64,000 nt of DNA from assembly GCA_963618065.1 (NCBI GenBank), contig CAVERH010000011.1, positions 1,315 to 65,314 of the forward strand, written 5' to 3'. The notes beneath the pieces were generated by a model. That model did not search any database. It saw only the letters and a program-made list of their open reading frames with translations, and was not told where the DNA came from. A program made the position numbers and the translations under genes. Below are positions 1 to 64,000 of the stretch, piece by piece. How positions within the stretch are numbered: the stretch's first letter is position 1; each line of letters begins with the position of its first letter. This stretch comes from a bacterium. GTDB lineage: Bacteria > Bacillota > Clostridia > Lachnospirales > Lachnospiraceae.

Positions 1-1
1 A

Positions 2-1270
2 CTGCAGGGAGAACTGAACAAGGAATATGAAGAGGCTAAGGCTAAGGGGCTGAAGCTGAATATGGCTAGAGGCCTTCCCAGTGCAGAGCAGCTTGATATG
101 GAGGCTGACTTTTTTAATACCCTTTCCCCGGAATCTGATTTCAAATCAGAAGCAGGGATCGATTGCAGAAACTATGGTGAACTGGTGGGTATTCATGAGG
201 CCAGACAGTTAATGGCGGATATGATGGAAATTTCTCCGGAAGAAGTCATCGTATTTGGAAATTCAAGTCTGAATGTAATGTATGATACTGTGGCACGTTC
301 CATGATTCTTGGAGTCTGTGGAGCAACGCCCTGGTGTAAATTAGATAAAGTAAAATTCTTATGTCCCGTACCTGGATACGACCGCCATTTTGCGATTACC
401 CAGCAGTTTGGCATTGAAATGATTAATATTCCGATGAGAGCAGATGGGCCGGATATGGATCTTGTGGAACAGTATGTAAACAATGATCCTGCTGTCAAGG
501 GAATCTGGTGTGTACCGAAGTATTCCAATCCGCAGGGCATTACTTATTCGGATGAAGTCGTAAAGCGTTTCGCTGCATTGAAGCCGGCAGCAGAGGATTT
601 CCGTATCTTCTGGGATAATGCCTATACCATCCATCATCTGTATGATGACAAGCAGGATCAGTTATTGGAGATTCTGGACGAATGTAAGAAAGCAGGCAAC
701 CCGGATATGGTATACAAGTTCTGTTCTACCTCCAAGGTAACCTTCCCGGGAAGCGGTATTGCAGCCCTTGGCGCTTCAGAAAAGAATCTGGACTATATTA
801 AGAGCGTAATTACCATTCAGACCATCGGACATGATAAGTTAAACCAGCTTCGTCATGTACGTTACTTTAAGAATATGGAAGGTATGAAGGAGCATATGAG
901 AAAGCATGCGGCCATCATCCGTCCGAAGTTTGAATATCTGATCGGGGCACTGGATGAACAGCTGGGAGGTCTCGAAATCGGCGAATGGACAAGACCCATT
1001 GGGGGATATTTTGTATCCTTTGACTCATTGGATGGCTGTGCAAAGGAGATCGTTGCAAAATGTAAGGAAGCAGGAGTTGTACTTACCGGTGCTGGTTCTG
1101 CTTATCCCTATAAGAAGGATCCGGATGACAAGAATATCCGTCTGGCACCGACCTTCCCTCCGTTAGAGGATTTAAAGAAAGCAGCAGAGGTGTTTATTCT
1201 CTGTGTGAAGCTTGTCAGTGTAAATAAGCTTTTAACTCAGTCGGAGAAATCCCCCTCCTCTAAGCAATAG
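2..1270 (+). CDS. PLP-dependent aminotransferase (class I/II fold), 5' end cut by the window edge
   Basis: ORF 62..1270 stays open in the same frame back to nt 2 (LQGELNKEYEEAKAKGLKLN then MARGLPSAEQLD...), so the true start lies upstream of the window. The family call rests on the sequence resembling aminotransferases of about 400-430 aa (memory, no search). Confidence 0.75.
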   Translation: MQGELNKEYEEAKAKGLKLNMARGLPSAEQLDMEADFFNTLSPESDFKSEAGIDCRNYGELVGIHEARQLMADMMEISPEEVIVFGNSSLNVMYDTVARSMILGVCGATPWCKLDKVKFLCPVPGYDRHFAITQQFGIEMINIPMRADGPDMDLVEQYVNNDPAVKGIWCVPKYSNPQGITYSDEVVKRFAALKPAAEDFRIFWDNAYTIHHLYDDKQDQLLEILDECKKAGNPDMVYKFCSTSKVTFPGSGIAALGASEKNLDYIKSVITIQTIGHDKLNQLRHVRYFKNMEGMKEHMRKHAAIIRPKFEYLIGALDEQLGGLEIGEWTRPIGGYFVSFDSLDGCAKEIVAKCKEAGVVLTGAGSAYPYKKDPDDKNIRLAPTFPPLEDLKKAAEVFILCVKLVSVNKLLTQSEKSPSSKQ

Positions 1271-1296
1271 CGAAGGTGGGGGTTATAACAAGCTAT

Positions 1297-1420
1297 ACTC
1301 AGTCGGGGTACAAGCTCCGACTGAGTTAAACGCTCCGCGAGGATGCGCACGGATTCGAAGAGGTAGATGTCTGCCAAGGCAGACTCGAATCCGGCGCGCA
1401 AGACTCGCAAGCGAGTCTTG
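1297..1420. repeat. Cluster of three GC-rich hairpins in the aminotransferase/NUDIX spacer
   Basis: Read directly. The first stem is ACTCAGTCGG/CCGACTGAGT (1297-1326). The second is a nested stem CGGATTCGA/TCGAATCCG enclosing GTCTGCC-AA-GGCAGAC (about 1344-1399). The third is CAAGACTCGC-AA-GCGAGTCTTG (1399-1420). None is followed by a T-tract. Confidence 0.5.
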
Positions 1421-1477
1421 ACACGAAAAAGAAGCATAAAACATAAATAGAATCAATCGTATAGGCAGGAGTTTATT

Positions 1478-2026
1478 ATGGAAGAAATCAAACGGATCTC
1501 CAGAGATCTGGTAGCACATGGAGCGATTATTGATTATTATCAGGACACAATGCAGATTCCGAACGGGCATATTGCCAGGTGGGACTTTATCAAGCATAAA
1601 GGGGCCGCTGCGGTAGTGCCTGTGGACGATCAGGGACGGATTATCATGGTTCGTCAGTACCGGAATGCATTGGAGCGTTATACGCTGGAAATCCCGGCAG
1701 GCGGTCTGCAGACAGCGCAAGAGCCGACAAGGGATGCGGCAGCGCGGGAGCTGCAGGAGGAGACCGGATATCATTCCGATGACCTCAAACTGCTGCTTTC
1801 CATTTATACGACCGTGGCGTTCTGTAATGAAAAGATCGATATTTATCTGGCTAAGAATTTAAAGCCGGGGAAACAGCATCTGGACGAGGATGAGTATGTG
1901 CAGTATGAAGCTTATACAGTAGAAGAGCTGCTGGATAAGGTCTTTCGGTGCGAGATTCAGGACTCGAAGACGGTGGCTGCCATTCTGGCCTATAACGAAT
2001 ACCGGAGAAAACAGGAACACAATTAA
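1478..2026 (+). CDS. NUDIX hydrolase (ADP-ribose pyrophosphatase-like)
   Basis: A Nudix box is visible (GGLQTAQEPTRDAAARELQEETGY). RBS AGGAG lies upstream of the ATG, and the 182-aa size is typical of NudF-like enzymes. Confidence 0.85.
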   Translation: MEEIKRISRDLVAHGAIIDYYQDTMQIPNGHIARWDFIKHKGAAAVVPVDDQGRIIMVRQYRNALERYTLEIPAGGLQTAQEPTRDAAARELQEETGYHSDDLKLLLSIYTTVAFCNEKIDIYLAKNLKPGKQHLDEDEYVQYEAYTVEELLDKVFRCEIQDSKTVAAILAYNEYRRKQEHN

Positions 2027-2243
2027 CAACATGACAACTTAACGCATACCACCTCTTGCCCTTTCATATACATGGAAGGACAAGGATTACTGTTCATACA
2101 GCAGCCAGACATTTGCTGTCAGGCTGCGTAAGAACATGAATCAGGAGTAAGCAGGCTCCTTTTGCGAAGCAAAACTTTAAATGAGTCTGCGAATCGTTAC
2201 TGGAATGAGGTACGAGTGAACAGTAACGGACAAGGAGGATGGT

Positions 2244-2768
2244 ATGCGTAAATATCGGCTTTTATTTATTGGATCCTTACTTTTGGGAATCATGGTGATC
2301 GTGCTTACGGGAAACCGCTTTTTGTTCGAGGATGGACTTCTTGGTTCAGAAACCATCGAGCGGCTGCGCAGCATGGACATTCAGGGTTCTCATTTTTTTA
2401 TGTATCTTCTGGTACGTCATCTGGCGGTTGCTGGTGTCCTGCTTCTTTTGTCCAATACGAGGTATGGATGTTTTGCGGTGAAATGCTTTATTCTTTGGCA
2501 GGGAGCGTTGTTTGGCATGTACGCAGCGGCGGCCTGCATGCAGTATCAGCTCCGGGGTGCCTTATTTGTCCTGGGAAGCCTGTTTCCGCATCAGTTCGTG
2601 CTGATTCCGTCCTATGTGCTGCTGATCTACTGGTGCCTGAATGAGCAGTATATCCGGAGGAGAAAACCGTGGCTCCTTCTGTGGATTTTTACCGGGATGG
2701 CACTGGGATGTCTGCTCGAAAGTTATGTAAACCCAATTTTGATAAAAGATATTTTACAATTATTTTAA
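2244..2768 (+). CDS. spoIIM: Stage II sporulation protein M-like membrane protein
   Basis: 174-aa polytopic membrane protein with RBS AGGAGG. Its position between a NUDIX gene and xerD matches the conserved Firmicute spoIIM neighbourhood; sequence resemblance is judged from memory. Confidence 0.6.
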   Translation: MRKYRLLFIGSLLLGIMVIVLTGNRFLFEDGLLGSETIERLRSMDIQGSHFFMYLLVRHLAVAGVLLLLSNTRYGCFAVKCFILWQGALFGMYAAAACMQYQLRGALFVLGSLFPHQFVLIPSYVLLIYWCLNEQYIRRRKPWLLLWIFTGMALGCLLESYVNPILIKDILQLF

Positions 2769-2874
2769 AAGAAATTTTTACAAGATGTAGTATTAACATA
2801 ATTTACCTTTTTCGATATGTGGTATTTTTTATGGTAAACCAGTCAGAAACGCCGTAAAATGGGCAAAAATACAT

Positions 2875-2903
2875 TTGCTTTTCTGAAAAAATATGCTTAT
2901 AAT
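2875..2903 (+). promoter_or_regulatory. Sigma-A type promoter candidate upstream of xerD
   Basis: TTGCTT (2875-2880), a 17-nt spacer, then TATAAT (2898-2903), about 55 nt upstream of the xerD start. Confidence 0.45.
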
Positions 2904-2956
2904 GAGAATCACATGATGTTTATGTAAACGAAATTATTCATCGAGGGGTTACCGTT

Positions 2957-3847
2957 TTGGCAGTTGAAGATCAGATTCAGGCATTCATAGATTATTTACA
3001 TAATGTGAAGCATACCTCTGAGAACACAGAGCTTTCCTATCACCGTGATCTGAACAAGGTGAAGGCATATCTGGAGGAGCAGGGCATTACTGACATTAAG
3101 AAGGTGACGTCCACGACACTCAATTCCTACGTGCTTTATATGGAGAAGAATAAGTTCTCGGCAGCAACCATTTCCAGAAATATTGCTTCCTTAAAGGCAT
3201 TCTATCACTATCTTTATCGTGAGGGTGTGGTAAGCGAGGATGCGGCAGAGCAGCTTCATGCACCGAAGATTGAGAAGAAGATGCCGGAAATTCTTTCTAT
3301 GGATGAGGTGGTACGCCTCTTAGAGCAGCCTTCCGGGGATACGCCGAAGGAGATCCGTGATAAGGCGATGTTAGAGCTTTTGTATGCAACGGGAATCCGT
3401 GTGACGGAGCTGATTACCTTAAAGACCGCAGATGTGAATTTGCAGATGGGATTCATCATCTGTAAGGATGCGAATAAGGAGCGTGTGATTCCTTTTGGCA
3501 ATGCGGCAAAGAGTGCACTCATCCGGTATCTGGAGGGCACGAGAGCGGCGATGATCAGCGATCCGGATTCAGAATACCTGTTTGCCAATTGTTCCGGACA
3601 GCCGATGAGCCGTCAGGGCTTTTGGAAGCTGATTAAGTACTATGCGAAGAAAGCGGGAATCGTAGAGGACATTACCCCACATACCCTGCGGCATTCCTTC
3701 GCAGCACACCTTGTTGAGAATGGGGCGGATCTGCGAAGTGTACAGGAAATGCTGGGACATTCGGATATTTCAACGACACAGATTTATGCACAGATGAATC
3801 ACAGCCGGATCAAAGAGGTTTATGCCAAGGCACACCCGAGACATTAG
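2957..3847 (+). CDS. xerD: Site-specific tyrosine recombinase XerD
   Basis: The N-terminal SAM-like domain is present (IQAFIDYLHNVKHTSENTELSYHRDL). The C-terminal catalytic region shows R..HTLRHSFA..LLGH..TQIY. The start is TTG, 8 nt after GAGGGG. Confidence 0.88.
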   Translation: MAVEDQIQAFIDYLHNVKHTSENTELSYHRDLNKVKAYLEEQGITDIKKVTSTTLNSYVLYMEKNKFSAATISRNIASLKAFYHYLYREGVVSEDAAEQLHAPKIEKKMPEILSMDEVVRLLEQPSGDTPKEIRDKAMLELLYATGIRVTELITLKTADVNLQMGFIICKDANKERVIPFGNAAKSALIRYLEGTRAAMISDPDSEYLFANCSGQPMSRQGFWKLIKYYAKKAGIVEDITPHTLRHSFAAHLVENGADLRSVQEMLGHSDISTTQIYAQMNHSRIKEVYAKAHPRH

Positions 3848-3855
3848 AGCAAATT

Positions 3856-3901
3856 AAAAGGAGTTTTCCACATCGTTATTCGATGTCGGAGAGCTCCTTT
3901 T
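3856..3901. terminator. Bidirectional hairpin between convergent xerD and the DAHP synthase gene
   Basis: AAAAGGAG...CTCCTTTT is the outer stem and ACATCG-TTATT-CGATGT the inner stem. A/T runs on both sides allow it to work in either direction. Confidence 0.6.
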
Positions 3902-3919
3902 CTAATTCCTGAGTAATTT

Positions 3920-4951
3920 TTAGCAACAAGTATCTGCAATGTCATAAATGAGTCTTCTGGAATCTTCCCATCCAAGACAGGGATCGGTAATGGACTTTCC
4001 ATAAACGCCTTCGCCGATCTTCTGACATCCTTCTTCAATATAACTTTCAATCATGACACCTTTTACCAGCTTATGAATATCAGGGCTTAATTTACGGCTG
4101 TGCATAACTTCCTTTACGATACGGATCTGCTGCTCGAATTTCTTGCCGGAGTTATTATGATTGGTGTCAATAATCGTTGCCGGGTTCTTAAGGTCATGAG
4201 CCTGATAAAGGTTCAGTAAGAGATTTAAGTCCTCGTAGTGGTAGTTCGGGGTGCTCTCTCCATGCTTGTTGGTTGCACCGCGAAGAACGGTGTGTGCCAA
4301 TTCATTGCCGTTAGTCTTCACTTCATAGCCACGATAGATGAAAGAGTGGGGATGCTGGGAAGCATATACGGAATTGAGCATAACGGTCAGGTTTCCGCTT
4401 GTCGGGTTCTTCATTCCGGCAGGGGTATCAAATCCGCTTACCACAATACGATGCTGCTGATCCTCTACGGAACGGGCACCGATGGCAACGTAGGAGAGCA
4501 GATCGGAGACATAGCCCCAGTTTTCCGGATAAAGCATTTCATCTGCTGCAGTCAATCCGGATTCTTCCACCGCACGGATGTGCATCTTTCTCATGGCAAT
4601 AAGCCCTGCCAGGAAATCCGGCTTCTGTTCGGGATTGGGTTGATGCACGATTCCCTTGTAGCCTTCGCCTGTGGTACGCGGTTTATTGGTATAAATACGG
4701 GGAATCAGAATCAGACGATCCTTTACGTCCTCGTTGATGCGGGCTAAACGGCTCACATAATCGCATACGGAATCTTCATTGTCTGCAGAACAGGGGCCGA
4801 TGATGACTAAAAATTTATCACTTTCACCGGTGAGCACCTTGTGGATTTCCGCATCCCGTTTCTCCTTCAGTTCGGTGAGATGGGAAGGAAAGGGAAATTC
4901 CTCACGGATTTCATCGGGTGTTGGTAATTTACGAATGTATTCGAATGACAT
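3920..4951 (-). CDS. 3-deoxy-7-phosphoheptulonate (DAHP) synthase, class I-alpha (AroF/G/H-like)
   Basis: Colinear with E. coli AroG-type motifs (LVIIGPCS, KPRTT..GYKG, GARS.E.Q.HR, GKSITD.C.GWE). RBS AAGGAGG. Confidence 0.9.
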   Translation of the reverse strand: MSFEYIRKLPTPDEIREEFPFPSHLTELKEKRDAEIHKVLTGESDKFLVIIGPCSADNEDSVCDYVSRLARINEDVKDRLILIPRIYTNKPRTTGEGYKGIVHQPNPEQKPDFLAGLIAMRKMHIRAVEESGLTAADEMLYPENWGYVSDLLSYVAIGARSVEDQQHRIVVSGFDTPAGMKNPTSGNLTVMLNSVYASQHPHSFIYRGYEVKTNGNELAHTVLRGATNKHGESTPNYHYEDLNLLLNLYQAHDLKNPATIIDTNHNNSGKKFEQQIRIVKEVMHSRKLSPDIHKLVKGVMIESYIEEGCQKIGEGVYGKSITDPCLGWEDSRRLIYDIADTCC

Positions 4952-5092
4952 AAAACTACGCCTCCTTCGTGTAGATACAGAAACTATTCAGAACAAATAC
5001 AGTTGCATTATAACCAGAAAAAGTGTAAAATTGCAAGAGGTTCGTGTTATTATGCAAAAGATTTATCATACAAGAGAAAGGATAATATCGTT

Positions 5093-6352
5093 ATGGCGTT
5101 GAGCAAGAAGCCGGTGACCGGCATGAAGGATATTCTGCCCGAGGAAATGGTGATTCGGGATTATGTAATCGGAGTGATTAAGGAGACCTACGGAAAGTTT
5201 GGCTTTACCTCGATTGAAACTCCCTGTGTGGAGAACATCGAAAACCTGACCAACAAGCAGGGCGGCGAGAACGAAAAGCTGATCTTTAAGATCTTAAAAA
5301 GAGGCGAGAAGTTAAAGCTTGAAACCGCACAGAGTGAGCAGGATCTTGTTGACGGGGGCCTGCGTTATGACTTAACCGTTCCCTTAGTTCGTTATTATTC
5401 CAATCATGCCAACGAACTGCCCAGTCCTTTTAAGGCATTGCAGATGGGAAATGTATGGCGTGCGGATCGCCCGCAGAGAGGCCGCTACCGTCAGTTCATG
5501 CAGTGTGATATTGATATTCTGGGAGAGCCGTCAAACCTTGCTGAAATCGAACTGATTCTGGCAACCACAACGACCCTTGGAAGACTTGGATTCAAGAATT
5601 TCCAGATCCGGATTAACGAAAGAAGAATCTTGAAAGCAATGGCTGCTTACAGCGGTTTTCCGGAGGAATCCTATGACAGTGTATTCATTACCTTAGATAA
5701 GATGGATAAGATCGGACTGGACGGCGTCAAGGAAGAGCTTTTGGAGAACGGCTTTGCCGAAGAAGCCGTGGAACGCTATTTAAGCCTTTTCAAGAATATG
5801 GAAGAGGCAGAAAACGGATTACAGTACCTTGCAGATACCTTAGGCGATTTCTTAGAGGAAGGAGTAAAGCAGAGCCTTTCCGAAATCATTGAAAGTGTAA
5901 CGGCAACGAAGGAAGCAGAGTTTGAAATGGTATTTGATCCGACCCTGGTACGTGGCATGTCTTATTATACCGGAACAATTTTTGAAATTGCCATGCCGGA
6001 ATTCGGCGGAAGCTGCGGCGGCGGTGGAAGATATGACAAGATGGTCGGGAAATTTACCGGAAATGATGTTCCGGCATGTGGATTTTCCATCGGATTTGAA
6101 CGGATCATCCTGCTTTTGATGGAGAGTGGCTTTAAAGTGCCCGGAGCGCCCGAAAGAACCGCTTATTTACTGGAGAAGGGACTTCCCTCCGACCGGCTGT
6201 GCGAAGTCATTGCAAAGGCCCAGGAGGAGCGTAAGAGCGGCAAGCAGATTCTGGTTGTCCGGATGAATAAGAATAAGAAATTCCAGAAGGAACAGCTTGC
6301 GAAGGATGGCTATACAGAGATTAAGGAATTTTATAAAAATCCGATTCAGTAA
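5093..6352 (+). CDS. hisS: Histidine--tRNA ligase
   Basis: Class II aaRS HisS pattern (GMKDILPEE, FRYERPQ-like WRADRPQRGRYRQF, GGGGRYD) plus a C-terminal anticodon-binding domain. The start is moved to the internal ATG at 5093 (MALSKKPVTGMKD); the long ORF from 5003 has no RBS. Confidence 0.85.
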   Translation: MALSKKPVTGMKDILPEEMVIRDYVIGVIKETYGKFGFTSIETPCVENIENLTNKQGGENEKLIFKILKRGEKLKLETAQSEQDLVDGGLRYDLTVPLVRYYSNHANELPSPFKALQMGNVWRADRPQRGRYRQFMQCDIDILGEPSNLAEIELILATTTTLGRLGFKNFQIRINERRILKAMAAYSGFPEESYDSVFITLDKMDKIGLDGVKEELLENGFAEEAVERYLSLFKNMEEAENGLQYLADTLGDFLEEGVKQSLSEIIESVTATKEAEFEMVFDPTLVRGMSYYTGTIFEIAMPEFGGSCGGGGRYDKMVGKFTGNDVPACGFSIGFERIILLLMESGFKVPGAPERTAYLLEKGLPSDRLCEVIAKAQEERKSGKQILVVRMNKNKKFQKEQLAKDGYTEIKEFYKNPIQ

Positions 6353-6361
6353 AGTATTTTG

Positions 6362-6417
6362 ACAACAAAAATCCATTCAGTAAGAGAGGGGTTCTTCACT
6401 GAATGGATTTTTTGTTG
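6362..6417. terminator. Long bidirectional terminator hairpin between hisS and azlD
   Basis: Stem of about 19-20 bp, ACAACAAAAATCCATTCAGT / ACTGAATGGATTTTTTGTTG, with A/T runs on both sides. Confidence 0.75.
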
Positions 6418-6439
6418 CCGTGCATACTCAAAAATGATA

Positions 6440-6754
6440 TTAATGTACCAGAAAGAATTCGATTACAAAAACGACAACACAGCAGATGATGGATACCGGA
6501 AAAAGACCGGCACCGAACAGGGCGGCCACGATACCGGCAACGAGGGCCAGGGTGCCCGCAACAGGGGACTGGGTCGCATCCACGATGGCAGGGAACGTCA
6601 TTACCGCAAGTGTGACATACGGAACATAATAAAGGAACGACTGCAGGAACCGGCTTTTAATCTGTTTACGGATCAGAGTCAGCGGCAGTACACGGATACA
6701 GAAAGAAACAAGTGCCATAATGGCAATGTAAATATAAATATTATGATTCATCAT
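6440..6754 (-). CDS. azlD: Branched-chain amino acid transport protein AzlD
   Basis: 104-aa hydrophobic protein that overlaps the end of the AzlC-like gene, which is the typical azlCD pairing. Confidence 0.8.
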   Translation of the reverse strand: MMNHNIYIYIAIMALVSFCIRVLPLTLIRKQIKSRFLQSFLYYVPYVTLAVMTFPAIVDATQSPVAGTLALVAGIVAALFGAGLFPVSIICCVVVFVIEFFLVH

Positions 6755-7544
6755 CAGGATCCTCCGGATTATTTTTTACAGGGTGAAGCAAAGCAATTAC
6801 CGAAGAAATGACGACCGTAAGCAGGATGGTTTTGCTGCCGCTGCTGATTTTGTAAAAGCATGGAAGCCGGTTAAACAGGTAGCTTGCAAGGAAGCCTGAG
6901 AGGATTGCAACCGTAACCGGTGATTCCCGGTATAATACCGGAAGCTTGTCCTTAAAGGTTTTCTTTATGGAAGTCAAAGAAACCATATTCCTGATCTCAG
7001 CACGGATCGGAGGAATGATAATGGCGATAAACATTCCGTAAAGGGCAACGCTTAAGGCACTGACAACACGTAATGGAAGAATGTTGCCGGCAATGACGCC
7101 AAGGGCTGTGCCGATCGACCATCCGGGGATAGCCATGCACATAGCTCCATAGGTATAAAAGGGATTGATTATTCCGGGACGGGCAATGGTAATTCCAAAC
7201 AGTTCATCGGTGATGTCATAGCCAAGTAGCAGACGGTGTCCAATTCCGGTATTCGGAGAGAAACGCTGACTCAATGCGCAGCTCATAAGCAGGTATCGTG
7301 CATTGGTGACCAGCGTCATAATGGCAACCTCAAAATAGGTTGCATTTGCTGCAATTAAAGTAAAAATTGCATATTCTCCTGCAGATGCATTGGTCAGTAT
7401 GCTTGCAAGAAAGCCCTGAAAGGCATTCAGTCCGGCATTGCGGGCAACGATGCCAAGGGAGAAGGACACGGCGAAGTAGCCAAGTCCGATCGGAAGGCCG
7501 TCACGTATTCCTTCCATAAATACTTTTTTGGCTGTTGTGTTCAT
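6741..7544 (-). CDS. azlC: AzlC family branched-chain amino acid permease component
   Basis: Polytopic membrane protein with an AzlC-like N-terminus (FMEGIRDGLPIGLGYFAVSFSLG). The start is taken at the internal ATG (MNTTAKK) preceded by AAGGAT. Confidence 0.8.
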   Translation of the reverse strand: MNTTAKKVFMEGIRDGLPIGLGYFAVSFSLGIVARNAGLNAFQGFLASILTNASAGEYAIFTLIAANATYFEVAIMTLVTNARYLLMSCALSQRFSPNTGIGHRLLLGYDITDELFGITIARPGIINPFYTYGAMCMAIPGWSIGTALGVIAGNILPLRVVSALSVALYGMFIAIIIPPIRAEIRNMVSLTSIKKTFKDKLPVLYRESPVTVAILSGFLASYLFNRLPCFYKISSGSKTILLTVVISSVIALLHPVKNNPEDPDDES

Positions 7545-7642
7545 GATGTATGTTATCCTTTGCGTATTGATTCCGCTTACTGTTATATCACGGTTTGGAA
7601 GTTTACGCAAAGACTTTCTTTGAAGGACTTAAAGGAGAGAAG

Positions 7643-8212
7643 ATGCAGTACGATCAGTTGATTTCACAGTTAGAAGAATTATTGAAAGAAAAGTCCATGC
7701 AGATTATCGGAATTGATGGCCGGTGCGCAAGCGGGAAGACCACGCTTTCCAATCTGCTTGCCGGGAGGTTTCCGGCACGGATTTTTCATATGGATGATTT
7801 TTATCTTCCGGTAGAACAAAGAGTAGTGGGCTGGGAAAAGACGCCCTGTGCCAATATGGATTTTGAACGGATGATTGAAACAGTACTGAAGCCTGCAGAA
7901 AAGGGTGAGACAGTAGCGTATGAGGCCTATAGCTGCCGGGAAAAGCTGCTGCTGCCTCCGGTAGAGCTTACCTGGCAGCCGTTAACTATAGTGGAAGGAA
8001 GTTATTCCCATTATCCGGAGCTTTTACCGTTTTATGACCTGACCGTATTTCTGACATGCAGCAAGGAAACGCAGAGGAAGCGGCTGATTGAGAGGGAAGG
8101 AGAGCGGTATCCGAATTATGAGCGGCTCTGGATTCCGTTGGAGGAAGGATATTACCGGAAGTATCAGGTAGGGGAGCTGGTGGATTACCGGATTGCGACG
8201 GACGAATCGTAA
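7643..8212 (+). CDS. P-loop nucleoside/uridine-kinase-family protein
   Basis: Walker A motif GIDGRCASGKTTLSNLL. The size and layout are uridine-kinase-like. RBS AAAGGAGAG precedes the ATG at 7643. Confidence 0.6.
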   Translation: MQYDQLISQLEELLKEKSMQIIGIDGRCASGKTTLSNLLAGRFPARIFHMDDFYLPVEQRVVGWEKTPCANMDFERMIETVLKPAEKGETVAYEAYSCREKLLLPPVELTWQPLTIVEGSYSHYPELLPFYDLTVFLTCSKETQRKRLIEREGERYPNYERLWIPLEEGYYRKYQVGELVDYRIATDES

Positions 8213-8224
8213 TTAGATTCCTGC

Positions 8225-8253
8225 TTGCATAGGAGGAAATTCCCATTTATAAT
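8225..8253 (+). promoter_or_regulatory. Sigma-A type promoter candidate for the metF operon
   Basis: TTGCAT (8225-8230), a 17-nt spacer, then TATAAT (8248-8253). Confidence 0.5.
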
Positions 8254-8256
8254 GTA

Positions 8257-8390
8257 ATGAGCCTCAGAGAAAACCAAGCGGCTGCAAAGCAGACATTTGG
8301 TTTTCCGGGCTCATTAACGAACATGCATCTGACGAAGTCAGATAGGGAGTGCGAAGCACGGGCATGTGAGTTGCTGTAAGCAGCAATTTT
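8257..8390 (+). promoter_or_regulatory. Structured 5' leader of metF (candidate riboswitch/attenuator, class unassigned)
   Basis: A long hairpin spans 8257-8314 (ATGAGCC..GGCTCAT enclosing GAAAACCAA/TTGGTTTTC). A three-way junction spans 8321-8367 (ACATGC..GCATGT with two GAA-capped hairpins). TTGCTG-TAAG-CAGCAA-TTTT follows at 8371-8390. Confidence 0.35.
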
Positions 8391-8466
8391 GCAAGTTTGC
8401 AAGTGGAATTCGGAATAGTTACCAGAACATGAAAATTGATAATCACAAACACGAAGAGGTAAAACA

Positions 8467-9333
8467 ATGAAAATCACATCCATATTTGAAAAAGAAGAAA
8501 TTACCGTATCGTTTGAGGTGTTTCCACCGAAAACAACCACGAATTATGAAGCGGTGGAAAAGGCAGCGCTCGGCGTGGCAGCGTTAAAGCCAAGTTACAT
8601 GAGTGTGACCTATGGAGCAGGTGGCAGCACCAGAGGATATACGATTAATATTGCAGAGAAAATACAGAAGGAACAGCAGGTAACAACGATTGCCCATCTG
8701 ACCTGTGTTGGTGCCACAAAGGCAGATATTCATGCAGCGCTTGATCAGATGAAGGAGGCTGGCATTGAGAACATTCTGGCACTTCGCGGAGACCGCCCGA
8801 AGGACTTTGAAGGAGATCCGTATATTGATTATCACCATGCCTCCGAGCTTGTCCAAACAATTCGGGAATATGGAGATTTCTGCGTGGGGGGAGCGTGCTA
8901 TCCGGAGGGGCATCCGGATGCGGCAACGAAGAAGGAAGACATTTTGAACCTTAAGAAGAAGGTGGATGCAGGCTGCTCGTTCCTGACGACCCAGATGTTT
9001 TTTGATAACAATATTTTTTATAATTTCTTATATAAAGCACGGGAAGCCGGAATTCTGGTTCCGATCATTCCGGGAATCATGCCGATTACGAGGGCAAATC
9101 AGGTTGCCAATGCCGTACGGCTTTCCGGCTGTAATGTACCGGAGCGGTTCCGCAGTATTGTAGACTGCTTTGGAAACAACCCGGCAGCCATGCAGCAGGC
9201 CGGTATTGCCTATGCAACCGATCAGATCATTGACCTGATTGCGAACGGAGTGAACCATATTCATGTATATTCCATGAATAAGCCCGAAGTGGCAAAGGGA
9301 ATCTGCGACAATTTATCTGCAATTATTCATTAA
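8467..9333 (+). CDS. metF: Methylenetetrahydrofolate reductase
   Basis: The N-terminus SFEVFPPKT, LRGD and the length are typical of MetF. Confidence 0.9.
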   Translation: MKITSIFEKEEITVSFEVFPPKTTTNYEAVEKAALGVAALKPSYMSVTYGAGGSTRGYTINIAEKIQKEQQVTTIAHLTCVGATKADIHAALDQMKEAGIENILALRGDRPKDFEGDPYIDYHHASELVQTIREYGDFCVGGACYPEGHPDAATKKEDILNLKKKVDAGCSFLTTQMFFDNNIFYNFLYKAREAGILVPIIPGIMPITRANQVANAVRLSGCNVPERFRSIVDCFGNNPAAMQQAGIAYATDQIIDLIANGVNHIHVYSMNKPEVAKGICDNLSAIIH

Positions 9334-9351
9334 GTTATAAGGAGAAAATGG

Positions 9352-10023
9352 ATGCCGCAGTCACAGATCACGGAAGAGGAAATTAAACAATCAGAAGTTC
9401 TGCGTTATCTGGGATACCGGGGGCAGAAAGCCGATGAGGCCATTACAGAGCAGATTAAGGAATGCATCCAGGAGATGCTTCAGGTGATCCAGCCACGGTG
9501 TGTTTACCGGCGGTTCCCGCTTACCTTTGTGGAAGATGATACGATGGAGGCAGGAGGACTTGTGCTAAAGAGCCGGAACCTGTCTGTGAATCTGCGAGGC
9601 TGCCGGGAGGTCATTTACTTTGCTGCAACACTGGGAAACGGTGTGGACCGGCTGATGATACGCTTTGGCAGGCTGAATATTACGAAGGCCGCAATTTTGC
9701 AGGCGGTGGGAGCAGCAGCGATGGAGGCTTACTGTGACCAATGCCAGAGAAGATTGGAAGAGGAACTGCAGGCAGAACATCTTTTTTTACGGCCGCGTTT
9801 CAGTCCCGGATACGGAGATCTGCCGCTTGCCATACAGGGCCGGTTCTTAGATACCATTGAGGCAACGAAGCGGGCCGGAATTTATTTATCCGAGGGAGAC
9901 ATCATGCTTCCCGAAAAATCCGTAACCGCCATTATGGGTGTGAGTGAATTGAACAGCCACTGCAGGATCGAAGGGTGCGAAGCCTGTGCGAATACCACAT
10001 GTGCTTACCGGAGAAACACATAG
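9352..10023 (+). CDS. Stand-alone methionine synthase activation (AdoMet-binding) domain protein
   Basis: 223-aa protein resembling the C-terminal reactivation domain of MetH. It sits between metF and a metH core that lacks this domain. Confidence 0.75.
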   Translation: MPQSQITEEEIKQSEVLRYLGYRGQKADEAITEQIKECIQEMLQVIQPRCVYRRFPLTFVEDDTMEAGGLVLKSRNLSVNLRGCREVIYFAATLGNGVDRLMIRFGRLNITKAAILQAVGAAAMEAYCDQCQRRLEEELQAEHLFLRPRFSPGYGDLPLAIQGRFLDTIEATKRAGIYLSEGDIMLPEKSVTAIMGVSELNSHCRIEGCEACANTTCAYRRNT

Positions 10024-10191
10024 AGGGTTATAGATTGTAAAGAATGATTTGAGTATAGAAAGAATTTATTAAAATAAGAATTTTTGATAGCAGGAATCAC
10101 AGATAAAAGAATTACAGATAGTAATATAAGAATACAGGTAACCAATGCAGCCATGGATCATGAGGAATGGTTACCAGATGGGAAGACAGGA

Positions 10192-12633
10192 ATGAATATC
10201 AGAGAAGAACTTGGAAAACGGATGCTTTTTTTTGATGGGGGATTAGGCTCCCTCCTTCAGGCAAGAGGATTGAAGCCGGGAGAACTTCCGGAAACATGGA
10301 ATTTAAGCAAGCCGGAGGAACTGTTTGCGATTCATAAAGAATACCTTGAAGCAGGGGCAGACATCATTCTTGCCAATACGTTCGGTGCAAACCGCTTTAA
10401 ATATGATAATCTGCAGGAGATCGTGGAAGCAGCGGTAAAGAATGCGAAAAGGGCAGCTGCAGAATGCGGACGGAATGCTTATGTCGCACTTGATTTAGGA
10501 CCGACCGGCAAGCTGTTAAAGCCGATGGGAACGCTTGATTTTGAGGAAGCCGTATCGGTTTATGCGGAAGTGGTAAAGATCGGGGCAGCTGCCGGAGCAG
10601 ATCTGATTTTGATTGAAACCATGAGCGATACCTATGAGTTAAAGGCGGCCGTTCTTGCGGCCAAGGAGAATTCGGATCTTCCTGTTGTAGCAACGGTAGT
10701 TTTCGATGAAAGCCATAAGATGTTAACCGGGGCATCCCCGGAGGTTGTAGTTGCGATGTTAGAGGGACTCCGGGTAGATGCACTTGGCATGAACTGCGGA
10801 CTTGGCCCGAAGCAGATGAAACCGATTTTTGAAAAAATGGCAGAGCTTTCTTCCCTGCCTTTGGTGATTACACCGAATGCCGGACTTCCGAGGACAGAAA
10901 ACGGCAAGACGGTATATGATGTCGATCCGGAAGAATTTGCAGCCGATGTGGAAGAGATTATCCGCATGGGCGCTTGGATGGCCGGTGGATGCTGCGGTAC
11001 CACCCCGGCACACATTAAGGCACTGACGGAACGGTGTAAGGATATCGTACCCAAGCCCCTTGTAGAAAAGGAAGAAACGATTGTCACCTCGTATTCCATG
11101 GCGGTAGAGCTTGGTAAGAAACCAATGATCATCGGAGAACGGATCAATCCGACCGGAAAGTCAAAGTTTAAACAGGCACTCCGAGATCGGAATATGGAGT
11201 ACATTCTGGAAGAGGGTGTGAAGCAGGCAGATTCCGGAGCACATATTCTTGATGTGAATGTGGGACTTCCGGAAATCGATGAAGTGGCCATGATGAAGCG
11301 GACGGTTTATGAATTACAGAGCGTCCTGCCGCTTCCGTTACAGATTGATACCACGAACGTGGAGGCCATGGAACAGGCTCTGCGGATTTATAATGGAAAG
11401 CCGATGATCAATTCCGTAAACGGAAAAGACGAAGTCATGCGGGCAATTTTTCCGCTGGTGCAGAAGTACGGCGGAACCGTTGTCGGACTGACGCTGGATG
11501 AGGATGGCATTCCCAATACCTCCGAAGGGAGACTTGCTATCGCAGAGAAGATTTACCGCACCGCCGAAGAGTATGGAATTAAGCGGAAGGATATTGTTAT
11601 TGATGCCCTTACCATGACGATGAGTACGGATGATTCTTCTGCTAAGACAACCCTTGATACGGTACGCGGCATTAAGGCACAGGGAGGCAGAACCGTCCTT
11701 GGAGTTTCCAATATTTCCTTCGGACTGCCACAGCGTGAAATCATCAATGCCGCCTTTTTCTCGATGGCAATGGATGCCGGACTGTCTGCCGGAATTATTA
11801 ATCCGAATGCGGCCCTGATGCGTCAGGCGTATGATACCTATTGTGTCCTTGGCGGCTTCGACAGCCAGTGCAGGGATTATATCGAGAAGTATGCAGCGGT
11901 GCAGATTAAGGTTGTGAGCGATGTGGCAAGTGGTGCAGGTAATGCAGCAGCAGGATCTGCCGAAACCGCCGGAAAAGGTGCGATCAGCTTAAAGGACTGC
12001 ATCGTCAAAGGCCTGAAGGAGCCGGCGTTCCGTGCAACGAAGGAGCTGCTTGCAGATGACGGAACCGGTAAGCCAAAGAAGGGAACCATGGAAATCATCA
12101 ATGAAGATCTGGTTCCGGCACTGGATCTTGTCGGACAGGGCTTTGAAAAGGGAACGATGTTCCTGCCGCAGCTCCTGATGAGTGCGGAGGCAGCAAAAGC
12201 CGGATTCGAAGCCATTAAGGAATATGTTGCAAGCCAGGGCGTCGCGCAGGAGAAGAAGGGAACGATCGTCATTGCAACCGTGAAGGGTGATATCCACGAT
12301 ATCGGAAAGAACATTGTAAAGGTCCTGCTTGAAAATTACGGTTATGATGTGATTGATCTTGGAAAGGATGTGCCACCGGAAACGGTCGTGGAAGCGGTGA
12401 AAGAAAGTCGCGCACCGCTTGTCGGATTGAGTGCCTTAATGACGACAACCGTAGAGAGCATGGAAGAGACGATCAAGCAGCTTCGCAGGGAAGTTCCGGA
12501 ATGTAAGGTGATGGTTGGCGGCGCAGTACTGACACAGGAATATGCGGATATGATCGGTGCCGATTTCTATGGAAAGGATGCCATGCAGTCGGTGTATTAT
12601 GCAGAGAGACTGTTTGCGGAAATAAATGTGTAG
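10192..12633 (+). CDS. metH: Methionine synthase core (Hcy-binding, pterin-binding, B12 cap and B12-binding domains)
   Basis: LFFDGGLGS and GGCCGTTP mark the Hcy S-methyltransferase domain. The pterin barrel shows NISFGLP. The B12-binding motif GDIHDIGKNIV is present near the C-terminus. The start is moved to ATG 10192. Confidence 0.9.
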   Translation: MNIREELGKRMLFFDGGLGSLLQARGLKPGELPETWNLSKPEELFAIHKEYLEAGADIILANTFGANRFKYDNLQEIVEAAVKNAKRAAAECGRNAYVALDLGPTGKLLKPMGTLDFEEAVSVYAEVVKIGAAAGADLILIETMSDTYELKAAVLAAKENSDLPVVATVVFDESHKMLTGASPEVVVAMLEGLRVDALGMNCGLGPKQMKPIFEKMAELSSLPLVITPNAGLPRTENGKTVYDVDPEEFAADVEEIIRMGAWMAGGCCGTTPAHIKALTERCKDIVPKPLVEKEETIVTSYSMAVELGKKPMIIGERINPTGKSKFKQALRDRNMEYILEEGVKQADSGAHILDVNVGLPEIDEVAMMKRTVYELQSVLPLPLQIDTTNVEAMEQALRIYNGKPMINSVNGKDEVMRAIFPLVQKYGGTVVGLTLDEDGIPNTSEGRLAIAEKIYRTAEEYGIKRKDIVIDALTMTMSTDDSSAKTTLDTVRGIKAQGGRTVLGVSNISFGLPQREIINAAFFSMAMDAGLSAGIINPNAALMRQAYDTYCVLGGFDSQCRDYIEKYAAVQIKVVSDVASGAGNAAAGSAETAGKGAISLKDCIVKGLKEPAFRATKELLADDGTGKPKKGTMEIINEDLVPALDLVGQGFEKGTMFLPQLLMSAEAAKAGFEAIKEYVASQGVAQEKKGTIVIATVKGDIHDIGKNIVKVLLENYGYDVIDLGKDVPPETVVEAVKESRAPLVGLSALMTTTVESMEETIKQLRREVPECKVMVGGAVLTQEYADMIGADFYGKDAMQSVYYAERLFAEINV

Positions 12634-12648
12634 TAAAGATCATATAGG

Positions 12649-13515
12649 TTATAAATAGGAATCAGGATTTTTACGGTAATTTGCAGGCGATGTTCCGACT
12701 CTGGCTTTGAATGCATTAATAAAACAATTGCTGGAACTATATCCGAGCAGTTCACTAATCTGGCTGATTTGATTGTTGGTGTAAAGCAACATATTTTTAG
12801 CCAGATTAATTTTTAAATTGGACATATAAGTAATCGGAGATACACCGGTAAAATCTTTAAAAAGGTGGGCAAAGTAAAAAGAACTCATATTGGCCATATT
12901 CGCCAATTCATGGATGGTAAAGTTATGTTCCGGGTGGGAGCGCATATAGATTAACACATCTTCAATTGTGTTTGCATTCGTAGAGGTGCTGGAATGCGAA
13001 GAAGAAAAGGAACTCTGAAGGGTGCACAGAATTTGATAAATGGCTACAGATTGTTCCTGTTCAGGAATGTGATTCACAAAATACATCTTGGAAATAAGTG
13101 GTTCCAGAATATCCCGGATTTCGCGATGGCAGGGAGACTGAAACAGAAAGCCATGGTTTCGCAGGATGAGACTGTCAGTAAGCTCACGACAGTTTGTGCC
13201 TCCGATATGCATAAAATAGAATTCACAGTGACTACCCGAACAGTAAGCATGCGGATAGTCGCAGTTTAATAGAACCAGATCGTTTTTTCGTGCTGTTTTT
13301 TCTATTCCTTTATATTTTACATGGAGTTCTCCGGAATCAATTAACAAGAGCAGAGGGCCTAAATGGGAATTACGTTCAATGGAATAGTCTTCATTACAAA
13401 AAAAGTGCCCACATACTAAAATATAGTAAAAATAAGATGAAAACATTTCTGTAGGAGTAAAGAAAAAAATTCGGAGCCCTTTAATACACCTTTTTCTTCG
13501 CAGATCATAAAACAC
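12649..13515 (-). CDS. AraC family transcriptional regulator (cupin sensor plus HTH)
   Basis: The C-terminal AraC-type double HTH is visible (FYFAHLFKDFTGVSPITYM ... GYSSSNCFINAFKARVGTSPANYR). RBS AGAGGGTG. Confidence 0.85.
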   Translation of the reverse strand: MFYDLRRKRCIKGLRIFFFTPTEMFSSYFYYILVCGHFFCNEDYSIERNSHLGPLLLLIDSGELHVKYKGIEKTARKNDLVLLNCDYPHAYCSGSHCEFYFMHIGGTNCRELTDSLILRNHGFLFQSPCHREIRDILEPLISKMYFVNHIPEQEQSVAIYQILCTLQSSFSSSHSSTSTNANTIEDVLIYMRSHPEHNFTIHELANMANMSSFYFAHLFKDFTGVSPITYMSNLKINLAKNMLLYTNNQISQISELLGYSSSNCFINAFKARVGTSPANYRKNPDSYL

Positions 13516-13858
13516 CCTCTTTTCGTGATTTTATAAGGTATTATAATTGGATCTGTTATGAAAAGCAATCTCAATAAACAGAATCGCAAGAGAAAATGAT
13601 GAAATCAGATAAAAATCGTGATAACATAAAGCAAATAGTAAAAACTATCGTGATTTGTTAGAGATGCGGTCTATATTGCATCTCCAAACAGCAGGCATTT
13701 TGAACAGTCAATGATTATGCTGATGAGCGGGAATATTGATGGAAACGGAACTATTCGCTGGATACGTTACAGGTGATAGATGAAGCCAGAAAACAGATGC
13801 AGATTGTTTTCCCGGCAGACCTAAAATAATACAATACATAGGAAAAGAGAGGTATTTT

Positions 13859-16285
13859 ATGATGAAGAGATGGGCAAGAGCATTATTTCAGCCGGGAATT
13901 CCGCTTGGTGAGAATGGAAAGCGTGTAACGGGAAGTAAGGAACATATTGCACTTTCCAAAGAAGCAGCAAAGGAAGGTATGGTTCTTGTAAAGAATGAGG
14001 ATCAGGTTCTTCCCATTGCCAGAGGGACCAGAGTTGCATTATTCGGAAAGGGAACCTTTGATTATGTAAAAGGAGGTGGTGGAAGCGGTGATGTTACCTG
14101 CGAGTATATCAGGACTCTGTATGATGGTTTGAAGTGTAAAACTGACAAAGTAAGCATATTTGAGGAACTTTGTGATTTTTATCGTGAGGATATAAAAAAA
14201 CAGTATCAGAATGGTGCAGTGCCTGGGATGACGATAGAACCTTCGGTTCCGATGGATCTTTTAAAGAAGGCAGCAGCCTTTACGGATACCGCAATTATCA
14301 GTATCTGCCGTTTCTCGGGAGAGGGCTGGGATCGTACGGCATTTATTGATCCGGAGAATAAGGCAATCTGTGATTCGGAAGTTGAAATGACGAAAAAAGC
14401 AGCCAGCATTTTTGCAAATGGTGATTTCTGTCTGTCAGACGGGGAACAGCAGATGGTTGACCTTGTAAAGGAACATTTTAATAAGGTCATTGTGGTAATG
14501 AATGTTGGCGGCATGGTAGATACCTCCTGGTTTGTGGATGATGATCAGATTTCTTCTGTGTTATTTGCCTTTCAGGGCGGCATGGAAGGTGGACTTGCTG
14601 CAGCGGAACTTCTGTTGGGAGAAGGGAATCCCTCCGGCAAGCTTTCTGATACATTTGCAAAATCACTTCAGGACTATCCTTCCTCGGAAGGCTTCCATGA
14701 GTCAAGGGATTATGTAGATTACGTGGAAGATATTTATGTCGGTTATCGTTACTTTGAGACCATTCCGGGTGCACAGGAAAAGGTAAATTATCCATTTGGT
14801 TTCGGACTTTCCTATACGACATTTGATGTAAAAACATTGGAAGCAGGAGAGAGCCATGGTAATATTCAGGTTCGGGTTCAGGTAACAAATACCGGAAGCT
14901 GTGTTGGAAAAGAAGTGGTTCAGGTATATGTCGGAAAGCCACAGGGAAAGCTTGGAAAGCCTGCAAAGGAACTTGTTGCATTTGAAAAGACAAGACTTCT
15001 TGCAAAAGGAGAATCACAGTTGCTTTACCTGCAATGGAAAATCAGTGATATGGCATCCTTTGATGATCTTGGCAAGGTACAGAAGGCTGCCTATGTTTTG
15101 GAAAAGGGCTCTTATGCTGTTTATGTCGGGAACTCGGTACGGAATGTAGAGAAGCTGGCCTACGAATATGTATTGAAGGAGAATGTTGTTGTGGAACAGC
15201 TTGAAAGCAGACTGGTACCAACTTCCCTTAAGGAAAGAATGCTGGCAGATGGAACCTTTGAAGAGCTTCCTTTGATGCAAGCCAATGACCCGAACGCATC
15301 TGAAATCGGCAAATTAAAAGATGAACAGACCGATGGATTTACACCCGAAGGAAAACTGGTAGAAAGTTATGTGCTCTGGCATGGAATGCATCGAAGCGGA
15401 GAACATGATTTCACGGAGGTCGCAGATGGAACCATTACTATGGAAGAATTCCTGGCGCAGCTTTCTGTGGAAGAGCTGGCCTATCTTCTTGGTGGGCAGC
15501 CGAACACCGGAGTTGCCAATACCTTTGGTTTTGGTAATTTCCCGGAATATGGAATCCCTAATATCATGACAGCTGATGGACCGGCAGGCTTGCGAATTGC
15601 ACCGGAGGCAGGTGTCAATACAACGGCGTTTCCATGCTCTACATTGCTTGCCTGCACATGGAATCCGGAGATTGTGGAACGGATTGGTGAAGCTGGAGGA
15701 GCCGAAGTAAAGGAGAACAATATATCGGTCTGGCTGACACCGGCGATTAATATTCACCGGAGTCCGTTGTGTGGTCGGAATTTTGAGTATTATTCCGAGG
15801 ATCCTTTTTTGACAGCAGAGCTTGCAGGAGCTATGGTGAAAGGAATTCAGTCGAATCACATTGGTGCAACCCTAAAACACTTTGCATGTAATAATAAAGA
15901 AACGAACCGTAAGAACTGTGATTCACGGGTATCAGAGAGGGCAGCACGTGAAATTTATCTGAAGGCTTTTGAGAGAATTATTAAGGAACAAAAACCATGG
16001 GTAGTAATGTCATCTTATAATATTATGAATGGACACAGGACATCCGAATATAAGGAACTGTTGACCGGAGTTCTCCGTGAGGAATGGGGATTCGATGGGA
16101 TGGTAACAACGGATTGGTGGACCTGTGGAGAGCATTACAAGGAAACCCATGCGGGAAATGATTTGAAAATGCCACGTGGATTTGCAGACCGTCTTATGGA
16201 GGCTGTCCGACAGGGCTGTCTTACACGTGAAGAAATGGAAACAAGCGTAGGTCGAATTCTTAAGACGATTCTTAAGATAGATTAA
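13859..16285 (+). CDS. Glycoside hydrolase family 3 beta-glucosidase with permuted domain order
   Basis: The GH3 C-terminal-type domain comes first (VLVKNEDQVLPI, GGGSGDV, FGFGLSYTTF), then an Fn3-like segment. The catalytic N-type domain comes last (KHFACNNKETNR, GMVTTDWW). Confidence 0.9.
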   Translation: MMKRWARALFQPGIPLGENGKRVTGSKEHIALSKEAAKEGMVLVKNEDQVLPIARGTRVALFGKGTFDYVKGGGGSGDVTCEYIRTLYDGLKCKTDKVSIFEELCDFYREDIKKQYQNGAVPGMTIEPSVPMDLLKKAAAFTDTAIISICRFSGEGWDRTAFIDPENKAICDSEVEMTKKAASIFANGDFCLSDGEQQMVDLVKEHFNKVIVVMNVGGMVDTSWFVDDDQISSVLFAFQGGMEGGLAAAELLLGEGNPSGKLSDTFAKSLQDYPSSEGFHESRDYVDYVEDIYVGYRYFETIPGAQEKVNYPFGFGLSYTTFDVKTLEAGESHGNIQVRVQVTNTGSCVGKEVVQVYVGKPQGKLGKPAKELVAFEKTRLLAKGESQLLYLQWKISDMASFDDLGKVQKAAYVLEKGSYAVYVGNSVRNVEKLAYEYVLKENVVVEQLESRLVPTSLKERMLADGTFEELPLMQANDPNASEIGKLKDEQTDGFTPEGKLVESYVLWHGMHRSGEHDFTEVADGTITMEEFLAQLSVEELAYLLGGQPNTGVANTFGFGNFPEYGIPNIMTADGPAGLRIAPEAGVNTTAFPCSTLLACTWNPEIVERIGEAGGAEVKENNISVWLTPAINIHRSPLCGRNFEYYSEDPFLTAELAGAMVKGIQSNHIGATLKHFACNNKETNRKNCDSRVSERAAREIYLKAFERIIKEQKPWVVMSSYNIMNGHRTSEYKELLTGVLREEWGFDGMVTTDWWTCGEHYKETHAGNDLKMPRGFADRLMEAVRQGCLTREEMETSVGRILKTILKID

Positions 16286-16303
16286 CAAAAGAAAAAGTAA
16301 AAC

Positions 16304-16330
16304 AAAAAGAAGGGTTACCCTTCTTTTTTG
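16304..16330 (+). terminator. Rho-independent terminator after the GH3 gene
   Basis: AAAAAGAAGGG-TTA-CCCTTCTTTTTT, a stem followed by a T-run. Confidence 0.65.
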
Positions 16331-16379
16331 TTTGGGAAAATAAAGCAAGATGAATAAACTTTTTTGAGAGGGTAAAAAT

Positions 16380-17348
16380 GTGGGGCATTATTTGGGAATA
16401 GATCTTGGTGGAACCAATATAGCAGTGGGTATTGTGGATGAACACAACAAAATCATTGTACGTCGAAATCGAAAAACCAACACGCATCAATCATTTGAAA
16501 GTCTGGTGATGGAAATTGCGATCACGGCCAGAGAAGCTTTAGAATGTGCCGGCTTAAAAGAAGATAATGTAGATTCCGTCGGAATGGGCACACCAAGCTG
16601 TATTAATCCAAAGACAGGAAATCTTGTTAATGCCAATAATCTTGGGTGGATTAATGTACCATTGCACAGAGAAATACAAAAGTACTTCAGCCAGAAGGTA
16701 GCAATCGCAAACGATGCGGATTGTGCAGCATTGGGCGAAGTGATTGCAGGCTCTGCATCCGGATATCAGAATGCAATTATGATTACACTTGGTACGGGTG
16801 TTGGAGGAGGCATTATTCAAAACGGTAAAATTTATAGTGGCGCAGACGGAATGGGATCGGAAATCGGGCATATAAAGCTGATTTATGGAGGAAAAAAGTG
16901 TTCCTGCGGACAGAAGGGATGCTTTGAAGCATATGCCTCGGCAACGGCGCTGATTCAGCAGACAAAAGAGGCAGCATCCCAAAATTCGGAAAGCAGCATC
17001 CATCTGCTTAGTGGCGGAGATCCGGAAATGATAGATGCTAAAACGGTATTTGATGCAGCGCACAGGAAAGATGAGACAGCATTAGAGGTATTGGATCAAT
17101 ATTATAATTACCTGGCAGGAGGAATTTCAACATTGATCACACTCTACAGACCGGAAGTGATTATTATTGGTGGAGGAATCAGTAATCAGGGAGAATACCT
17201 TATCAAACCGCTAAAAGAGAAAATTTATGAACAGACGTTTGCGGCCAAGGAAATCGGTATCCCTGAACTTCGGATCGCATCACTTGGAAATGATGCAGGA
17301 ATTATCGGGGCAGCAAATTTGAAATGTTTGAAAAATAATGGGAGGTAA
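16380..17348 (+). CDS. ROK family sugar kinase (glucokinase-like)
   Basis: LGIDLGGTN at the N-terminus, the ROK zinc motif GHIKL...C.CG..GC.E, and DAGIIGAA at the C-terminus. The start is GTG, 7 nt after GAGAGGG. Confidence 0.85.
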   Translation: MGHYLGIDLGGTNIAVGIVDEHNKIIVRRNRKTNTHQSFESLVMEIAITAREALECAGLKEDNVDSVGMGTPSCINPKTGNLVNANNLGWINVPLHREIQKYFSQKVAIANDADCAALGEVIAGSASGYQNAIMITLGTGVGGGIIQNGKIYSGADGMGSEIGHIKLIYGGKKCSCGQKGCFEAYASATALIQQTKEAASQNSESSIHLLSGGDPEMIDAKTVFDAAHRKDETALEVLDQYYNYLAGGISTLITLYRPEVIIIGGGISNQGEYLIKPLKEKIYEQTFAAKEIGIPELRIASLGNDAGIIGAANLKCLKNNGR

Positions 17349-19201
17349 TGGATATGGAAAACAGAATTGGAATTTGGAGTGAGGATGAAAGCGGATTGCC
17401 GGTATTTGAGTATACAGGAGAGCTTCCTTTCATGGCAGTAGACAGGGATGGAAAGAAAGTGAAATTACCGGAAGATCCGTGGTTTTTGCTCGGAAATTAT
17501 CAGCTCACTTTGTTCACACATGTAAGTGGGGAATATGAATTAATTTCAGGATAGAGATCCTGGAGCAGAATAAATGCAGGAAAAAAGACGAATTCCGGTA
17601 AAAATCATGCAATGATCGTAATAGACGGAAAAGAAATTCCGTTGTGTGGAGCAAATACCATTGCCGGAAACCCGAAGGCATGCAAAAGAAAATTTGGGTG
17701 TGGCTATGCGGTTTATCAATATCATCTTGAGGATGTGGAAGTAAAAAGAACTCTGGCAGTAAAGCCTTCGGAGACAATTGATGGAGGATGTTCTGCATTT
17801 CTTACAACGGTCGAAATTGAGAATCATAGTGACAGAGCCCAAAATATACAGTATGTGGAGAGTATTACGGCACATTTTGTAGAGATTCAGTATCAGCATC
17901 TGGCAGAAGAGAAAAGAAAGATTGCTTATCATTATGAGGAAAATATCGACGAAGCTCAAAATTGTGCAATGGTAAGAATCAGTGGTGTCGCAGAGGATCC
18001 GCTTCTTTGCGGAACACCGTATATGAGATCCTGCTATGATGGCTTTCCGCCAACATTATATGTGAAGGCTCTTTCCAAAGAGGTTAAGGTCCTTATTAAA
18101 AATAGGGAAATTTCGACGGTAAGGGAATGCTGTCTATTGCCGGGGGATAAACTTATCTTTCAGATAATTACAGGTTACTTTTATGAGTACAGTCAGAGTG
18201 GCGTATCTCAGGCAATCGATGAACTGGGGATAAAAAAGGACGAAAACGGCAAATTCTCCAGAGAATGGAAACAGATCCTTCCGACTCTCGAACAGGAAAA
18301 CAATCCGGTGCTCAGGAGGGAAATGCAATGGCATGCGTATGTTCTTGAAGCAATGGCAACATACAGCCATTATTACAGGGAAACCAAAATTCCGCAAGGT
18401 ACCATGGATGATTGCATAGAACGAGGGAAGGCTTTGCTTGATGGTGGAGTAAGGTATCTTGGCGGAACGTGTGAGACTTATGGAAACATTAATGCATCCG
18501 ATTCCCTGTATGCGGTAAAGAAGCTTGTCTTTGAAGATAAAAGGATAACTTTGGAGGAGCTTTGCAAAGCGGTTAAAGCAAATTTTGAAGGTTATGAATC
18601 GATAAGGAAACTGTGTCTTGATTGTGATAAATATGGAAATGATCTTGATACAGCAGATGAAATGGCAAATGATCTGTATGAATATGTTTCTAAAGGAATA
18701 CGAAACCGGGGAATCCGGAAGGGGATGCAATATTTCCTTATCGTAATCAGTAATAATTCCCTGAACACGGAGTGGGGAATAAAAACTGCAGCAAGTCCTG
18801 ATGGCAGATTATCCGGAATGTACATGAACCCGGCAAATAACCCACAGGGCGGCGCAGATAAAAACGGCCCGACAGCGATGCTGAATTCACTTACACGATT
18901 TGATGCAAAATACCATGCCGGATCCGTGCAGAATATTAAGTTTTCAATCGGAATGTTCAACAAAAACCGGGATATCATAGAAACTCTTTTCAAGACTTAT
19001 TTCAAAAAAGGCGGCTGTCATCTGATGGTAACCGTGGTGGATAGTGGAGCACTTGAGGATGCCATGGTTCATCCGGAAAAGTATCCCAATCTGATAGTCA
19101 GAGTGGCAGGGTATTCTGCAGTGTTTGTGAATCTGGATCCTACGGTTCAACAGGAAGTGCTTAGCAGAACCTTGTATGATGAAAGGAATTCCTTGCGATG
19201 A
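17348..19201 (+). pseudogene. Disrupted chimeric ORF: unknown (glycan-enzyme-like) N-terminal part fused in frame to the C-terminal glycyl-radical portion of a glycyl radical enzyme
   Basis: ORFs 17348..17554 and 17612..19201 share one frame and are separated only by a TAG at 17555-17557. From residue M265 of the second ORF (nt 18404) the sequence is typical GRE C-terminus (DDCIERGK, YGND, AASPDGR, GGADKNGPTA, GGCHLMVTVV, HPEKYPNLIVRVAGYSAVF). Nothing upstream resembles a GRE. Confidence 0.6.
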
Positions 19202-20097
19202 ATGAGCTTGATATTTTTGAGATTGAACGGTTTGCCATCCATGATGGTCCCGGAATACGTACGACTGTTTTTTTTCAAGTCTGTGCTTTGAGATGTCAGT
19301 GGTGCGCTAATCCGGAGTCTCATACGGTAGGCAGTCATATCATGTTCTTTCAAAGGCAGTGTGTAGGATGTGGGAGATGTGCACAAGCGTGTCCCAATAC
19401 AGCAGTGGACATGCTCAAAGGAAGATCCAGTATCAACAGAAAAAAATGCATTGCCTGTGGAAAATGTGTAGAAGCATGCCCAAACGGAGCTTTGAAAATA
19501 TCAGGACAAAAAATTACAAATGAGGAACTCTTTGAGATTATTTTAAGGGATAAGGATTATTATGAAACAAGTGGTGGAGGAGTTACAATATCCGGAGGAG
19601 AAGCTTTGCTTCAGATTGAAAAAATGAAAGTTTTTCTTCAAAAGTGCCATAGTGAGAATATAAATACAGCAGTAGAAACCTGTGGCTATGTGCCTGTTTC
19701 TAATGTAAAAACCGCCTTGGAATATATTGATCTGTTTCTGTATGATGTGAAGACACTTGATAGAAACCAATTTGAGAAATATACCGGTGGAAATCTGGAA
19801 ACGGTGCTTGCTTCTTTTGAATACCTGTGCAGGAATGCAGTGGAAAAAGTGATTGTCCGTGTTCCGGTTATTCCGGGCTTTAATGATCATGAGGTTAGTG
19901 CAATCATGGAATATGCAGCATTACATGGAATCAAAGAGATCCATTTGCTGCCTTATCATACCCTCGGCATAGCAAAATATGAGCAGCTTGGCCTGCAATA
20001 TTCCTATCCCGTCACACAGGGATTAGATCCTGAAACACTTCTAAAATATATAGAAGCTGGAAAAAATATGAATATGAAGGTAAAAATCGGTGGATGA
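19198..20097 (+). CDS. Glycyl-radical enzyme activating protein (radical SAM, with two ferredoxin-type clusters)
   Basis: The radical SAM motif is CALRCQWCANPES (CX3CX2C). Two extra clusters are CVGCGRCAQACP and CIACGKCVEACP. The start overlaps the upstream stop as ATGA. Confidence 0.9.
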   Translation: MNELDIFEIERFAIHDGPGIRTTVFFQVCALRCQWCANPESHTVGSHIMFFQRQCVGCGRCAQACPNTAVDMLKGRSSINRKKCIACGKCVEACPNGALKISGQKITNEELFEIILRDKDYYETSGGGVTISGGEALLQIEKMKVFLQKCHSENINTAVETCGYVPVSNVKTALEYIDLFLYDVKTLDRNQFEKYTGGNLETVLASFEYLCRNAVEKVIVRVPVIPGFNDHEVSAIMEYAALHGIKEIHLLPYHTLGIAKYEQLGLQYSYPVTQGLDPETLLKYIEAGKNMNMKVKIGG

Positions 20098-20103
20098 ATA
20101 AGT

Positions 20104-20148
20104 AAGAAACCCGTCAGAGAAGAATTTTAAATTCCTGACGGGTTTCTT
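20104..20148. terminator. Bidirectional terminator between the activase and GH13 genes
   Basis: 14-bp stem AAGAAACCCGTCAG / CTGACGGGTTTCTT. Confidence 0.7.
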
Positions 20149-20177
20149 AATACTACAGTAAGCGATTCGTAGAATAT

Positions 20178-21725
20178 TTACATTGATACAAACACGGCGG
20201 TTCCACCATCAATTGCAATGCCGTTTTCTGTCACAGAAGCATTGCCACCAACGGTATAAAGGATCTCGCCCTTTACATCCGGAACAACCACGTTACGGTC
20301 TGCAGGATGAATGATCACCAGAATTTTTTCTCCGTCACAGGTACGTTCGTAAACGAGCGGATCCTCGTCGGAGCGGAAATGGATCGCAGCCATACTCTGC
20401 AGGGCAGGGTGAGCCATACGGAAAGCGATCAGACGCTTTACCTCACTGTAAAGGGAGGTATCATCTGCCATTTCCTTTTCGGCATTCGGGCGATTCCGGT
20501 CGGGATCTACAGGAACATACAGCTTTTCAGAAGGAGCGGAAGAGAAGCCTGCATTTGCAGAAGTGTTCCACTGCATCGGGGAACGGGAACCGGTACGGTT
20601 ATAGCCGCCCTCTACGGAAGTTAAGTTCTCGACATAGCGCATGCCGATTTCATCACCGTAATAAATGAACGGCGCACCGGGCATGGAAAGCAGGAACGCA
20701 AAAGCAATCTTCATCTCTTCGGGATCGAGGGTACGGGCCAGACGATCCATGTCGTGATTGCCGGATGGAATGCAGATCAGACCTTTGCCGTTGGTTTTTT
20801 CGTAGTTTTCACAGTATTTTGCAACGAATTCCTTCGCGCTTCCTTTTCCACGGCGGGAGAAGTAAGGCTCTTCACAGCGGAACAGATCGTTGTAATGGGA
20901 AGGGCCGAAGTGAAGCAGGAAGTCCATATGGAAGCCACCGATGAGGCTCTTATCCGGTTCACCCCATTCGCTGACCATGGCAGCGGTCGGGAATTCCTCA
21001 TCTAAGAATTCGCGGATGTCCTGCCAGAGTGCGATTGTGCCTTTTCCGTCTACATCATTTTTAACAAGGGAGCCTGCCATATCCACACGGAAGCCGTCAC
21101 ACCCTAAGGAAAGCCAGAAGCGCATAATATTCTTTAATTCTTCACGGGTAGACAGAGGACCCTCGGCATCCATGGGCTGCTGCCACTTTTTCTCCGGATC
21201 CGGCTGATAGAAGCCGTAGTTTAAAGCGGGCTGGTGGGAGAAGAAGTTTACTACACAGGAACCGTCACGATCGGAGATGCCGCGGATGGTTGCCATATTT
21301 TCCGGGGATTCCCATGCACTGTCCGTCCAGACATAGCGGTCGGTGTATTCGTTTCTTTCTGCCTTCATGGATTCCTTGAACCACTTGCAGGTAACGGCGG
21401 TGTGTCCGGGAACGAGGTCAAGAAGGACATGCATGTCTCTTTTGTGTGCTTCTTCGAATAAATGAACGAGATCTTCATTGGTTCCGTAACGGGGAGCCAC
21501 GGTGTAATAGTCCTCCACATCATATCCGGCATCGCCGAAGGGGGACTGGAAGCAGGGATTCAGCCAAAGGGCGGTACAGCCCAGATCTTTAATATAGTCA
21601 AGCTTTTCGATAATTCCGTTAAAATCACCGATACCATCTGCGTTGGTATCGCGGAAGGACTGGGGATAGATTTCATAGAATACGGCGTTGTCAAGCCATT
21701 CGGGTTGTTTTCTTTCTGTACTCAT
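20178..21725 (-). CDS. GH13 alpha-glucosidase / oligo-1,6-glucosidase-like enzyme
   Basis: YEIYPQSFRDTNADGIGDFNGI..LDYIKDLG..LWLNP, GFRVDMA, EW and NHD blocks of the alpha-amylase family. RBS AAGGAGG. Confidence 0.9.
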   Translation of the reverse strand: MSTERKQPEWLDNAVFYEIYPQSFRDTNADGIGDFNGIIEKLDYIKDLGCTALWLNPCFQSPFGDAGYDVEDYYTVAPRYGTNEDLVHLFEEAHKRDMHVLLDLVPGHTAVTCKWFKESMKAERNEYTDRYVWTDSAWESPENMATIRGISDRDGSCVVNFFSHQPALNYGFYQPDPEKKWQQPMDAEGPLSTREELKNIMRFWLSLGCDGFRVDMAGSLVKNDVDGKGTIALWQDIREFLDEEFPTAAMVSEWGEPDKSLIGGFHMDFLLHFGPSHYNDLFRCEEPYFSRRGKGSAKEFVAKYCENYEKTNGKGLICIPSGNHDMDRLARTLDPEEMKIAFAFLLSMPGAPFIYYGDEIGMRYVENLTSVEGGYNRTGSRSPMQWNTSANAGFSSAPSEKLYVPVDPDRNRPNAEKEMADDTSLYSEVKRLIAFRMAHPALQSMAAIHFRSDEDPLVYERTCDGEKILVIIHPADRNVVVPDVKGEILYTVGGNASVTENGIAIDGGTAVFVSM

Positions 21726-21934
21726 AGGTAACCTCCTTTATTTCCTTAGAATTGATTTTCTCTGCTTATAGCGATACAATACTATAATAAACAGGATAAT
21801 TCTACTAAAATTTTAAATCAGACCAAATAGTATGATTTTTTGCATTCCGTGTATGACAATTGGTATGATTTTTTTGTATCGGACAGGTAAACTGAAAGAA
21901 ATGGAATCATGGGTTTATATATGGGGAAGCGACG

Positions 21935-23521
21935 ATGAAATTATTGGATCTTGTAATTGTAGATGATGAACCGATCTTATTAAAGGGTCTGTTAAAGACC
22001 TACGACTGGGATCAGATGGGATTCCAGGTGGTTGGTACGGCATTAAGCGGCGAGCAGGCGATAGACGTGATTCGTGAGAAAAAGCCCGACGTGGTGCTGA
22101 CCGATATCCGGATGAAACAGATGACCGGATTACAGATGATGGATACGATACGGCAGACAGATAAGGAGTGCCTGTTTGTCGTATTAAGTGCGTACCGGGA
22201 TTTTGAGTATGCGAAGGAGGCATGCGATCTCGGTGCGTTTGCTTATCTATTAAAGCCGATTGAGGATGAAAAGCTGCAGGAAACCATGCAGAATGCATAC
22301 CGCACCTGCATGGAGAAGCGGACAAAGGAAGAACGCATGGAAAACTGGGAAAATCTGGTGAAGAAGGATGCGACGAGCTTCCTGCAGGTCATTGTACAGA
22401 AGTATCTGCTCAAGCAGATTTCCTTTGATAAGCTGACCGAGGTGTTTGAGACCGTGGATCAGCCGCTTCAAAAGGAAGACCGCTTTATCACAGTGAACGC
22501 AGACATTGATCTGGCCTATAAGATTACGAATACCCTGGAATATGAGGCAGCACGGTTTGCCCTGAATTCCTTTCTGGAAGAAAAGCTGCGTGAAAGGTTT
22601 GCTTTTTTTAGTCTGCAGGGACAGGGAGAGACTCATGCTTACCTGATCCGCACGAAGGAAAATGTAACGGTGCTTGCCCTGAAGCATCTATTGGAGGAAG
22701 CAAAGGAGGAATTGAAAAGTCCCATCATTGCGTCCATATCCAAGCCGTATAAGGGACTTCCGGGAATCCGGAAAAGCTATGATGAGGCCTGTGAGCTGTT
22801 TGCCATGGCAGGTGAAGCCGCTTCCGGTTCGTTTACCATTTATATGGAAAGTGCTTCACGGTATACCAAAGACCCTTCAGCACCCGAGGAGCAGCAGATC
22901 ACAAATGCACTTCGTAAGAACGATGAAAAGGCCTTGAAGGAAGCCTTTGTACATTTCTTATACACATTGCCTGCGCAGGAAGAGATGCAGCGCCAGAGGC
23001 TCCATACGGTCATGCTTGATACCGAGGTTTTCTTAGAGGAGAGCTATGGCATGTCGGAGGATCTGAAAAAGCAGTTTCAGAATTACTATTCCAATATGCA
23101 GAATTTAAGCGCCTCAAAGGAAGTGGATGTGAGCTATAAGATTCTGCGCCGGGCTGTCGAGGAGCGAAAGAGCTATGCGGAAAGCCATGAGGTAAAGGGC
23201 AGCCGGGAATATATGGCAGAAGCTATGGCTTATATTGATGAGCATTTACAGGAAGAGGATCTTTCGATTGTGGCGGTTGCCATGCATGTCTACTTAAATC
23301 CGGTCTACTTTGGAAGAGTATTTAAGGAAAGCCAGCAGATGTCCTTCAAAAAATACCTGCTGCAATGCCGGATGGAAAAGGCCAAGAAGCTTTTACAGAA
23401 TGGAAATGAAAGCATCGGAGGAATCTGTGAACAGATCGGAATCAGTAATCCTTCTTACTTTTCCCATCTGTTCAAGGAATACACCGGAAAGCTCCCCACC
23501 GAATATAAGAAGGAATGGTAG
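21935..23521 (+). CDS. Response regulator with AraC-type output domain (YesN-like)
   Basis: The receiver domain shows VIVDDEP...DVVLTDIRM. The C-terminal AraC HTH shows NPSYFSHLFKEYTGKLPTEY. Confidence 0.9.
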   Translation: MKLLDLVIVDDEPILLKGLLKTYDWDQMGFQVVGTALSGEQAIDVIREKKPDVVLTDIRMKQMTGLQMMDTIRQTDKECLFVVLSAYRDFEYAKEACDLGAFAYLLKPIEDEKLQETMQNAYRTCMEKRTKEERMENWENLVKKDATSFLQVIVQKYLLKQISFDKLTEVFETVDQPLQKEDRFITVNADIDLAYKITNTLEYEAARFALNSFLEEKLRERFAFFSLQGQGETHAYLIRTKENVTVLALKHLLEEAKEELKSPIIASISKPYKGLPGIRKSYDEACELFAMAGEAASGSFTIYMESASRYTKDPSAPEEQQITNALRKNDEKALKEAFVHFLYTLPAQEEMQRQRLHTVMLDTEVFLEESYGMSEDLKKQFQNYYSNMQNLSASKEVDVSYKILRRAVEERKSYAESHEVKGSREYMAEAMAYIDEHLQEEDLSIVAVAMHVYLNPVYFGRVFKESQQMSFKKYLLQCRMEKAKKLLQNGNESIGGICEQIGISNPSYFSHLFKEYTGKLPTEYKKEW

Positions 23522-23551
23522 TCTTTTAGAAGGGTTACAAGAATTCAGCAT

Positions 23552-25339
23552 ATGAAAATAAAGAAAACAACCTCCGGAATTCAAAGAAAATATCTGAAAT
23601 ATACGATCGGACTTCTTCTGCTTGCCCTGTTTTTGTCAAGCGTGGGAGTCTGGTTTTATATGCGCAATACCATGACGGGAATCGTCACGGATAAATACAC
23701 CTTTATGAATGAAAAGACCGGGATTTCACTCGATACACTGTATCAGAAAACCGAGAAGGTGACAGAAGAATGCATCCTGAACGATCAGGTACAGCAGAGT
23801 CTTAAGGCAAAGCCCATGGAAGAGGTGGCGCGTAACTCCTTAAGTAAATACTTTGCCTATATTGATCTTGACCATGTTTCGGAATACTGCTACGTGGATA
23901 ATAAGAAGAATCTGTATACCCGTTCCTACTCAAAGATTCCCTATCAGTATTTTGAGGACAGCCTGCTGGTAGAACGGCTTGGGGATTCCTATGCCGATAC
24001 CAGATGGTTTGTGACGGAGGATTATCTGTTTGGAACCGGCGAAGAGGCGCTGTTTATCGGACGTAAGGTGCACAGCCTGAATTATGCGCATGAGCCGGGG
24101 TATCTGTTTTTAAAAATGGATTCGGAGTTTTTGCGCAGTCTCCTCACGGAGGAAGAGGATCTGACTGAGGAGGCGGCGATCGGTATTATGGATCCACAGG
24201 GAAGGATCTGTGCGTACTGGTATCCGGAAGGCTTCACTTTATCTGCAGAACAGGAGACTGTTCTGGCAGACTATGCAAAGCAGGAGGGGGCGGGCTCTAT
24301 TGTAGAAAATGAGAAAATAAGCGGCGGCGTGTTATCCGTTTATAAGCAGGAAAAGTGTGGCTTTTCGGTTTTTACCCTTGTGCCGGAGAAGGTATTAAGT
24401 GCCGGATTTGTAAAGGTATTCTGGGTATTGTTTGCAATTTATCTACTGGTAATTGCTATCGCGGTGGTATTAAGTATTTATTTCTCCAACAAATTCACGA
24501 AGCCCATTAAGGAGCTGAATCGAGCCATGACGGAATTTAACGGAGAGGATTTCAGCAGACAGATCCATCTGAATACCAATACCGAGCTTGACCAGATCGG
24601 AAATGCCTATAATAAGATGCTTTCCAATATCAAAGAACTGTTAGAGGAGATCAAAACCCAGCAGAAGGAGCTTCGTACCAGTGAATTAAATATGCTGATC
24701 AGCCAGATCAATCCGCATTTTCTGTATAATACGCTGGACACGATTTACATGCTGGCGAGAATTAATAAAGAAGAAACCACGATGAATATGATCCAGGCTC
24801 TGTCCAAGTATCTGCGGCTTTCCTTAAGCAAGGGAAGCGAGATCGTTACAGTGGGGGATGAGCTGGAAAATGTGAAGAGCTATCTGCAGATCCAGCAGAT
24901 CCGGAATGAAAATCTGTTTACCTATACGGTAGACTGTGAAGTGAATCCGGAAGAGACATGGGTGTTAAAGCTGATTTTACAGCCTCTTGTGGAAAATTCG
25001 ATTAAGTATGGCTTCTGTGAAATTTATGAGGGCGGTCAGATTCGGATTCATATCTATAAGCAGGATGGAAAGCTGATTCTTACCGTTTATAACAGTGGGA
25101 CACCCATTGCAGGAGATATGGCAGAAAAGATTAATGCTTTGAACGGCAGGCCCTTATCGGAAGCCAGAAAGCTGTTTCCGAAGAATGCGAAAAACGGCTA
25201 CGGGGTGAGCAATGTACTGACGAGACTCCGGCTGAAATATGGAGAAGGGGTACGTTTTACTTACCGGGCAGAAGCGGATGGAACAACCTGTACGATCGAG
25301 ATTCCGGGGGAAGGAGAACAGCATGAAGAGAATTTATAG
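23552..25339 (+). CDS. Sensor histidine kinase (YesM/LytS-type: 2 TM, HAMP, His_kinase, HATPase)
   Basis: The N-terminal TM segment, second TM segment, HAMP region, the H-box QINPHFLYNTL, and the ATPase G-box GYGVSNV are all visible. Confidence 0.9.
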   Translation: MKIKKTTSGIQRKYLKYTIGLLLLALFLSSVGVWFYMRNTMTGIVTDKYTFMNEKTGISLDTLYQKTEKVTEECILNDQVQQSLKAKPMEEVARNSLSKYFAYIDLDHVSEYCYVDNKKNLYTRSYSKIPYQYFEDSLLVERLGDSYADTRWFVTEDYLFGTGEEALFIGRKVHSLNYAHEPGYLFLKMDSEFLRSLLTEEEDLTEEAAIGIMDPQGRICAYWYPEGFTLSAEQETVLADYAKQEGAGSIVENEKISGGVLSVYKQEKCGFSVFTLVPEKVLSAGFVKVFWVLFAIYLLVIAIAVVLSIYFSNKFTKPIKELNRAMTEFNGEDFSRQIHLNTNTELDQIGNAYNKMLSNIKELLEEIKTQQKELRTSELNMLISQINPHFLYNTLDTIYMLARINKEETTMNMIQALSKYLRLSLSKGSEIVTVGDELENVKSYLQIQQIRNENLFTYTVDCEVNPEETWVLKLILQPLVENSIKYGFCEIYEGGQIRIHIYKQDGKLILTVYNSGTPIAGDMAEKINALNGRPLSEARKLFPKNAKNGYGVSNVLTRLRLKYGEGVRFTYRAEADGTTCTIEIPGEGEQHEENL

Positions 25340-26624
25340 AAAATTCAGGAAAGGTATGGCGTTCTTTCTTCTGATGCTTCTATGCGGCATGGTAGTTTCG
25401 GGCTGTGCCGGGACGGAGAGTGAAAGCACCGTTGAGGAAGAAAACAATGTGATTTCCATTCCGATTATTTTTACAGTAGATCCGACGACGGGCAGGAAAA
25501 ACAATCAGGAGCTTGCCGATGCATTTAATGAAGCCTATGCGGGGCAGTATTATCTCGATGTGGAATGGGTACTTGAAACGGAAGAGGAATACCGGCAGAA
25601 TCTCAGAAGAATGAATGCAACGGACAGTCTGCCTGCGATTATTTATGATGTATGTACGGTTCCGTCCTTCTACATCATGATGGTGGAAGAGGGGAGGATT
25701 GAAGATCTGACGCCTTATCTGGAGGAGGATCCATCCTGGAAGAATATGATTGAGCCATTTGTACTGCAGGGAAGTACCTATACGGATGGTAAGGTATATT
25801 TGGGACCAATCAGCACATCGGCATTTACCTGCTCCGGAATGTTCTGGAATGAGGAGTTGTTTACCCAGGCAGGAATTGACCACTTCCCGGAAACCTGGGA
25901 AGAATTCTGGGAATGCTGCGATACCTTAAAGGAGCATGGAATCACGCCGCTTGCCCTGCATACGGAGGGAACCGGTTGGGCGCCTATGCTGATTGCAACC
26001 GCAGCGGTGGCAGAAAGCGAAGAGGGTGCAGACTTTATGCGGCAGATGCTGCCGAAAAGCTATGAGAATGAAAGCGGTCTGTATCTTGCTCGGGTGTTGG
26101 AAAGGCTGTTTTCCTATACAACAGAGGATGCGCTTCATGCGGATTATGATGTGGCGTATACGAATTTCTTTTCCGGAAAGGCAGCCATGATTCCGAACGG
26201 GTATTGGATGATCGATCAGATTCCTGAAAACTGGGGAGATGAGGTGCGGTTTTCTTCCTTCCCGGAGAAGACACTGGTGGCATCCCCCGAAACCTTTGGC
26301 TGGGCAGTGATTTCCGGCTATTCCGATGAAGTAAAGGAAGCAGCGGTGGAATTTTTGAAGTTCCGTACGGCATATAATGAACAGGAGAAGGAAACGTTGT
26401 TTGGGCAGGAGCTTTCCGGAAAGCCCCGGGTATTAAAGGATTATCTGAAGGCTTTTTCGGGAGCACAGCAGATTGTCCCCAACTATCAGGTAAAGTGGAA
26501 TTCCATTTTACAGGAAGAGACACTGGGAGTGGCCCTGCCGCTTCTTGCCGAGCAGAAGATCACACCACAGGATTTTGTAAGGATGGCTGATGAAAGTGTA
26601 CAGGAGTTTGAGGACGAGCAGTAA
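25323..26624 (+). CDS. Extracellular solute-binding lipoprotein coupled to the two-component system
   Basis: The lipobox is LLCGMVVSGCAG. The fold resembles a family-1 sugar-binding protein. The ATG at 25323 overlaps the kinase 3' end by 17 nt. Confidence 0.8.
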   Translation: MKRIYRKFRKGMAFFLLMLLCGMVVSGCAGTESESTVEEENNVISIPIIFTVDPTTGRKNNQELADAFNEAYAGQYYLDVEWVLETEEEYRQNLRRMNATDSLPAIIYDVCTVPSFYIMMVEEGRIEDLTPYLEEDPSWKNMIEPFVLQGSTYTDGKVYLGPISTSAFTCSGMFWNEELFTQAGIDHFPETWEEFWECCDTLKEHGITPLALHTEGTGWAPMLIATAAVAESEEGADFMRQMLPKSYENESGLYLARVLERLFSYTTEDALHADYDVAYTNFFSGKAAMIPNGYWMIDQIPENWGDEVRFSSFPEKTLVASPETFGWAVISGYSDEVKEAAVEFLKFRTAYNEQEKETLFGQELSGKPRVLKDYLKAFSGAQQIVPNYQVKWNSILQEETLGVALPLLAEQKITPQDFVRMADESVQEFEDEQ

Positions 26625-26764
26625 AAGCCTCAGGTTTATTTTTTTGCATTTGAGGTTGAATAATTGATAATGAATTTTCACATTTTTTGATAAGATGAGT
26701 ACAGCAAAACAAAGAAACGCACTTTTATGAAGGTGCGTAGTATAAAAGAAATGGGAGGATTTCT

Positions 26765-28159
26765 ATGAAAAATGTAAAACGATGGCTTGCCCTTGGAATG
26801 GCAGCAATAATGACAGCAGGTGTACTTGCAGGATGCGGAAGCACTTCTAATGACCAGACAACAAGTGACAGCACAACGACAGAAACAACTGAAACAACCG
26901 AAGCAGCTGATACTGCAGATGCTTCCGAAGGTGAAGCGGCAACAAGCACCGGAGCAGGATCTGTATATTATCTGAACTTTAAACCGGAGCAGGATGAGCA
27001 GTGGCAGGCACTGGCAAAGGCTTACACCGAAGAGACCGGAGTACCGGTTACCGTTGTAACAGCTGCTTCCGGAAATTATGAAACGACTCTGATGAGTGAA
27101 ATGGGAAAGAGCGGAGCACCGACCCTGTTCCAGGTAAACGGACCGGTTGGACTTGCAAACTGGAAGGATTACTGCTATGACCTTTCCGGATCCGCTGTAT
27201 ACGGCGAACTGACCAGCGAGGATTTCGCATTAAAGGATGGCGACGCAGTATCCGGTATCGCATACGTAATTGAATCCTACGGACTGATCTGCAACAAGAC
27301 CTTACTTGCAGATGCCGGTTATACTATCGACGATATTAAGTCCTTTGCAGATTTAAAGAAGGTTGCGGAAGATATCACAAGCCGTTCTTCCGAGCTTGGA
27401 TTCGCAGCATTTACCTCCGCAGGTATGGACGGCTCTTCCGACTGGAGATTCAAGACTCATCTTGCAAACCTTCCGATCTACTTTGAGTATAAGGAAGACG
27501 GTATCGGATCTACTCCTGCCATCAAAGGAACCTACCTTGATGCATACCGTAATATCTGGGATCTGTATGTAAATAACAGCACCTGCAGTGGCAAGGAGCT
27601 TGCAGCAAAGACAGGTGATGATTCCAGAAATGAGTTCTTAAATAAGCAGGCCGTATTCTTCCAGAATGGTTCCTGGGAATATGGAAACCTGGTTGGCGAC
27701 GGCAAGTTTGCTGATGATGACCTTGCGATGATCCCGATCTACATCGGTGTTGGTGATGAAGCAAATCAGGGGCTTTGTACCGGTACAGAAAACTACTGGT
27801 GTGTAAATAAGGAAGCTTCTGAGGATGACATTCAGGCAACACTTGACTTTATGTACTGGTGTGTAACCTCCGACAAGGGAACTACTTCCATGTCTGATGA
27901 AATGGGATTTGTTATTCCTTTCAAGAGCGCAAAGGAATCTCCGAACTTATTTGTAAAGCAGGACAGTGAATATACCGCAGCCGGCAAGACACCGGTATCA
28001 TGGAACTTCACAACCATGCCTTCTGAGGAATGGAAGAATGGTGTCGGAGCTGCATTAACCGCTTATGCAGCAGATGAAACAGACGCAAACTGGGATGCAG
28101 TTGTAAGTGCATTCGTAGATGGATGGGCAACCGAATATGAGCTTGCCAATCAGCAGTAA
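26765..28159 (+). CDS. ABC transporter sugar-binding lipoprotein (CUT1 family)
   Basis: Lipobox VLAGCGS followed by a Thr/Ser/Glu-rich linker, then a family-1 SBP body. RBS GGGAGG. Confidence 0.9.
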   Translation: MKNVKRWLALGMAAIMTAGVLAGCGSTSNDQTTSDSTTTETTETTEAADTADASEGEAATSTGAGSVYYLNFKPEQDEQWQALAKAYTEETGVPVTVVTAASGNYETTLMSEMGKSGAPTLFQVNGPVGLANWKDYCYDLSGSAVYGELTSEDFALKDGDAVSGIAYVIESYGLICNKTLLADAGYTIDDIKSFADLKKVAEDITSRSSELGFAAFTSAGMDGSSDWRFKTHLANLPIYFEYKEDGIGSTPAIKGTYLDAYRNIWDLYVNNSTCSGKELAAKTGDDSRNEFLNKQAVFFQNGSWEYGNLVGDGKFADDDLAMIPIYIGVGDEANQGLCTGTENYWCVNKEASEDDIQATLDFMYWCVTSDKGTTSMSDEMGFVIPFKSAKESPNLFVKQDSEYTAAGKTPVSWNFTTMPSEEWKNGVGAALTAYAADETDANWDAVVSAFVDGWATEYELANQQ

Positions 28160-28171
28160 GTAAAAGAACCG

Positions 28172-28205
28172 GAATGGGCAGGCAGAAAACACTGTCTGCC
28201 CATTC
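28172..28205 (+). terminator. Intra-operon hairpin after the binding-protein gene (partial terminator or mRNA stabiliser)
   Basis: GAATGGGCAGGCAG / CTGTCTGCCCATTC with one G-T pair, followed by TTC. This position between SBP and permease genes is typical. Confidence 0.45.
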
Positions 28206-28282
28206 TTCATGTAGAACACTTGGTGAAGACGAGCCGAAGGAGAAGTCAGAGCTTAGTGACCGGGTAATAGGGAGGCTATGTT

Positions 28283-29134
28283 ATGGAGAAGGCAATAAAG
28301 AAACATGCAGTTATTTTTGTTCTGCCCACGCTGGCTGCATTTATCATCGGATTTATTGTTCCGTTTGTGGAGGGCTTATACTTATCCTTCTGTAAATTTA
28401 CAACAGTAGGAAATGCGACGTGGGTAGGACTTGCGAATTACCGTGCAGCAATTACGGATACCTCTTTCCAGAGGGCGTTTGGATTTACCGTATTGTTCGC
28501 CGTGGTATCCATTTTAAGTATTAATATTCTGGCATTTGCACTTGCCGTTTTACTGACACAGAAATTACACGGAACGAACATCTTCCGTACCGTGTTCTTT
28601 ATGCCAAATCTCATCGGCGGTATCGTGCTCGGTTATATCTGGCAGATCCTGATTAACTGCGTGATGACGATTTTAGAGCAGCCCTTACTTGCGTTAAATG
28701 CAACTGCAGGCTACTGGGGACTCATTATCCTGATGGGCTGGCAGCAGATTGGTTACATGATGATTATTTACATTGCCGGCTTACAGAACGTTCCGGATTC
28801 CTTAATTGAAGCAGCCGAAATTGACGGAGCAAACCGCCTGCAGACCTTATTTAAAATTAAAGTTCCCATGGTAATGTCTTCCATTACCATTTGTATTTTC
28901 TTAACCTTAACGAATTCCTTTAAGCTGTTCGACCAGAACCTTGCGTTGACTGGAGGGGATCCGAACCATATGACCGATATGATGGCACTGAATATTTACA
29001 ATACCTTCTATGCACGCTCCGGTATGCAGTGGAAGGGTTACGGACAGGCGAAGGCAGTGATCTTCTGTGCACTGGTAATTTTCATTTCCCTGTTCCAGCT
29101 TAGAGCAACCAGATCGAGGGAGGTGCAGCAGTAA
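28283..29134 (+). CDS. Carbohydrate ABC transporter permease
   Basis: Six TM segments and the EAA loop (IEAAEIDGANRLQTLFKIKVP). Confidence 0.9.
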   Translation: MEKAIKKHAVIFVLPTLAAFIIGFIVPFVEGLYLSFCKFTTVGNATWVGLANYRAAITDTSFQRAFGFTVLFAVVSILSINILAFALAVLLTQKLHGTNIFRTVFFMPNLIGGIVLGYIWQILINCVMTILEQPLLALNATAGYWGLIILMGWQQIGYMMIIYIAGLQNVPDSLIEAAEIDGANRLQTLFKIKVPMVMSSITICIFLTLTNSFKLFDQNLALTGGDPNHMTDMMALNIYNTFYARSGMQWKGYGQAKAVIFCALVIFISLFQLRATRSREVQQ

Positions 29135-29976
29135 TGAATACAAAGAAAAAGATCGGAAATGCCATATTAGTTGTGATTTTGACGATTCTCTCCCTGTTGT
29201 GGATTTATCCCGTATTTATGATTTTGATCAATTCCCTGAAAAAGGAATCTGCCATCAGTACCGGAAGCGTTTTTCAGCTTCCCACCGCAGAAACCTTTGC
29301 AGGTTTGGAAAACTATATCAATGCCATTGAGTCCAAAGGCTTTTTGAACAGCTTGGGCTACAGCTTATTTATTACGATTACCTCTGTGGCTGCGATTCTG
29401 CTTTTCTGTTCCATGTGTGCATGGTACATCACCCGTGTAAAGGGCATCCTTTCGAAGGTACTTTATTTCCTGTTTGTCTTTTCAATGGTAGTTCCTTTCC
29501 AGATGGTCATGTTTACCTTATCACAGACCGCAGATAAGCTTCACTTGAATACACCCTGGAATATCTGGGTGATCTATCTTGGATTCGGGGCAGGACTTGC
29601 AGTATTTATGTTCTGCGGATTTGTAAAGTCCATTCCGCTCGAGGTAGAAGAGGCTGCGCTGATCGATGGCTGCAACCCGATCCAGACATTCTTTAAGATT
29701 GATATGCATATGCTGGCACCGACGATGATTTCCGTAGGAATTCTGGAAGCCATGTGGGTATGGAATGACTACCTGCTTCCGACACTGGTGCTGGATATTA
29801 AGAAATATAAGACGATCCCGATGCTCATCCAGTATTTCCGTGGAAGCTACGGAAGAGTTGAAATGGGACCGATGATGGCAAGTATTATGTTAACCATCAT
29901 CCCGATTATCATTGTTTATCTGTCCGGACAGAAATATATTATTAAAGGTGTGGCATCCGGAGCTGTAAAAGGATAA
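29134..29976 (+). CDS. Carbohydrate ABC transporter permease
   Basis: EAA loop (EEAALIDGCNPIQTFFKI). The start overlaps the upstream stop by 1 nt. Confidence 0.9.
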   Translation: MNTKKKIGNAILVVILTILSLLWIYPVFMILINSLKKESAISTGSVFQLPTAETFAGLENYINAIESKGFLNSLGYSLFITITSVAAILLFCSMCAWYITRVKGILSKVLYFLFVFSMVVPFQMVMFTLSQTADKLHLNTPWNIWVIYLGFGAGLAVFMFCGFVKSIPLEVEEAALIDGCNPIQTFFKIDMHMLAPTMISVGILEAMWVWNDYLLPTLVLDIKKYKTIPMLIQYFRGSYGRVEMGPMMASIMLTIIPIIIVYLSGQKYIIKGVASGAVKG

Positions 29977-30656
29977 TTTTCCCCTGAAAAGTAGATCTAC
30001 TATGTTTCCGCAGAGTTCCTGATCGGCAAGTGACCAAGGCAGAGAAGCTGATCCCGGCAACCGATCGATTGAAGAGTATGAGAGGGATATCTGGAAGAGC
30101 AGATCGTTTTAAGTCCTGAACGGTAGTATTTGAAGCTTATCTTTACTAGTGGAAGCCAGAAAAGGCACAGATAGGAGAGATCGTCGTATTTGTAACAAAA
30201 AACACACGATTGGTTCAGAAAAAGAAAAGTGTGTTTCAAATGTTATATGATAAAATGGAAAGGGGGTTAAGTTACATGAGTATCCTGAACCTGTCATTGC
30301 TTAACATCACGGTAAGACAGGTGTTCTAAGATTCTTTTGGAAGACGGATAAAATCAAAGCATGTAATCGAATGTGAAGAACAGCATGCATAAAGCTCTTA
30401 GATTTCAGGGGAAGTGATCTTAGACCCTTTATCCAGGTTTGTTCTTAAGAGAATGGGAGATATCAGAGTTTACAACAATCTGAATTGATGGTAAAGTATA
30501 CCTGATGACACGAATCACAAAAGTAGGGCGCGTATGCGGCAATTGCCAGGGAAAGCATGCAAGTCCTACTTTGTGTAGGTTTATCATATCTATTCGGTGT
30601 TTATGAATCTTCATAAGAATTTCCGGATGAGCCGGAAGGATCAGAAAGAGTAAGTG

Positions 30657-31754
30657 ATGCAGAAATTAGAGTTAAAAGGAACAACGATATTTATTACGGG
30701 GGCTGCCGGATTCATCGGAGCCAATCTTGTAATGAAGCTTTTGAAAGAAGAGGCTCCGGCCAGAATTATCGGCATGGATAATCTGAATGATTACTACGAT
30801 GTCCGCATTAAAGAGTGGAGACTTGAACAAATTGCGAAGTTATCCAAAGAACATCCTGAAACGGAATGGATTTTTAAAAAAGGAGATATTGCAGACCGGC
30901 AGAGCATCGAGGAGGTGTTTGCATCCTGTGAACCGCAGGTTATTGTGAACCTTGCCGCGCAGGCGGGAGTCCGGTATTCCATTACGAATCCGGATGCATA
31001 TATTTCCTCCAACATGATTGGATTTTATAATATCTTGGAGGCGTGCCGTCATTCCTATGAGGATGGAAAACAGGGCGTTGCACACCTCGTATATGCTTCG
31101 TCTTCTTCCGTTTATGGTGGGAATGAGAAGGTGCCGTTTTCTACGGAGGATCCGGTGGATCATCCCGTTTCTCTGTATGCGGCAACGAAGAAGTCGAATG
31201 AATTGTTTGCACATGCCTATAGTAAGTTATATAACATTCCTTCTACCGGCCTGCGGTTCTTTACCGTTTACGGACCGGCAGGAAGACCGGATATGGCCTA
31301 CTTTGGCTTTACGAATAAGCTTCTTCAGGGGAAAACGATCGAGATTTTTAACTATGGAAACTGCCGCAGGGATTTTACCTATGTGGATGATATTGCGGAA
31401 GGAATCGTGCGTGTCATGAAGGGGGCGCCGGAGCGGGTAAACGGGGCAGACGGATTACCGGTTCCTCCGTATAAGGTGTATAATATTGGAGGAGGACATC
31501 CGGAGAATCTGCTGGATTTTGTGGATATTCTGCAGCAGGAGCTGGTCGCAGCAGGAGTCCTTCCCGCAGATTATGATTTTGAGGCACATAAGAAGCTTGT
31601 GCCGATGCAGCCGGGAGATGTGCCCGTGACCTATGCGGATACGAAGGCTTTGCAGGAGGACTTCGATTATTGCCCGAAGACGGACCTGCGGACCGGATTG
31701 AGAAATTTTGCACAGTGGTATCAGAAATTTTACAGTCAGGAGGAAAACAGATGA
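30657..31754 (+). CDS. NAD-dependent epimerase (UDP-glucuronate 4-epimerase-like, extended SDR)
   Basis: Rossmann motif [12 protein letters not shown] and catalytic YAATK. It lies directly upstream of, and overlaps, a UDP-glucose 6-dehydrogenase gene. Confidence 0.8.
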
Positions 31755-32983
31755 AGATTGCAGTAGCAGGAACAGGATATGTCGGTTTAAGTATAGCAAC
31801 CTTGCTGGCACAGCACAATGAAGTGATGGCAGTGGATATTATAGAAGAAAAGGTGAACCTGATCAATCAGCGGAGGTCACCGATTCAGGATGAATATATT
31901 GAGAAGTATTTAAAGGAAAAGGAACTGAATCTCGTGGCAACTACGGATGCCGAGGCGGCTTACCGGGATGCAGAGTTCGTTGTGATCGCAACACCGACTA
32001 ACTATGATTCCAAGAAGAATTTCTTCGATACCTCCGCGGTAGAAGCGGTCATCCAGCTTGTGATGAAGGTAAATCCGAAGGCCATTATGGTGATCAAGTC
32101 AACCATTCCGGTCGGCTTTACGGTTGCGGTACGTGAGAAGTATCATTGTGACCGGATACTGTTCAGTCCGGAGTTTTTGAGAGAATCCAAGGCGCTATAT
32201 GATAACCTGTATCCATCCAGAATTATTGTGGGAACGGATATGGAGAATCCGGAGCTTTCAGAGGCTGCCAATACCTTTGCGCACCTCTTACAGCAGGGAG
32301 CCATCAAAGAGAATATTGATACTCTGATTATGGGATATACAGAAGCAGAAGCCGTGAAGCTGTTTGCCAATACCTATCTGGCACTGCGGGTATCGTATTT
32401 CAACGAGCTGGACACATATGCAGAGATGAAGGGACTGGATACCCGGCAGATCATTAAGGGAGTCTGTCTCGACCCTCGTATCGGGGATCAGTATAACAAT
32501 CCGTCCTTTGGTTACGGCGGCTACTGCCTGCCGAAGGATACGAAGCAGCTTCTTGCCAACTATCAGGATGTACCCCAGAATATGATGACTGCTATCGTGG
32601 ACAGCAACCGTACGCGGAAGGAATTCATTGCGGACCGTGTGCTGGAGCTTGCAGGTGGTTATGAAGCGAACGGGGAATATGAACTGGATAAGGAAAAGGA
32701 AGTCGTGGTCGGTGTATACCGCCTTACCATGAAATCCAATTCCGACAATTTCCGTCAGTCCTCCATTCAGGGGGTTATGAAGCGGATTAAGGCGAAGGGA
32801 GCAACGGTGATTGTTTATGAGCCGACGCTGGAAGACGGAAGCACCTTCTTTGGAAGCCGTGTCGTGAATGATCTTTCGAAGTTTAAGGAAATGAGCCAGG
32901 CGATCATTGCCAACCGTTATGATACCTGCCTGGATGATGTGAAAGAAAAGGTCTATACCAGGGATGTATTCCGGAGAGATTAA
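31751..32983 (+). CDS. ugd: UDP-glucose 6-dehydrogenase
   Basis: [14 protein letters not shown] at the N-terminus and the catalytic GGYCLPKD motif. The internal ATG at 31751 forms an ATGA overlap with the epimerase stop. Confidence 0.9.
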
Positions 32984-32990
32984 ATATAGG

Positions 32991-34082
32991 ATGGAAAACG
33001 AAGCGAAAATTTTGCTACTGTTAACCGGAGGTACGATCTGTTCCTTCGGGGATGAACAGGGGAACCGGCGGGATGTGGACATTCAGAAGGCGAAAGCGCT
33101 GCTCCTGCAATACTTTGAAGAATCGGATTCTCCCTGTGCGCATGAAAAATTTGAAGTAGTCACCATTTTAAATACCTTAAGTGAGAATATGACGATTCCG
33201 AAATGGAATGAATTACTCTGCTTTTTGAAAAAGTGTGATCTTTTGCAGTATCGGGGAATTGTGATCGCACATGGAACGGATACTCTGGCTTATACGTCTT
33301 CCCTGCTCGCACTTGCATTATCAAAAGTGGAAGTGCCGGTATTTCTGGTATCCAGCCAACTGCCGCTGAATCAGGAGGGGGCGAATGGAAATGAAAATTT
33401 CCGGCGTTCGGTAGAGCTGATCTGTGCAGGAATTCATCCCGGTGTTTATGTAGTGTACCGGAATGAAAATGGAAAATGCTTTCTTCATCACGGAGGACAT
33501 CTGGTAAGCAGCGGAGATTATTCCAATGACTTTTACAGCCGTGATGCCGTCTGCTTAAGGGAAGCTATAGAGGTGACGGAAGGGGAATGTACCCAGGCTG
33601 CGATACAGCAGGATAAATGGCTTGAGAAACTGAATCACGATGAGATCTGCAGACAGCGGAACAGTAAAGGAATTGACCTGTCCCGGATCGGAGAACTGAA
33701 AAGTGATGTGCTTCGTATTGAACCGTATGTAGGACTCAATTATCAGCGGATTTCACTTGATAAAAAGGTGCGTGCAGTCGTACATGGTCTGTATCACTCG
33801 GCAACAGCCTGTATCGGAGGAACGCAAGAAGAGCAGGACTCTCCATATTCCTTACTCTCTTTCCTCACGAGGTGCAGGGAAGCGAAGATCCCGGTGGTGG
33901 TAACACCCTGTCCGGAAGAGGCGGCCTATGCGTCTGCCGTGTGGATGCTGGAAGCAGGAGCAATTCCGGTATACGGGATGACGAAAGAGATGGTTTATGT
34001 CAAGACACTTCTGGCGGGAGCACTGGAATATCCGGATGAAAAATTGTGTTCTTTTTTAACAGAAGAAGTATGTGGTGAGTAG
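32991..34082 (+). CDS. L-asparaginase/glutaminase family protein
   Basis: LLLTGGTI and AHGTDTL motifs of type I asparaginases. The start is uncertain (32964 or 32991). Confidence 0.65.
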   Translation: MENEAKILLLLTGGTICSFGDEQGNRRDVDIQKAKALLLQYFEESDSPCAHEKFEVVTILNTLSENMTIPKWNELLCFLKKCDLLQYRGIVIAHGTDTLAYTSSLLALALSKVEVPVFLVSSQLPLNQEGANGNENFRRSVELICAGIHPGVYVVYRNENGKCFLHHGGHLVSSGDYSNDFYSRDAVCLREAIEVTEGECTQAAIQQDKWLEKLNHDEICRQRNSKGIDLSRIGELKSDVLRIEPYVGLNYQRISLDKKVRAVVHGLYHSATACIGGTQEEQDSPYSLLSFLTRCREAKIPVVVTPCPEEAAYASAVWMLEAGAIPVYGMTKEMVYVKTLLAGALEYPDEKLCSFLTEEVCGE

Positions 34083-34187
34083 ACACTGGATAAATTTTAT
34101 TGTACAATAAACATGACTATCTGGAATGGTTATCGTAGTCCCTGATAGTCAGATCATTGGTATTTTGGAGAGAAAGGCGAAGATAAG

Positions 34188-35408
34188 ATGCTTGCAACGT
34201 TAATCCCTTTATTTGATGAAAATATGACTGTGAAGGCATATTCCTTATTTACCCAGAAGAAGAACTTTCTTTTAAATCCCAGTTTTCTGGGAACCGGAAT
34301 GAATGATGGAGTAGGACAGATTCAGGGGTTTGAACTGATTGAAAATATGGGAATTGAGACCCTTTCCGGAGATAAGGAAGTATTCATTTCAGTAAATAAT
34401 ATTTCTCTGTTTGCCGATATTGATGAACAGTGTAAGGCACCGCATGACCGTGTGGTATTGCTTGTGGACAATGCAGTTCTGCCGAATGATATGTATATTA
34501 ACCGTCTGAAGGAATTAAAGAACAGAGGGTATAAGCTTGCTATCCGTAAACTGCCGGTATCCAGCTTTGAGGATTACCGTCAGGTGCTTCTTCTGATGGA
34601 TTATATTCTGCTCGATCATAAGAAGATTGACATTACGAAGGCAAGGATTTATTTTACGAAGATTTATCCGAACATCAAGCTTTGTGCCGGAAATATTGAT
34701 ACACAGGAAATTTTCGAGCAGTTGAAGGCAGAGGGTGGCTACCAGCTCTATGAAGGAGCGTTCTACCGTATGCCGGTAACGAAGGGAGAGGCAAAGGTCG
34801 CTCCGTTGAAGGTGAACTATATTGAACTTTTGAATATTGTGAATGAACCGGATTTTGATCTGACGAAGGCAGCCGATGTCATAGGAAGAGATACCGCACT
34901 CGTGATTTCCCTGCTGAAGATGGTGAACCACATGACGGTCAATTCCGAGATTACCTCAATCCGTCATGCAGCAGCAATGTTAGGACAGAAGGAATTGAAG
35001 AAATGGATCAATACTGCGGTTACCAACCAGCTTTGTACGGATCGTCCGAATGAGATCATGCGTGTTTCCCTGCTTCGTGCGAAATTTGCAGAGAATCTGG
35101 CAGTCGTTTTTGAGATGGGTGGTCAGGCAGGAGAACTGTTCCTGACGGGACTGTTCTCTGTACTGGATCTCATTATCAATAAGCCGATGGAAGAGGCTCT
35201 TCAGATGGTGAAGGTTTCTAAGGAGATCGAGGAAGCGCTCATTGGAGATAAAGGACACTTCGCTCCGGTATTAGAGTTTGTAAAGCAGTATGAGAGTGCG
35301 AACTGGCAGGAAATTGACCGTACCATGTTACTGAACCACATGGATTCCAAGCAGGTATATGATGCATACATTTCGGCTTTGCGTTGGTATCGTGATCTGG
35401 TTTCATAA
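34188..35408 (+). CDS. Degenerate EAL-like plus HDOD signalling protein (COG3434/YuxH-like architecture)
   Basis: Colinear with YuxH/PdeH-type proteins as recalled, with HDOD-like ...SIRHAAAMLGQKELKKW.... The EAL catalytic positions appear substituted (YSLF for YELL, LAIRKL for LALDDF). Confidence 0.65.
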   Translation: MLATLIPLFDENMTVKAYSLFTQKKNFLLNPSFLGTGMNDGVGQIQGFELIENMGIETLSGDKEVFISVNNISLFADIDEQCKAPHDRVVLLVDNAVLPNDMYINRLKELKNRGYKLAIRKLPVSSFEDYRQVLLLMDYILLDHKKIDITKARIYFTKIYPNIKLCAGNIDTQEIFEQLKAEGGYQLYEGAFYRMPVTKGEAKVAPLKVNYIELLNIVNEPDFDLTKAADVIGRDTALVISLLKMVNHMTVNSEITSIRHAAAMLGQKELKKWINTAVTNQLCTDRPNEIMRVSLLRAKFAENLAVVFEMGGQAGELFLTGLFSVLDLIINKPMEEALQMVKVSKEIEEALIGDKGHFAPVLEFVKQYESANWQEIDRTMLLNHMDSKQVYDAYISALRWYRDLVS

Positions 35409-35413
35409 GTTTC

Positions 35414-36571
35414 CTATTCTTCTTCAGCTGCCGCATCCTCTAAGGATACGCCCTGGTGAATGGTAATGCCGTTTACTTCAACATGATCGTTGATTTCAAT
35501 GACGAGACAGCGTTTGCCGTCGATCTGCAGGGTGTTGACCAGATCCGCACGTTCCGGATTTACCTTTACGACAACGTCGGGAGTCTTTACCTCGAAGGTG
35601 CGGACATTCGCTACATTGTTTACAAAGAGAGAAGTATCCTCTCCGGCAGCCGCATCATAGAGCTTATCGAAATCGGTCAGTTTTTCTTCCCTCACGCCGC
35701 TCTTTTCAAAGAGATTTTTCACCTGATGCTTATCAAGAGTTAAGGGCTCCGGAATTTCTTTATGCTCCTCGATCATTTCCGTTAAATTCTCATGGATATT
35801 TTTCACCACTTCGTATTCGACCTCATCGCCGAGTGTTTCCTCGATTAAAGCCTGAAAGGCTTCCTTCTGTGTCCCGGCAGACAAAGGCATGGTACAGCCG
35901 AGAATGTTTTCCACGAACTCTCCATGCGCTTCCTCCGGATTCTTGGAATAGAAGAGCGTAGAGTGAATATCGGTTGCACGGTCGTTGAAGCTCGGGAAAA
36001 GAAAGCCGGTTTCGGGCATTTCTACCACCCAGTCACGGATACGGTTGTGGAATTCGTTGTTGATGCTGTCATAGCTTAAGCCGGGCTTTGAAAGATTCAC
36101 CGGACAGATACAGCACATGATGTATTCAAATACCGTATCGGAAGCATCGTCCATGGTCAAACCGTCCGTGGTTTTTCCGGGAACGTCATAAGCGTCATGG
36201 ATGAGCAGAATCAGGTAGTTGCCAACGTATTCATACGTATTGATGACACGGTCATAAAATTCTTCGATTAAGGCATCATCCTTTAATTTACTGTCACGCA
36301 GGGCAAGGAGAGCAGCCTGGGTGCCGCCTTCCTGTTCGCTTGCAAGGGGAAAGTCCAGATTTAAAAGATTCTTTCCGAGACTTCCGGATAAGGTTTTGCG
36401 CAGCAGTTCAAAGTATTTAAAAATCTCTTCTTCCGGGAGGGAGAGAAAAGCTTCTTTGAATTCGGTCTTTTTATTCTTCTCGCCATCGACATAGCAGCCG
36501 CAGATTCTCGTAATGGAGCAGTTGCTCGGGGTATAAAGACGTTTCAGTTCATTGATTTCCTGTTTGATCAT
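35414..36571 (-). CDS. Conserved clostridial protein of unknown function (DUF4317-like)
   Basis: The N-terminal block [30 protein letters not shown] is recalled from DUF4317 proteins (memory only). ATGA overlap with the upstream activase-like gene. Confidence 0.55.
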
Positions 36572-39500
36572 GAAGCTTCTTCCTCCTTCTTATGAAGATT
36601 TTTCTGAGCAGTAGAGAGCATCAGCTTAATACGGTTTAGCTGATTTACTTCGCTGGCACCGGGATCGTAGTCGATGGCAACAATGTTGCTGAGCGGATAG
36701 TGCTTACGAAGCTCCTTGATAACACCCTTTCCTACGACATGGTTGGGCAGGCAGGCAAAAGGCTGGGTGCAGACGATGTTGTTGACACCGCTGTGGATCA
36801 GCTCAATCATTTCACCGGTCAAAAACCAGCCTTCACCGGTCTGGTTACCAATGCTTACGATTGTTTTTGCATTTTCTACCGTCTCATAAATGCTGCATGG
36901 AGGCGTGAAGTGGGTACTCTTTTCAAAGGCTCGGCGTGCGCTTCCGCGAAGGAATTCAATACCACGGATACCGAAGCGGGAGATCATCGAGGTCTTCTTA
37001 CTCATCCCCAGATAATCAGCCTTATAAATCTGGTTGTAGAAGCAGTAGAGCATGAAGTCTACCAGATCCGGCACAACAGCTTCGGCTCCTTCGGACTCTA
37101 AGAGATCCACAAGGTAATTGTTGGCAGCCGGTGCATATTTTACCAGAATCTCACCTACGATACCGACACGGGGCTTCACCTCATTGGTAATCGGAATCGC
37201 ATCAAAGTCTTCCACAATCTGCCGGCACATTTTGTTAAAGGCGGCAAAGCTCATATGCTTTCTGGAAACAAATTCGCGGCACTTCTTTATCCATTTCTGA
37301 TGCACTTCTTCTACAGAGCCTTTCGTCTGCTCGTAAGGGCGCATACGGTATACACAGCGCATGAAGATATCACCAAAGATCGCAGCGTAGGCAACGCGCA
37401 TCAGCATTTCGGCATTTAAGTGGAAGCCGGGGTTCGTTTCAATACCGCCAAGATTCAGGGAAATAACCGGGATCTGCGGCATACCGGCTTTCTCTAAGGC
37501 ACGGCGGATAAAGCCGACATAGTTGGTTGCACGACATCCGCCACCTGTTTGTGTCATAATGACAGCAACCTTGTTGAGGTCATATTTACCGGAAAGCAGA
37601 GCATCCATAATCTGACCGACTACCATCAAGGAAGGGTAGCAGGCATCGTTGTTTACATATTTCAATCCGACATCCACGGCACGGCGGTTATCGTTTCCGA
37701 GAATTTCAAAGTTATAGCCGCAGGCGCGGAAGGCAGCCTCAATGACATCAAAGTGGATCGGAGACATCTGCGGGGCAAGAATCGTATAGTCCTTACGCAT
37801 TTCTTCGGTAAAGGGCACCTTCGTAATAGCGCTGGAGCGGATCGTACGCTGTTTGTTCAGCTTTTCTCTGACACGGATGGCAGAGAGCAGGGAACGGATA
37901 CGGATTCTGGCGGCACCAAGGTTATTTACCTCATCAATTTTCAGACAGGTATAAATCTTATCCGAGCCTGTCAGAATATCATTTACCTGATCGGTCGTAA
38001 CCGCATCCAGACCGCATCCAAAGGAATTTAACTGGATCAGATCGAGGTTATCCACGGTCTTTACATAGCTTGCAGCTGCGTAGAGACGGGAGTGGTACAT
38101 CCACTGATCGGAAACAATTAAAGGGCGTTCCGGCTTTGCCAGATGGGAAACGGAATCCTCGGTTAAAACAGCAATATCATAAGAGGTAATCAGCTCCGGA
38201 ATACCATGGTTGATTTCCGGATCAATATGATAAGGTCTTCCGGCTAAAACGATACCACGCTTGCCGGTCTCTTTTAAGTACTGTAAGGTTTCCTCACCCT
38301 TTTTCTGCATGTCGGTACGGGCTGCGCTTAATTCGTTCCATGCCTTTTCACTGGCAGCAATGACTTCTTTGGAAGGAAGCTCTTTAAATTCACGAACCAG
38401 TGCTTCAGTAATGGTTTTCAGGTCACGGAAGGACATGAACGGATTCCGGAGAATGACTTCACCGCGTTCGATTTCTTCCACATTATTCTTGATATTCTCG
38501 GAATAAGAGGTAACAATCGGGCAGTTGTAGTGATTGTTGGCGTCCTCAAATTCATTACGCTCATAAAAGAGAGCAGGATAGAAAATGAAATCAACCTTCT
38601 GGTTAATGAGCCAGCTTACGTGTCCGTGCGCCAGCTTTGCAGGGTAACATTCGGATTCGCTCGGAATGGACTCAATGCCAAGCTCGTAAATCTTACGGTT
38701 GGATACCGGAGAGAGAACCACACGGTAGCCAAGCTCCTTAAAGAAGGTTGCCCAGAACGGATAATTTTCGTACATGTTAAGGACACGTGGAATACCGACG
38801 GTGCCACGTGCAGCTTCTTCAGCAGAAAGCGGTTCATAGCCGAAGACTCTCTTTAATTTATAGTCAAACAGGTTGGGAACATTGTTCTCATTTTTCTGCT
38901 TGCCCAGACCACGTTCGCAACGGTTGCCGGAAATGTACTGACGTCCGCCCGAAAATTTGTTAATCGTCAGACGGCAGTTGTTGGTACAGCCCTTACATTT
39001 GGCCATGCTGGTTTCAAACTGCAGGGACAGAATCTTATCAAAGGGCAGCATGGTCGTTTTGTAATCCGCACTGTAACGTTCCCTTGCAATGAGGGCAGCA
39101 CCGAAAGCACCCATGATTCCGGCAATGTCCGGACGGATGGCTTCGCAGCCGGCAATTTTTTCAAAACTCCGTAAAACGGCATCGTTATAGAAGGTTCCAC
39201 CCTGTACCACGATGTTTTTGCCAAGAGCGGAAGCATCGGATACCTTGATCACCTTAAATAAGGCATTCTTGATGACCGAGTAGGCAAGTCCCGCAGAAAT
39301 ATCCGGGACGCTGGCACCTTCCTTCTGTGCCTGCTTTACTTTGGAATTCATGAATACGGTACAACGGGTACCTAAGTCAATCGGATGCTCGGCAAAGAGT
39401 GCAGCCTTTGCAAAATCATGGACACTGTAATTTAACGATTTGGCAAAGGTTTCAATAAAGGAACCGCATCCGGAGGAGCAGGCTTCATTAAGCTGCACGC

Positions 39501-40815
39501 TGTCTACGGTCTGATTTTTGATCTTGATACATTTCATATCCTGACCGCCGATATCCAGAATACAATCTACGGAAGGATCGAAGAAGGCTGCCGCATAATA
39601 ATGGGCAACGGTCTCGACCTCGCCATCGTCCAGAAGGAAAGCCGCCTTCATAAGCTGCTCGCCGTATCCGGTAGAGCAGGAGCGGACCACATGCACATCG
39701 GGAGGGAGCTGCTCGGAAATTTCCTTCATGGAACGGATGGCCGTCTTTAAGGGACTACCGTCGTTACTGCTGTAGAAGGAATAAAGTAAGGATCCGTCTT
39801 CTCCGACAAGAGCGATCTTCGTGGTCGTACTTCCGGCGTCGATACCCAGATAGCAGTTGCCGTGATACGTAGATAAATCGGCAGTTTTTACGTGGTGGGT
39901 TTCATGGCGCTTACAGAACGCATCGTATTCTTCCTTGCTTGCAAAGAGAGGCTCCATACGTTCTACTTCAAATTCCATTTTGATATCCGAAGAGAGCTTC
40001 TGTACCATTTCTTCCATGGTATAAGAAACTTCTTCCTTGGCATTTAATGCAGAACCGATCGCTGCAAATAAATGGGAATGTTCGGTTTCAATGGTATGCT
40101 CCTCGTCCAGCTTTAAGGTGCGGATAAAGGCAGCCTTTAATTCGGACAGGAAGTGGAGAGGACCGCCTAGAAAGGCAATGTGGCCGCAGATCGGCTTTCC
40201 GCAGGCAAGACCACTGATGGTCTGGTTTACAACCGCCTGAAAAATGGAAGCTGCAAGGTCTTCCTTGGTGGCCCCTTCGTTGATGAGGGGCTGGATGTCG
40301 GACTTGGCAAATACACCACAGCGGGCCGCAATGGTGTAAAGGGATTTGTAGCCCTTGGCATATTCGTTTAATCCGGCTGCATCGGTCTGTAACAGGGAAG
40401 CCATCTGGTCGATAAAGGAGCCTGTACCACCGGCACAGATTCCGTTCATACGCTGTTCCACGTTACCGCCTTCAAAATAAATAATTTTGGCATCCTCACC
40501 ACCTAATTCAATCGCAACGTCCGTTTTCGGTGCAATTTCCTTTAATGCGGTGGCAACCGAAATAACCTCCTGAACAAAGGGAACCTTCAGATGGTTGGCA
40601 AGGGTTAATCCACCGGAGCCGGTGATCATGGGGTGTAGCCTGATATTTCCTAATTGACTGTATGCATCACTAAGAAGGGAATGAAGTGTCTCCCTGATGT
40701 TTGCGAAATGTCTCTTGTAGTCGGAAAAAAGGATGTTGTGTGCACTATCCAGAATGGCAATCTTAACGGTGGTTGAACCGATATCAATGCCGAGTGTATA
40801 TTGCTTGTTTTCCAT
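36568..40815 (-). CDS. Fused acyl-CoA dehydratase activase-related protein (two BcrAD/BadFG ATPase modules plus DUF2229-like and HgdB/BcrB-like domains)
   Basis: Two ASKHA starts are visible ([13 protein letters not shown] and [13 protein letters not shown]). The long C-terminal part resembles dehydratase or double-cubane-cluster proteins. The 1415-aa size is typical of these clostridial fusions. Confidence 0.85.
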
Positions 40816-40842
40816 ATTTTACCGCCTTTCGTTTCCTTATTT

Positions 40843-41087
40843 GTAACTATTCAGAGCCATGCAAATTATGGCAACAAGCTTCACTAGACTCACCTTTGGT
40901 TCGCCAAGTGAACTTGTATGGTTCGCACTAAGCTCGAAACCACCTCGCTAAGTGCTCTACTCAAATATGGACATAGAATGCTTGCATTCATATGGACATT
41001 TGACATGATTTATATGGCGAAATAACCACATGAGTAAAACTCGAGCTGTGAAACAGCAGTTTTACGAATGCGGTTCTGAATAGTTAC
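40843..41087 (+). repeat. Structured inverted-terminal repeat element, copy 1 (245 nt)
   Basis: Termini GTAACTATTCAGAGCC / GGTTCTGAATAGTTAC pair over 16 nt. It shares its left about 25 nt, a central GAATGC-TT-GCATTC palindrome and its right about 75 nt with 55058-55201. Confidence 0.65.
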
Positions 41088-41159
41088 TTTAATTAATTTC
41101 AGTGTAGTCACCATGTGATTATACGACACGAATCGTCAAAAAGCAACGGAACATTTACG

Positions 41160-41188
41160 TTTACATTTTGGAGCCGGAATGATAGAAT
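41160..41188 (+). promoter_or_regulatory. Sigma-A type promoter candidate with extended -10
   Basis: TTTACA (41160-41165), a 17-nt spacer ending in TGA, then TAGAAT (41183-41188), about 35 nt upstream of ATG 41223. Confidence 0.45.
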
Positions 41189-41222
41189 AAATGGACTAAT
41201 AGTTTTTGAAAGGTGTAGAAGA

Positions 41223-42119
41223 ATGAGTGATTTTGAAAAGAAATTTGGCAAATATGCAATTAAGAATCTGTCATTGATCCTGATTATGTGTTATGCATGC
41301 GGTTATCTCATGAAATGGATCAATCCGGGTTTTTTTACCTATTTATATTTGAATCCGTATGAAATCATTCACCATTTCCAGATCTGGAGACTGGTGACCT
41401 GGCTGATTGTTCCGCCGGACAGCTTTGATTTCTGGACACTGTTAATGCTTTATTTTTACTATTCGATCGGGACGAGCTTAGAGCGGACATGGGGAACCTA
41501 CCGGTATAATGTCTATATCTTTTCCGGTATTCTTTTTACGGCGGCAGGAGCGTTTATTCTTTATGGGGTAAGTTCCCTGCTCGGGGCACAGAGTCTTGGA
41601 CTGTGGACGACCGTGGATGGTTATATTACGTATCCGACGATGTTCAGCACCTACTATGTCAACATGTCCATCTTTTTAGCTTATGCGGCAACCTTCCCGG
41701 ATTATGAAGTCCTGTTGTTCTTCATCCTGCCGATCAAGGTGAAGTTCCTTGGTATTATTTACGGAGCAATGCTGGTTTACCAGTTCATTGTCGGTTATGG
41801 AACAGGCTCGGCACTGTTTTATTATAACCTCGGTATCCGCTTTGTGATTACCGCATCCCTTCTTAATTTCGTGGTATTTTTCTTTACCAGCCGTAAGAAG
41901 GTACGCAGGGGACCGATTAAGATTATCCGACAGCAGGCTGTGAAGCAGCAGCCACGCCATGAAACGAAGAAGAGCAGCGGAATCACCCGGCATAAATGTG
42001 CGGTCTGCGGAAGAACGGATGAGACGAATCCGGAACTGGAATTCCGTTTCTGCTCGAAGTGTAACGGAAATTATGAATACTGTCAGGAGCATCTGTTTAC
42101 CCATACCCATGTGCAGTAG
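41223..42119 (+). CDS. Polytopic membrane protein (rhomboid-like motif) with a C-terminal Cys/His zinc-finger tail
   Basis: Multiple TM segments and a FQIWRLVTWLIVPP block reminiscent of rhomboid-fold proteins. The cytoplasmic tail reads HKCAVCGRTDETNPELEFRFCSKCNGNYEYCQEHLFTHTH. The start is at internal ATG 41223 with RBS AAAGGTG. Confidence 0.6.
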   Translation: MSDFEKKFGKYAIKNLSLILIMCYACGYLMKWINPGFFTYLYLNPYEIIHHFQIWRLVTWLIVPPDSFDFWTLLMLYFYYSIGTSLERTWGTYRYNVYIFSGILFTAAGAFILYGVSSLLGAQSLGLWTTVDGYITYPTMFSTYYVNMSIFLAYAATFPDYEVLLFFILPIKVKFLGIIYGAMLVYQFIVGYGTGSALFYYNLGIRFVITASLLNFVVFFFTSRKKVRRGPIKIIRQQAVKQQPRHETKKSSGITRHKCAVCGRTDETNPELEFRFCSKCNGNYEYCQEHLFTHTHVQ

Positions 42120-42170
42120 AATGGCTGCGGAACAGTTACGATATTTTAGGCTTGGGAAAGAAGGATCACT

Positions 42171-42812
42171 ATGAATAAAGAAGTACTTTTTGCGCAAAAG
42201 CTCGGAGAGATCCGGGAGCTTGCAAAAGAACAGGGCAATTACGTGACAAAGGAGCAGGTTGCAGAGGCATTTGCAGAGCTGGAATTTCAGGAAGACCAGT
42301 TCCAGATGGTGTATGACTATCTGACCAGACACAAAATCGGAATTGATGAGCCGGTGGATCTGGATGAATACCTGTCAGAGGAAGAGGCCGATTACCTCAA
42401 AATGTATGAAGAAGAGCTGGCTGAGATGGAATCAGTAACCGATGGACAGCGGGAGGCCATTTTATTAAGTGCGATGGCAGGAGAAACGGATGCCCAGAAG
42501 CGCCTTGTTGAGATTTATCTGCCACAGGTCATTGAGATTTCGAAGCTTTATACCGGACAGGGCGTTTATATCGAGGATCTGGTCGGAGAAGGAAATCTGG
42601 CTCTTGCACAGGGCGTTACCATGTTGGGGTGTCTGGAACATGCCAGAGAGGCGGAAGGGATGCTCATGAAGATGGTTATGGATGCCATGGAAGAACTGAT
42701 TCAGGAAGATCTGACTGAGAAGGATATTGTGAAGAAAGCCATTGATCAGGAAAAGAAGAAGCAGAAGAACAAGGCAGTGCAGGAAGAAAAACAGGAGAAT
42801 ACAACGAAATGA
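42171..42812 (+). CDS. Sigma-70-like protein containing only regions 1.1-2.2 (no promoter-binding regions)
   Basis: It aligns by eye to the SigA N-terminal half (YVTKEQVAEAFAELEFQEDQFQMVYDYL is like region 1.1; RLVEIYLPQVIEISKLYTGQGVYIEDLVGEGNLAL is like regions 2.1-2.2). It then diverges into an acidic/Lys-rich tail with no YATWWIRQ and no region 3 or 4. Confidence 0.65.
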   Translation: MNKEVLFAQKLGEIRELAKEQGNYVTKEQVAEAFAELEFQEDQFQMVYDYLTRHKIGIDEPVDLDEYLSEEEADYLKMYEEELAEMESVTDGQREAILLSAMAGETDAQKRLVEIYLPQVIEISKLYTGQGVYIEDLVGEGNLALAQGVTMLGCLEHAREAEGMLMKMVMDAMEELIQEDLTEKDIVKKAIDQEKKKQKNKAVQEEKQENTTK

Positions 42813-43246
42813 AATTTTTTGAAGGAACTTCAGAATATCAGGATTTTAAATATGTACTGCAGGATACCCGGATGGTATCGCTGGGCGTGAAATATACCTA
42901 TGAGGAGCTTCTGCAGGATGAACGGGTGCCGTTTAAGTTTCAGGCGATTGTTTCCCAGTACCTGTTAAAAGAAGCTTCACCGGAGACAACGCTTGAGAGT
43001 GAATTTTATTACATGGAAAAGGGAACCTTTGTATATGAAACCTACCGGCAGCTGAAAGCAAGAGCCAAGGTACGTACCCAGACCGTAAAGAAAACGATGA
43101 CCGGGAAAGAAAAGATTGTTTATAAGGAAGAAATCTGGACGGTGGAGGAGCTGGCTCAGATGAATCTTGCAAAGAAAAAAGCAGCCGGGCTGATGATAGA
43201 AGAGATTGAGTTATCCAAGCTTGGCTTAATGACATTTTCCATCTAA
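42809..43246 (+). CDS. Hypothetical protein, translationally coupled to the sigma-like gene
   Basis: 145-aa ORF whose ATG overlaps the upstream TGA (ATGA). I recognise no family for it. Confidence 0.5.
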   Translation: MKFFEGTSEYQDFKYVLQDTRMVSLGVKYTYEELLQDERVPFKFQAIVSQYLLKEASPETTLESEFYYMEKGTFVYETYRQLKARAKVRTQTVKKTMTGKEKIVYKEEIWTVEELAQMNLAKKKAAGLMIEEIELSKLGLMTFSI

Positions 43247-43339
43247 CAATAAATTTGAACGTAAAGTAAAACAGGGTGACTGAACAGTTACAAAACAGGA
43301 AATGAATGGGATTAGAAAGAAAACGGAGGGAAGGAAACG

Positions 43340-46270
43340 ATGAAAAGCTTAAAAGGACTTAATCAATACGAGGTAATCGAAGAACGCCATATCGGGGATC
43401 TGAATTCAGACGGTTATCTGTTAAAGCATAAGAAGACCGGAGCGTATGTAACGCTGCTTTTAAATGATGATGAGAATAAGGTATTTTATATTGGCTTCCG
43501 TACACCACCCAAGGACAGCACGGGTGTTGCACACATCTTAGAGCATTCGGTACTGTGCGGATCAAAGGAATTTCCGGTGAAGGATCCGTTTATCGAACTG
43601 GCGAAGGGATCCTTAAACACCTTTTTAAATGCAATGACCTATCCGGACAAGACGGTATATCCGGTGGCAAGCTGCAATGACAAGGATTTTAAGAATCTGG
43701 TGCATGTCTATCTGGATGCGGTATTCTATCCGAATATTTATAAGGAAGAGAAGATTTTCCGTCAGGAAGGCTGGCACTATGAGATGGAGGATGTCGATGC
43801 GCCGCTTACCATTAACGGAGTAGTTTATAATGAAATGAAGGGAGCTTTTTCTTCGCCGGACGATGTGGTTTCCCGTGAGGTAATGAACGGATTATATCCG
43901 GATACCACATATGGACTGGAATCCGGTGGAGATCCGGAGGCTATTCCGGAGCTTACCTATGAGGAATTCCTAAAGTTCCACGGCAAGTATTATCATCCAT
44001 CGAACAGCCTGATTTATCTGTACGGAAATCTGGATCCGGAAGAATATCTTACGTTTCTGGACGCTAAGTATCTGTCCTCTTACGAGACGTTGGAGGTGGA
44101 TTCGGCAATTCCGTTACAGAAGCCGTTTGAAGAAAAACGCTGCGTGAAGCGGGAATACTCCGTCATGGAAGATGATACAGCAGAAAACGAAACTTATCTC
44201 ACCTATAATATTGCGTTGGGAAGTAGCCTTGACCGGGAACTGTATATTGCAATGGATGTGCTGGTGCATGTACTCTGTTCCGATCCGGGGTCACCGGTAA
44301 AGCAGGCACTCGTGGATGCGGGAATCGGAGATGAGGTCTACAGCTATTCCGAAACCGGTATTGCACAGCCGTATTTTTCCATTACCGCAAAAAACGCTTC
44401 TTCTACGCAGCAGGAGCAGTTTGTATCCATTATTGAAACAGAGCTTCAGAAAATTGTGAAGCAGGGCATCGACAAGAAAGCGCTTCTCGCAACCTTAAAT
44501 GAATTCGAATTCCGTTATCGTGAAGCGGATTTCGGCTCTTATCCGAGAGGACTGATGCTTGGCCTGCAGGCACTTGACAGCTGGCTTTATGACAAAGAGA
44601 AGCCATTTATTCATATTGAAGCCAATGATACGCTTGCGTTCTTAAAAGAAAAGATTGAGACTTCCTATTATGAAGATCTGGTACAGATGTATTTTATTGA
44701 TAACCAGCATAAAGCAGTGGTTGTTGTAGAACCGGTACCGGGTCTTACCGGAAAGAAGGAAAAGGAGCTCGCCGATCGTCTGGCTGCGATGAAAGATCAG
44801 ATGACAGTGGAAGAGAAGCAGGCGGTTGTGGATACAACAAAAGCACTCCACACTTATCAACAGGAGCCGAGTCCGAAGGAGGATCTTGCGAAGATACCGC
44901 TTCTTAAGAGAGAGGATATGAAGAAGGAGGCTGCGGCTTATGTCAATGAGGTGCGTGGCAGTAAGGAAGCACCTGTTCTGTACCATAACATTTTTACGAA
45001 CGGAATCAGCTATCTGAACCTCGTGTTCGATGCTTCTTATGTACCGGCAAGACTGTTCCCTTATATTGGAATCTTAAAGAGTATTTTTACCTTAATGGTC
45101 GACACGGAGCATTATTCCTACAGTGATCTGTATAATGAAATCCGGATCCATACCGGTGGAACCAAAATGGTATTCAATGTGTATACCAATGCCGAAGATA
45201 TGACGAGATTTAAGCCGACCTTCGAAGCAAGGACGAAGTTTTTGTTTGGAAAGAAGGATAAGGCGGTAGAGCTTTTGGAAGAAATTCTGATCCGTGCAGA
45301 TTTCTCGGATACGAAGCGTCTGTATGAAATCCTTGCGGAGTGCAAATCCGATATGCAGGCTTCCATGCAGAGTGCGGGACACAGTCTGGCAGCAATCCGA
45401 GCCATGTCATATTTCTCAAAGACCGCAGCAATTACCGAACAGGTAAACGGAATCCCACAGTATCGTCTGCTTGAGGAGCTTACGAAGAATTTTGAGGATC
45501 GGAAGGAGGAACTGGTTACAAACCTAAAGGAACTTTGCAAATATCTGTTTCGTCCGGAGAACCTGCTGCTGGATTACACCGCACCGGAAGAAGGCTATGC
45601 GGGAATTGAGGAGGCCGTAGACCATCTCCGTAAGAAGCTTTATACTGATGAGATTGTTAAAGAACCTTATGAGCCGGTTCTTGAAAAGAAGAATGAAGGA
45701 TTTTTAACCGCCGGACAGATCCAGTATGTATGTCGTGCCGGTAACTTTATTAAAGAAGGACTTCCATATACGGGAGCCTTAAAGGTGCTTAAGGTAATGA
45801 TGGGATATGATTATCTCTGGAATCAGGTTCGTGTAGTCGGAGGAGCGTATGGATGTATGTGCAGCTTTTCAAGGAACGGAGATGCATACTTTGTTTCCTA
45901 TCGTGACCCGAACCTTGAAAAAACGATTAAGACCTATGAACAGGCTGCAGATTATATTAAGAACTGTAAGCTGGATGAGCGGGAGGTGACCCAGTTTATC
46001 ATCGGGGCAATCAGTGCTCTGGATACACCGATGACTCCGTCTGTGAAGGGGATCTATTCTCTGGGCGGTTACATGACCGGGTTTTCCATGGAACGATTAC
46101 AGAAGGAGCGTGATGAGCTGCTTGCGGTCACACCGGAAATCATTCAGGGACTTGGCAGACAGGTTTCAGCCTTTATGAAGCAGGATTACATCTGCGTGGT
46201 CGGAAATGGTAATAAGTTAAAGGAAAGCAAAGAGCTATTTATGAATATGGAGCAGCTGTTCCGGTCTTAA
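43340..46270 (+). CDS. M16C family zinc metallopeptidase (PreP/insulinase-like)
   Basis: Inverted zinc motif HILEH (GVAHILEHSVLCGS), a 976-aa four-domain size, and RBS GGAGGG. Confidence 0.9.
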   Translation: MKSLKGLNQYEVIEERHIGDLNSDGYLLKHKKTGAYVTLLLNDDENKVFYIGFRTPPKDSTGVAHILEHSVLCGSKEFPVKDPFIELAKGSLNTFLNAMTYPDKTVYPVASCNDKDFKNLVHVYLDAVFYPNIYKEEKIFRQEGWHYEMEDVDAPLTINGVVYNEMKGAFSSPDDVVSREVMNGLYPDTTYGLESGGDPEAIPELTYEEFLKFHGKYYHPSNSLIYLYGNLDPEEYLTFLDAKYLSSYETLEVDSAIPLQKPFEEKRCVKREYSVMEDDTAENETYLTYNIALGSSLDRELYIAMDVLVHVLCSDPGSPVKQALVDAGIGDEVYSYSETGIAQPYFSITAKNASSTQQEQFVSIIETELQKIVKQGIDKKALLATLNEFEFRYREADFGSYPRGLMLGLQALDSWLYDKEKPFIHIEANDTLAFLKEKIETSYYEDLVQMYFIDNQHKAVVVVEPVPGLTGKKEKELADRLAAMKDQMTVEEKQAVVDTTKALHTYQQEPSPKEDLAKIPLLKREDMKKEAAAYVNEVRGSKEAPVLYHNIFTNGISYLNLVFDASYVPARLFPYIGILKSIFTLMVDTEHYSYSDLYNEIRIHTGGTKMVFNVYTNAEDMTRFKPTFEARTKFLFGKKDKAVELLEEILIRADFSDTKRLYEILAECKSDMQASMQSAGHSLAAIRAMSYFSKTAAITEQVNGIPQYRLLEELTKNFEDRKEELVTNLKELCKYLFRPENLLLDYTAPEEGYAGIEEAVDHLRKKLYTDEIVKEPYEPVLEKKNEGFLTAGQIQYVCRAGNFIKEGLPYTGALKVLKVMMGYDYLWNQVRVVGGAYGCMCSFSRNGDAYFVSYRDPNLEKTIKTYEQAADYIKNCKLDEREVTQFIIGAISALDTPMTPSVKGIYSLGGYMTGFSMERLQKERDELLAVTPEIIQGLGRQVSAFMKQDYICVVGNGNKLKESKELFMNMEQLFRS

Positions 46271-46333
46271 GGAACAGCTTCGTGCATAGGATAAGAGAGA
46301 TGTTCTTGTCAGAAACGAGGGAGGATGAGAAGG

Positions 46334-47398
46334 ATGAGAAAAAAGATAACGTGGCGTTATGTTGTTTTAGCAGGACTTATGGTAGTAGGATTAACTGGCT
46401 GCGGAGCCTCTTCAAGGGGGGCGCAGACGGAAGCTGCAGTGACAGATTCTGCTTATGCAGGTGATGATCTGTACAGTTATGACAATAGTTATGAGGAAGC
46501 AGCAAGTGAAGACTATGACAGTGCCGCCAGTTCCACAGACACTGTAGAACAGGTACAGGATACCAGCCGCAAGCTGATTAAAAATGTCGATATGTCCGTA
46601 GAGACCGAAGAGTTTGATACCCTTCTTGCCAATGTGGAAAGAAGAATCGAAGCGCTTGGCGGTTATATTGAGACCAGTAATGTCTATAACGGAAGTGCGT
46701 ATAACAGCTACAGCAATCTTCGCGATGCTAATATTACGGCACGGATTCCGGCAGAGAAGCTGGACGAATTCCTGTCTCTTGTTTCTGAATCCTCGAATGT
46801 GATCAGCAAGAACGAGAACGTGACGGATGTGACCCTGCAGTATGTGGATATGCAGAGTCATAAGGAGGCACTGCAGACCGAACAGCAGCGGTTATTAGAG
46901 CTTCTCGAGCAGGCAGAAAGCATTGACGATATCATCACGCTGGAAAGCCGTCTTTCGGATGTACGTTATCAGATTGAAAGCATGGAATCTCAGCTTCGCA
47001 CCTTCGACAATCAGGTATCCTACAGCACCGTTTATCTGTATATTGACGAAGTAAAGACCTATACTCCGGCAGCGGAACAGACACGCCTTCAGAGGATGAC
47101 AAGCGGATTTGTAAACAGCCTTAAGGAAATCGGAAACGGCTTTCTTGATTTCTGCGTTGGATTTGTGGTTGCCCTTCCATACCTTGTTGTCTGGGCCGTG
47201 ATAATTATTGTGGTCATTCTGCTTATCCGGTTGATTGTAAAAAAATCAAAGAAGAGCAGAGAGAAAAGAGCCTTAAAGCAGCAGATCAAGGAGCAGGAAC
47301 GCCAGGCTGCCTATGAAGCACATCTTAAGAATATGAATAAAGAAAAAGAGCAGGAAGCAAATGCAGAAAATAGTCAGGTACAGGAAAAGAAGGAGTAA
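46334..47398 (+). CDS. DUF4349-like lipoprotein with a C-terminal TM segment and Lys/Glu-rich tail
   Basis: Lipobox GLTGCG. The central block NVDMSVETEEFDTLLANVERRIEALGGYIE is typical of DUF4349 as recalled. The ATG at 46334 has better RBS spacing than the one at 46325. Confidence 0.65.
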   Translation: MRKKITWRYVVLAGLMVVGLTGCGASSRGAQTEAAVTDSAYAGDDLYSYDNSYEEAASEDYDSAASSTDTVEQVQDTSRKLIKNVDMSVETEEFDTLLANVERRIEALGGYIETSNVYNGSAYNSYSNLRDANITARIPAEKLDEFLSLVSESSNVISKNENVTDVTLQYVDMQSHKEALQTEQQRLLELLEQAESIDDIITLESRLSDVRYQIESMESQLRTFDNQVSYSTVYLYIDEVKTYTPAAEQTRLQRMTSGFVNSLKEIGNGFLDFCVGFVVALPYLVVWAVIIIVVILLIRLIVKKSKKSREKRALKQQIKEQERQAAYEAHLKNMNKEKEQEANAENSQVQEKKE

Positions 47399-47400
47399 CC

Positions 47401-48315
47401 ATGAAGGAGAATTACAAGTCCGGATTCGCCACGCTGATCGGAAGACCCAACGTTGGAAAATCCACATTGATGAATTGCCTGATCGGACAGAAAATTGCGA
47501 TCACATCAAGTAAGCCGCAGACCACCAGAAACCGGATCCAGACCGTGTATACCTCACAGGAGGGTCAGATCGTCTTCGTGGATACACCGGGAATCCATAA
47601 GGCGAAGAATAAGCTTGGTGATTATATGGTGAACATTGCAACGCGCTCACTAAAGGATGTGGATGTTGTACTCTGGCTTGTGGAGCCGACGAACTTTATC
47701 GGAGCAGGAGAAAAGAATATCATCGAGCAGCTCAAAGGAATAAAAACTCCGGTAATCCTTGTCATCAACAAGATTGATACGGTGAAAAAGGAGGAACTGT
47801 TCGGCTTTATTGATACCTATCGGAAGGAGATGGACTTTCAGGAGATTGTTCCGGTATCCGCTTTAAAACAGGAAAACACGGAAGAACTCATTAAGTGCAT
47901 TATGAAATATCTGCCGTACGGATCTGCCTTTTACGATGAGGATACGATTACCGACCAGCCGCAACGTCAGATCGTGGCAGAACTCATCCGTGAAAAGGCA
48001 TTACGGTGCCTCGATGAAGAGATTCCACATGGAATTGCCGTAACCATCGAGAAGATGAAGTGGCGTAAAGGCAGTAAGGGAACGATCGTGGATATTGAAG
48101 CCACCATTATCTGTGAACGGGAATCCCACAAGGGAATCATCATCGGAAAGCAGGGATCGATGCTTCGCAGGATCGGCCAGTCTGCACGCCGGGATATTGA
48201 GGAGATGCTGGAAGAAAAGGTAAATCTGCAGCTCTGGGTGAAGGTCCGCAAGGACTGGAGAGACAGCGATCTGCTTCTCAAAAATTACGGATATAATCCG
48301 AAAGATAACGAATAG
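47401..48315 (+). CDS. era: GTPase Era
   Basis: G1 motif GRPNVGKST, G3 motif DTPG, G4 motif NKID, and a C-terminal KH domain. Confidence 0.95.
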   Translation: MKENYKSGFATLIGRPNVGKSTLMNCLIGQKIAITSSKPQTTRNRIQTVYTSQEGQIVFVDTPGIHKAKNKLGDYMVNIATRSLKDVDVVLWLVEPTNFIGAGEKNIIEQLKGIKTPVILVINKIDTVKKEELFGFIDTYRKEMDFQEIVPVSALKQENTEELIKCIMKYLPYGSAFYDEDTITDQPQRQIVAELIREKALRCLDEEIPHGIAVTIEKMKWRKGSKGTIVDIEATIICERESHKGIIIGKQGSMLRRIGQSARRDIEEMLEEKVNLQLWVKVRKDWRDSDLLLKNYGYNPKDNE

Positions 48316-48367
48316 AAAATGTCAAACTGTAAACCCTAATCGCAGAAGACGATTTAGGGGGCACAGG

Positions 48368-48553
48368 ATGAAAAACGTAAATTACTGGGATCAGTTTTTA
48401 AACACAGGAAAGATCGAAGATTATCTGGCTTACCGGAAGAAAGCTTCCGAAAAAGCCGGAAAACAGCAGGGAGAAGGAGCTGAAACTCATGCAGGAACCG
48501 GTCAGGGTTACAGGGATGGTACTCGAGGCATCACCTGTAGGAGAGACGGATAG
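48368..48553 (+). CDS. yqzL: YqzL-like small protein
   Basis: WDQFLNTGKIEDYLAY resembles the YqzL family. It occupies the conserved slot between era and recO. RBS AGGGGG. The 3' part overlaps recO. Confidence 0.55.
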   Translation: MKNVNYWDQFLNTGKIEDYLAYRKKASEKAGKQQGEGAETHAGTGQGYRDGTRGITCRRDG

Positions 48554-49145
48554 AAGAGTGGTTCTGTTAACAAAAGAAAGAGGCAAAATTTCGGCATTTG
48601 CCAGAGGGGCGCGCAAGCAGGGGAGCAGGCTGATGGCAGCCACCAATCCATTCTGCTTCGGTGAATTTGTGCTCTTCGAGGGCAGAAACTCCTACTCTTT
48701 AAATGAGGCTGTGATCAAAAATTATTTTGAAGATATGCGGACGCATTTTGAAGAAGCCTGTTACGGTATGTACTTTTTGGAATTGATGGATTACTATACA
48801 AGAGAAAATAACGATGAAAAGGCGATGCTTCTGCTCCTTTACCAATCCTTACGTGCATTGCTGCATGAGGCCTATGATAACAAGCTGGTAAGATACATAT
48901 TTGAAATTAAGGCGGTCGTGTTAAACGGCGAATACCCGGGACTTCCTAAGAATAAGGACTATGAAGAGTCCACACAATATGCTTTGCAGTATATTGCAGA
49001 CAGCAGCATGGAAAAGCTGTATTCGTTTAAGGTTTCGGATGAAGTTTTAAAAGAACTTGAGGAAATTGCAGGGATTTATCAGAGAAGATTTGTGGATCGG
49101 AAAATGAAAAGCCTTGAAATCCTTGAGGGACTCATATATAATTGA
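48489..49145 (+). CDS. recO: DNA repair protein RecO
   Basis: The N-terminal OB-fold pattern is present (TGMVLEASPVGETDRRVVLLTKERGKISAFARGARK). The position after era is conserved. Confidence 0.85.
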   Translation: MQEPVRVTGMVLEASPVGETDRRVVLLTKERGKISAFARGARKQGSRLMAATNPFCFGEFVLFEGRNSYSLNEAVIKNYFEDMRTHFEEACYGMYFLELMDYYTRENNDEKAMLLLLYQSLRALLHEAYDNKLVRYIFEIKAVVLNGEYPGLPKNKDYEESTQYALQYIADSSMEKLYSFKVSDEVLKELEEIAGIYQRRFVDRKMKSLEILEGLIYN

Positions 49146-49183
49146 TGGGGTAAATTCTTCCGAAAGAGGAGAAGAGGATTTTT

Positions 49184-49819
49184 ATGAGGAAAAATTATCA
49201 ATGTGTGAAGCACTTTTTCGCATGCGTTCTGTGTGCTGCTTTTGCAGTGTGCGCAATGACGGCATGCGGGAACACCACGGACGCAGAAGGATCCGTGATT
49301 ACGGTTTCTAAGGACGGAACAGTAACTGATACGATCCGCGAGCTGTTTGACCAGGATTATTACAGCCAGCAGGAATTGCAGGATGAGGTTTTAAAGGCTG
49401 TAGCCTCTTATAATTCCAGAATGGGAAACGAAGCTGTTACGGTATCGAAGGTCGAGGTGAACGACGGTGTTACGGATGTGGAGATGAAATACCAGAGTGC
49501 CGATGATTATGCAGCCTTTAACGGGGAAACATTTTTTGTCGGAACTCCGGCACAGGCAAGGCTCGCAGGCTTTGACTTAAACAAAGTCTATACGGCAGTT
49601 TCTGATCCGGAAAAGACCATGGGCATGGCAGAGCTTTTTAATACGGACGGGGTTCTGGTACTGATCACGGATACCACGCAGACGGTAGTAATGAGCCGCA
49701 AGATCCTTTATATTTCAGATGGCGTGGAGGTTTCGGATCATGCGAAAGCATTCCGCGTACAGAGTGATGATAATGATCAGATTTCCAAGGAAATTTGTGT
49801 AATATTTAAAGAAAAATAA
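49184..49819 (+). CDS. Hypothetical lipoprotein
   Basis: The signal peptide has the lipobox AMTACG, and the RBS GAGGAG is strong. I recognise no family. Confidence 0.6.
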   Translation: MRKNYQCVKHFFACVLCAAFAVCAMTACGNTTDAEGSVITVSKDGTVTDTIRELFDQDYYSQQELQDEVLKAVASYNSRMGNEAVTVSKVEVNDGVTDVEMKYQSADDYAAFNGETFFVGTPAQARLAGFDLNKVYTAVSDPEKTMGMAELFNTDGVLVLITDTTQTVVMSRKILYISDGVEVSDHAKAFRVQSDDNDQISKEICVIFKEK

Positions 49820-49837
49820 CGAGAGGTAGATGGAACA

Positions 49838-51226
49838 ATGGAAAAGACAATGGAAAAAATCGTAGCATTGGCAAAGGCAAGAGGATTTGTATATCCCGGA
49901 TCCGAGATCTACGGAGGTCTTGCCAACACATGGGATTATGGGAATCTCGGTGTGGAATTAAAGAACAATGTGAAGAGAGCATGGTGGCAGAAGTTCGTTA
50001 TGGAAAATCCCTATAACGTTGGTGTTGACTGTGCCATCTTAATGAATCCCCAGACATGGGTAGCTTCCGGACATCTGGGAGGTTTTTCCGATCCTCTGAT
50101 GGATTGTAAGGAATGTCACGAGCGTTTCCGTGCAGATAAGCTGATCGAGGACTTCGCAGAAGAGAACGGAATTACACTTAAGAAACCCATTGATGCTTTT
50201 TCCCAGGAAGAAATGAAGAACTTCATTGAAGAACACAATGTTCCCTGCCCGACCTGTGGCAAGCATAACTTTACCGATATCAGACAGTTCAATCTGATGT
50301 TCAAGACCTTTCAGGGTGTAACCGAGGATGCGAAGAACACCGTATACCTTCGTCCGGAAACTGCACAGGGTATTTTCGTGAACTTTAAGAATGTACAGAG
50401 AACCTCCCGTAAGAAGATCCCGTTCGGTATCGGACAGATCGGTAAGTCCTTCCGTAATGAAATTACTCCCGGTAACTTTACGTTCCGTACCAGAGAGTTT
50501 GAGCAGATGGAATTGGAGTTCTTCTGCGAGCCGGGAACAGACCTTGAATGGTTTCAGTACTGGAGAGCATTCTGTCGTGACTGGCTGTTAAGCTTAGGTA
50601 TTAAGGAAGATGAAATGAGACTTCGTGACCACGCACCCGAAGAGCTTTGCTTCTATTCCAAGGGTACGACCGATATTGAATTCCTTTTTCCGTTCGGATG
50701 GGGCGAATTATGGGGAATCGCAGACAGAACAGATTACGATTTAACCCAGCATCAGAATGTATCCGGTGAGGATATGAGCTATTTTGATGATAGTAAGAAT
50801 GAACGTTACGTTCCTTATGTTGTAGAACCGTCTCTTGGAGCAGACCGTGTGGTACTGGCTTTCCTTTGTGCAGCTTATGATGAAGAGGAGATTGGAGAAG
50901 GAGATGTGCGTACTGTACTTCATTTCCATCCGGCACTTGCACCTGTGAAGATTGGTGTGCTTCCTCTTTCCAAGAAGCTGAATGAGGGCGCAGAGAAGAT
51001 CTATGCACAGCTTTCCAGAAAGTATAACTGTGAATTTGATGACAGAGGAAACATTGGCAAGCGTTACCGCAGACAGGATGAAATTGGAACTCCGTTCTGT
51101 ATTACATACGACTTTGATTCCGAAAACGACAATTGCGTGACCGTCCGTTTCCGTGACTCCATGGAGCAGGAGCGTATTGCAATTGCAGATCTGGATGCTT
51201 ACTTTGCAGATAAGTTTACATTTTAA
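49838..51226 (+). CDS. glyQS: Glycine--tRNA ligase (alpha2 dimeric type)
   Basis: [53 protein letters not shown], and a C-terminal anticodon-binding domain. Confidence 0.95.
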
Positions 51227-51322
51227 CAGCAGTGTCCTGTAAAGAATTGAAATCAGGCATCTGCGGAAGCGTTGATCCACAGAGCCTCTCGAAAATACAA
51301 GCAACGCAGAAATGGTGAGATC

Positions 51323-53974
51323 ATGAGACAATTCACTTCAGATGAATTAAGAAAAACCTGGAAACAATTTTATATTGACCGTGGACATGTGGATGTAGGA
51401 GCCGTTTCCCTTGTGTCGGACGGATCTACCGGTGTACTGTTTAACGTGGCAGGTATGCAGCCTTTGATGCCGTATCTGTTAGGACAGAAGCATCCCCTTG
51501 GAACCAGACTTTGCAATGTACAGGGCTGTGTCCGTACCAACGATATTGATTCGGTTGGTGACAAGAGCCATGTAACCTTCTTTGAAATGATGGGAAGCTG
51601 GAGCCTTGGTGATTACTTTAAGAAAGAAAGATGCCAGTGGAGTTTTGAACTGCTTACACAGGTTTTTGGCTTTGATGCCGATCATCTGGCTGCAACGGTT
51701 TTCGCAGGAGATGAGAATGCACCGAGAGACGAAGAAGGTGCACAGTACCGTATCGCTTCCGGCTTTAAGAAAGAAAATATTTATTATCTTCCGGCAGAGG
51801 ATAACTGGTGGGGACTCGAATATGGCCCCTGCGGACCGGACAGTGAAATGTTCTATGTGGCAGACCGCCCGGACTGCAGACCGGACTGCGGACCCGGATG
51901 TCACTGCGGTAAGTATACCGAGCTTGGTAATGACGTATTTATGCAGTATGAGAAGCACCATGACGGTCATCTGACCCCGTTAAAGCAGAAGAACGTGGAT
52001 ACCGGCTGGGGCTTAGAGCGTATTCTTGCATTCTTAAACGGAACAAGAGACGTATACCGTATCGATCTGTTTGCCCCGGTAATCGCTTATATTGAGAAGG
52101 TATCCGGAACGAAATATGAAGAGGATGAAAAGCTGACCAGATCCATGCGTATTCTGGCAGACCATATCCGTACCAGTGTCATGCTGATCGGTGATGAAGC
52201 AAAGCTTCTTCCTTCCAATGTAGGAGCCGGATATGTTCTCCGCCGTCTGATCCGCCGTGCAGTAAGACATGGCCGTATGCTGAATTTAAAGACTGGGGAT
52301 CTGCTTACCATTGCACAGATGTACATTGAGGATATTTATGCAGAAAGCTATCCGTTATTGGTTAAGAATAAAGAGTTCGTTCTTTCCGAACTGAAGAAGG
52401 AAATTGACCGTTTCGAGAGTACTCTGGAAAACGGCATGAAGGAATTTAAGAAGATCCTTGAGCAGAAGAAGGAAGAAAAGTTGTCTGAAATCGACGGAAA
52501 GAGTGCATTTTATCTGTATGATACCTTTGGATTCCCGATCGAGCTTACCGTAGAACTTGCACAGGAAGAGGGATTAAAAGTCGATGAAGAAGGCTTTGCC
52601 AAGGCTATGGAAGAGCAGAAGCAGAAAGCAAGAGATAACCAGAGCTTTTCTGCCAAGCTTTCTACAGATACCGCATTATATGATGAATTAGAAGAAAGCT
52701 TAGTCAGTGAATTCGTAGGATATGATACCCTGCAGGCAGAAAGCAGCATTGCAGCCATTGCCTGTGACAGCAAATGGCAGGATGCCCTTTCCGAAGGACA
52801 GGAAGGAACGATCATTACAGCAAAGACCCCATTCTATGCAACCATGGGTGGACAAAAGGGTGATTTTGGTGTGATTAAGACCGCAGAAGGTACTTTTGAG
52901 GTAACCGATACCGTGAAGGTTCCGGGCGGCAGAATCGGACACATCGGCAAGGTGGTATCCGGCACTATGAAGAAGGGTGAGAAGGCAGACCTTTCCGTAT
53001 CTTCCTTAAATCGTGGAAATACCTGCAAGAATCATACAGCAACACATTTGCTGCAGGAAGCACTTCGTGAAGTGTTAGGCGATCATGTGGAGCAGTCCGG
53101 ATCCTATCAGGATGGAGAGAGAACCCGCTTTGACTTCAGCCACGGACAGGCAATGACTGCCGAAGAGTTAAAGAAGGTAGAGGAAATCGTCAATGCCAAA
53201 ATTGCAGAGGATCTTCCGGTGGAAACCAGGGTGATGAGCCTTGAAGAAGCGAAGAAGACCGGTGCAATGGCACTGTTTGGTGAAAAATACGGAGATACCG
53301 TCCGCGTTGTCATGATTGGAGATTTCTCCAAGGAATTATGTGGTGGTACTCATGTCGGACATACCGGAGAGATCGCATCCTTTAAGATCTTATCCGAATC
53401 CGGCGTTGCAGCAGGCGTACGACGGATTGAAGCCATTACCGGAAATAATGTAACCGCTTACTATCAGGAAATGGAAGAACGCTTAAATGCCGTAGCAAGG
53501 GCATTGAAGACTTCTCCTGCAACGCTCCTTGACCGGGCAGAGCATCTGATGGCGGAAATGAAAGCATTACAGAGCGAAAACGAATCCTTAAAGAGCAAGG
53601 CAGCCAAGGATGCACTCGGGGACGTCATGAACCAGGTGAAGGATGTAAAGGGCGTAAAGCTCCTTGCAACCTCGGTAGCCGGTGTGGATATGAACGGACT
53701 GCGTGATCTGGGTGACCAGTTAAAGGCCAAGATCACAGAAGGCGTGATCGTTCTGATTTCTGACTGTGACGGCAAAGTCAATATGGTTGCCATGGCAACG
53801 CAGGACGCTATGGATAAGGGAGCCCATGCAGGAAACCTGATTAAGGGCATTGCAGCACTTGTCGGCGGCGGCGGCGGTGGACGTCCGAACATGGCACAGG
53901 CCGGAGGAAAGAATCCGTCAGGCATTCCGGATGCCATTGCAAAGTGTGAAGAAGTCCTTGCAGCACAGATTTAA
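51323..53974 (+). CDS. alaS: Alanine--tRNA ligase
   Basis: FFEMMGSWSLGDYFK in the catalytic core, editing-domain motifs HTATHLL and CGGTHV, and a C-terminal GGGGGGRPNMAQAGG. The start is at internal ATG 51323. Confidence 0.95.
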   Translation: MRQFTSDELRKTWKQFYIDRGHVDVGAVSLVSDGSTGVLFNVAGMQPLMPYLLGQKHPLGTRLCNVQGCVRTNDIDSVGDKSHVTFFEMMGSWSLGDYFKKERCQWSFELLTQVFGFDADHLAATVFAGDENAPRDEEGAQYRIASGFKKENIYYLPAEDNWWGLEYGPCGPDSEMFYVADRPDCRPDCGPGCHCGKYTELGNDVFMQYEKHHDGHLTPLKQKNVDTGWGLERILAFLNGTRDVYRIDLFAPVIAYIEKVSGTKYEEDEKLTRSMRILADHIRTSVMLIGDEAKLLPSNVGAGYVLRRLIRRAVRHGRMLNLKTGDLLTIAQMYIEDIYAESYPLLVKNKEFVLSELKKEIDRFESTLENGMKEFKKILEQKKEEKLSEIDGKSAFYLYDTFGFPIELTVELAQEEGLKVDEEGFAKAMEEQKQKARDNQSFSAKLSTDTALYDELEESLVSEFVGYDTLQAESSIAAIACDSKWQDALSEGQEGTIITAKTPFYATMGGQKGDFGVIKTAEGTFEVTDTVKVPGGRIGHIGKVVSGTMKKGEKADLSVSSLNRGNTCKNHTATHLLQEALREVLGDHVEQSGSYQDGERTRFDFSHGQAMTAEELKKVEEIVNAKIAEDLPVETRVMSLEEAKKTGAMALFGEKYGDTVRVVMIGDFSKELCGGTHVGHTGEIASFKILSESGVAAGVRRIEAITGNNVTAYYQEMEERLNAVARALKTSPATLLDRAEHLMAEMKALQSENESLKSKAAKDALGDVMNQVKDVKGVKLLATSVAGVDMNGLRDLGDQLKAKITEGVIVLISDCDGKVNMVAMATQDAMDKGAHAGNLIKGIAALVGGGGGGRPNMAQAGGKNPSGIPDAIAKCEEVLAAQI

Positions 53975-54035
53975 GCATATAATTTTGAGAAGATGATATG
54001 GAAATAGATGACGATACCAAAATTATATGTAAATG

Positions 54036-54073
54036 TAATTGTAAAGTGTAATTGTAAATATAGTAATTGTAAA
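54036..54073. repeat. Three direct copies of TAATTGTAAA just upstream of the rpsU promoter
   Basis: The copies lie at 54036-54045, 54049-54058 and 54064-54073. Related TGTAAA/TGTATAA units flank them. Confidence 0.55.
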
Positions 54074-54088
54074 TGTATAATTTTTCTC

Positions 54089-54116
54089 TTGACGTGTACA
54101 TGATTTATGCTATAAT
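54089..54116 (+). promoter_or_regulatory. rpsU promoter candidate with extended -10
   Basis: TTGACG (54089-54094), a 16-nt spacer ending in TGC, then TATAAT (54111-54116). Confidence 0.6.
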
Positions 54117-54196
54117 ATGTGTTGTGTGTGAGTACACACAAGAATAACCCAGTCAGTCATGTTACTAGAAGGGACTGAAGGGAGGTCAGGGTGTAA

Positions 54197-54373
54197 ATGT
54201 CAAACGTAATCGTAAAAGAAAACGAGACTTTAGATAGCGCTTTACGTCGTTTTAAGAGAAGCTGTGCGAAAGCCGGCATTCAGCAGGAGATTCGTAAGAG
54301 AGAGCATTACGAGAAGCCGAGCGTTAAGCGTAAGAAAAAGTCAGAAGCAGCAAGAAAACGTAAATACAACTAA
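54197..54373 (+). CDS. rpsU: 30S ribosomal protein S21
   Basis: It is not in the ORF track because it encodes only 58 aa. My translation is [67 protein letters not shown]. Confidence 0.9.
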
Positions 54374-54387
54374 TTGAAGTAAACGTG

Positions 54388-54420
54388 AGCCCTTGGATAA
54401 AACTAAGGGCTTTCTTGTTC
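54388..54420 (+). terminator. Terminator after rpsU
   Basis: AGCCCTT / AAGGGCT stem followed by TTCTTGTTC. Confidence 0.55.
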
Positions 54421-54453
54421 TTAGAGGCATTTATTCAAGCTGAGGGGAGCTTT

Positions 54454-55044
54454 ATGTGGACGAAAGAGATGTTTGGAACCGATGTGTATCATCTGGTTGC
54501 CGCATTTATTATTTATAGTATGCTGGGATGGCTTGTGGAATCAATCTACATGTCCATCTGCAATAAGAGGCCAACCAACCGTGGCTTTGGCAAAGGACCT
54601 TTCTGCCCGATCTACGGATTCGGGGCAGTCATCGGCTATCTGGTACTTCGGCCTCTGTCGAGCAATCCGCTGTTGCTTTACTGTGCCGGAGCGGTTATGG
54701 CTACGGTATTTGAATATCTGGTAGGAAGGCTGATGCTTAGGATTTTTGGTGAAGTCTGGTGGGATTATACGAATAAGCCGTGTAACTTCCAGGGGCTCAT
54801 CTGTCTGGAGAGTACCATAGCATGGGGCTTTTATGCAATTATTATTATCACGTTTCTGCATGGTAAGGTGATGGGAATGATTGACCGCTATGATATGCAG
54901 CTTGGGAAGCGGTTTTGTGTGATCGTGCTTTGCATTGTGATGATCGATTATCTGTTCCAGTTTGCGAAGCTGTTTGAGGCTGATATGAAAAAGAGCAGGG
55001 AACGTATTACGGAGCTGTACCAGAGCATCCGTGCGAAGTGGTAA
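54454..55044 (+). CDS. Membrane protein of the putative ABC-transporter type IV (CmpB/DUF1113) family
   Basis: IYSMLGWLVESIYMSI...NRGFGKGPFCPIYGFGAV and WWDYT blocks match that family as recalled. The start is at ATG 54454 after GAGGGGAG. Confidence 0.7.
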   Translation: MWTKEMFGTDVYHLVAAFIIYSMLGWLVESIYMSICNKRPTNRGFGKGPFCPIYGFGAVIGYLVLRPLSSNPLLLYCAGAVMATVFEYLVGRLMLRIFGEVWWDYTNKPCNFQGLICLESTIAWGFYAIIIITFLHGKVMGMIDRYDMQLGKRFCVIVLCIVMIDYLFQFAKLFEADMKKSRERITELYQSIRAKW

Positions 55045-55057
55045 TACGAATTCATTT

Positions 55058-55201
55058 GTAACTATTCAGAGCCATGCAAAATTGCTTTCTGTGAATGCTT
55101 GCATTCATACAGAATAGCAATTTTATATGGCGAAGTAACCACATGAGTAAAACTTAAGCTGCGTTAGCAGCGGTTTTACGAATGGGGTTCTGAATAGTTA
55201 C
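55058..55201 (+). repeat. Structured inverted-terminal repeat element, copy 2 (144 nt)
   Basis: It has the same 16-nt termini and conserved blocks as 40843-41087. TTCATTT flanks both sides (55051-55057 and 55203-55209). Confidence 0.65.
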
Positions 55202-55265
55202 GTTCATTTTTGAAACAGCAGGAACATATTTATAGGTATAGAGTTTTGTCGGGGAGAAGATTGCC

Positions 55266-56432
55266 TTGAGAACAATAATGAAGAAACTACTATGCGGTAT
55301 AATAACGTTCCTGCTGTTTGTGTCTGTACCGGTTTCTGCAATGGCAGCACCGGAAATTGATGCGCCGTCATACATTCTGATGGAAGCCTCCACAGGAAAA
55401 GTGATTTGTGAGCAGAATGCGGACGAACGAAGAAGTCCTGCCAGTATTACGAAAATTATGACCTTGCTGTTGATTTTTGACTACCTGAATACAGGGCGCG
55501 TGACCCTGCAGAGCGAGGTGACAACCAGTGCCCATGCAAAGTCCATGGGTGGTTCGCAGGTGTTTCTGGAAGAGGGAGAGGTGCAGACGTTAGAGACCAT
55601 GATTAAATGCATTGCAGTAGCCTCCGGAAATGATGCGAGCGTGGCAGCAGCAGAGTTCCTTGCAGGCAGTGAAGAAGAATTTGTGAAGCTCATGAATCTG
55701 CGGGCCGAGGAGCTTGGCATGGAGAATACACACTTTGAGGATTGCTGCGGTCTTACGGACTCAGACGGACACTATTCCAGTGCGAGGGATGTGGCAATCA
55801 TGTCGTGGGAGCTGATTACGAAGCATCCGGAGGTGCTTGATTATACCGGTATCTGGATGGAGGATATTGTGCATGAAACCGCACGGGGTACTTCCAATTT
55901 TACCCTGTCCAGTACGAATAAGCTGCTGAAAATGTATGAATACACCACCGGACTGAAAACCGGATCCACCAGTAAGGCAAAATACTGTCTGTCTGCAACT
56001 GCAAGTAAGGACAATATAGATCTGATTGCCGTTGTCATGGGCTCTTCCAATAATAAGGTGCGGTTTCAGGATGCCATGTCGTTACTGACTTACGGTTATA
56101 GCATCAGTTCTCTTTACGAGGATAAGAATGAAGAACAACTGCCGTTTCTTACAGTAAATGGCGGTGTAGAAGATACCGTCGCTCTTTCCTGCCAGGGTCC
56201 GTTCCGGTATTTGGATACGGAAGGGCAGGTACTGTCCGGAATTGAGAAGAAGATCGTTCTGCCGGAGAGCGTGGAAGCACCGGTGCAGGAAGGCGAGGCA
56301 GTTGGAGAAGCCGTGTACTTATTAAATGGAAACCGGATCGGTAGCGTTTCGATTGTGACAGGGAAGAACGTTGACAAGGCGGTTTACAAAGACTATTTGC
56401 AAAAAGTATGGAGAATGTTTTATACTGTATAA
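55266..56432 (+). CDS. D-alanyl-D-alanine carboxypeptidase (S11, PBP5/DacB-like)
   Basis: A signal peptide is present, with SxxK (PASITKIM), SGN (ASGNDAS) and KTG (LKTGST) motifs. TTG start with RBS GGGGAG; ATG 55278 is an alternative. Confidence 0.85.
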   Translation: MRTIMKKLLCGIITFLLFVSVPVSAMAAPEIDAPSYILMEASTGKVICEQNADERRSPASITKIMTLLLIFDYLNTGRVTLQSEVTTSAHAKSMGGSQVFLEEGEVQTLETMIKCIAVASGNDASVAAAEFLAGSEEEFVKLMNLRAEELGMENTHFEDCCGLTDSDGHYSSARDVAIMSWELITKHPEVLDYTGIWMEDIVHETARGTSNFTLSSTNKLLKMYEYTTGLKTGSTSKAKYCLSATASKDNIDLIAVVMGSSNNKVRFQDAMSLLTYGYSISSLYEDKNEEQLPFLTVNGGVEDTVALSCQGPFRYLDTEGQVLSGIEKKIVLPESVEAPVQEGEAVGEAVYLLNGNRIGSVSIVTGKNVDKAVYKDYLQKVWRMFYTV

Positions 56433-56474
56433 ATATGGAAAACAGAGAATGGCTTACGTTGGAAAGGATGGAAT

Positions 56475-57326
56475 ATGATCAAAATACTGTTGCTGCTTAT
56501 CGTAATCCTTGCCCTCTTTTTTAGCATGGTTATGGTGATTGACTGTAACCGGTTCGTCATACGGGAATACCACTGTGAAGACAAGAGGCTTAAAAAGCCT
56601 CTTAAAATTGTGCAGTTATCGGATCTTCATAACAAGTCCTTCGGAAAAGATAACAGCCGTCTCATCCGTGCTATCCGGGAACAGAATCCGGATCTCATTA
56701 TTGTGTCCGGTGATATGTATACTTCCCTTCTTGGAAAGGAAACGGTAACTGCGCAGAAGCTGATGGAAGAGCTTGCAAAGAGCTGTTCCGTTTATTATGC
56801 CAATGGCAATCATGAGCAGAAAACGAAGGAAGAAACGGAAGAGTTCGGAAGTTTGTATGAGGATTACCGGAAAAGGCTGTCCGGAATGGGGATACATTTT
56901 CTGTCGAATGAGCATGTTTATCTGAGGGATTATAATATCAGTCTGTATGGTCTTGAAATTCACAGACGTTATTACCGGAAGTTCCGTAAGCAGATTCTTG
57001 GAGCAGATCGGGTACAGGAGTATCTGGGAGTGCCGGATCCGGGCTCCTTTCATATGCTGATTGCCCATAATCCGGATTTCTTTGAGGACTATGCGGCATG
57101 GGGAGCGGATCTGGTATTTGCGGGGCATGTGCACGGTGGATTGATGCGGCTTCCCGTTCTTGGAGGTGTGATTGCCCCTTCCATGAAGCTGTTTCCGAAA
57201 TATGACGGAGGTGAGTTCAGGGAGGGTGCGGCAACCATGATTTTAAGCCGTGGTCTTGGAACGCATACGCTTCCGATCCGGATTTTCAACCCTGGTGAGC
57301 TGGTGGTTGTGAAGTTGACGCCTTAA
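56475..57326 (+). CDS. Membrane-anchored metallophosphoesterase (YkuE-like)
   Basis: N-terminal TM segment, then the motifs LSDLH, SGDMY, GNHE and AGHVHGG. Confidence 0.85.
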
Positions 57327-57388
57327 AAGATAAATGTTACACTAATAAAGCTGTGAATTTTTTAATGATAAGATCTGGTAAGAGGTAC

Positions 57389-58036
57389 ATGATGGAGAAG
57401 CTGAATACAAAATTATTTGATCATACGATATTAAAGGCGGATGCCACAAAGGAAGCGGTTCTTAGGGTCTGCCGGGAAGCAAAAGAATACGGTTTTATGT
57501 CCGTGTGTGTGAACGGCTTTTATACGGCGCTGGTGAAGAAGGAACTGGAGGGGACGGATGTAAAGGTCTGTACCGTAGTCGGATTTCCTCTCGGACAGAT
57601 GAGTACGAAAGCGAAGGCCATGGAGGCTGCGATTGCAGTCGAAGATGGCGCAGACGAAATTGACATGGTCATCAATGTGGGTGCATTAAAGGACGGCGAT
57701 GTGCAAACAGTTTATCAGGATATTCTGGCAGTCCGTAAGGCGTGTGAAAAGCAGACGCTGAAGGTCATTATTGAAACCTGTCTCTTGACGGATGATGAGA
57801 AGCGTACAGTGTGTCAGCTCGCTGAAAAGGCAGGGGCAGACTTCGTGAAGACCTCGACCGGATTTTCCACAGGCGGGGCAACGGCAGAGGATGTCACCCT
57901 TATGCGAAGTGAAGTCGGGACACGTTTAGGGGTAAAGGCATCCGGCGGAATCCGGGATAAGGAAACCGCACAGAGAATGATTGATGCCGGAGCAAGCCGC
58001 CTTGGAACGAGTGCAACGATTGCAATCTGCAGCTAA
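57389..58036 (+). CDS. deoC: Deoxyribose-phosphate aldolase
   Basis: [28 protein letters not shown] and the Schiff-base region [10 protein letters not shown]. The start is at ATG 57389 after AAGAGG. Confidence 0.9.
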
Positions 58037-58048
58037 AGGAGCATTGAT

Positions 58049-58795
58049 ATGGCAATATCGGTAAAGCTGGAGGCATTTGAAGGCCCCTTAGATCTACTGT
58101 TACATCTGATTGAAAAGAATAAAGTCGATATTTATGATATCCCTATTGTGATGATTACGGAGCAGTATCTGGATTACATAAAGGCCATGGAAACGGAAGA
58201 CATGAATGTGATGAGTGAATTCCTTGTCATGGCTGCAACGCTTCTTGATATTAAATGCAGGATGCTTCTTCCGAAGGAAGTCAACGAAGAGGGAGAAGAA
58301 GAGGATCCGAGAGCAGAGCTTGTACAGAAGCTGCTGGAATATAAGATGTACAAGTATATGGCTTATGAATTGAAGGATCGTCAGGTGGATGCGGCGAAGA
58401 CCTGGTTTAAGGACAAGACCCTGCCTAAGGAGATCGAGGATTACCGTCCTCCGATTGATATGCAGGAGCTTCTGGGAGATACCAATTTAGGAAAGCTGCA
58501 GGAGCTTTTCCATATGGTGATGCGCCGGCAGGAGGACAAGATTGACCCGGTGCGAAGCACCTTTGGCAAGATCGAAAAGGATGAAATCGACATGGATGGA
58601 AAGACCGCTTATGTGGAGGAGTATCTCCTGACACATAAGAAGTTCAGCTTCATGGATCTGATGGAAAAGCAGCGCAGTAAGATGGAGATTATCGTCACCT
58701 TTATGGTGATTCTCGAGCTTATGAAGATGGGCAGAATCACGATTGTGCAGGAAAATATCTTTGATGATATCTGGATCACATCAAAGGCAGGGTAG
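58049..58795 (+). CDS. scpA: Segregation and condensation protein A
   Basis: FEGPLDLLLHLIEKNKVDIYDIPI at the N-terminus. Confidence 0.9.
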   Translation: MAISVKLEAFEGPLDLLLHLIEKNKVDIYDIPIVMITEQYLDYIKAMETEDMNVMSEFLVMAATLLDIKCRMLLPKEVNEEGEEEDPRAELVQKLLEYKMYKYMAYELKDRQVDAAKTWFKDKTLPKEIEDYRPPIDMQELLGDTNLGKLQELFHMVMRRQEDKIDPVRSTFGKIEKDEIDMDGKTAYVEEYLLTHKKFSFMDLMEKQRSKMEIIVTFMVILELMKMGRITIVQENIFDDIWITSKAG

Positions 58796-58812
58796 AGAAA
58801 GAGAGTTTTAAG

Positions 58813-59388
58813 ATGGATAAGAAGGAACAGAAAGCCGTACTAGAGGCTGTTTTATTTACCATGGGAGAAGCTGTAGAGGTGGAACGGCTTGCAGCGGTAC
58901 TGGAAATTGGCAAGAAGGAAACGAAAGAGCTTTTACTGGAAATGAAAGCAGACTATGACAAGAAGAACCGGGGAATCACCCTGATGGAGCTAGAGGATTC
59001 CTTCCAGATGTGTACGAAGTCTGAAATGTACGAGTATCTGATTAAGATTGCGAAGACACCGCGTAAGTATGTACTGACCGATACGCTTTTAGAGACATTA
59101 TCCATCATTGCCTATAAGCAGCCGATTACCAGAGCGGAGATCGAACGTGTCCGAGGGGTAAGCTGTGACCATGCCGTGAACCGTCTTCTGGAATTTGGAC
59201 TGATTGCCGAGGTAGGACGTATGGATGCACCCGGTAAGCCGCTTCTGTTCGGTACGACCGAAGAGTTTTTAAGAAGCTTTGGCGTGAAGTCCTTAGAGGA
59301 ACTGCCGGAATTATCCGCTGTTCAGATCGAGGAATTCAAACAGCAGGCAGAAGCCGAGGTAGACAGTGATGTTCAGGTGGATGTATAA
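58813..59388 (+). CDS. scpB: Segregation and condensation protein B
   Basis: EAVLFTMGE and LSIIAYKQPITRAEIERVRGV winged-helix blocks. It follows scpA. Confidence 0.9.
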   Translation: MDKKEQKAVLEAVLFTMGEAVEVERLAAVLEIGKKETKELLLEMKADYDKKNRGITLMELEDSFQMCTKSEMYEYLIKIAKTPRKYVLTDTLLETLSIIAYKQPITRAEIERVRGVSCDHAVNRLLEFGLIAEVGRMDAPGKPLLFGTTEEFLRSFGVKSLEELPELSAVQIEEFKQQAEAEVDSDVQVDV

Positions 59389-60740
59389 AGCAGGAAATGC
59401 CGGATACTCTGCCGGATGCAGTAAGGAAACGTAATGGCATCGACCGAATCCGGAACGTGGATGCTTTCCTTATAGTAAAGAGTATCGTCTAGGCAATAGC
59501 GGATTTCACCGATCTGCTGACCGCTCTGTACGGGTGCGGTTAAGGTCTTTTCATATTCATATTGTACCTGAAAATGTTCTCCTTGTTTAAGGAGAATTTT
59601 TTTATTTACGAAGGTCTCATTCCGTTCAATATAAGGTATTTCGGAAAGCGTGGCATTCCAGGTATCTGCAGCTCCGTCATAGACCGGAACCGGAGCAAGG
59701 TCCGAGGAAGAAAGCAGGGCTTCCTGCAAGGTGTGTGTCGTATAATGTTCAAGGCCGTAGCTCATCAGCTTTTTGGTGTCTGACCATTTATAGGATTTGT
59801 TATTCGGCCAGCCACAGGCCAGCAGGGCAACGACAAAGGTACGGTCCTCCTGACGCAGGGAGCCGACATAGCAGTAGCCGGCGTTAGCGGTAAAGCCGGT
59901 TTTGCCGGAGAGCGCACCCTCCATCATGGATAAAAAGGCATTGTGATTATTGCAGGTAAAGGAACGCCCGTCCGAAACATAATTCTCCCCGGACTTCTGG
60001 AAGCCGGTAAAGGAATGCGAGGCGGTGCGGGTGATTGTAAGGAATTCTTCTTTCTTTGGAGAGGATGTGATGCAGTAGGACATGATCCGGGCAAGATCTG
60101 CGGCCGTTGTGGAATGAATATGGGTCTGGCCGTCTGTAGAGGTAGAGACGGCATCCAAGCCGTTCGGTGTGATAAAGAAGGTGTTCTCACAGCCGATTTC
60201 CTTTGCCTTCCGGTTCATCATATCTGCAAATTCCCCGGTGCTTCCGGCAATGTGCTCGGCAATGACAACTGCAGAATCGTTATGGGATTCCAGCATCAGG
60301 GAATAAAGCAGATCCTTAAGGCGGAAGCATTCCCTGGAGCGGACGCCGAGATGGACCTTTGGCATGCTCGATGCGTAAGAGGAGGCTTCGGCGTAATCGT
60401 CAAGATCTCCGTTTTCCAGTGCGAGAATGCAGGTCATGATTTTGGTGGTGCTTGCCATCGGAAGAATTTCAGATCCGTTCTTTTCATATAAAATACGTCC
60501 GGATTCCGCATCCATTAAGACGGCGGATTTTGCATAGAGCGTAAGGGAAGGCTGCGCAGAGGAATCCACAACAGCGGATGGTGCACTGAACACAGAAAGC
60601 GTCTGTGACAGATCCGGGGACGTGGAATGGTTCAGAACATCTGCGGTTGTATTTCGTGTATGTATTCCGGGAAGACTACAGAGAATAAGGAATAACAGGG
60701 AGAAGAGAATGTATAAAAAGTATCGTTTCTGACGGAACAT
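59373..60740 (-). CDS. D-alanyl-D-alanine carboxypeptidase family serine hydrolase (S11)
   Basis: A signal/anchor segment is present, with SxxK (MASTTKIM), SHND (ESHNDSA) and KTG (GKTGFT) motifs. Its 3' end overlaps scpB convergently by 16 nt. Confidence 0.85.
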   Translation of the reverse strand: MFRQKRYFLYILFSLLFLILCSLPGIHTRNTTADVLNHSTSPDLSQTLSVFSAPSAVVDSSAQPSLTLYAKSAVLMDAESGRILYEKNGSEILPMASTTKIMTCILALENGDLDDYAEASSYASSMPKVHLGVRSRECFRLKDLLYSLMLESHNDSAVVIAEHIAGSTGEFADMMNRKAKEIGCENTFFITPNGLDAVSTSTDGQTHIHSTTAADLARIMSYCITSSPKKEEFLTITRTASHSFTGFQKSGENYVSDGRSFTCNNHNAFLSMMEGALSGKTGFTANAGYCYVGSLRQEDRTFVVALLACGWPNNKSYKWSDTKKLMSYGLEHYTTHTLQEALLSSSDLAPVPVYDGAADTWNATLSEIPYIERNETFVNKKILLKQGEHFQVQYEYEKTLTAPVQSGQQIGEIRYCLDDTLYYKESIHVPDSVDAITFPYCIRQSIRHFLLYTST

Positions 60741-60966
60741 AGGGGATCCTTTTCAAAAAGACTCATCTTATATGTATGCAGGAAAAAGGAAAGATATGTG
60801 AGAGGGCGCACGGGTAAAATTTTTGTAAAAAATTTGCGGAAAAAGCAAATTTGTCCTATGCGATTTAAAAACTTTGTGTTATACTACCATAGATGATTTA
60901 TGGGGGTGCAATGCGCCCTTTAATGCGTTATCATTTATTTAATATAAAAATGGAGGGCTGAAGAAT

Positions 60967-62394
60967 ATGAGTACTACTTCACAAGCGAGTCAAAGAATTG
61001 CTTCTTTACTCGATGACAACAGTTTCGTTGAAATTGGCGCCATGGTTACAGCCAGAAGCACCGACTTTAATCTGAAACAGACTGAGACTCCTTCTGACGG
61101 TGTCATCACCGGTTATGGAGTAATTGGTGGTAATCTTGTATATGTATACAGCCAGGATGCTTCCGTATTAAACGGCAGCGTTGGTGAAATGCATGCAAAG
61201 AAAATTGCCAATCTTTATGACCTTGCACTGAAGACAGGAGCACCTGTAATTGGCCTCATTGAATCCGCAGGTTTAAGATTACAGGAAGCAACTGATGCAT
61301 TAAACGGTTTCGGTGAAATCTACAAAAAGCAGGTATTAAGTTCAGGCGTGATTCCTCAGATTACCGCTATTTTCGGTAGCTGTGGCGGCGGTCTTGCTTT
61401 AATCCCGACCTTAACAGACTTTACCTTCATGGAAGAGAGCAAGGCAAAATTATTTGTAAACGCTCCCAATGCATTAGACGGAAACGTGGTTACCAAGTGT
61501 GACACCGCATCTGCTGCATTCCAGAGTGAAGAAGCAGGCAATGTAGACGTTGTTGCTGACGAAGCAACCGTACTTGCCAAGATCAGAGAGCTTGTAAGCA
61601 TGCTTCCTGCAAACAACGATGACGATGCATTCTTTGAGGATTGCACCGATGATCTGAACAGAGCATGTGAGAATATGGAAGGCGCTGTAGCAGATCCTGC
61701 CATCGCTCTTTCCCAGATTTCCGATAACGGACAGGTATTCGAAGTAAAGAGTGCTTATGCGAAGGAAATGGTTACTGCCCTGATTAAGTTAGATGGCGTT
61801 ACCGTTGGTGCTGTGGCAAACCGTACCGCATTATATGATGAGAACGGCGAAGCAGAGAAGTTTGATGCAGTTCTTACTCCTGCAGGATGTGAGAAGGCTG
61901 CTGATTTCGTGAACTTCTGTGATGCTTTCGGAATTCCGGTATTATCCCTTACCAATGTAAAGGGTTACAAGGCTGACAAGTGCGCAGAGAAGAAGATCGC
62001 CAAAGCAGCAGCAAAGCTTACCTACGCATTTGCAAACGCAACCGTACCGAAGGTAAACGTGATTGTTGGCGAAGCTTTCGGAAGCGCATATGTTGCAATG
62101 AATTCCAAGGCAATCGGTGCAGATATCACCATGGCATATCCGGACGCTAAGATCGGTTCCATGGATGCAAAGCTTGCAGCTAAGATCATCTGTGATGGTC
62201 AGGGTGCAGATGCGATTGATGCCTGTGCAAAGGAATATGCTGAATTGCAGAACAATGTTGCAAGCGCAGCAAAGAGAGGATATGTTGATCAGATCATTGC
62301 ACCTGTCGATACCAGAAAGTATGTCATCGGTGCATTTGAGATGCTTCTTACAAAGAGCGAAGACAGACCGGCAAAGAAGCACGGCACAGTATAG
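60967..62394 (+). CDS. Acyl-CoA carboxyltransferase subunit of a Na+-translocating decarboxylase (methylmalonyl-/glutaconyl-CoA decarboxylase alpha-like)
   Basis: The carboxyl-transferase fold pattern is visible (GSCGGGLALIP, two crotonase-like halves). The gene heads an operon with OadG-, BCCP- and OadB-like genes. The substrate is not assignable from sequence alone. Confidence 0.8.
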   Translation: MSTTSQASQRIASLLDDNSFVEIGAMVTARSTDFNLKQTETPSDGVITGYGVIGGNLVYVYSQDASVLNGSVGEMHAKKIANLYDLALKTGAPVIGLIESAGLRLQEATDALNGFGEIYKKQVLSSGVIPQITAIFGSCGGGLALIPTLTDFTFMEESKAKLFVNAPNALDGNVVTKCDTASAAFQSEEAGNVDVVADEATVLAKIRELVSMLPANNDDDAFFEDCTDDLNRACENMEGAVADPAIALSQISDNGQVFEVKSAYAKEMVTALIKLDGVTVGAVANRTALYDENGEAEKFDAVLTPAGCEKAADFVNFCDAFGIPVLSLTNVKGYKADKCAEKKIAKAAAKLTYAFANATVPKVNVIVGEAFGSAYVAMNSKAIGADITMAYPDAKIGSMDAKLAAKIICDGQGADAIDACAKEYAELQNNVASAAKRGYVDQIIAPVDTRKYVIGAFEMLLTKSEDRPAKKHGTV

Positions 62395-62410
62395 AAAGGA
62401 ATTGCTTAAT

Positions 62411-63136
62411 ATGAAAAAACATTTATTAGTATTAGGTATGATCATCTGTATGCTTGGTCTGACTGCATGTGGAAGCTCCAAAGCAGACGATACCAGTTAC
62501 CTTTCTGATGAAGATGCATTGTCCTGCGCAGAGTATTATCTGGACGGACTCAGCCAGATGACCAGTGACCAGCTGGAGGAAGCAGAAAAGCAGGGCTACG
62601 ATGTTTCTGTATTTCAGACTGCGTTTTCCAGCTATGAAAGCAGTATGGAAGAAATCGGTGTGGTAACCGGCATGGGAGAGCTGCAGCAGAACACCATGGA
62701 TCCAGATATGGTAGAGGGCACGATCCTTGCAGAAATCAAGGGTACAGATCACGATGGAACAATCGAGGTTGTATATGAGAAGAGTGCACTTTCCAGTCTT
62801 ACCGTTAACACCACCTATACCTTTGCAGAAGGTATGGAAAAGGCTGCACTGAATACCCTTCTCGGTATGGGAACCGTATTCGTTGTTTTGATTTTGATCA
62901 GCTTTATTATCAGCTGCTTCAACCTTATTCCAAAGATTCAGGCAGCGTTTTCCAAGAAGCCGAAGCAGGAAGAGATCAAAACTGCAGCAGTCGATCATAC
63001 CATTGCGCAGATTATTGAAAAAGAAGAACAGGCAGATGATACAGAGCTTGTTGCAGTTATTGCAGCAGCCATTGCAGCCAGTCAGGGAGCTTCTTCTACA
63101 GACGGCTTTGTAGTAAGAAGTATCAGAAGACGTTAA
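62411..63136 (+). CDS. OadG-family decarboxylase gamma subunit with an N-terminal lipoprotein-type extension
   Basis: Internal ATG 62411 follows AAAGGA. The lipobox is LGLTACGS. It is followed by a soluble segment of about 150 aa, an OadG-like TM (LLGMGTVFVVLILISFII) and a tail (AVIAAAIAA...FVVRSIRRR). Confidence 0.7.
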   Translation: MKKHLLVLGMIICMLGLTACGSSKADDTSYLSDEDALSCAEYYLDGLSQMTSDQLEEAEKQGYDVSVFQTAFSSYESSMEEIGVVTGMGELQQNTMDPDMVEGTILAEIKGTDHDGTIEVVYEKSALSSLTVNTTYTFAEGMEKAALNTLLGMGTVFVVLILISFIISCFNLIPKIQAAFSKKPKQEEIKTAAVDHTIAQIIEKEEQADDTELVAVIAAAIAASQGASSTDGFVVRSIRRR

Positions 63137-63171
63137 TTAACATTAAGGACTATATTTAGGAGGATTTCATA

Positions 63172-63552
63172 ATGAAGAACTATACAATTACCGTTAACGG
63201 CAACGTATATGATGTAGTAGTAGAAGAAGGCGCATCCACAGGAGCACCGGTAGCGGCACCCGCAGCACCGAAGGCGGCTCCCAAGGCAGCTCCTGCTGCA
63301 GCACCCGCAGCACCGAAGGCAGCAAGCACTGGTGCAGGCTCTATTAAGGTAGAAGCCGGTGCAGCCGGTAAGGTATTCAAGATTGAAGCTTCTGTCGGAC
63401 AGGCAGTTAAGAGAGGCGAACCAGTAGTAGTTGTTGAAGCTATGAAGATGGAGATCCCTGTTGTGGCTCCGGAAGATGGTGTCGTAGCAAGCATTGATGT
63501 AGCAGTTGGTGATGCTGTAGAAGCAGGCGCAACACTTGCAACATTAAACTAA
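63172..63552 (+). CDS. Biotin carboxyl carrier protein subunit
   Basis: An Ala/Pro-rich linker precedes the biotinylation motif EAMKME. Confidence 0.88.
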   Translation: MKNYTITVNGNVYDVVVEEGASTGAPVAAPAAPKAAPKAAPAAAPAAPKAASTGAGSIKVEAGAAGKVFKIEASVGQAVKRGEPVVVVEAMKMEIPVVAPEDGVVASIDVAVGDAVEAGATLATLN

Positions 63553-63592
63553 CGAAAGCTTGTAACTACGAAACCAACAGGAGGTAAAAGAA

Positions 63593-64000
63593 ATGGATTA
63601 TATTGTAACAACACTGGACAACCTGATTCATCAGACCGCGTTCTTTAATCTGACCTGGGGCAATTATCTGATGATTGTTGTAGCATGTGTGTTCCTTTAT
63701 CTTGCAATTGCTAAGGATTTCGAACCGTTACTTCTTTTGCCAATTGCATTTGGTATGCTGCTTGTTAATATCTATCCGGATATTATGCTGCATATCGAGG
63801 ATTCGCCGAATGGAACCGGTGGTCTTTTGTATTATTTTTATCTCTTAGATGAATGGGCAATCATGCCTTCCCTGATTTTTATGGGAGTAGGTGCGATGAC
63901 CGACTTTGGTCCACTGATTGCTAATCCTAAGAGCTTCTTGCTTGGTGCTGCAGCACAGTTTGGTATTTTTGCAGCATACTTTGGAGCAATTGCCATGGGC
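63593..64000 (+). CDS. Na+-translocating decarboxylase beta subunit (OadB/GcdB/MmdB family), 3' end cut by the window
   Basis: My translation from ATG 63593 is MDYIVTTLDNLIHQTAFFNLTWGNYLMIVVACVFLYLAIAKDFEPLLLLPIAFGMLLVN...GVGAMTDFGPLIANPK. It stays open to nt 64000. RBS GGAGG. Confidence 0.85.
   Translation, partial: MDYIVTTLDNLIHQTAFFNLTWGNYLMIVVACVFLYLAIAKDFEPLLLLPIAFGMLLVNIYPDIMLHIEDSPNGTGGLLYYFYLLDEWAIMPSLIFMGVGAMTDFGPLIANPKSFLLGAAAQFGIFAAYFGAIAMG

Follow-up and report, generated by a model that had tools for sequence, protein, structure and literature searches.

A probable pseudogene next to an intact activase, made by a single deletion that fused a GH94-like gene to the 3' end of a gene for a glycyl radical enzyme

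The reading frame at positions 17348-19201 of the window, i.e., of the whole 64,000-nt stretch of DNA analyzed here, is very probably a pseudogene made by one deletion. The original prediction had offered, as one of two explanations, that two unrelated genes had been fused by a deletion, the result being a fresh pseudogene next to an intact activase. This explanation was supported by the presence of both parent genes in a closely related contig (L010), by the junction between them and by an in-frame TAG. The event is ordinary gene decay, and it did not produce a new kind of enzyme. The fusion product can be neither a phosphorylase nor a glycyl radical enzyme (GRE); the catalytic parts of both parents, namely the GH94 domain of the one and the thiyl-radical cysteine loop of the other, are gone, and the TAG at codon 69 is a further disabling mutation. 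The features of the locus are listed in Table 1.

Table 1 Positions of the fusion, its parts and its neighboring genes in the window
Feature	Position	Strand	Basis or remark
Intact ROK-family sugar kinase, first gene of the ancestral cluster	16380..17348	+	Pfam ROK 4.2e-72
GH94-like codons 1-68, closed by the nonsense codon (68-aa ORF)	17348..17554	+	ORF listing
In-frame TAG, codon 69	17552..17554	+	CAG (Gln) in both L010 and L090
GH94-like codons 70-352, N-terminal domain and linker	17555..18403	+	
Longest gene-caller ORF in the window strain, 529 aa, internal ATG start (P0001)	17612..19201	+	
Deletion junction, ...CCGCAAGGTACC / ATGGATGATTGC...	18396..18413	+	blastn alignments to both parents
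GRE remnant, residues 518-782 of the 782-aa parent	18404..19201	+	End of PFL-like barrel and glycyl radical domain
Intact GRE activase, radical SAM, CxxxCxxC and two-ferredoxin insert	19198..20097	+	

The syntenic locus of related genomes had been named as the place to look for the uninterrupted parents, and they were found in L010, which is 90-96% identical to the window at the nucleotide level. The gene order in this contig, with all genes as intact ORFs, is ROK kinase, GH94-like protein (736 aa), solute-binding protein, NanE-like protein, GRE (782 aa) and activase. Positions 387-2457 of L010 aligned with 16342-18413 of the window (90.4% identity) and positions 7541-9298 with 18404-20161 (95.6% identity), and the end of the window's GH3 gene was also matched by the L010 upstream sequence. 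Between these two blocks L010 has 5,093 nt that are missing from the window; this is the only gap in otherwise collinear flanks. The divergence of L010 from the window is unequal on the two sides, with dS of ~0.33-0.47 on the left and ~0.14-0.15 on the right. At the junction, the sequence is GGTACAATTTATGATTAT in the left parent and ATTCTGATGGATGACTGC in the right one. By blastn, 10 nt of the window (18404-18413) align to both parents, but only ATGAT is common to the two, and microhomology at the breakpoint is at most ~5 nt.

The ancestral locus would have consisted of the ROK kinase, the GH94-like protein of 736 aa, a solute-binding lipoprotein of 512 aa, a NanE-like 6-phosphosugar epimerase of 253 aa, the GRE of 782 aa and the activase of 299 aa, where the gene content between the breakpoints is predicted from L010, a relative and not the true ancestor. 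One deletion of ~5.1 kb, with breakpoints sharing at most ~5 nt (ATGAT), took away the GH94-like catalytic domain, both the binding protein and the epimerase, and residues 1-517 of the GRE with its thiyl cysteine loop, and by chance joined GH94-like codon 352 to GRE codon 518 in frame. The change from CAG to TAG at codon 69 was gained afterwards in the window strain. Other in-frame fusion pseudogenes made by deletion are alike in all these respects: one deletion between two genes on the same strand, short or no microhomology, neither gene keeping its catalytic part, a nonsense mutation gained later, and intact orthologues in close relatives. Nothing essential differs here, and the sole oddity is the retained 3' radical domain of the GRE, which still lies beside its activase.

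Two points would favor an artefact of assembly or binning in which two separate genes were joined: the assembly behind the window is of a draft or metagenome type, and the short ATGAT motif is present at both breakpoints. This reading is effectively refuted. Logan, an independent assembler, gives a contig (L001, run SRR13434604) that is 100% identical to the window over 5,703 nt, junction included, and the same junction is present in another NCBI assembly (L090, GCA_963623315.1), which is 99.55% identical over 12,860 nt and differs by 58 SNPs. Moreover, a k-mer assembler would not be misled by an overlap as short as 5 nt.

The distribution of the fusion was followed in a tblastn synteny table of 90 loci. 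In this table, the cluster contains a near-full-length GRE in a single frame in ~73 genomes, which belong to Clostridia, Erysipelotrichia and Bacteroidia, and the fusion of GH94-like residues 1-355 with GRE residues 518-782 was present only in the window, L001 and L090. In JGI metagenome contigs, neither the exact 37-mer of the junction nor the degenerate PQGTMDDCI pattern had any match. Instead of a conserved two-part family with a cysteine loop, which would have spoken against a pseudogene, there is one other genome with the fusion, and it has no such loop. Because full-length GREs are found in ~73 genomes and only L090 has the same junction, the deletion is real, lineage-specific and recent, and since L090 has the junction yet CAG at codon 69, the nonsense mutation is the later event.

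The fusion had been described as a single in-frame chimera. Its two parts do lie in one frame, but this frame is not one ORF, as the mechanical ORF listing showed that the TAG splits it into ORFs of 68 aa and 529 aa. The TAG had been overlooked in the original prediction, and the pseudogene reading is strengthened by it. Residues 1-68 of the window share 98.5% amino acid identity with residues 1-68 of the L010 GH94-like protein. L010 and L090 both have CAG at the orthologous position, so the TAG is a C-to-T nonsense mutation in the window strain only; a recoded codon is ruled out by the same two relatives. A GGAGG Shine-Dalgarno sequence lies just upstream of the native ATG of the fusion gene, which overlaps the TAA stop of the ROK gene (TAATG), and no recognizable Shine-Dalgarno sequence precedes the internal ATG of the 529-aa ORF at 17612. 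We infer that the fusion is without function and that the window strain translates its GRE-derived part poorly or not at all. The fusion frame of L090 is open throughout, over 615-617 codons (P0143, 615 aa).

The upstream ~350 codons had been suspected to be the N-terminus of a large glycan-active enzyme. Indeed, they derive from a protein of the GH94 superfamily (cellobiose-phosphorylase-like). The first 350 aa of the read-through translation had no Pfam match. The window holds residues 1-352 of the 736-aa parent, which are its N-terminal, non-catalytic part, and the match of the parent to the Pfam GH94 catalytic domain (PF17167, 2.8e-12) covers residues 365-653; the catalytic (alpha/alpha)6 domain is thus absent from the window. 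Even the intact parent is only a remote superfamily member in comparison with the GH94 phosphorylases (cellobiose, cellodextrin and chitobiose phosphorylases), has no characterized close relative, and its remote alignment to cellobiose phosphorylase (E about 1e-3) begins only at residue 353, where the window copy has already ended.

Homology to GREs, predicted to begin at about nt 18404, starts exactly at the ATG at this position (MDDCIERGK) and ends with the radical motif RVAGYSAVF (19100-19126; Gly codon 19109-19111), which conforms to the glycine radical signature RVxG[FWY]. The domain search that had been proposed as a check gave PFL-like positions 521-633/647 and a complete Gly_radical domain within aa 350-594 of the read-through translation (PF01228, 2-106/106, E = 3.6e-26). 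A competent PFL-like GRE has a ten-stranded barrel and ~750-850 aa. The barrel is incomplete in the window (TIGR01774, 195 bits vs a cutoff of 678), and the thiyl-radical cysteine loop is not encoded, as had been anticipated: FGC422TEF of the parent sits in the deleted segment, 96 residues upstream of the retained part. The intact L010 GRE has both Cys422 (FGCTEF) and Gly753, and the fusion holds only its residues 518-782.

The best solved relative of the intact L010 GRE is PflD (8ID0; E = 1e-71, residues 19-773), and PflD/YbiW-type GREs (8ID0, 8ID7) are 1,5-anhydrohexitol-6-phosphate C-O lyases/isomerases. The L010 enzyme has a Cys-x-Glu loop (GC422TE424) with the same spacing as the active-site loop residues C431/E433 of PflD (PMC13450708), and like these enzymes it is found among sugar-phosphate genes (ROK kinase, NanE-like epimerase, GH94-like protein). 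The relation is, however, distant, as the L010 GRE scores below every NCBIfam equivalog cutoff and reaches just 332 bits vs a cutoff of 678 even with the PFL2-3 subfamily model. The window copy consists of the last 265 residues without the cysteine loop and is therefore not such an enzyme.

Both neighbors of the fusion are intact. The ROK kinase has 93% amino acid identity to that of L010 (dN/dS 0.115), and the activase has 96% (dN/dS 0.129). The activase had been thought to be complete and translationally coupled, and it is: it scores 335 bits with TIGR02494 (cutoff 174), and its start overlaps the upstream stop codon in ATGA. The radical-SAM activase expected next to a GRE is thus present, although the deletion has possibly orphaned it, and no other GRE was found among the large ORFs scanned within the 64-kb window. 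The activase may have been kept intact either through the recency of the deletion or through serving another GRE elsewhere in the genome.

Selection on the locus was assessed by comparison with L010 and L090. The dN/dS values between the window and L010 were low in every segment (0.01-0.16), which places the greater part of the divergence before function was lost. All eight amino acid differences between the GRE remnant and L010 are at positions that vary among 71 other homologues. The carriers of the fusion are too similar to give dN/dS any power for the time after the deletion, with two differences between the window and L090 in the GRE part and a 148-nt patch in the GH94 part that looks like a recombination tract. 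Neither the GRE-derived part nor the activase has degenerative changes; because of this, and because the frame is open in L090, some residual role of the fusion kept by selection would be possible.

Such a role could be that of a functional new protein, for example one in which a carbohydrate-binding GH94 N-domain, tethered to a radical domain, acts as a regulator or radical sink. The in-frame join, the native start with its GGAGG Shine-Dalgarno sequence, the open frame of 615-617 codons in L090 and the position of the breakpoint at the boundary between the GH94-like N-terminal part and the catalytic domain fit this idea, which we nevertheless consider very unlikely. By accident alone, one join in three would be in frame; the architecture is not conserved beyond one lineage, and the full-length fusion is dispensable, given the nonsense codon 69 of the window strain. 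In addition, the GRE fragment is an incomplete barrel that, judging from GRE architecture, is unlikely to fold alone.

The other explanation in the original prediction, that the retained module is a spare part analogous to GrcA/YfiD, found no positive support. According to it, the radical module would be charged by the activase and dock on an oxygen-cleaved full-length GRE encoded elsewhere, and its translation would yield either the fusion protein or a product begun internally at 17612 or 18404. The remnant resembles GrcA/YfiD in having a C-terminal glycyl radical domain without a cysteine loop and an adjoining activase; the Gly motif, the whole Gly_radical domain and the translationally coupled activase are all intact. 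PFL activase accepts GrcA and even short peptides bearing the motif. Three GrcA models also detected the last ~60-70 residues, but their scores of 55.2 (TIGR04365), 58.9 (NF008341) and 65.1 bits (NF038360) are far below the cutoffs of 170, 145 and 158, and the intact parent GRE scores just as well. GrcA proteins are small (~80-130 aa), whereas the GRE piece has 265 aa including part of the barrel, lies inside a frame of 529-617 aa and is fused to unrelated sequence. Unlike a conserved stand-alone gene, it is the product of a recent deletion, present in only two genomes that are 99.55% identical and not in ~73 related ones. The same deletion destroyed the cognate GRE, and none is known to remain. 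As to an internal start, neither 17612 nor 18404 is preceded by a good Shine-Dalgarno sequence, and the surroundings of 18404 contain no notable promoter-like site. Finally, spare-part proteins are known only for formate lyases (PMC13450708). We therefore regard the spare-part reading as highly improbable, and equally so its variant in which the fusion, or a C-terminal fragment initiated internally, is radicalized by the activase and serves as a spare domain or radical buffer for a paralogous non-PFL GRE elsewhere. If true, this variant would extend spare-part proteins beyond the formate lyases for the first time, with the new one seen just as a deletion had given rise to it.

As a pseudogene, the fusion documents the loss of a GRE-dependent sugar-utilization cluster in one lineage, which matters little on its own. 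It is also a warning for annotation: P0001, the "PFL-like / Gly_radical" ORF of 529 aa, and P0143, its sibling of 615 aa, are not enzymes but remnants. Two by-products may be of more use. The first is a case, dated and resolved to the breakpoints, which shows that one step is enough for a stand-alone glycyl-radical domain to arise beside an activase, and such a product is the raw material needed for a GrcA-like spare part.

The second by-product came from the search for the parents of the fusion, which exposed a widespread cluster in gut and rumen anaerobes that comprises genes for a ROK kinase, a NanE-like epimerase, a GRE, an activase and a GH94-like protein. L010 and L016 are among the contigs with the intact cluster, and the ROK kinase and NanE-like epimerase make a phosphorylated derivative of hexose or N-acetylhexosamine a candidate substrate of its GRE. 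A literature search for glycyl radical enzymes with ROK/epimerase/phosphorylase or N-acetylmannosamine-6-phosphate found nothing relevant to this cluster, which appears to be uncharacterized.

Two candidates for related architectures were rejected. The best matches to a C-terminal query were all 200-460 aa long and suggested a conserved family of short or split GREs, but their sequences contain the cysteine loop. Contig ends, N-gaps in a scaffold (L003) or a 1-nt frameshift (L006-L009) account for these short calls, and at the DNA level the same loci encode GREs of ~770-780 aa. Another locus (L021) looked like a second chimera, with query residues 3-615 matched within 1,885 nt; it proved to have an intact GRE ORF of 802 aa and an activase, with the beginning of a GH94-like gene downstream.

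Read as one frame, nucleotides 17348-19201 comprise 617 codons, and translation revealed an in-frame TAG at 17552-17554. The original prediction had described an in-frame chimera of an unrelated N-terminus and the C-terminal part of a glycyl radical enzyme (GRE); the two-part join stands, and the observation was essentially right except for the overlooked stop codon, owing to which the frame is called as two ORFs. The stop of the upstream ROK kinase gene and the start of the fusion overlap in TAATG, GGAGG lies a little ahead of the start codon, and the stop of the fusion frame overlaps the start of the activase, complete as predicted, in an ATGA. The upstream GH3 glycosidase shows a permuted domain order.

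Fusion ORFs, neighbouring genes and intact ORFs of the parent-type locus L010; dN/dS is pairwise per segment, window versus L010
Feature	Locus	Coordinates	Strand	Length	dN/dS	Remark
GH3 glycosidase	Window	13859-16285	+			GH3 C-terminal aa 41-319, Fn3-like 352-426, GH3 N-terminal catalytic 565-802
Fusion ORF 1	Window	17348-17554	+	68 aa		Mechanical ORF call
Fusion ORF 2	Window	17612-19201	+	529 aa		Mechanical ORF call
GH94-like N-part, codons 1-68	Window				0.013	
GH94-like N-part, codons 70-352	Window				0.162	
GRE remnant	Window				0.086	
GRE activase	Window	19198-20097	+		0.129	Complete; TIGR02494 335 bits vs cutoff 174
ROK	L010			322 aa	0.115	Intact
GH94-like protein	L010			736 aa		Intact
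DUF3502 solute-binding lipoprotein	L010			512 aa		Intact
NanE-like epimerase	L010			253 aa		Intact
GRE	L010			782 aa		Intact
Activase	L010			299 aa		Intact

Searched separately, the N-terminal part led to GH94-like proteins and the C-terminal part to GREs. Pfam gave no match in the first 350 residues of the fusion translation. With residues 1-352 as query, a large protein collection returned the 529-aa ORF itself (P0001) and about 20 further proteins (31-54% identity), several of which bear PF17167, the catalytic domain of the GH94 superfamily ('cellobiose phosphorylase'), in line with the suspected origin from a glycan-active enzyme. The closest non-self homologue (P0002, 460 aa, encoded on a 5,563-nt ENA contig; 54% identical across some 290 residues) runs into LysM repeats, not the GH94 catalytic domain, and represents a different architecture, or a further truncation or fusion, that involves this N-domain. 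C-terminal to residue 350, Pfam detected PFL-like profile positions 521-633/647 and a complete Gly_radical domain. This 265-residue part aligns with the last third of solved GREs (choline TMA-lyase residues 531-790/792, E = 8e-47) and with TIGR01774 positions 521-782/786. The window copy belongs to no enzyme family and is a remnant.

All GH94-like relatives found with residues 1-352 continue from '...ETKIPQGT' into 'IYDYxWGxHASARD...'; in the window the former is followed by 'MDDCIERGK', which in GRE homologues is preceded by '...FLFTSIL'. This switch places the junction at nt 18403/18404, where GGTACC is followed by ATGGATGATTGC.

A scan of species-representative genomes yielded 80 loci, one of which, L010 (CAVJLN010000086.1, 9,298 nt), carries the uninterrupted parents from ROK to activase. 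In blastn, L010 387-2457 matched window 16342-18413 (90.4% identity) and L010 7541-9298 matched window 18404-20161 (95.6%); L010 3-298 matched the end of the window's GH3 gene. Since the two blocks are collinear, 5,093 nt of L010 are missing from the window. Comparison of the left parent across the breakpoint, GGTACAATTTATGATTAT, with the right parent, ATTCTGATGGATGACTGC, showed that only about ATGAT is common to both. Numbered as in L010, the fusion comprises GH94-like residues 1-352 and GRE residues 518-782; it retains Gly753 and, as predicted, lacks the Cys loop with Cys422 (FGC422TEF). In the parent GH94-like protein, the Pfam match to the catalytic domain spans residues 365-653, and cellobiose phosphorylase can be aligned, remotely, from residue 353 on. 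The best-supported origin of the fusion is a single illegitimate-recombination deletion that would have destroyed a sugar-utilisation cluster and happened to leave two genes in the same reading frame (probability 1 in 3), with a predicted product devoid of either catalytic core. The first of the two interpretations proposed originally, fusion by deletion, is thus supported by the intact parents in L010.

The L010 record is labelled 'Bacteroidaceae bacterium', yet its DNA is 90-96% identical to that of the window, and the nearest relatives of its GRE (82-86% aa) belong to MAGs of Oscillospiraceae, Ruminococcus and Acetatifactor; lateral transfer, mis-binning and mislabelling could each account for this. 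Window-L010 dS is about 0.33-0.47 left of the breakpoint (ROK, GH94-like part) and about 0.14-0.15 right of it (GRE part, activase), which suggests a recombination mosaic or different histories of the two halves.

In a tblastn comparison of the six L010 proteins with the window and the complete set of 90 retrieved loci, a single-frame, near-full-length GRE was present in about 73 genomes of Clostridia, Erysipelotrichia and Bacteroidia, usually in the order ROK, NanE-like, GRE, activase, (HAD), GH94-like. GH94-like residues 1-355 abut GRE residues 518-782 only in the window, L001 and L090, so no conserved two-part family was found. L001, assembled by Logan from run SRR13434604, matches window 16987-22689 with 100% identity. 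L090, from a separate NCBI assembly (GCA_963623315.1), was found because the 90% cluster of P0001 includes a 615-aa member (P0143); it matches window 16342-29201 with 99.55% identity (58 substitutions, no gaps) and has the same junction. The junction is therefore no assembly artefact, and the deletion is older than the split of the two strains. Codon 69 of L090 is CAG, so its fusion frame is open and the nonsense mutation arose later, in the window strain alone. JGI metagenome contigs contained no match to the junction, whether searched as an exact 37-mer or as a degenerate pattern for PQGTMDDCI.

The GRE part had its best matches in proteins of only 200-460 aa, some on long contigs, which at first hinted at a conserved family of short or split enzymes. 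This reading was rejected: the matched sequences contain the Cys loop (YVPFGCTEF), and the underlying DNA codes for GREs of about 770-780 aa. Gene calling had cut them short at contig ends, at a scaffold N-gap (L003) or at a 1-nt frameshift (L006-L009). The last four are Logan contigs of separate sequencing runs that share this frameshift (L006:6817-9083) just after '...RIALKVC', at about codon 353; the cause is either a further, independent pseudogenisation of the enzyme or an assembly error that recurs systematically. In L018, the activase is similarly split.

Because dN/dS is low in every segment, most divergence arose while the genes were functional, and the deletion is therefore recent. 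All eight amino-acid differences between the GRE remnant and L010 (8/8) fall at positions variable among 71 other homologues, and the GRE parts of the window and L090 differ only by T534I and one synonymous change. A dense 148-nt patch (17548-17695) holds 20 window-L090 differences including the TAG; the window, L090 and L010 are about equally divergent pairwise here, so that it looks like a recombination tract. The 58 window-L090 differences cluster in three short patches, 17029-17102, 17548-17695 and 20493-21048, with nearly none elsewhere, a pattern expected of imported homologous-recombination tracts.

One of the two strains has already acquired a premature stop, and ribosomes that initiate at the native start codon in the window strain should terminate after 68 codons. 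No Shine-Dalgarno sequence is recognisable before the next ATG (17612), the ATG at 18404 is preceded at a distance of four nucleotides by no more than AAGG, and no notable promoter-like site was seen near 18404; judging from these sequence signals, the radical domain is probably poorly expressed. Nothing supports the second original interpretation, that the retained radical module serves as a GrcA/YfiD-like spare part: the fusion fails the GrcA model cutoffs, is far too large, is not conserved in architecture and has lost its cognate enzyme. Since, according to a recent review (PMC13450708), spare-part proteins are known for formate lyases only, such a role, if true, would be notable. No other GRE was present among the large ORFs scanned within the 64-kb window; a paralogous GRE may exist elsewhere in the genome. 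The phenomenon is ordinary gene decay.

The parent GRE reaches no NCBIfam equivalog cutoff, and no literature on its cluster was found. Its solved relatives are distant: the best is PflD (PDB 8ID0; E = 1e-71), a 1,5-anhydromannitol-6-P lyase, followed by B12-independent glycerol dehydratase (1.7e-70). Like the dehydratase/isomerase GREs, of which this is typical, the parent GRE carries a Cys-x-Glu loop. The cluster (L010:424-9234; also L011-L020, L026, L031 and L036-L087) comprises a ROK kinase, a NanE-like 6-phosphosugar epimerase, a GRE of ~780 aa with a GC-T-E loop, its activase, in many cases a HAD hydrolase, and a GH94-like protein. Its conservation extends to roughly 73 species-representative gut/rumen genomes (Clostridia, Erysipelotrichia, Bacteroidia), and it appears to encode a sugar-phosphate GRE pathway not yet characterised.

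Follow-up and report, generated by a model that had tools for sequence, protein, structure and literature searches.

The window, that is, the whole 64,000-nucleotide stretch of DNA analysed here, contains two copies of a hairpin-rich element, the second of which (copy 2) is our main subject. Copy 2 lies between two genes on the same strand, one encoding a CmpB-type membrane protein and the other a D-Ala-D-Ala carboxypeptidase that begins about 65-78 nt after the element. Its 144 bp are non-coding, with no gene inside them, and no promoter-like site is found within copy 2. Its ends are perfect 13-nt inverted repeats, the right one being the exact reverse complement of the left, and the ~15 nt next to the right repeat resemble the end of an IS that carries the transposase stop codon. 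Table 1 collects the coordinates of these features, together with examples of related short elements from elsewhere in the genome.

Table 1. Features of the copy 2 locus, copy 1 and examples of related elements (window positions, unless a contig of the genome G000 is named)
Feature	Position	Strand	Remarks
Copy 1	40843..41087	+	245-bp subfamily, ~100 nt extra in left hairpin; without target duplication
CmpB-type membrane protein gene, upstream of copy 2	54385..55044	+	stop codon 13 nt before element
Target-site duplication, left copy	55050..55057		8 bp, ATTCATTT
Copy 2, probable MITE	55058..55201	+	144 bp; matches Rfam RF01699 (Clostridiales-1), cmscan 55.1 bits vs gathering score 48
Left terminal inverted repeat	55058..55070	+	GTAACTATTCAGA
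Left long hairpin	55071..55131	+	tip GCTTGC
Right block, nested helices	55138..55188	+	conserved internal-loop strands CATGAG / CGAATG
Inner hairpin	55158..55171	+	GCTGC-GTTA-GCAGC; five pairs, all covarying (50 distinct copies)
Right terminal inverted repeat	55189..55201	-	reads TCTGAATAGTTAC on + strand
Target-site duplication, right copy	55202..55209		GTTCATTT, 7/8 match to left; A/G mismatch common to the relatives G080 and G073
D-Ala-D-Ala carboxypeptidase gene, downstream of copy 2	55266..56432	+	Peptidase_S11 (E 5e-72) and PBP5_C
21-nt palindromes, examples	G000 C10:28723-28743, C74:12476-12496, C48:19358-19378
133-nt family, examples	G000 C4:28782-28914, C14:13093-13225, C36:23584-23716

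As a single strand, copy 2 folds into a three-way junction made of an outer stem formed by both ends, a 61-nt left hairpin and a nested right hairpin. The fold has an energy of -66 kcal/mol (z = -10.5), which none of 200 shuffled sequences equals, and the opposite strand folds nearly as well (-60.7 kcal/mol). In an Rfam scan of the window, the match of copy 2 to RF01699 on the + strand is the single one above threshold. The fourth hairpin of the RF01699 model is missing from copy 2 (34 model positions are deleted), so that three of the four stems are present. Matches of the hairpin to microRNA families were also returned; these lie far below their thresholds and are due to chance.

The original prediction had pointed to a 7-bp direct repeat around copy 2, separated from the right end by one extra G, as a sign of transposition. 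The duplication itself is real; its length has to be corrected to 8 bp with one mismatch; what looked like an extra G is the mismatched first base of the right copy. Random pairings of flanks give 7/8 or better at the exact boundary in ~1% of cases.

Copy 1 folds in the same way as copy 2, around its extra ~100 nt, and scores 24 bits with RF01699, below the gathering threshold of 48. The differences between the two copies that had been read as structure-preserving are all present. The inner hairpin given in Table 1 corresponds to GCTGT-GAA-ACAGC in copy 1, and the enclosing stem is GTAAAAC/GTTTTAC in copy 2 and GTAAAACT/AGTTTTAC in copy 1; the double changes preserve pairing. It had also been noticed that copy 1 has no clean flanking duplication, and its flanks, CCTTATTT and TTTAATTA, indeed show none. 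The extra segment (TATGGCAACAAGCTTCACTAGACTCACCTTTGG..., window 40868-40975) recurs at C59:3301-3371, C2:1-57 and C29:2582; copy 1 is thus a member of a subfamily rather than the result of a one-off insertion. Elsewhere in the window there are a decayed third copy at 8240-8422, whose right end is GAATTCGGAATAGTTAC and which matches RF01699 weakly (18.8 bits, G000:C11:9564-9692), and, at 43276-43291, a solo end, GTGACTGAACAGTTAC, grouped with the 133-nt family described below.

The rest of the genome, a 3.4-Mb draft (G000), was searched with the 13-mer end motif, and the same motif reversed was used as a control. The end occurs 225 times (114 exact and 111 one-mismatch occurrences), compared with 0 and 6 for the control. 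These occurrences include ~41 pairs of ends 130-160 nt apart, a second family of 133 nt, eighteen 21-nt palindromes and many solo or truncated ends, several of which sit at contig termini. All copies are intergenic, dispersed and without coding capacity, and half-elements, solo ends and 21-nt remnants are likewise scattered across the genome.

For transposition, the flanks of the other copies are informative. The 29 full copies of the copy 2 size class in G000 have 8-bp flanking repeats that match at 8/8 positions in 11 cases and at 7/8 in 7 (18/29 in total). Among 50 copies from further Lachnospiraceae genomes, 20 have a perfect 8-bp duplication and 7 more match at 7/8 positions (27/50 with at least 7/8). 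Most copies in this larger sample therefore have a flanking duplication of 8 bp, as copy 2 does, and no family copy has a flanking repeat of 9 or 10 bp. The 133-nt family is bounded by GTAACTATTCAGTACAGGTCGAAGC...GGTACTGAACAGTTAC. Its ends are near-identical, and 6/8 copies have a perfect 8-bp duplication; its interior is unrelated to that of the copy 2 family and has no Rfam match. A third family, of 142 nt, is seen at C41:10674 and C150:5.

The target is asymmetric once sites are aligned by the Rfam strand of the element: across 38 sites (G000 and loci L107-L177), the duplication reads NNNNWTTT and is followed by WAAA, with T at 71-78% in duplication positions 6-8 and A at just 18-36% in the mirror positions. 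This differs from what is expected for a symmetric transposase cut, namely a consensus symmetric about the centre of the duplication. Solo GTAACTATTCAGA ends preceded by TAAAAT were considered as a possible promoter or operator motif. That idea was rejected: the flank profile of solo ends is the same as that of paired ones, and the TAAAAT context is thus a target preference.

Both copies in the window had been described as lying upstream of envelope-related genes. The D-Ala-D-Ala carboxypeptidase downstream of copy 2 is confirmed by its Peptidase_S11 match, and the rhomboid-like label given to the ORF after copy 1 is unsupported, with no Pfam match. Any association with envelope genes is incidental: copies occupy many unrelated intergenic regions in either orientation. 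Relative to co-directional neighbouring genes, 23 elements are sense and 23 antisense, an even split both in G000 (11:11) and elsewhere (12:12).

A transposase with matching ends, which the original prediction proposed to look for, exists in related genera. The IS66 transposase domain was searched in 61 genomes of Lachnospiraceae, one per genus. One match is an 1815-bp contig (L034) that is bounded by GTAACTATTCAGA...TCTGAACAGTTAC and contains a single ORF of at least 100 aa. The 488-aa product matches DDE_Tnp_IS66 (PF03050, E 1.5e-41) and NF033517, the NCBI IS66-family equivalog model, at 257 bits against a cut-off of 180; the element thus consists of a single DDE transposase gene, without tnpA or tnpB. 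In another genus, the transposase at L218 is 89% identical to that of L034 and is accompanied by the exact terminal repeat; L219, from a related genus, is likewise an autonomous element with the same ends. A more distant IS relative, L226, is flanked by an 8-bp duplication, CACATAAC. In the IS end beside the transposase stop codon, the first 18 nt are identical to the right end of the MITE, and similarity continues for ~10 nt further. The resemblance of copy 2 to an L034-type IS is confined to this right end of ~30 nt and to 13 nt at the left end; copy 2 is gene-less and only 144 bp long, with an unrelated interior. Among described elements, ISDge4 is a single-ORF member of the ISBst12 group of the IS66 family that was observed transposing in Deinococcus, with ends GTAACTGCTCAGCA and an 8-bp direct repeat (PMC12898284); the ends of copy 2 share with it both the GTAACT..TCAG start and the 8-bp direct repeat.

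In the G000 assembly itself, a tblastn search with the L034 protein finds no intact transposase gene, and a search for ends paired 0.3-12 kb apart with a duplication finds no full-length IS. The only IS66-family match in the assembly is a fragment at C133:1-480, a C-terminal piece (PF03050). It was rejected as the partner; its downstream end, GTAAATAACTCGCC, differs from the ends of copy 2. At two contig ends, C5:1-55 and C82:10272-10326, the repeat continues into 3' codons of a transposase, ALNGTPNIIFN*, which match the C-terminus of the L219 transposase, ALNGNPYNIFN. Since the smallest contig of G000 measures 2020 bp, a repeat of 1.8 kb that collapsed in assembly would be missing from it. 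Taken together, the two contig ends and this minimum size suggest that the partner IS is very probably present in G000 and unassembled.

Short, hairpin-rich, intergenic palindromic units in high copy number that begin with GTAA, as these do, might also be read as REP/REPIN- or IS200/IS605-type elements, which a tyrosine (HUH) transposase moves in single-stranded form. REP sequences begin with GTAG. Target duplications are not made by such systems, and the exact 8-bp duplication that is usual in the present family contradicts this reading; further, there is no bias in orientation relative to gene direction, and hence none relative to replication direction, and the matching autonomous element encodes a DDE enzyme of the IS66 family. 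We therefore give movement by an HUH enzyme next to no credence and continue with the IS66-family transposase as the likely source of mobility.

Insertion can also be seen by comparing species. The flanks of 35 loci were joined in silico and used as queries against three congeners, and many of the 35 give uninterrupted matches. Two loci were read base by base. At C1:77774, G100 and G073 carry a single AAATGTTG, while in G000 this 8-mer stands on either side of a 155 bp element. At C75:5468, the insertion is shared by G080, and the site is empty, with a single 8-mer, in G100 and G073. Matches consisting only of the flanks also span the junctions at C37:9691, C56:17323, C149:3201 and C15:55507. 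The empty sites that the original prediction suggested seeking in related strains are thus found, cleanly, in related species and at the loci of other copies; at the copy 2 locus, the relatives have no clean empty allele, only remnants. Together with the duplications across the family and the IS with the same ends, these empty sites support the initial view that copy 2 was inserted by transposition.

The same evidence bears on the current annotation. Weinberg et al. 2010 (PMC2864571) described Clostridiales-1 as a four-stem structure common in the human gut, with no mention of it as a repeat or mobile element; Rfam classes RF01699 as 'Gene; sRNA', and a 2026 preprint still counts Clostridiales-1 among regulatory RNAs. 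A full-text literature search by name found no description of it as a mobile element. If these assignments are followed, copy 2 would be a plain small-RNA gene or cis-regulatory leader, with the inverted ends serving as its outer helix and the flanking repeat arising by chance. This is very improbable, since it is contradicted by the empty sites in relatives and by the duplication statistics: most copies have duplications at their exact boundaries, and the duplicated sequence varies from copy to copy. A transposase-bearing element with the same ends and the half-elements, solo ends and 21-nt remnants across the genome also count against it. Rather than such a gene, the copy 2 family has inverted ends, a fixed duplication of 8 bp, many non-coding copies, empty sites and a matching autonomous element, all features by which a MITE is recognised.

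What relatives retain at the copy 2 locus indicates how such insertions decay. In G080 the locus reads ACTCATTT-GCAACGATTCTGAATAGTTAC-GTTCATTT, with both duplications around a 21-nt end-to-end palindrome; in G073 it reads ATTCGTTT-ATATA-GTTCATTT, with 5 nt left. There is thus a series of sizes, from 144 nt in G000 to 21 nt in G080 and 5 nt in G073, and it appears that in two related species the element has shrunk by internal deletion, to the palindrome in one and to 5 nt in the other. In G100 the remnant is rearranged, and a member of the 133-nt family has inserted next to it. Because the A/G mismatch between the duplications is common to G080 and G073, the insertion of copy 2 predates the split of these species. 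It is old, and copy 2 is the only intact survivor at this locus among the relatives compared.

At another locus, C75:7021, the situation is reversed: the 21-nt palindrome is found in G000, whereas the element is complete in G080 (153 bp), is reduced to 47 nt in G073 and has kept just its right end in G100. A full element in one species opposite a palindrome in another implies that the 21-nt palindromes are products of internal deletion in situ. The eighteen palindromes in G000 are perfect or near-perfect, of the form GTAACTATTC(A/T)GAATAGTTAC, and consist of two ends only; 7/18 have 8-bp duplications matching at 7 or more positions, and some have empty alleles in relatives. Erosion can go further, to half an end, as at C4:77849 and C14:27645 in G080. 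The process of deletion is read from these forms; a plausible candidate would be that the host trims DNA able to form hairpins.

Some copies are far more alike than their surroundings. The copy at C75:5468-5621 in G000 and its orthologue in G080 (C36, L265) are identical at 154/154 positions, while the 450-nt flanks are 84% and 87% identical and the divergence reaches right up to the left boundary of the element. In addition, a copy at a different locus in G073 matches copy 2 without a difference for 148 nt. Such identity amid diverged flanks could reflect re-insertion at hot spots, or else homogenisation (concerted evolution) among copies.

The Clostridiales-1 core is widespread. Ten copies in G000 pass the RF01699 threshold, and matches occur in 65 of 121 Lachnospiraceae genomes sampled at one per genus, often with 20 or more in each; the exact 23-nt left end of the copy 2 family is found in Lachnospiraceae including Waltera, Kineothrix, Anthropogastromicrobium and Acetatifactor. 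Three features of RF01699 recur in copy 2: the outer stem, a long hairpin with the tip GCUUGC, and a nested hairpin enclosed by the CAUGAG...CGAAUG block. Both are multi-copy in gut Lachnospiraceae; canonical copies score ~150 bits, far above the 55.1 of copy 2. There is also a difference in the ends. The outer stem of copy 2 is an ISBst12-type transposon end, whereas canonical copies in another genus end with GATGCCAGGGTCAAAAG... and have 7-bp duplications. In that genus (G037, loci L089-L103), canonical Clostridiales-1 forms units of 182-194 bp with ends GATGCCAGGGTC... and ...CCCACATC, and their 7-bp duplications are perfect in 6/10, with 2 more at 6/7; the genome contains 143 canonical-type ends, compared with 6 for the control. 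Since the ends of these units differ from those of the copy 2 family, the same core rides on two end systems. The search for a partner of the canonical GATG...TCAAAAG elements found none: their ends are on 0/30 IS66-family loci, and 14 contig starts in G037 are all MITE interiors.

We now turn to the fold. In the right block, 50 distinct sequences from this and other genomes form standard pairs in 93.4% of cells. The covariation score is 0.239, compared with 0.106 in shuffled alignments (0/500 as high), and sliding the partner columns lowers pairing to 36-48%. In the inner hairpin, 99.6% of cells are paired, and each of the five pairs changes on both sides. In the left hairpin, all 50 distinct sequences form hairpins (-18 to -38 kcal/mol, versus -7 to -14 when shuffled), and they fall into at least 25 sequence groups. 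Between groups the middle stems bear no relation to each other, and yet they are near-perfect inverted duplicates with the same overall shape. Pairing is thus kept through double changes in a larger sample, and the structure-preserving change proposed from the two copies in the window is correct.

At which level this pairing is maintained is a separate question. The core of the MITE might also work as an RNA, made from read-through or self-promoted transcripts of the Rfam strand and serving, for instance, as a protein-binding module or one for processing or stability, in which case RNA selection would maintain the covariation. The strength of that covariation fits such a role, as do several features of the Rfam strand: it folds better in 67/71 distinct copies, it has more G-U pairs (154, versus 97 on the opposite strand), and it alone has the CUUG (GCUUGC) and GNRA-like loop tips. 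The facing CAUGAG and CGAAUG strands are conserved, and in another genus a different end system, with duplications of 7 bp, carries the same core. The copies are related, however, so the strand asymmetry may simply be inherited. Other observations point away from RNA: orientation to neighbouring genes is random, copy 2 has no internal promoter-like site, its two strands fold almost equally well, and sister species freely delete orthologous copies. G-U pairs make up only 3.8% of pairs, and switches from C:G to T:A occur with almost no wobble intermediates. Overall, we consider a working RNA core unlikely, although it deserves some weight. The fold more likely serves propagation or persistence of the element as DNA than an RNA function for the host, given the 23:23 orientation and the 21-nt and 5-nt remnants that are all some relatives retain.

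Pairing might also be kept with no selection at all. Quasipalindrome-templated mutation is an established process, and by intrastrand template switching or fold-back synthesis a palindrome could correct itself, with changes in one arm copied to the other and whole arms replaceable. The many left-hairpin groups with unrelated middle stems that are still near-perfect inverted duplicates are what such copying would leave, and the near absence of wobble intermediates agrees with it. Pure templating would, however, erase conserved unpaired motifs, whereas the unpaired motifs and tips GCTTGC, CATGAG and CGAATG are retained from genus to genus, as are fixed bulges and internal loops, and the RF01699 architecture is the same in 65/121 genera sampled. 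Self-correction as the whole explanation is accordingly doubtful. We are equally tentative about the idea that the Clostridiales-1 core is a selected passenger module that boosts the spread or retention of whichever MITE carries it, acting as RNA or as folded DNA in transposition, targeting or homogenisation of copies. This idea draws on the presence of the core on at least two unrelated end systems, the strand-specific tips and the orthologues that are letter-identical despite flanks diverged by 13-16%.

The reading that we prefer, and hold with considerable confidence, is that copy 2 is a MITE whose ends derive from a 1.8-kb, single-gene IS of the IS66 family (ISBst12-type) that mobilises it in trans, and whose Clostridiales-1 fold is kept for the propagation of the element. 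An IS66-family transposase supplied in trans would move MITEs of the copy 2 type, and by cutting the target with an 8-bp stagger it would generate the flanking duplication. The interior carried along would be a truncated Clostridiales-1 fold, with an outer stem formed by the ends, the GCTTGC-tipped hairpin and a second, nested hairpin. We infer both the mobilisation in trans by this transposase and the help that the fold may give the element in propagating or persisting as DNA from comparisons of sequence.

Several consequences would follow. Since 2010, Rfam has listed Clostridiales-1 as an orphan 'sRNA', and it is still tallied as regulatory RNA in metagenome studies. If it is the body of a MITE, its matches mark the repeat load of Lachnospiraceae rather than regulation, and its covariation is a case study of mobile DNA imitating functional RNA. 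In annotating Lachnospiraceae assemblies, many contig breaks and stray hairpins can be put down to these elements. Finally, the forms that run from the complete element through the 21-nt palindrome down to a few bases trace the path by which such elements erode.

Both the remnants and the family as a whole can be compared with known systems. Nearly precise excision of Tn10 and palindrome trimming are host-mediated deletions between inverted repeats. The 21-nt palindromes resemble the remnants of Tn10 in keeping both duplications and the outer 10 nt of each end; in the present case, what is seen are end states in different species. Correia/NEMIS elements of Neisseria, ERIC, RUP and BOX are short, intergenic, high-copy elements with inverted ends and stem-loops, and Correia elements duplicate TA. 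The copy 2 family is likewise short, non-coding, intergenic and high-copy, with inverted ends and stable stem-loops. It differs from these elements in the family of the partner transposase and in the length of the duplication, and its interior is shared with MITEs that have other ends. Rather than a new kind of element, the copy 2 family is apparently an unpublished member of a well-known kind.
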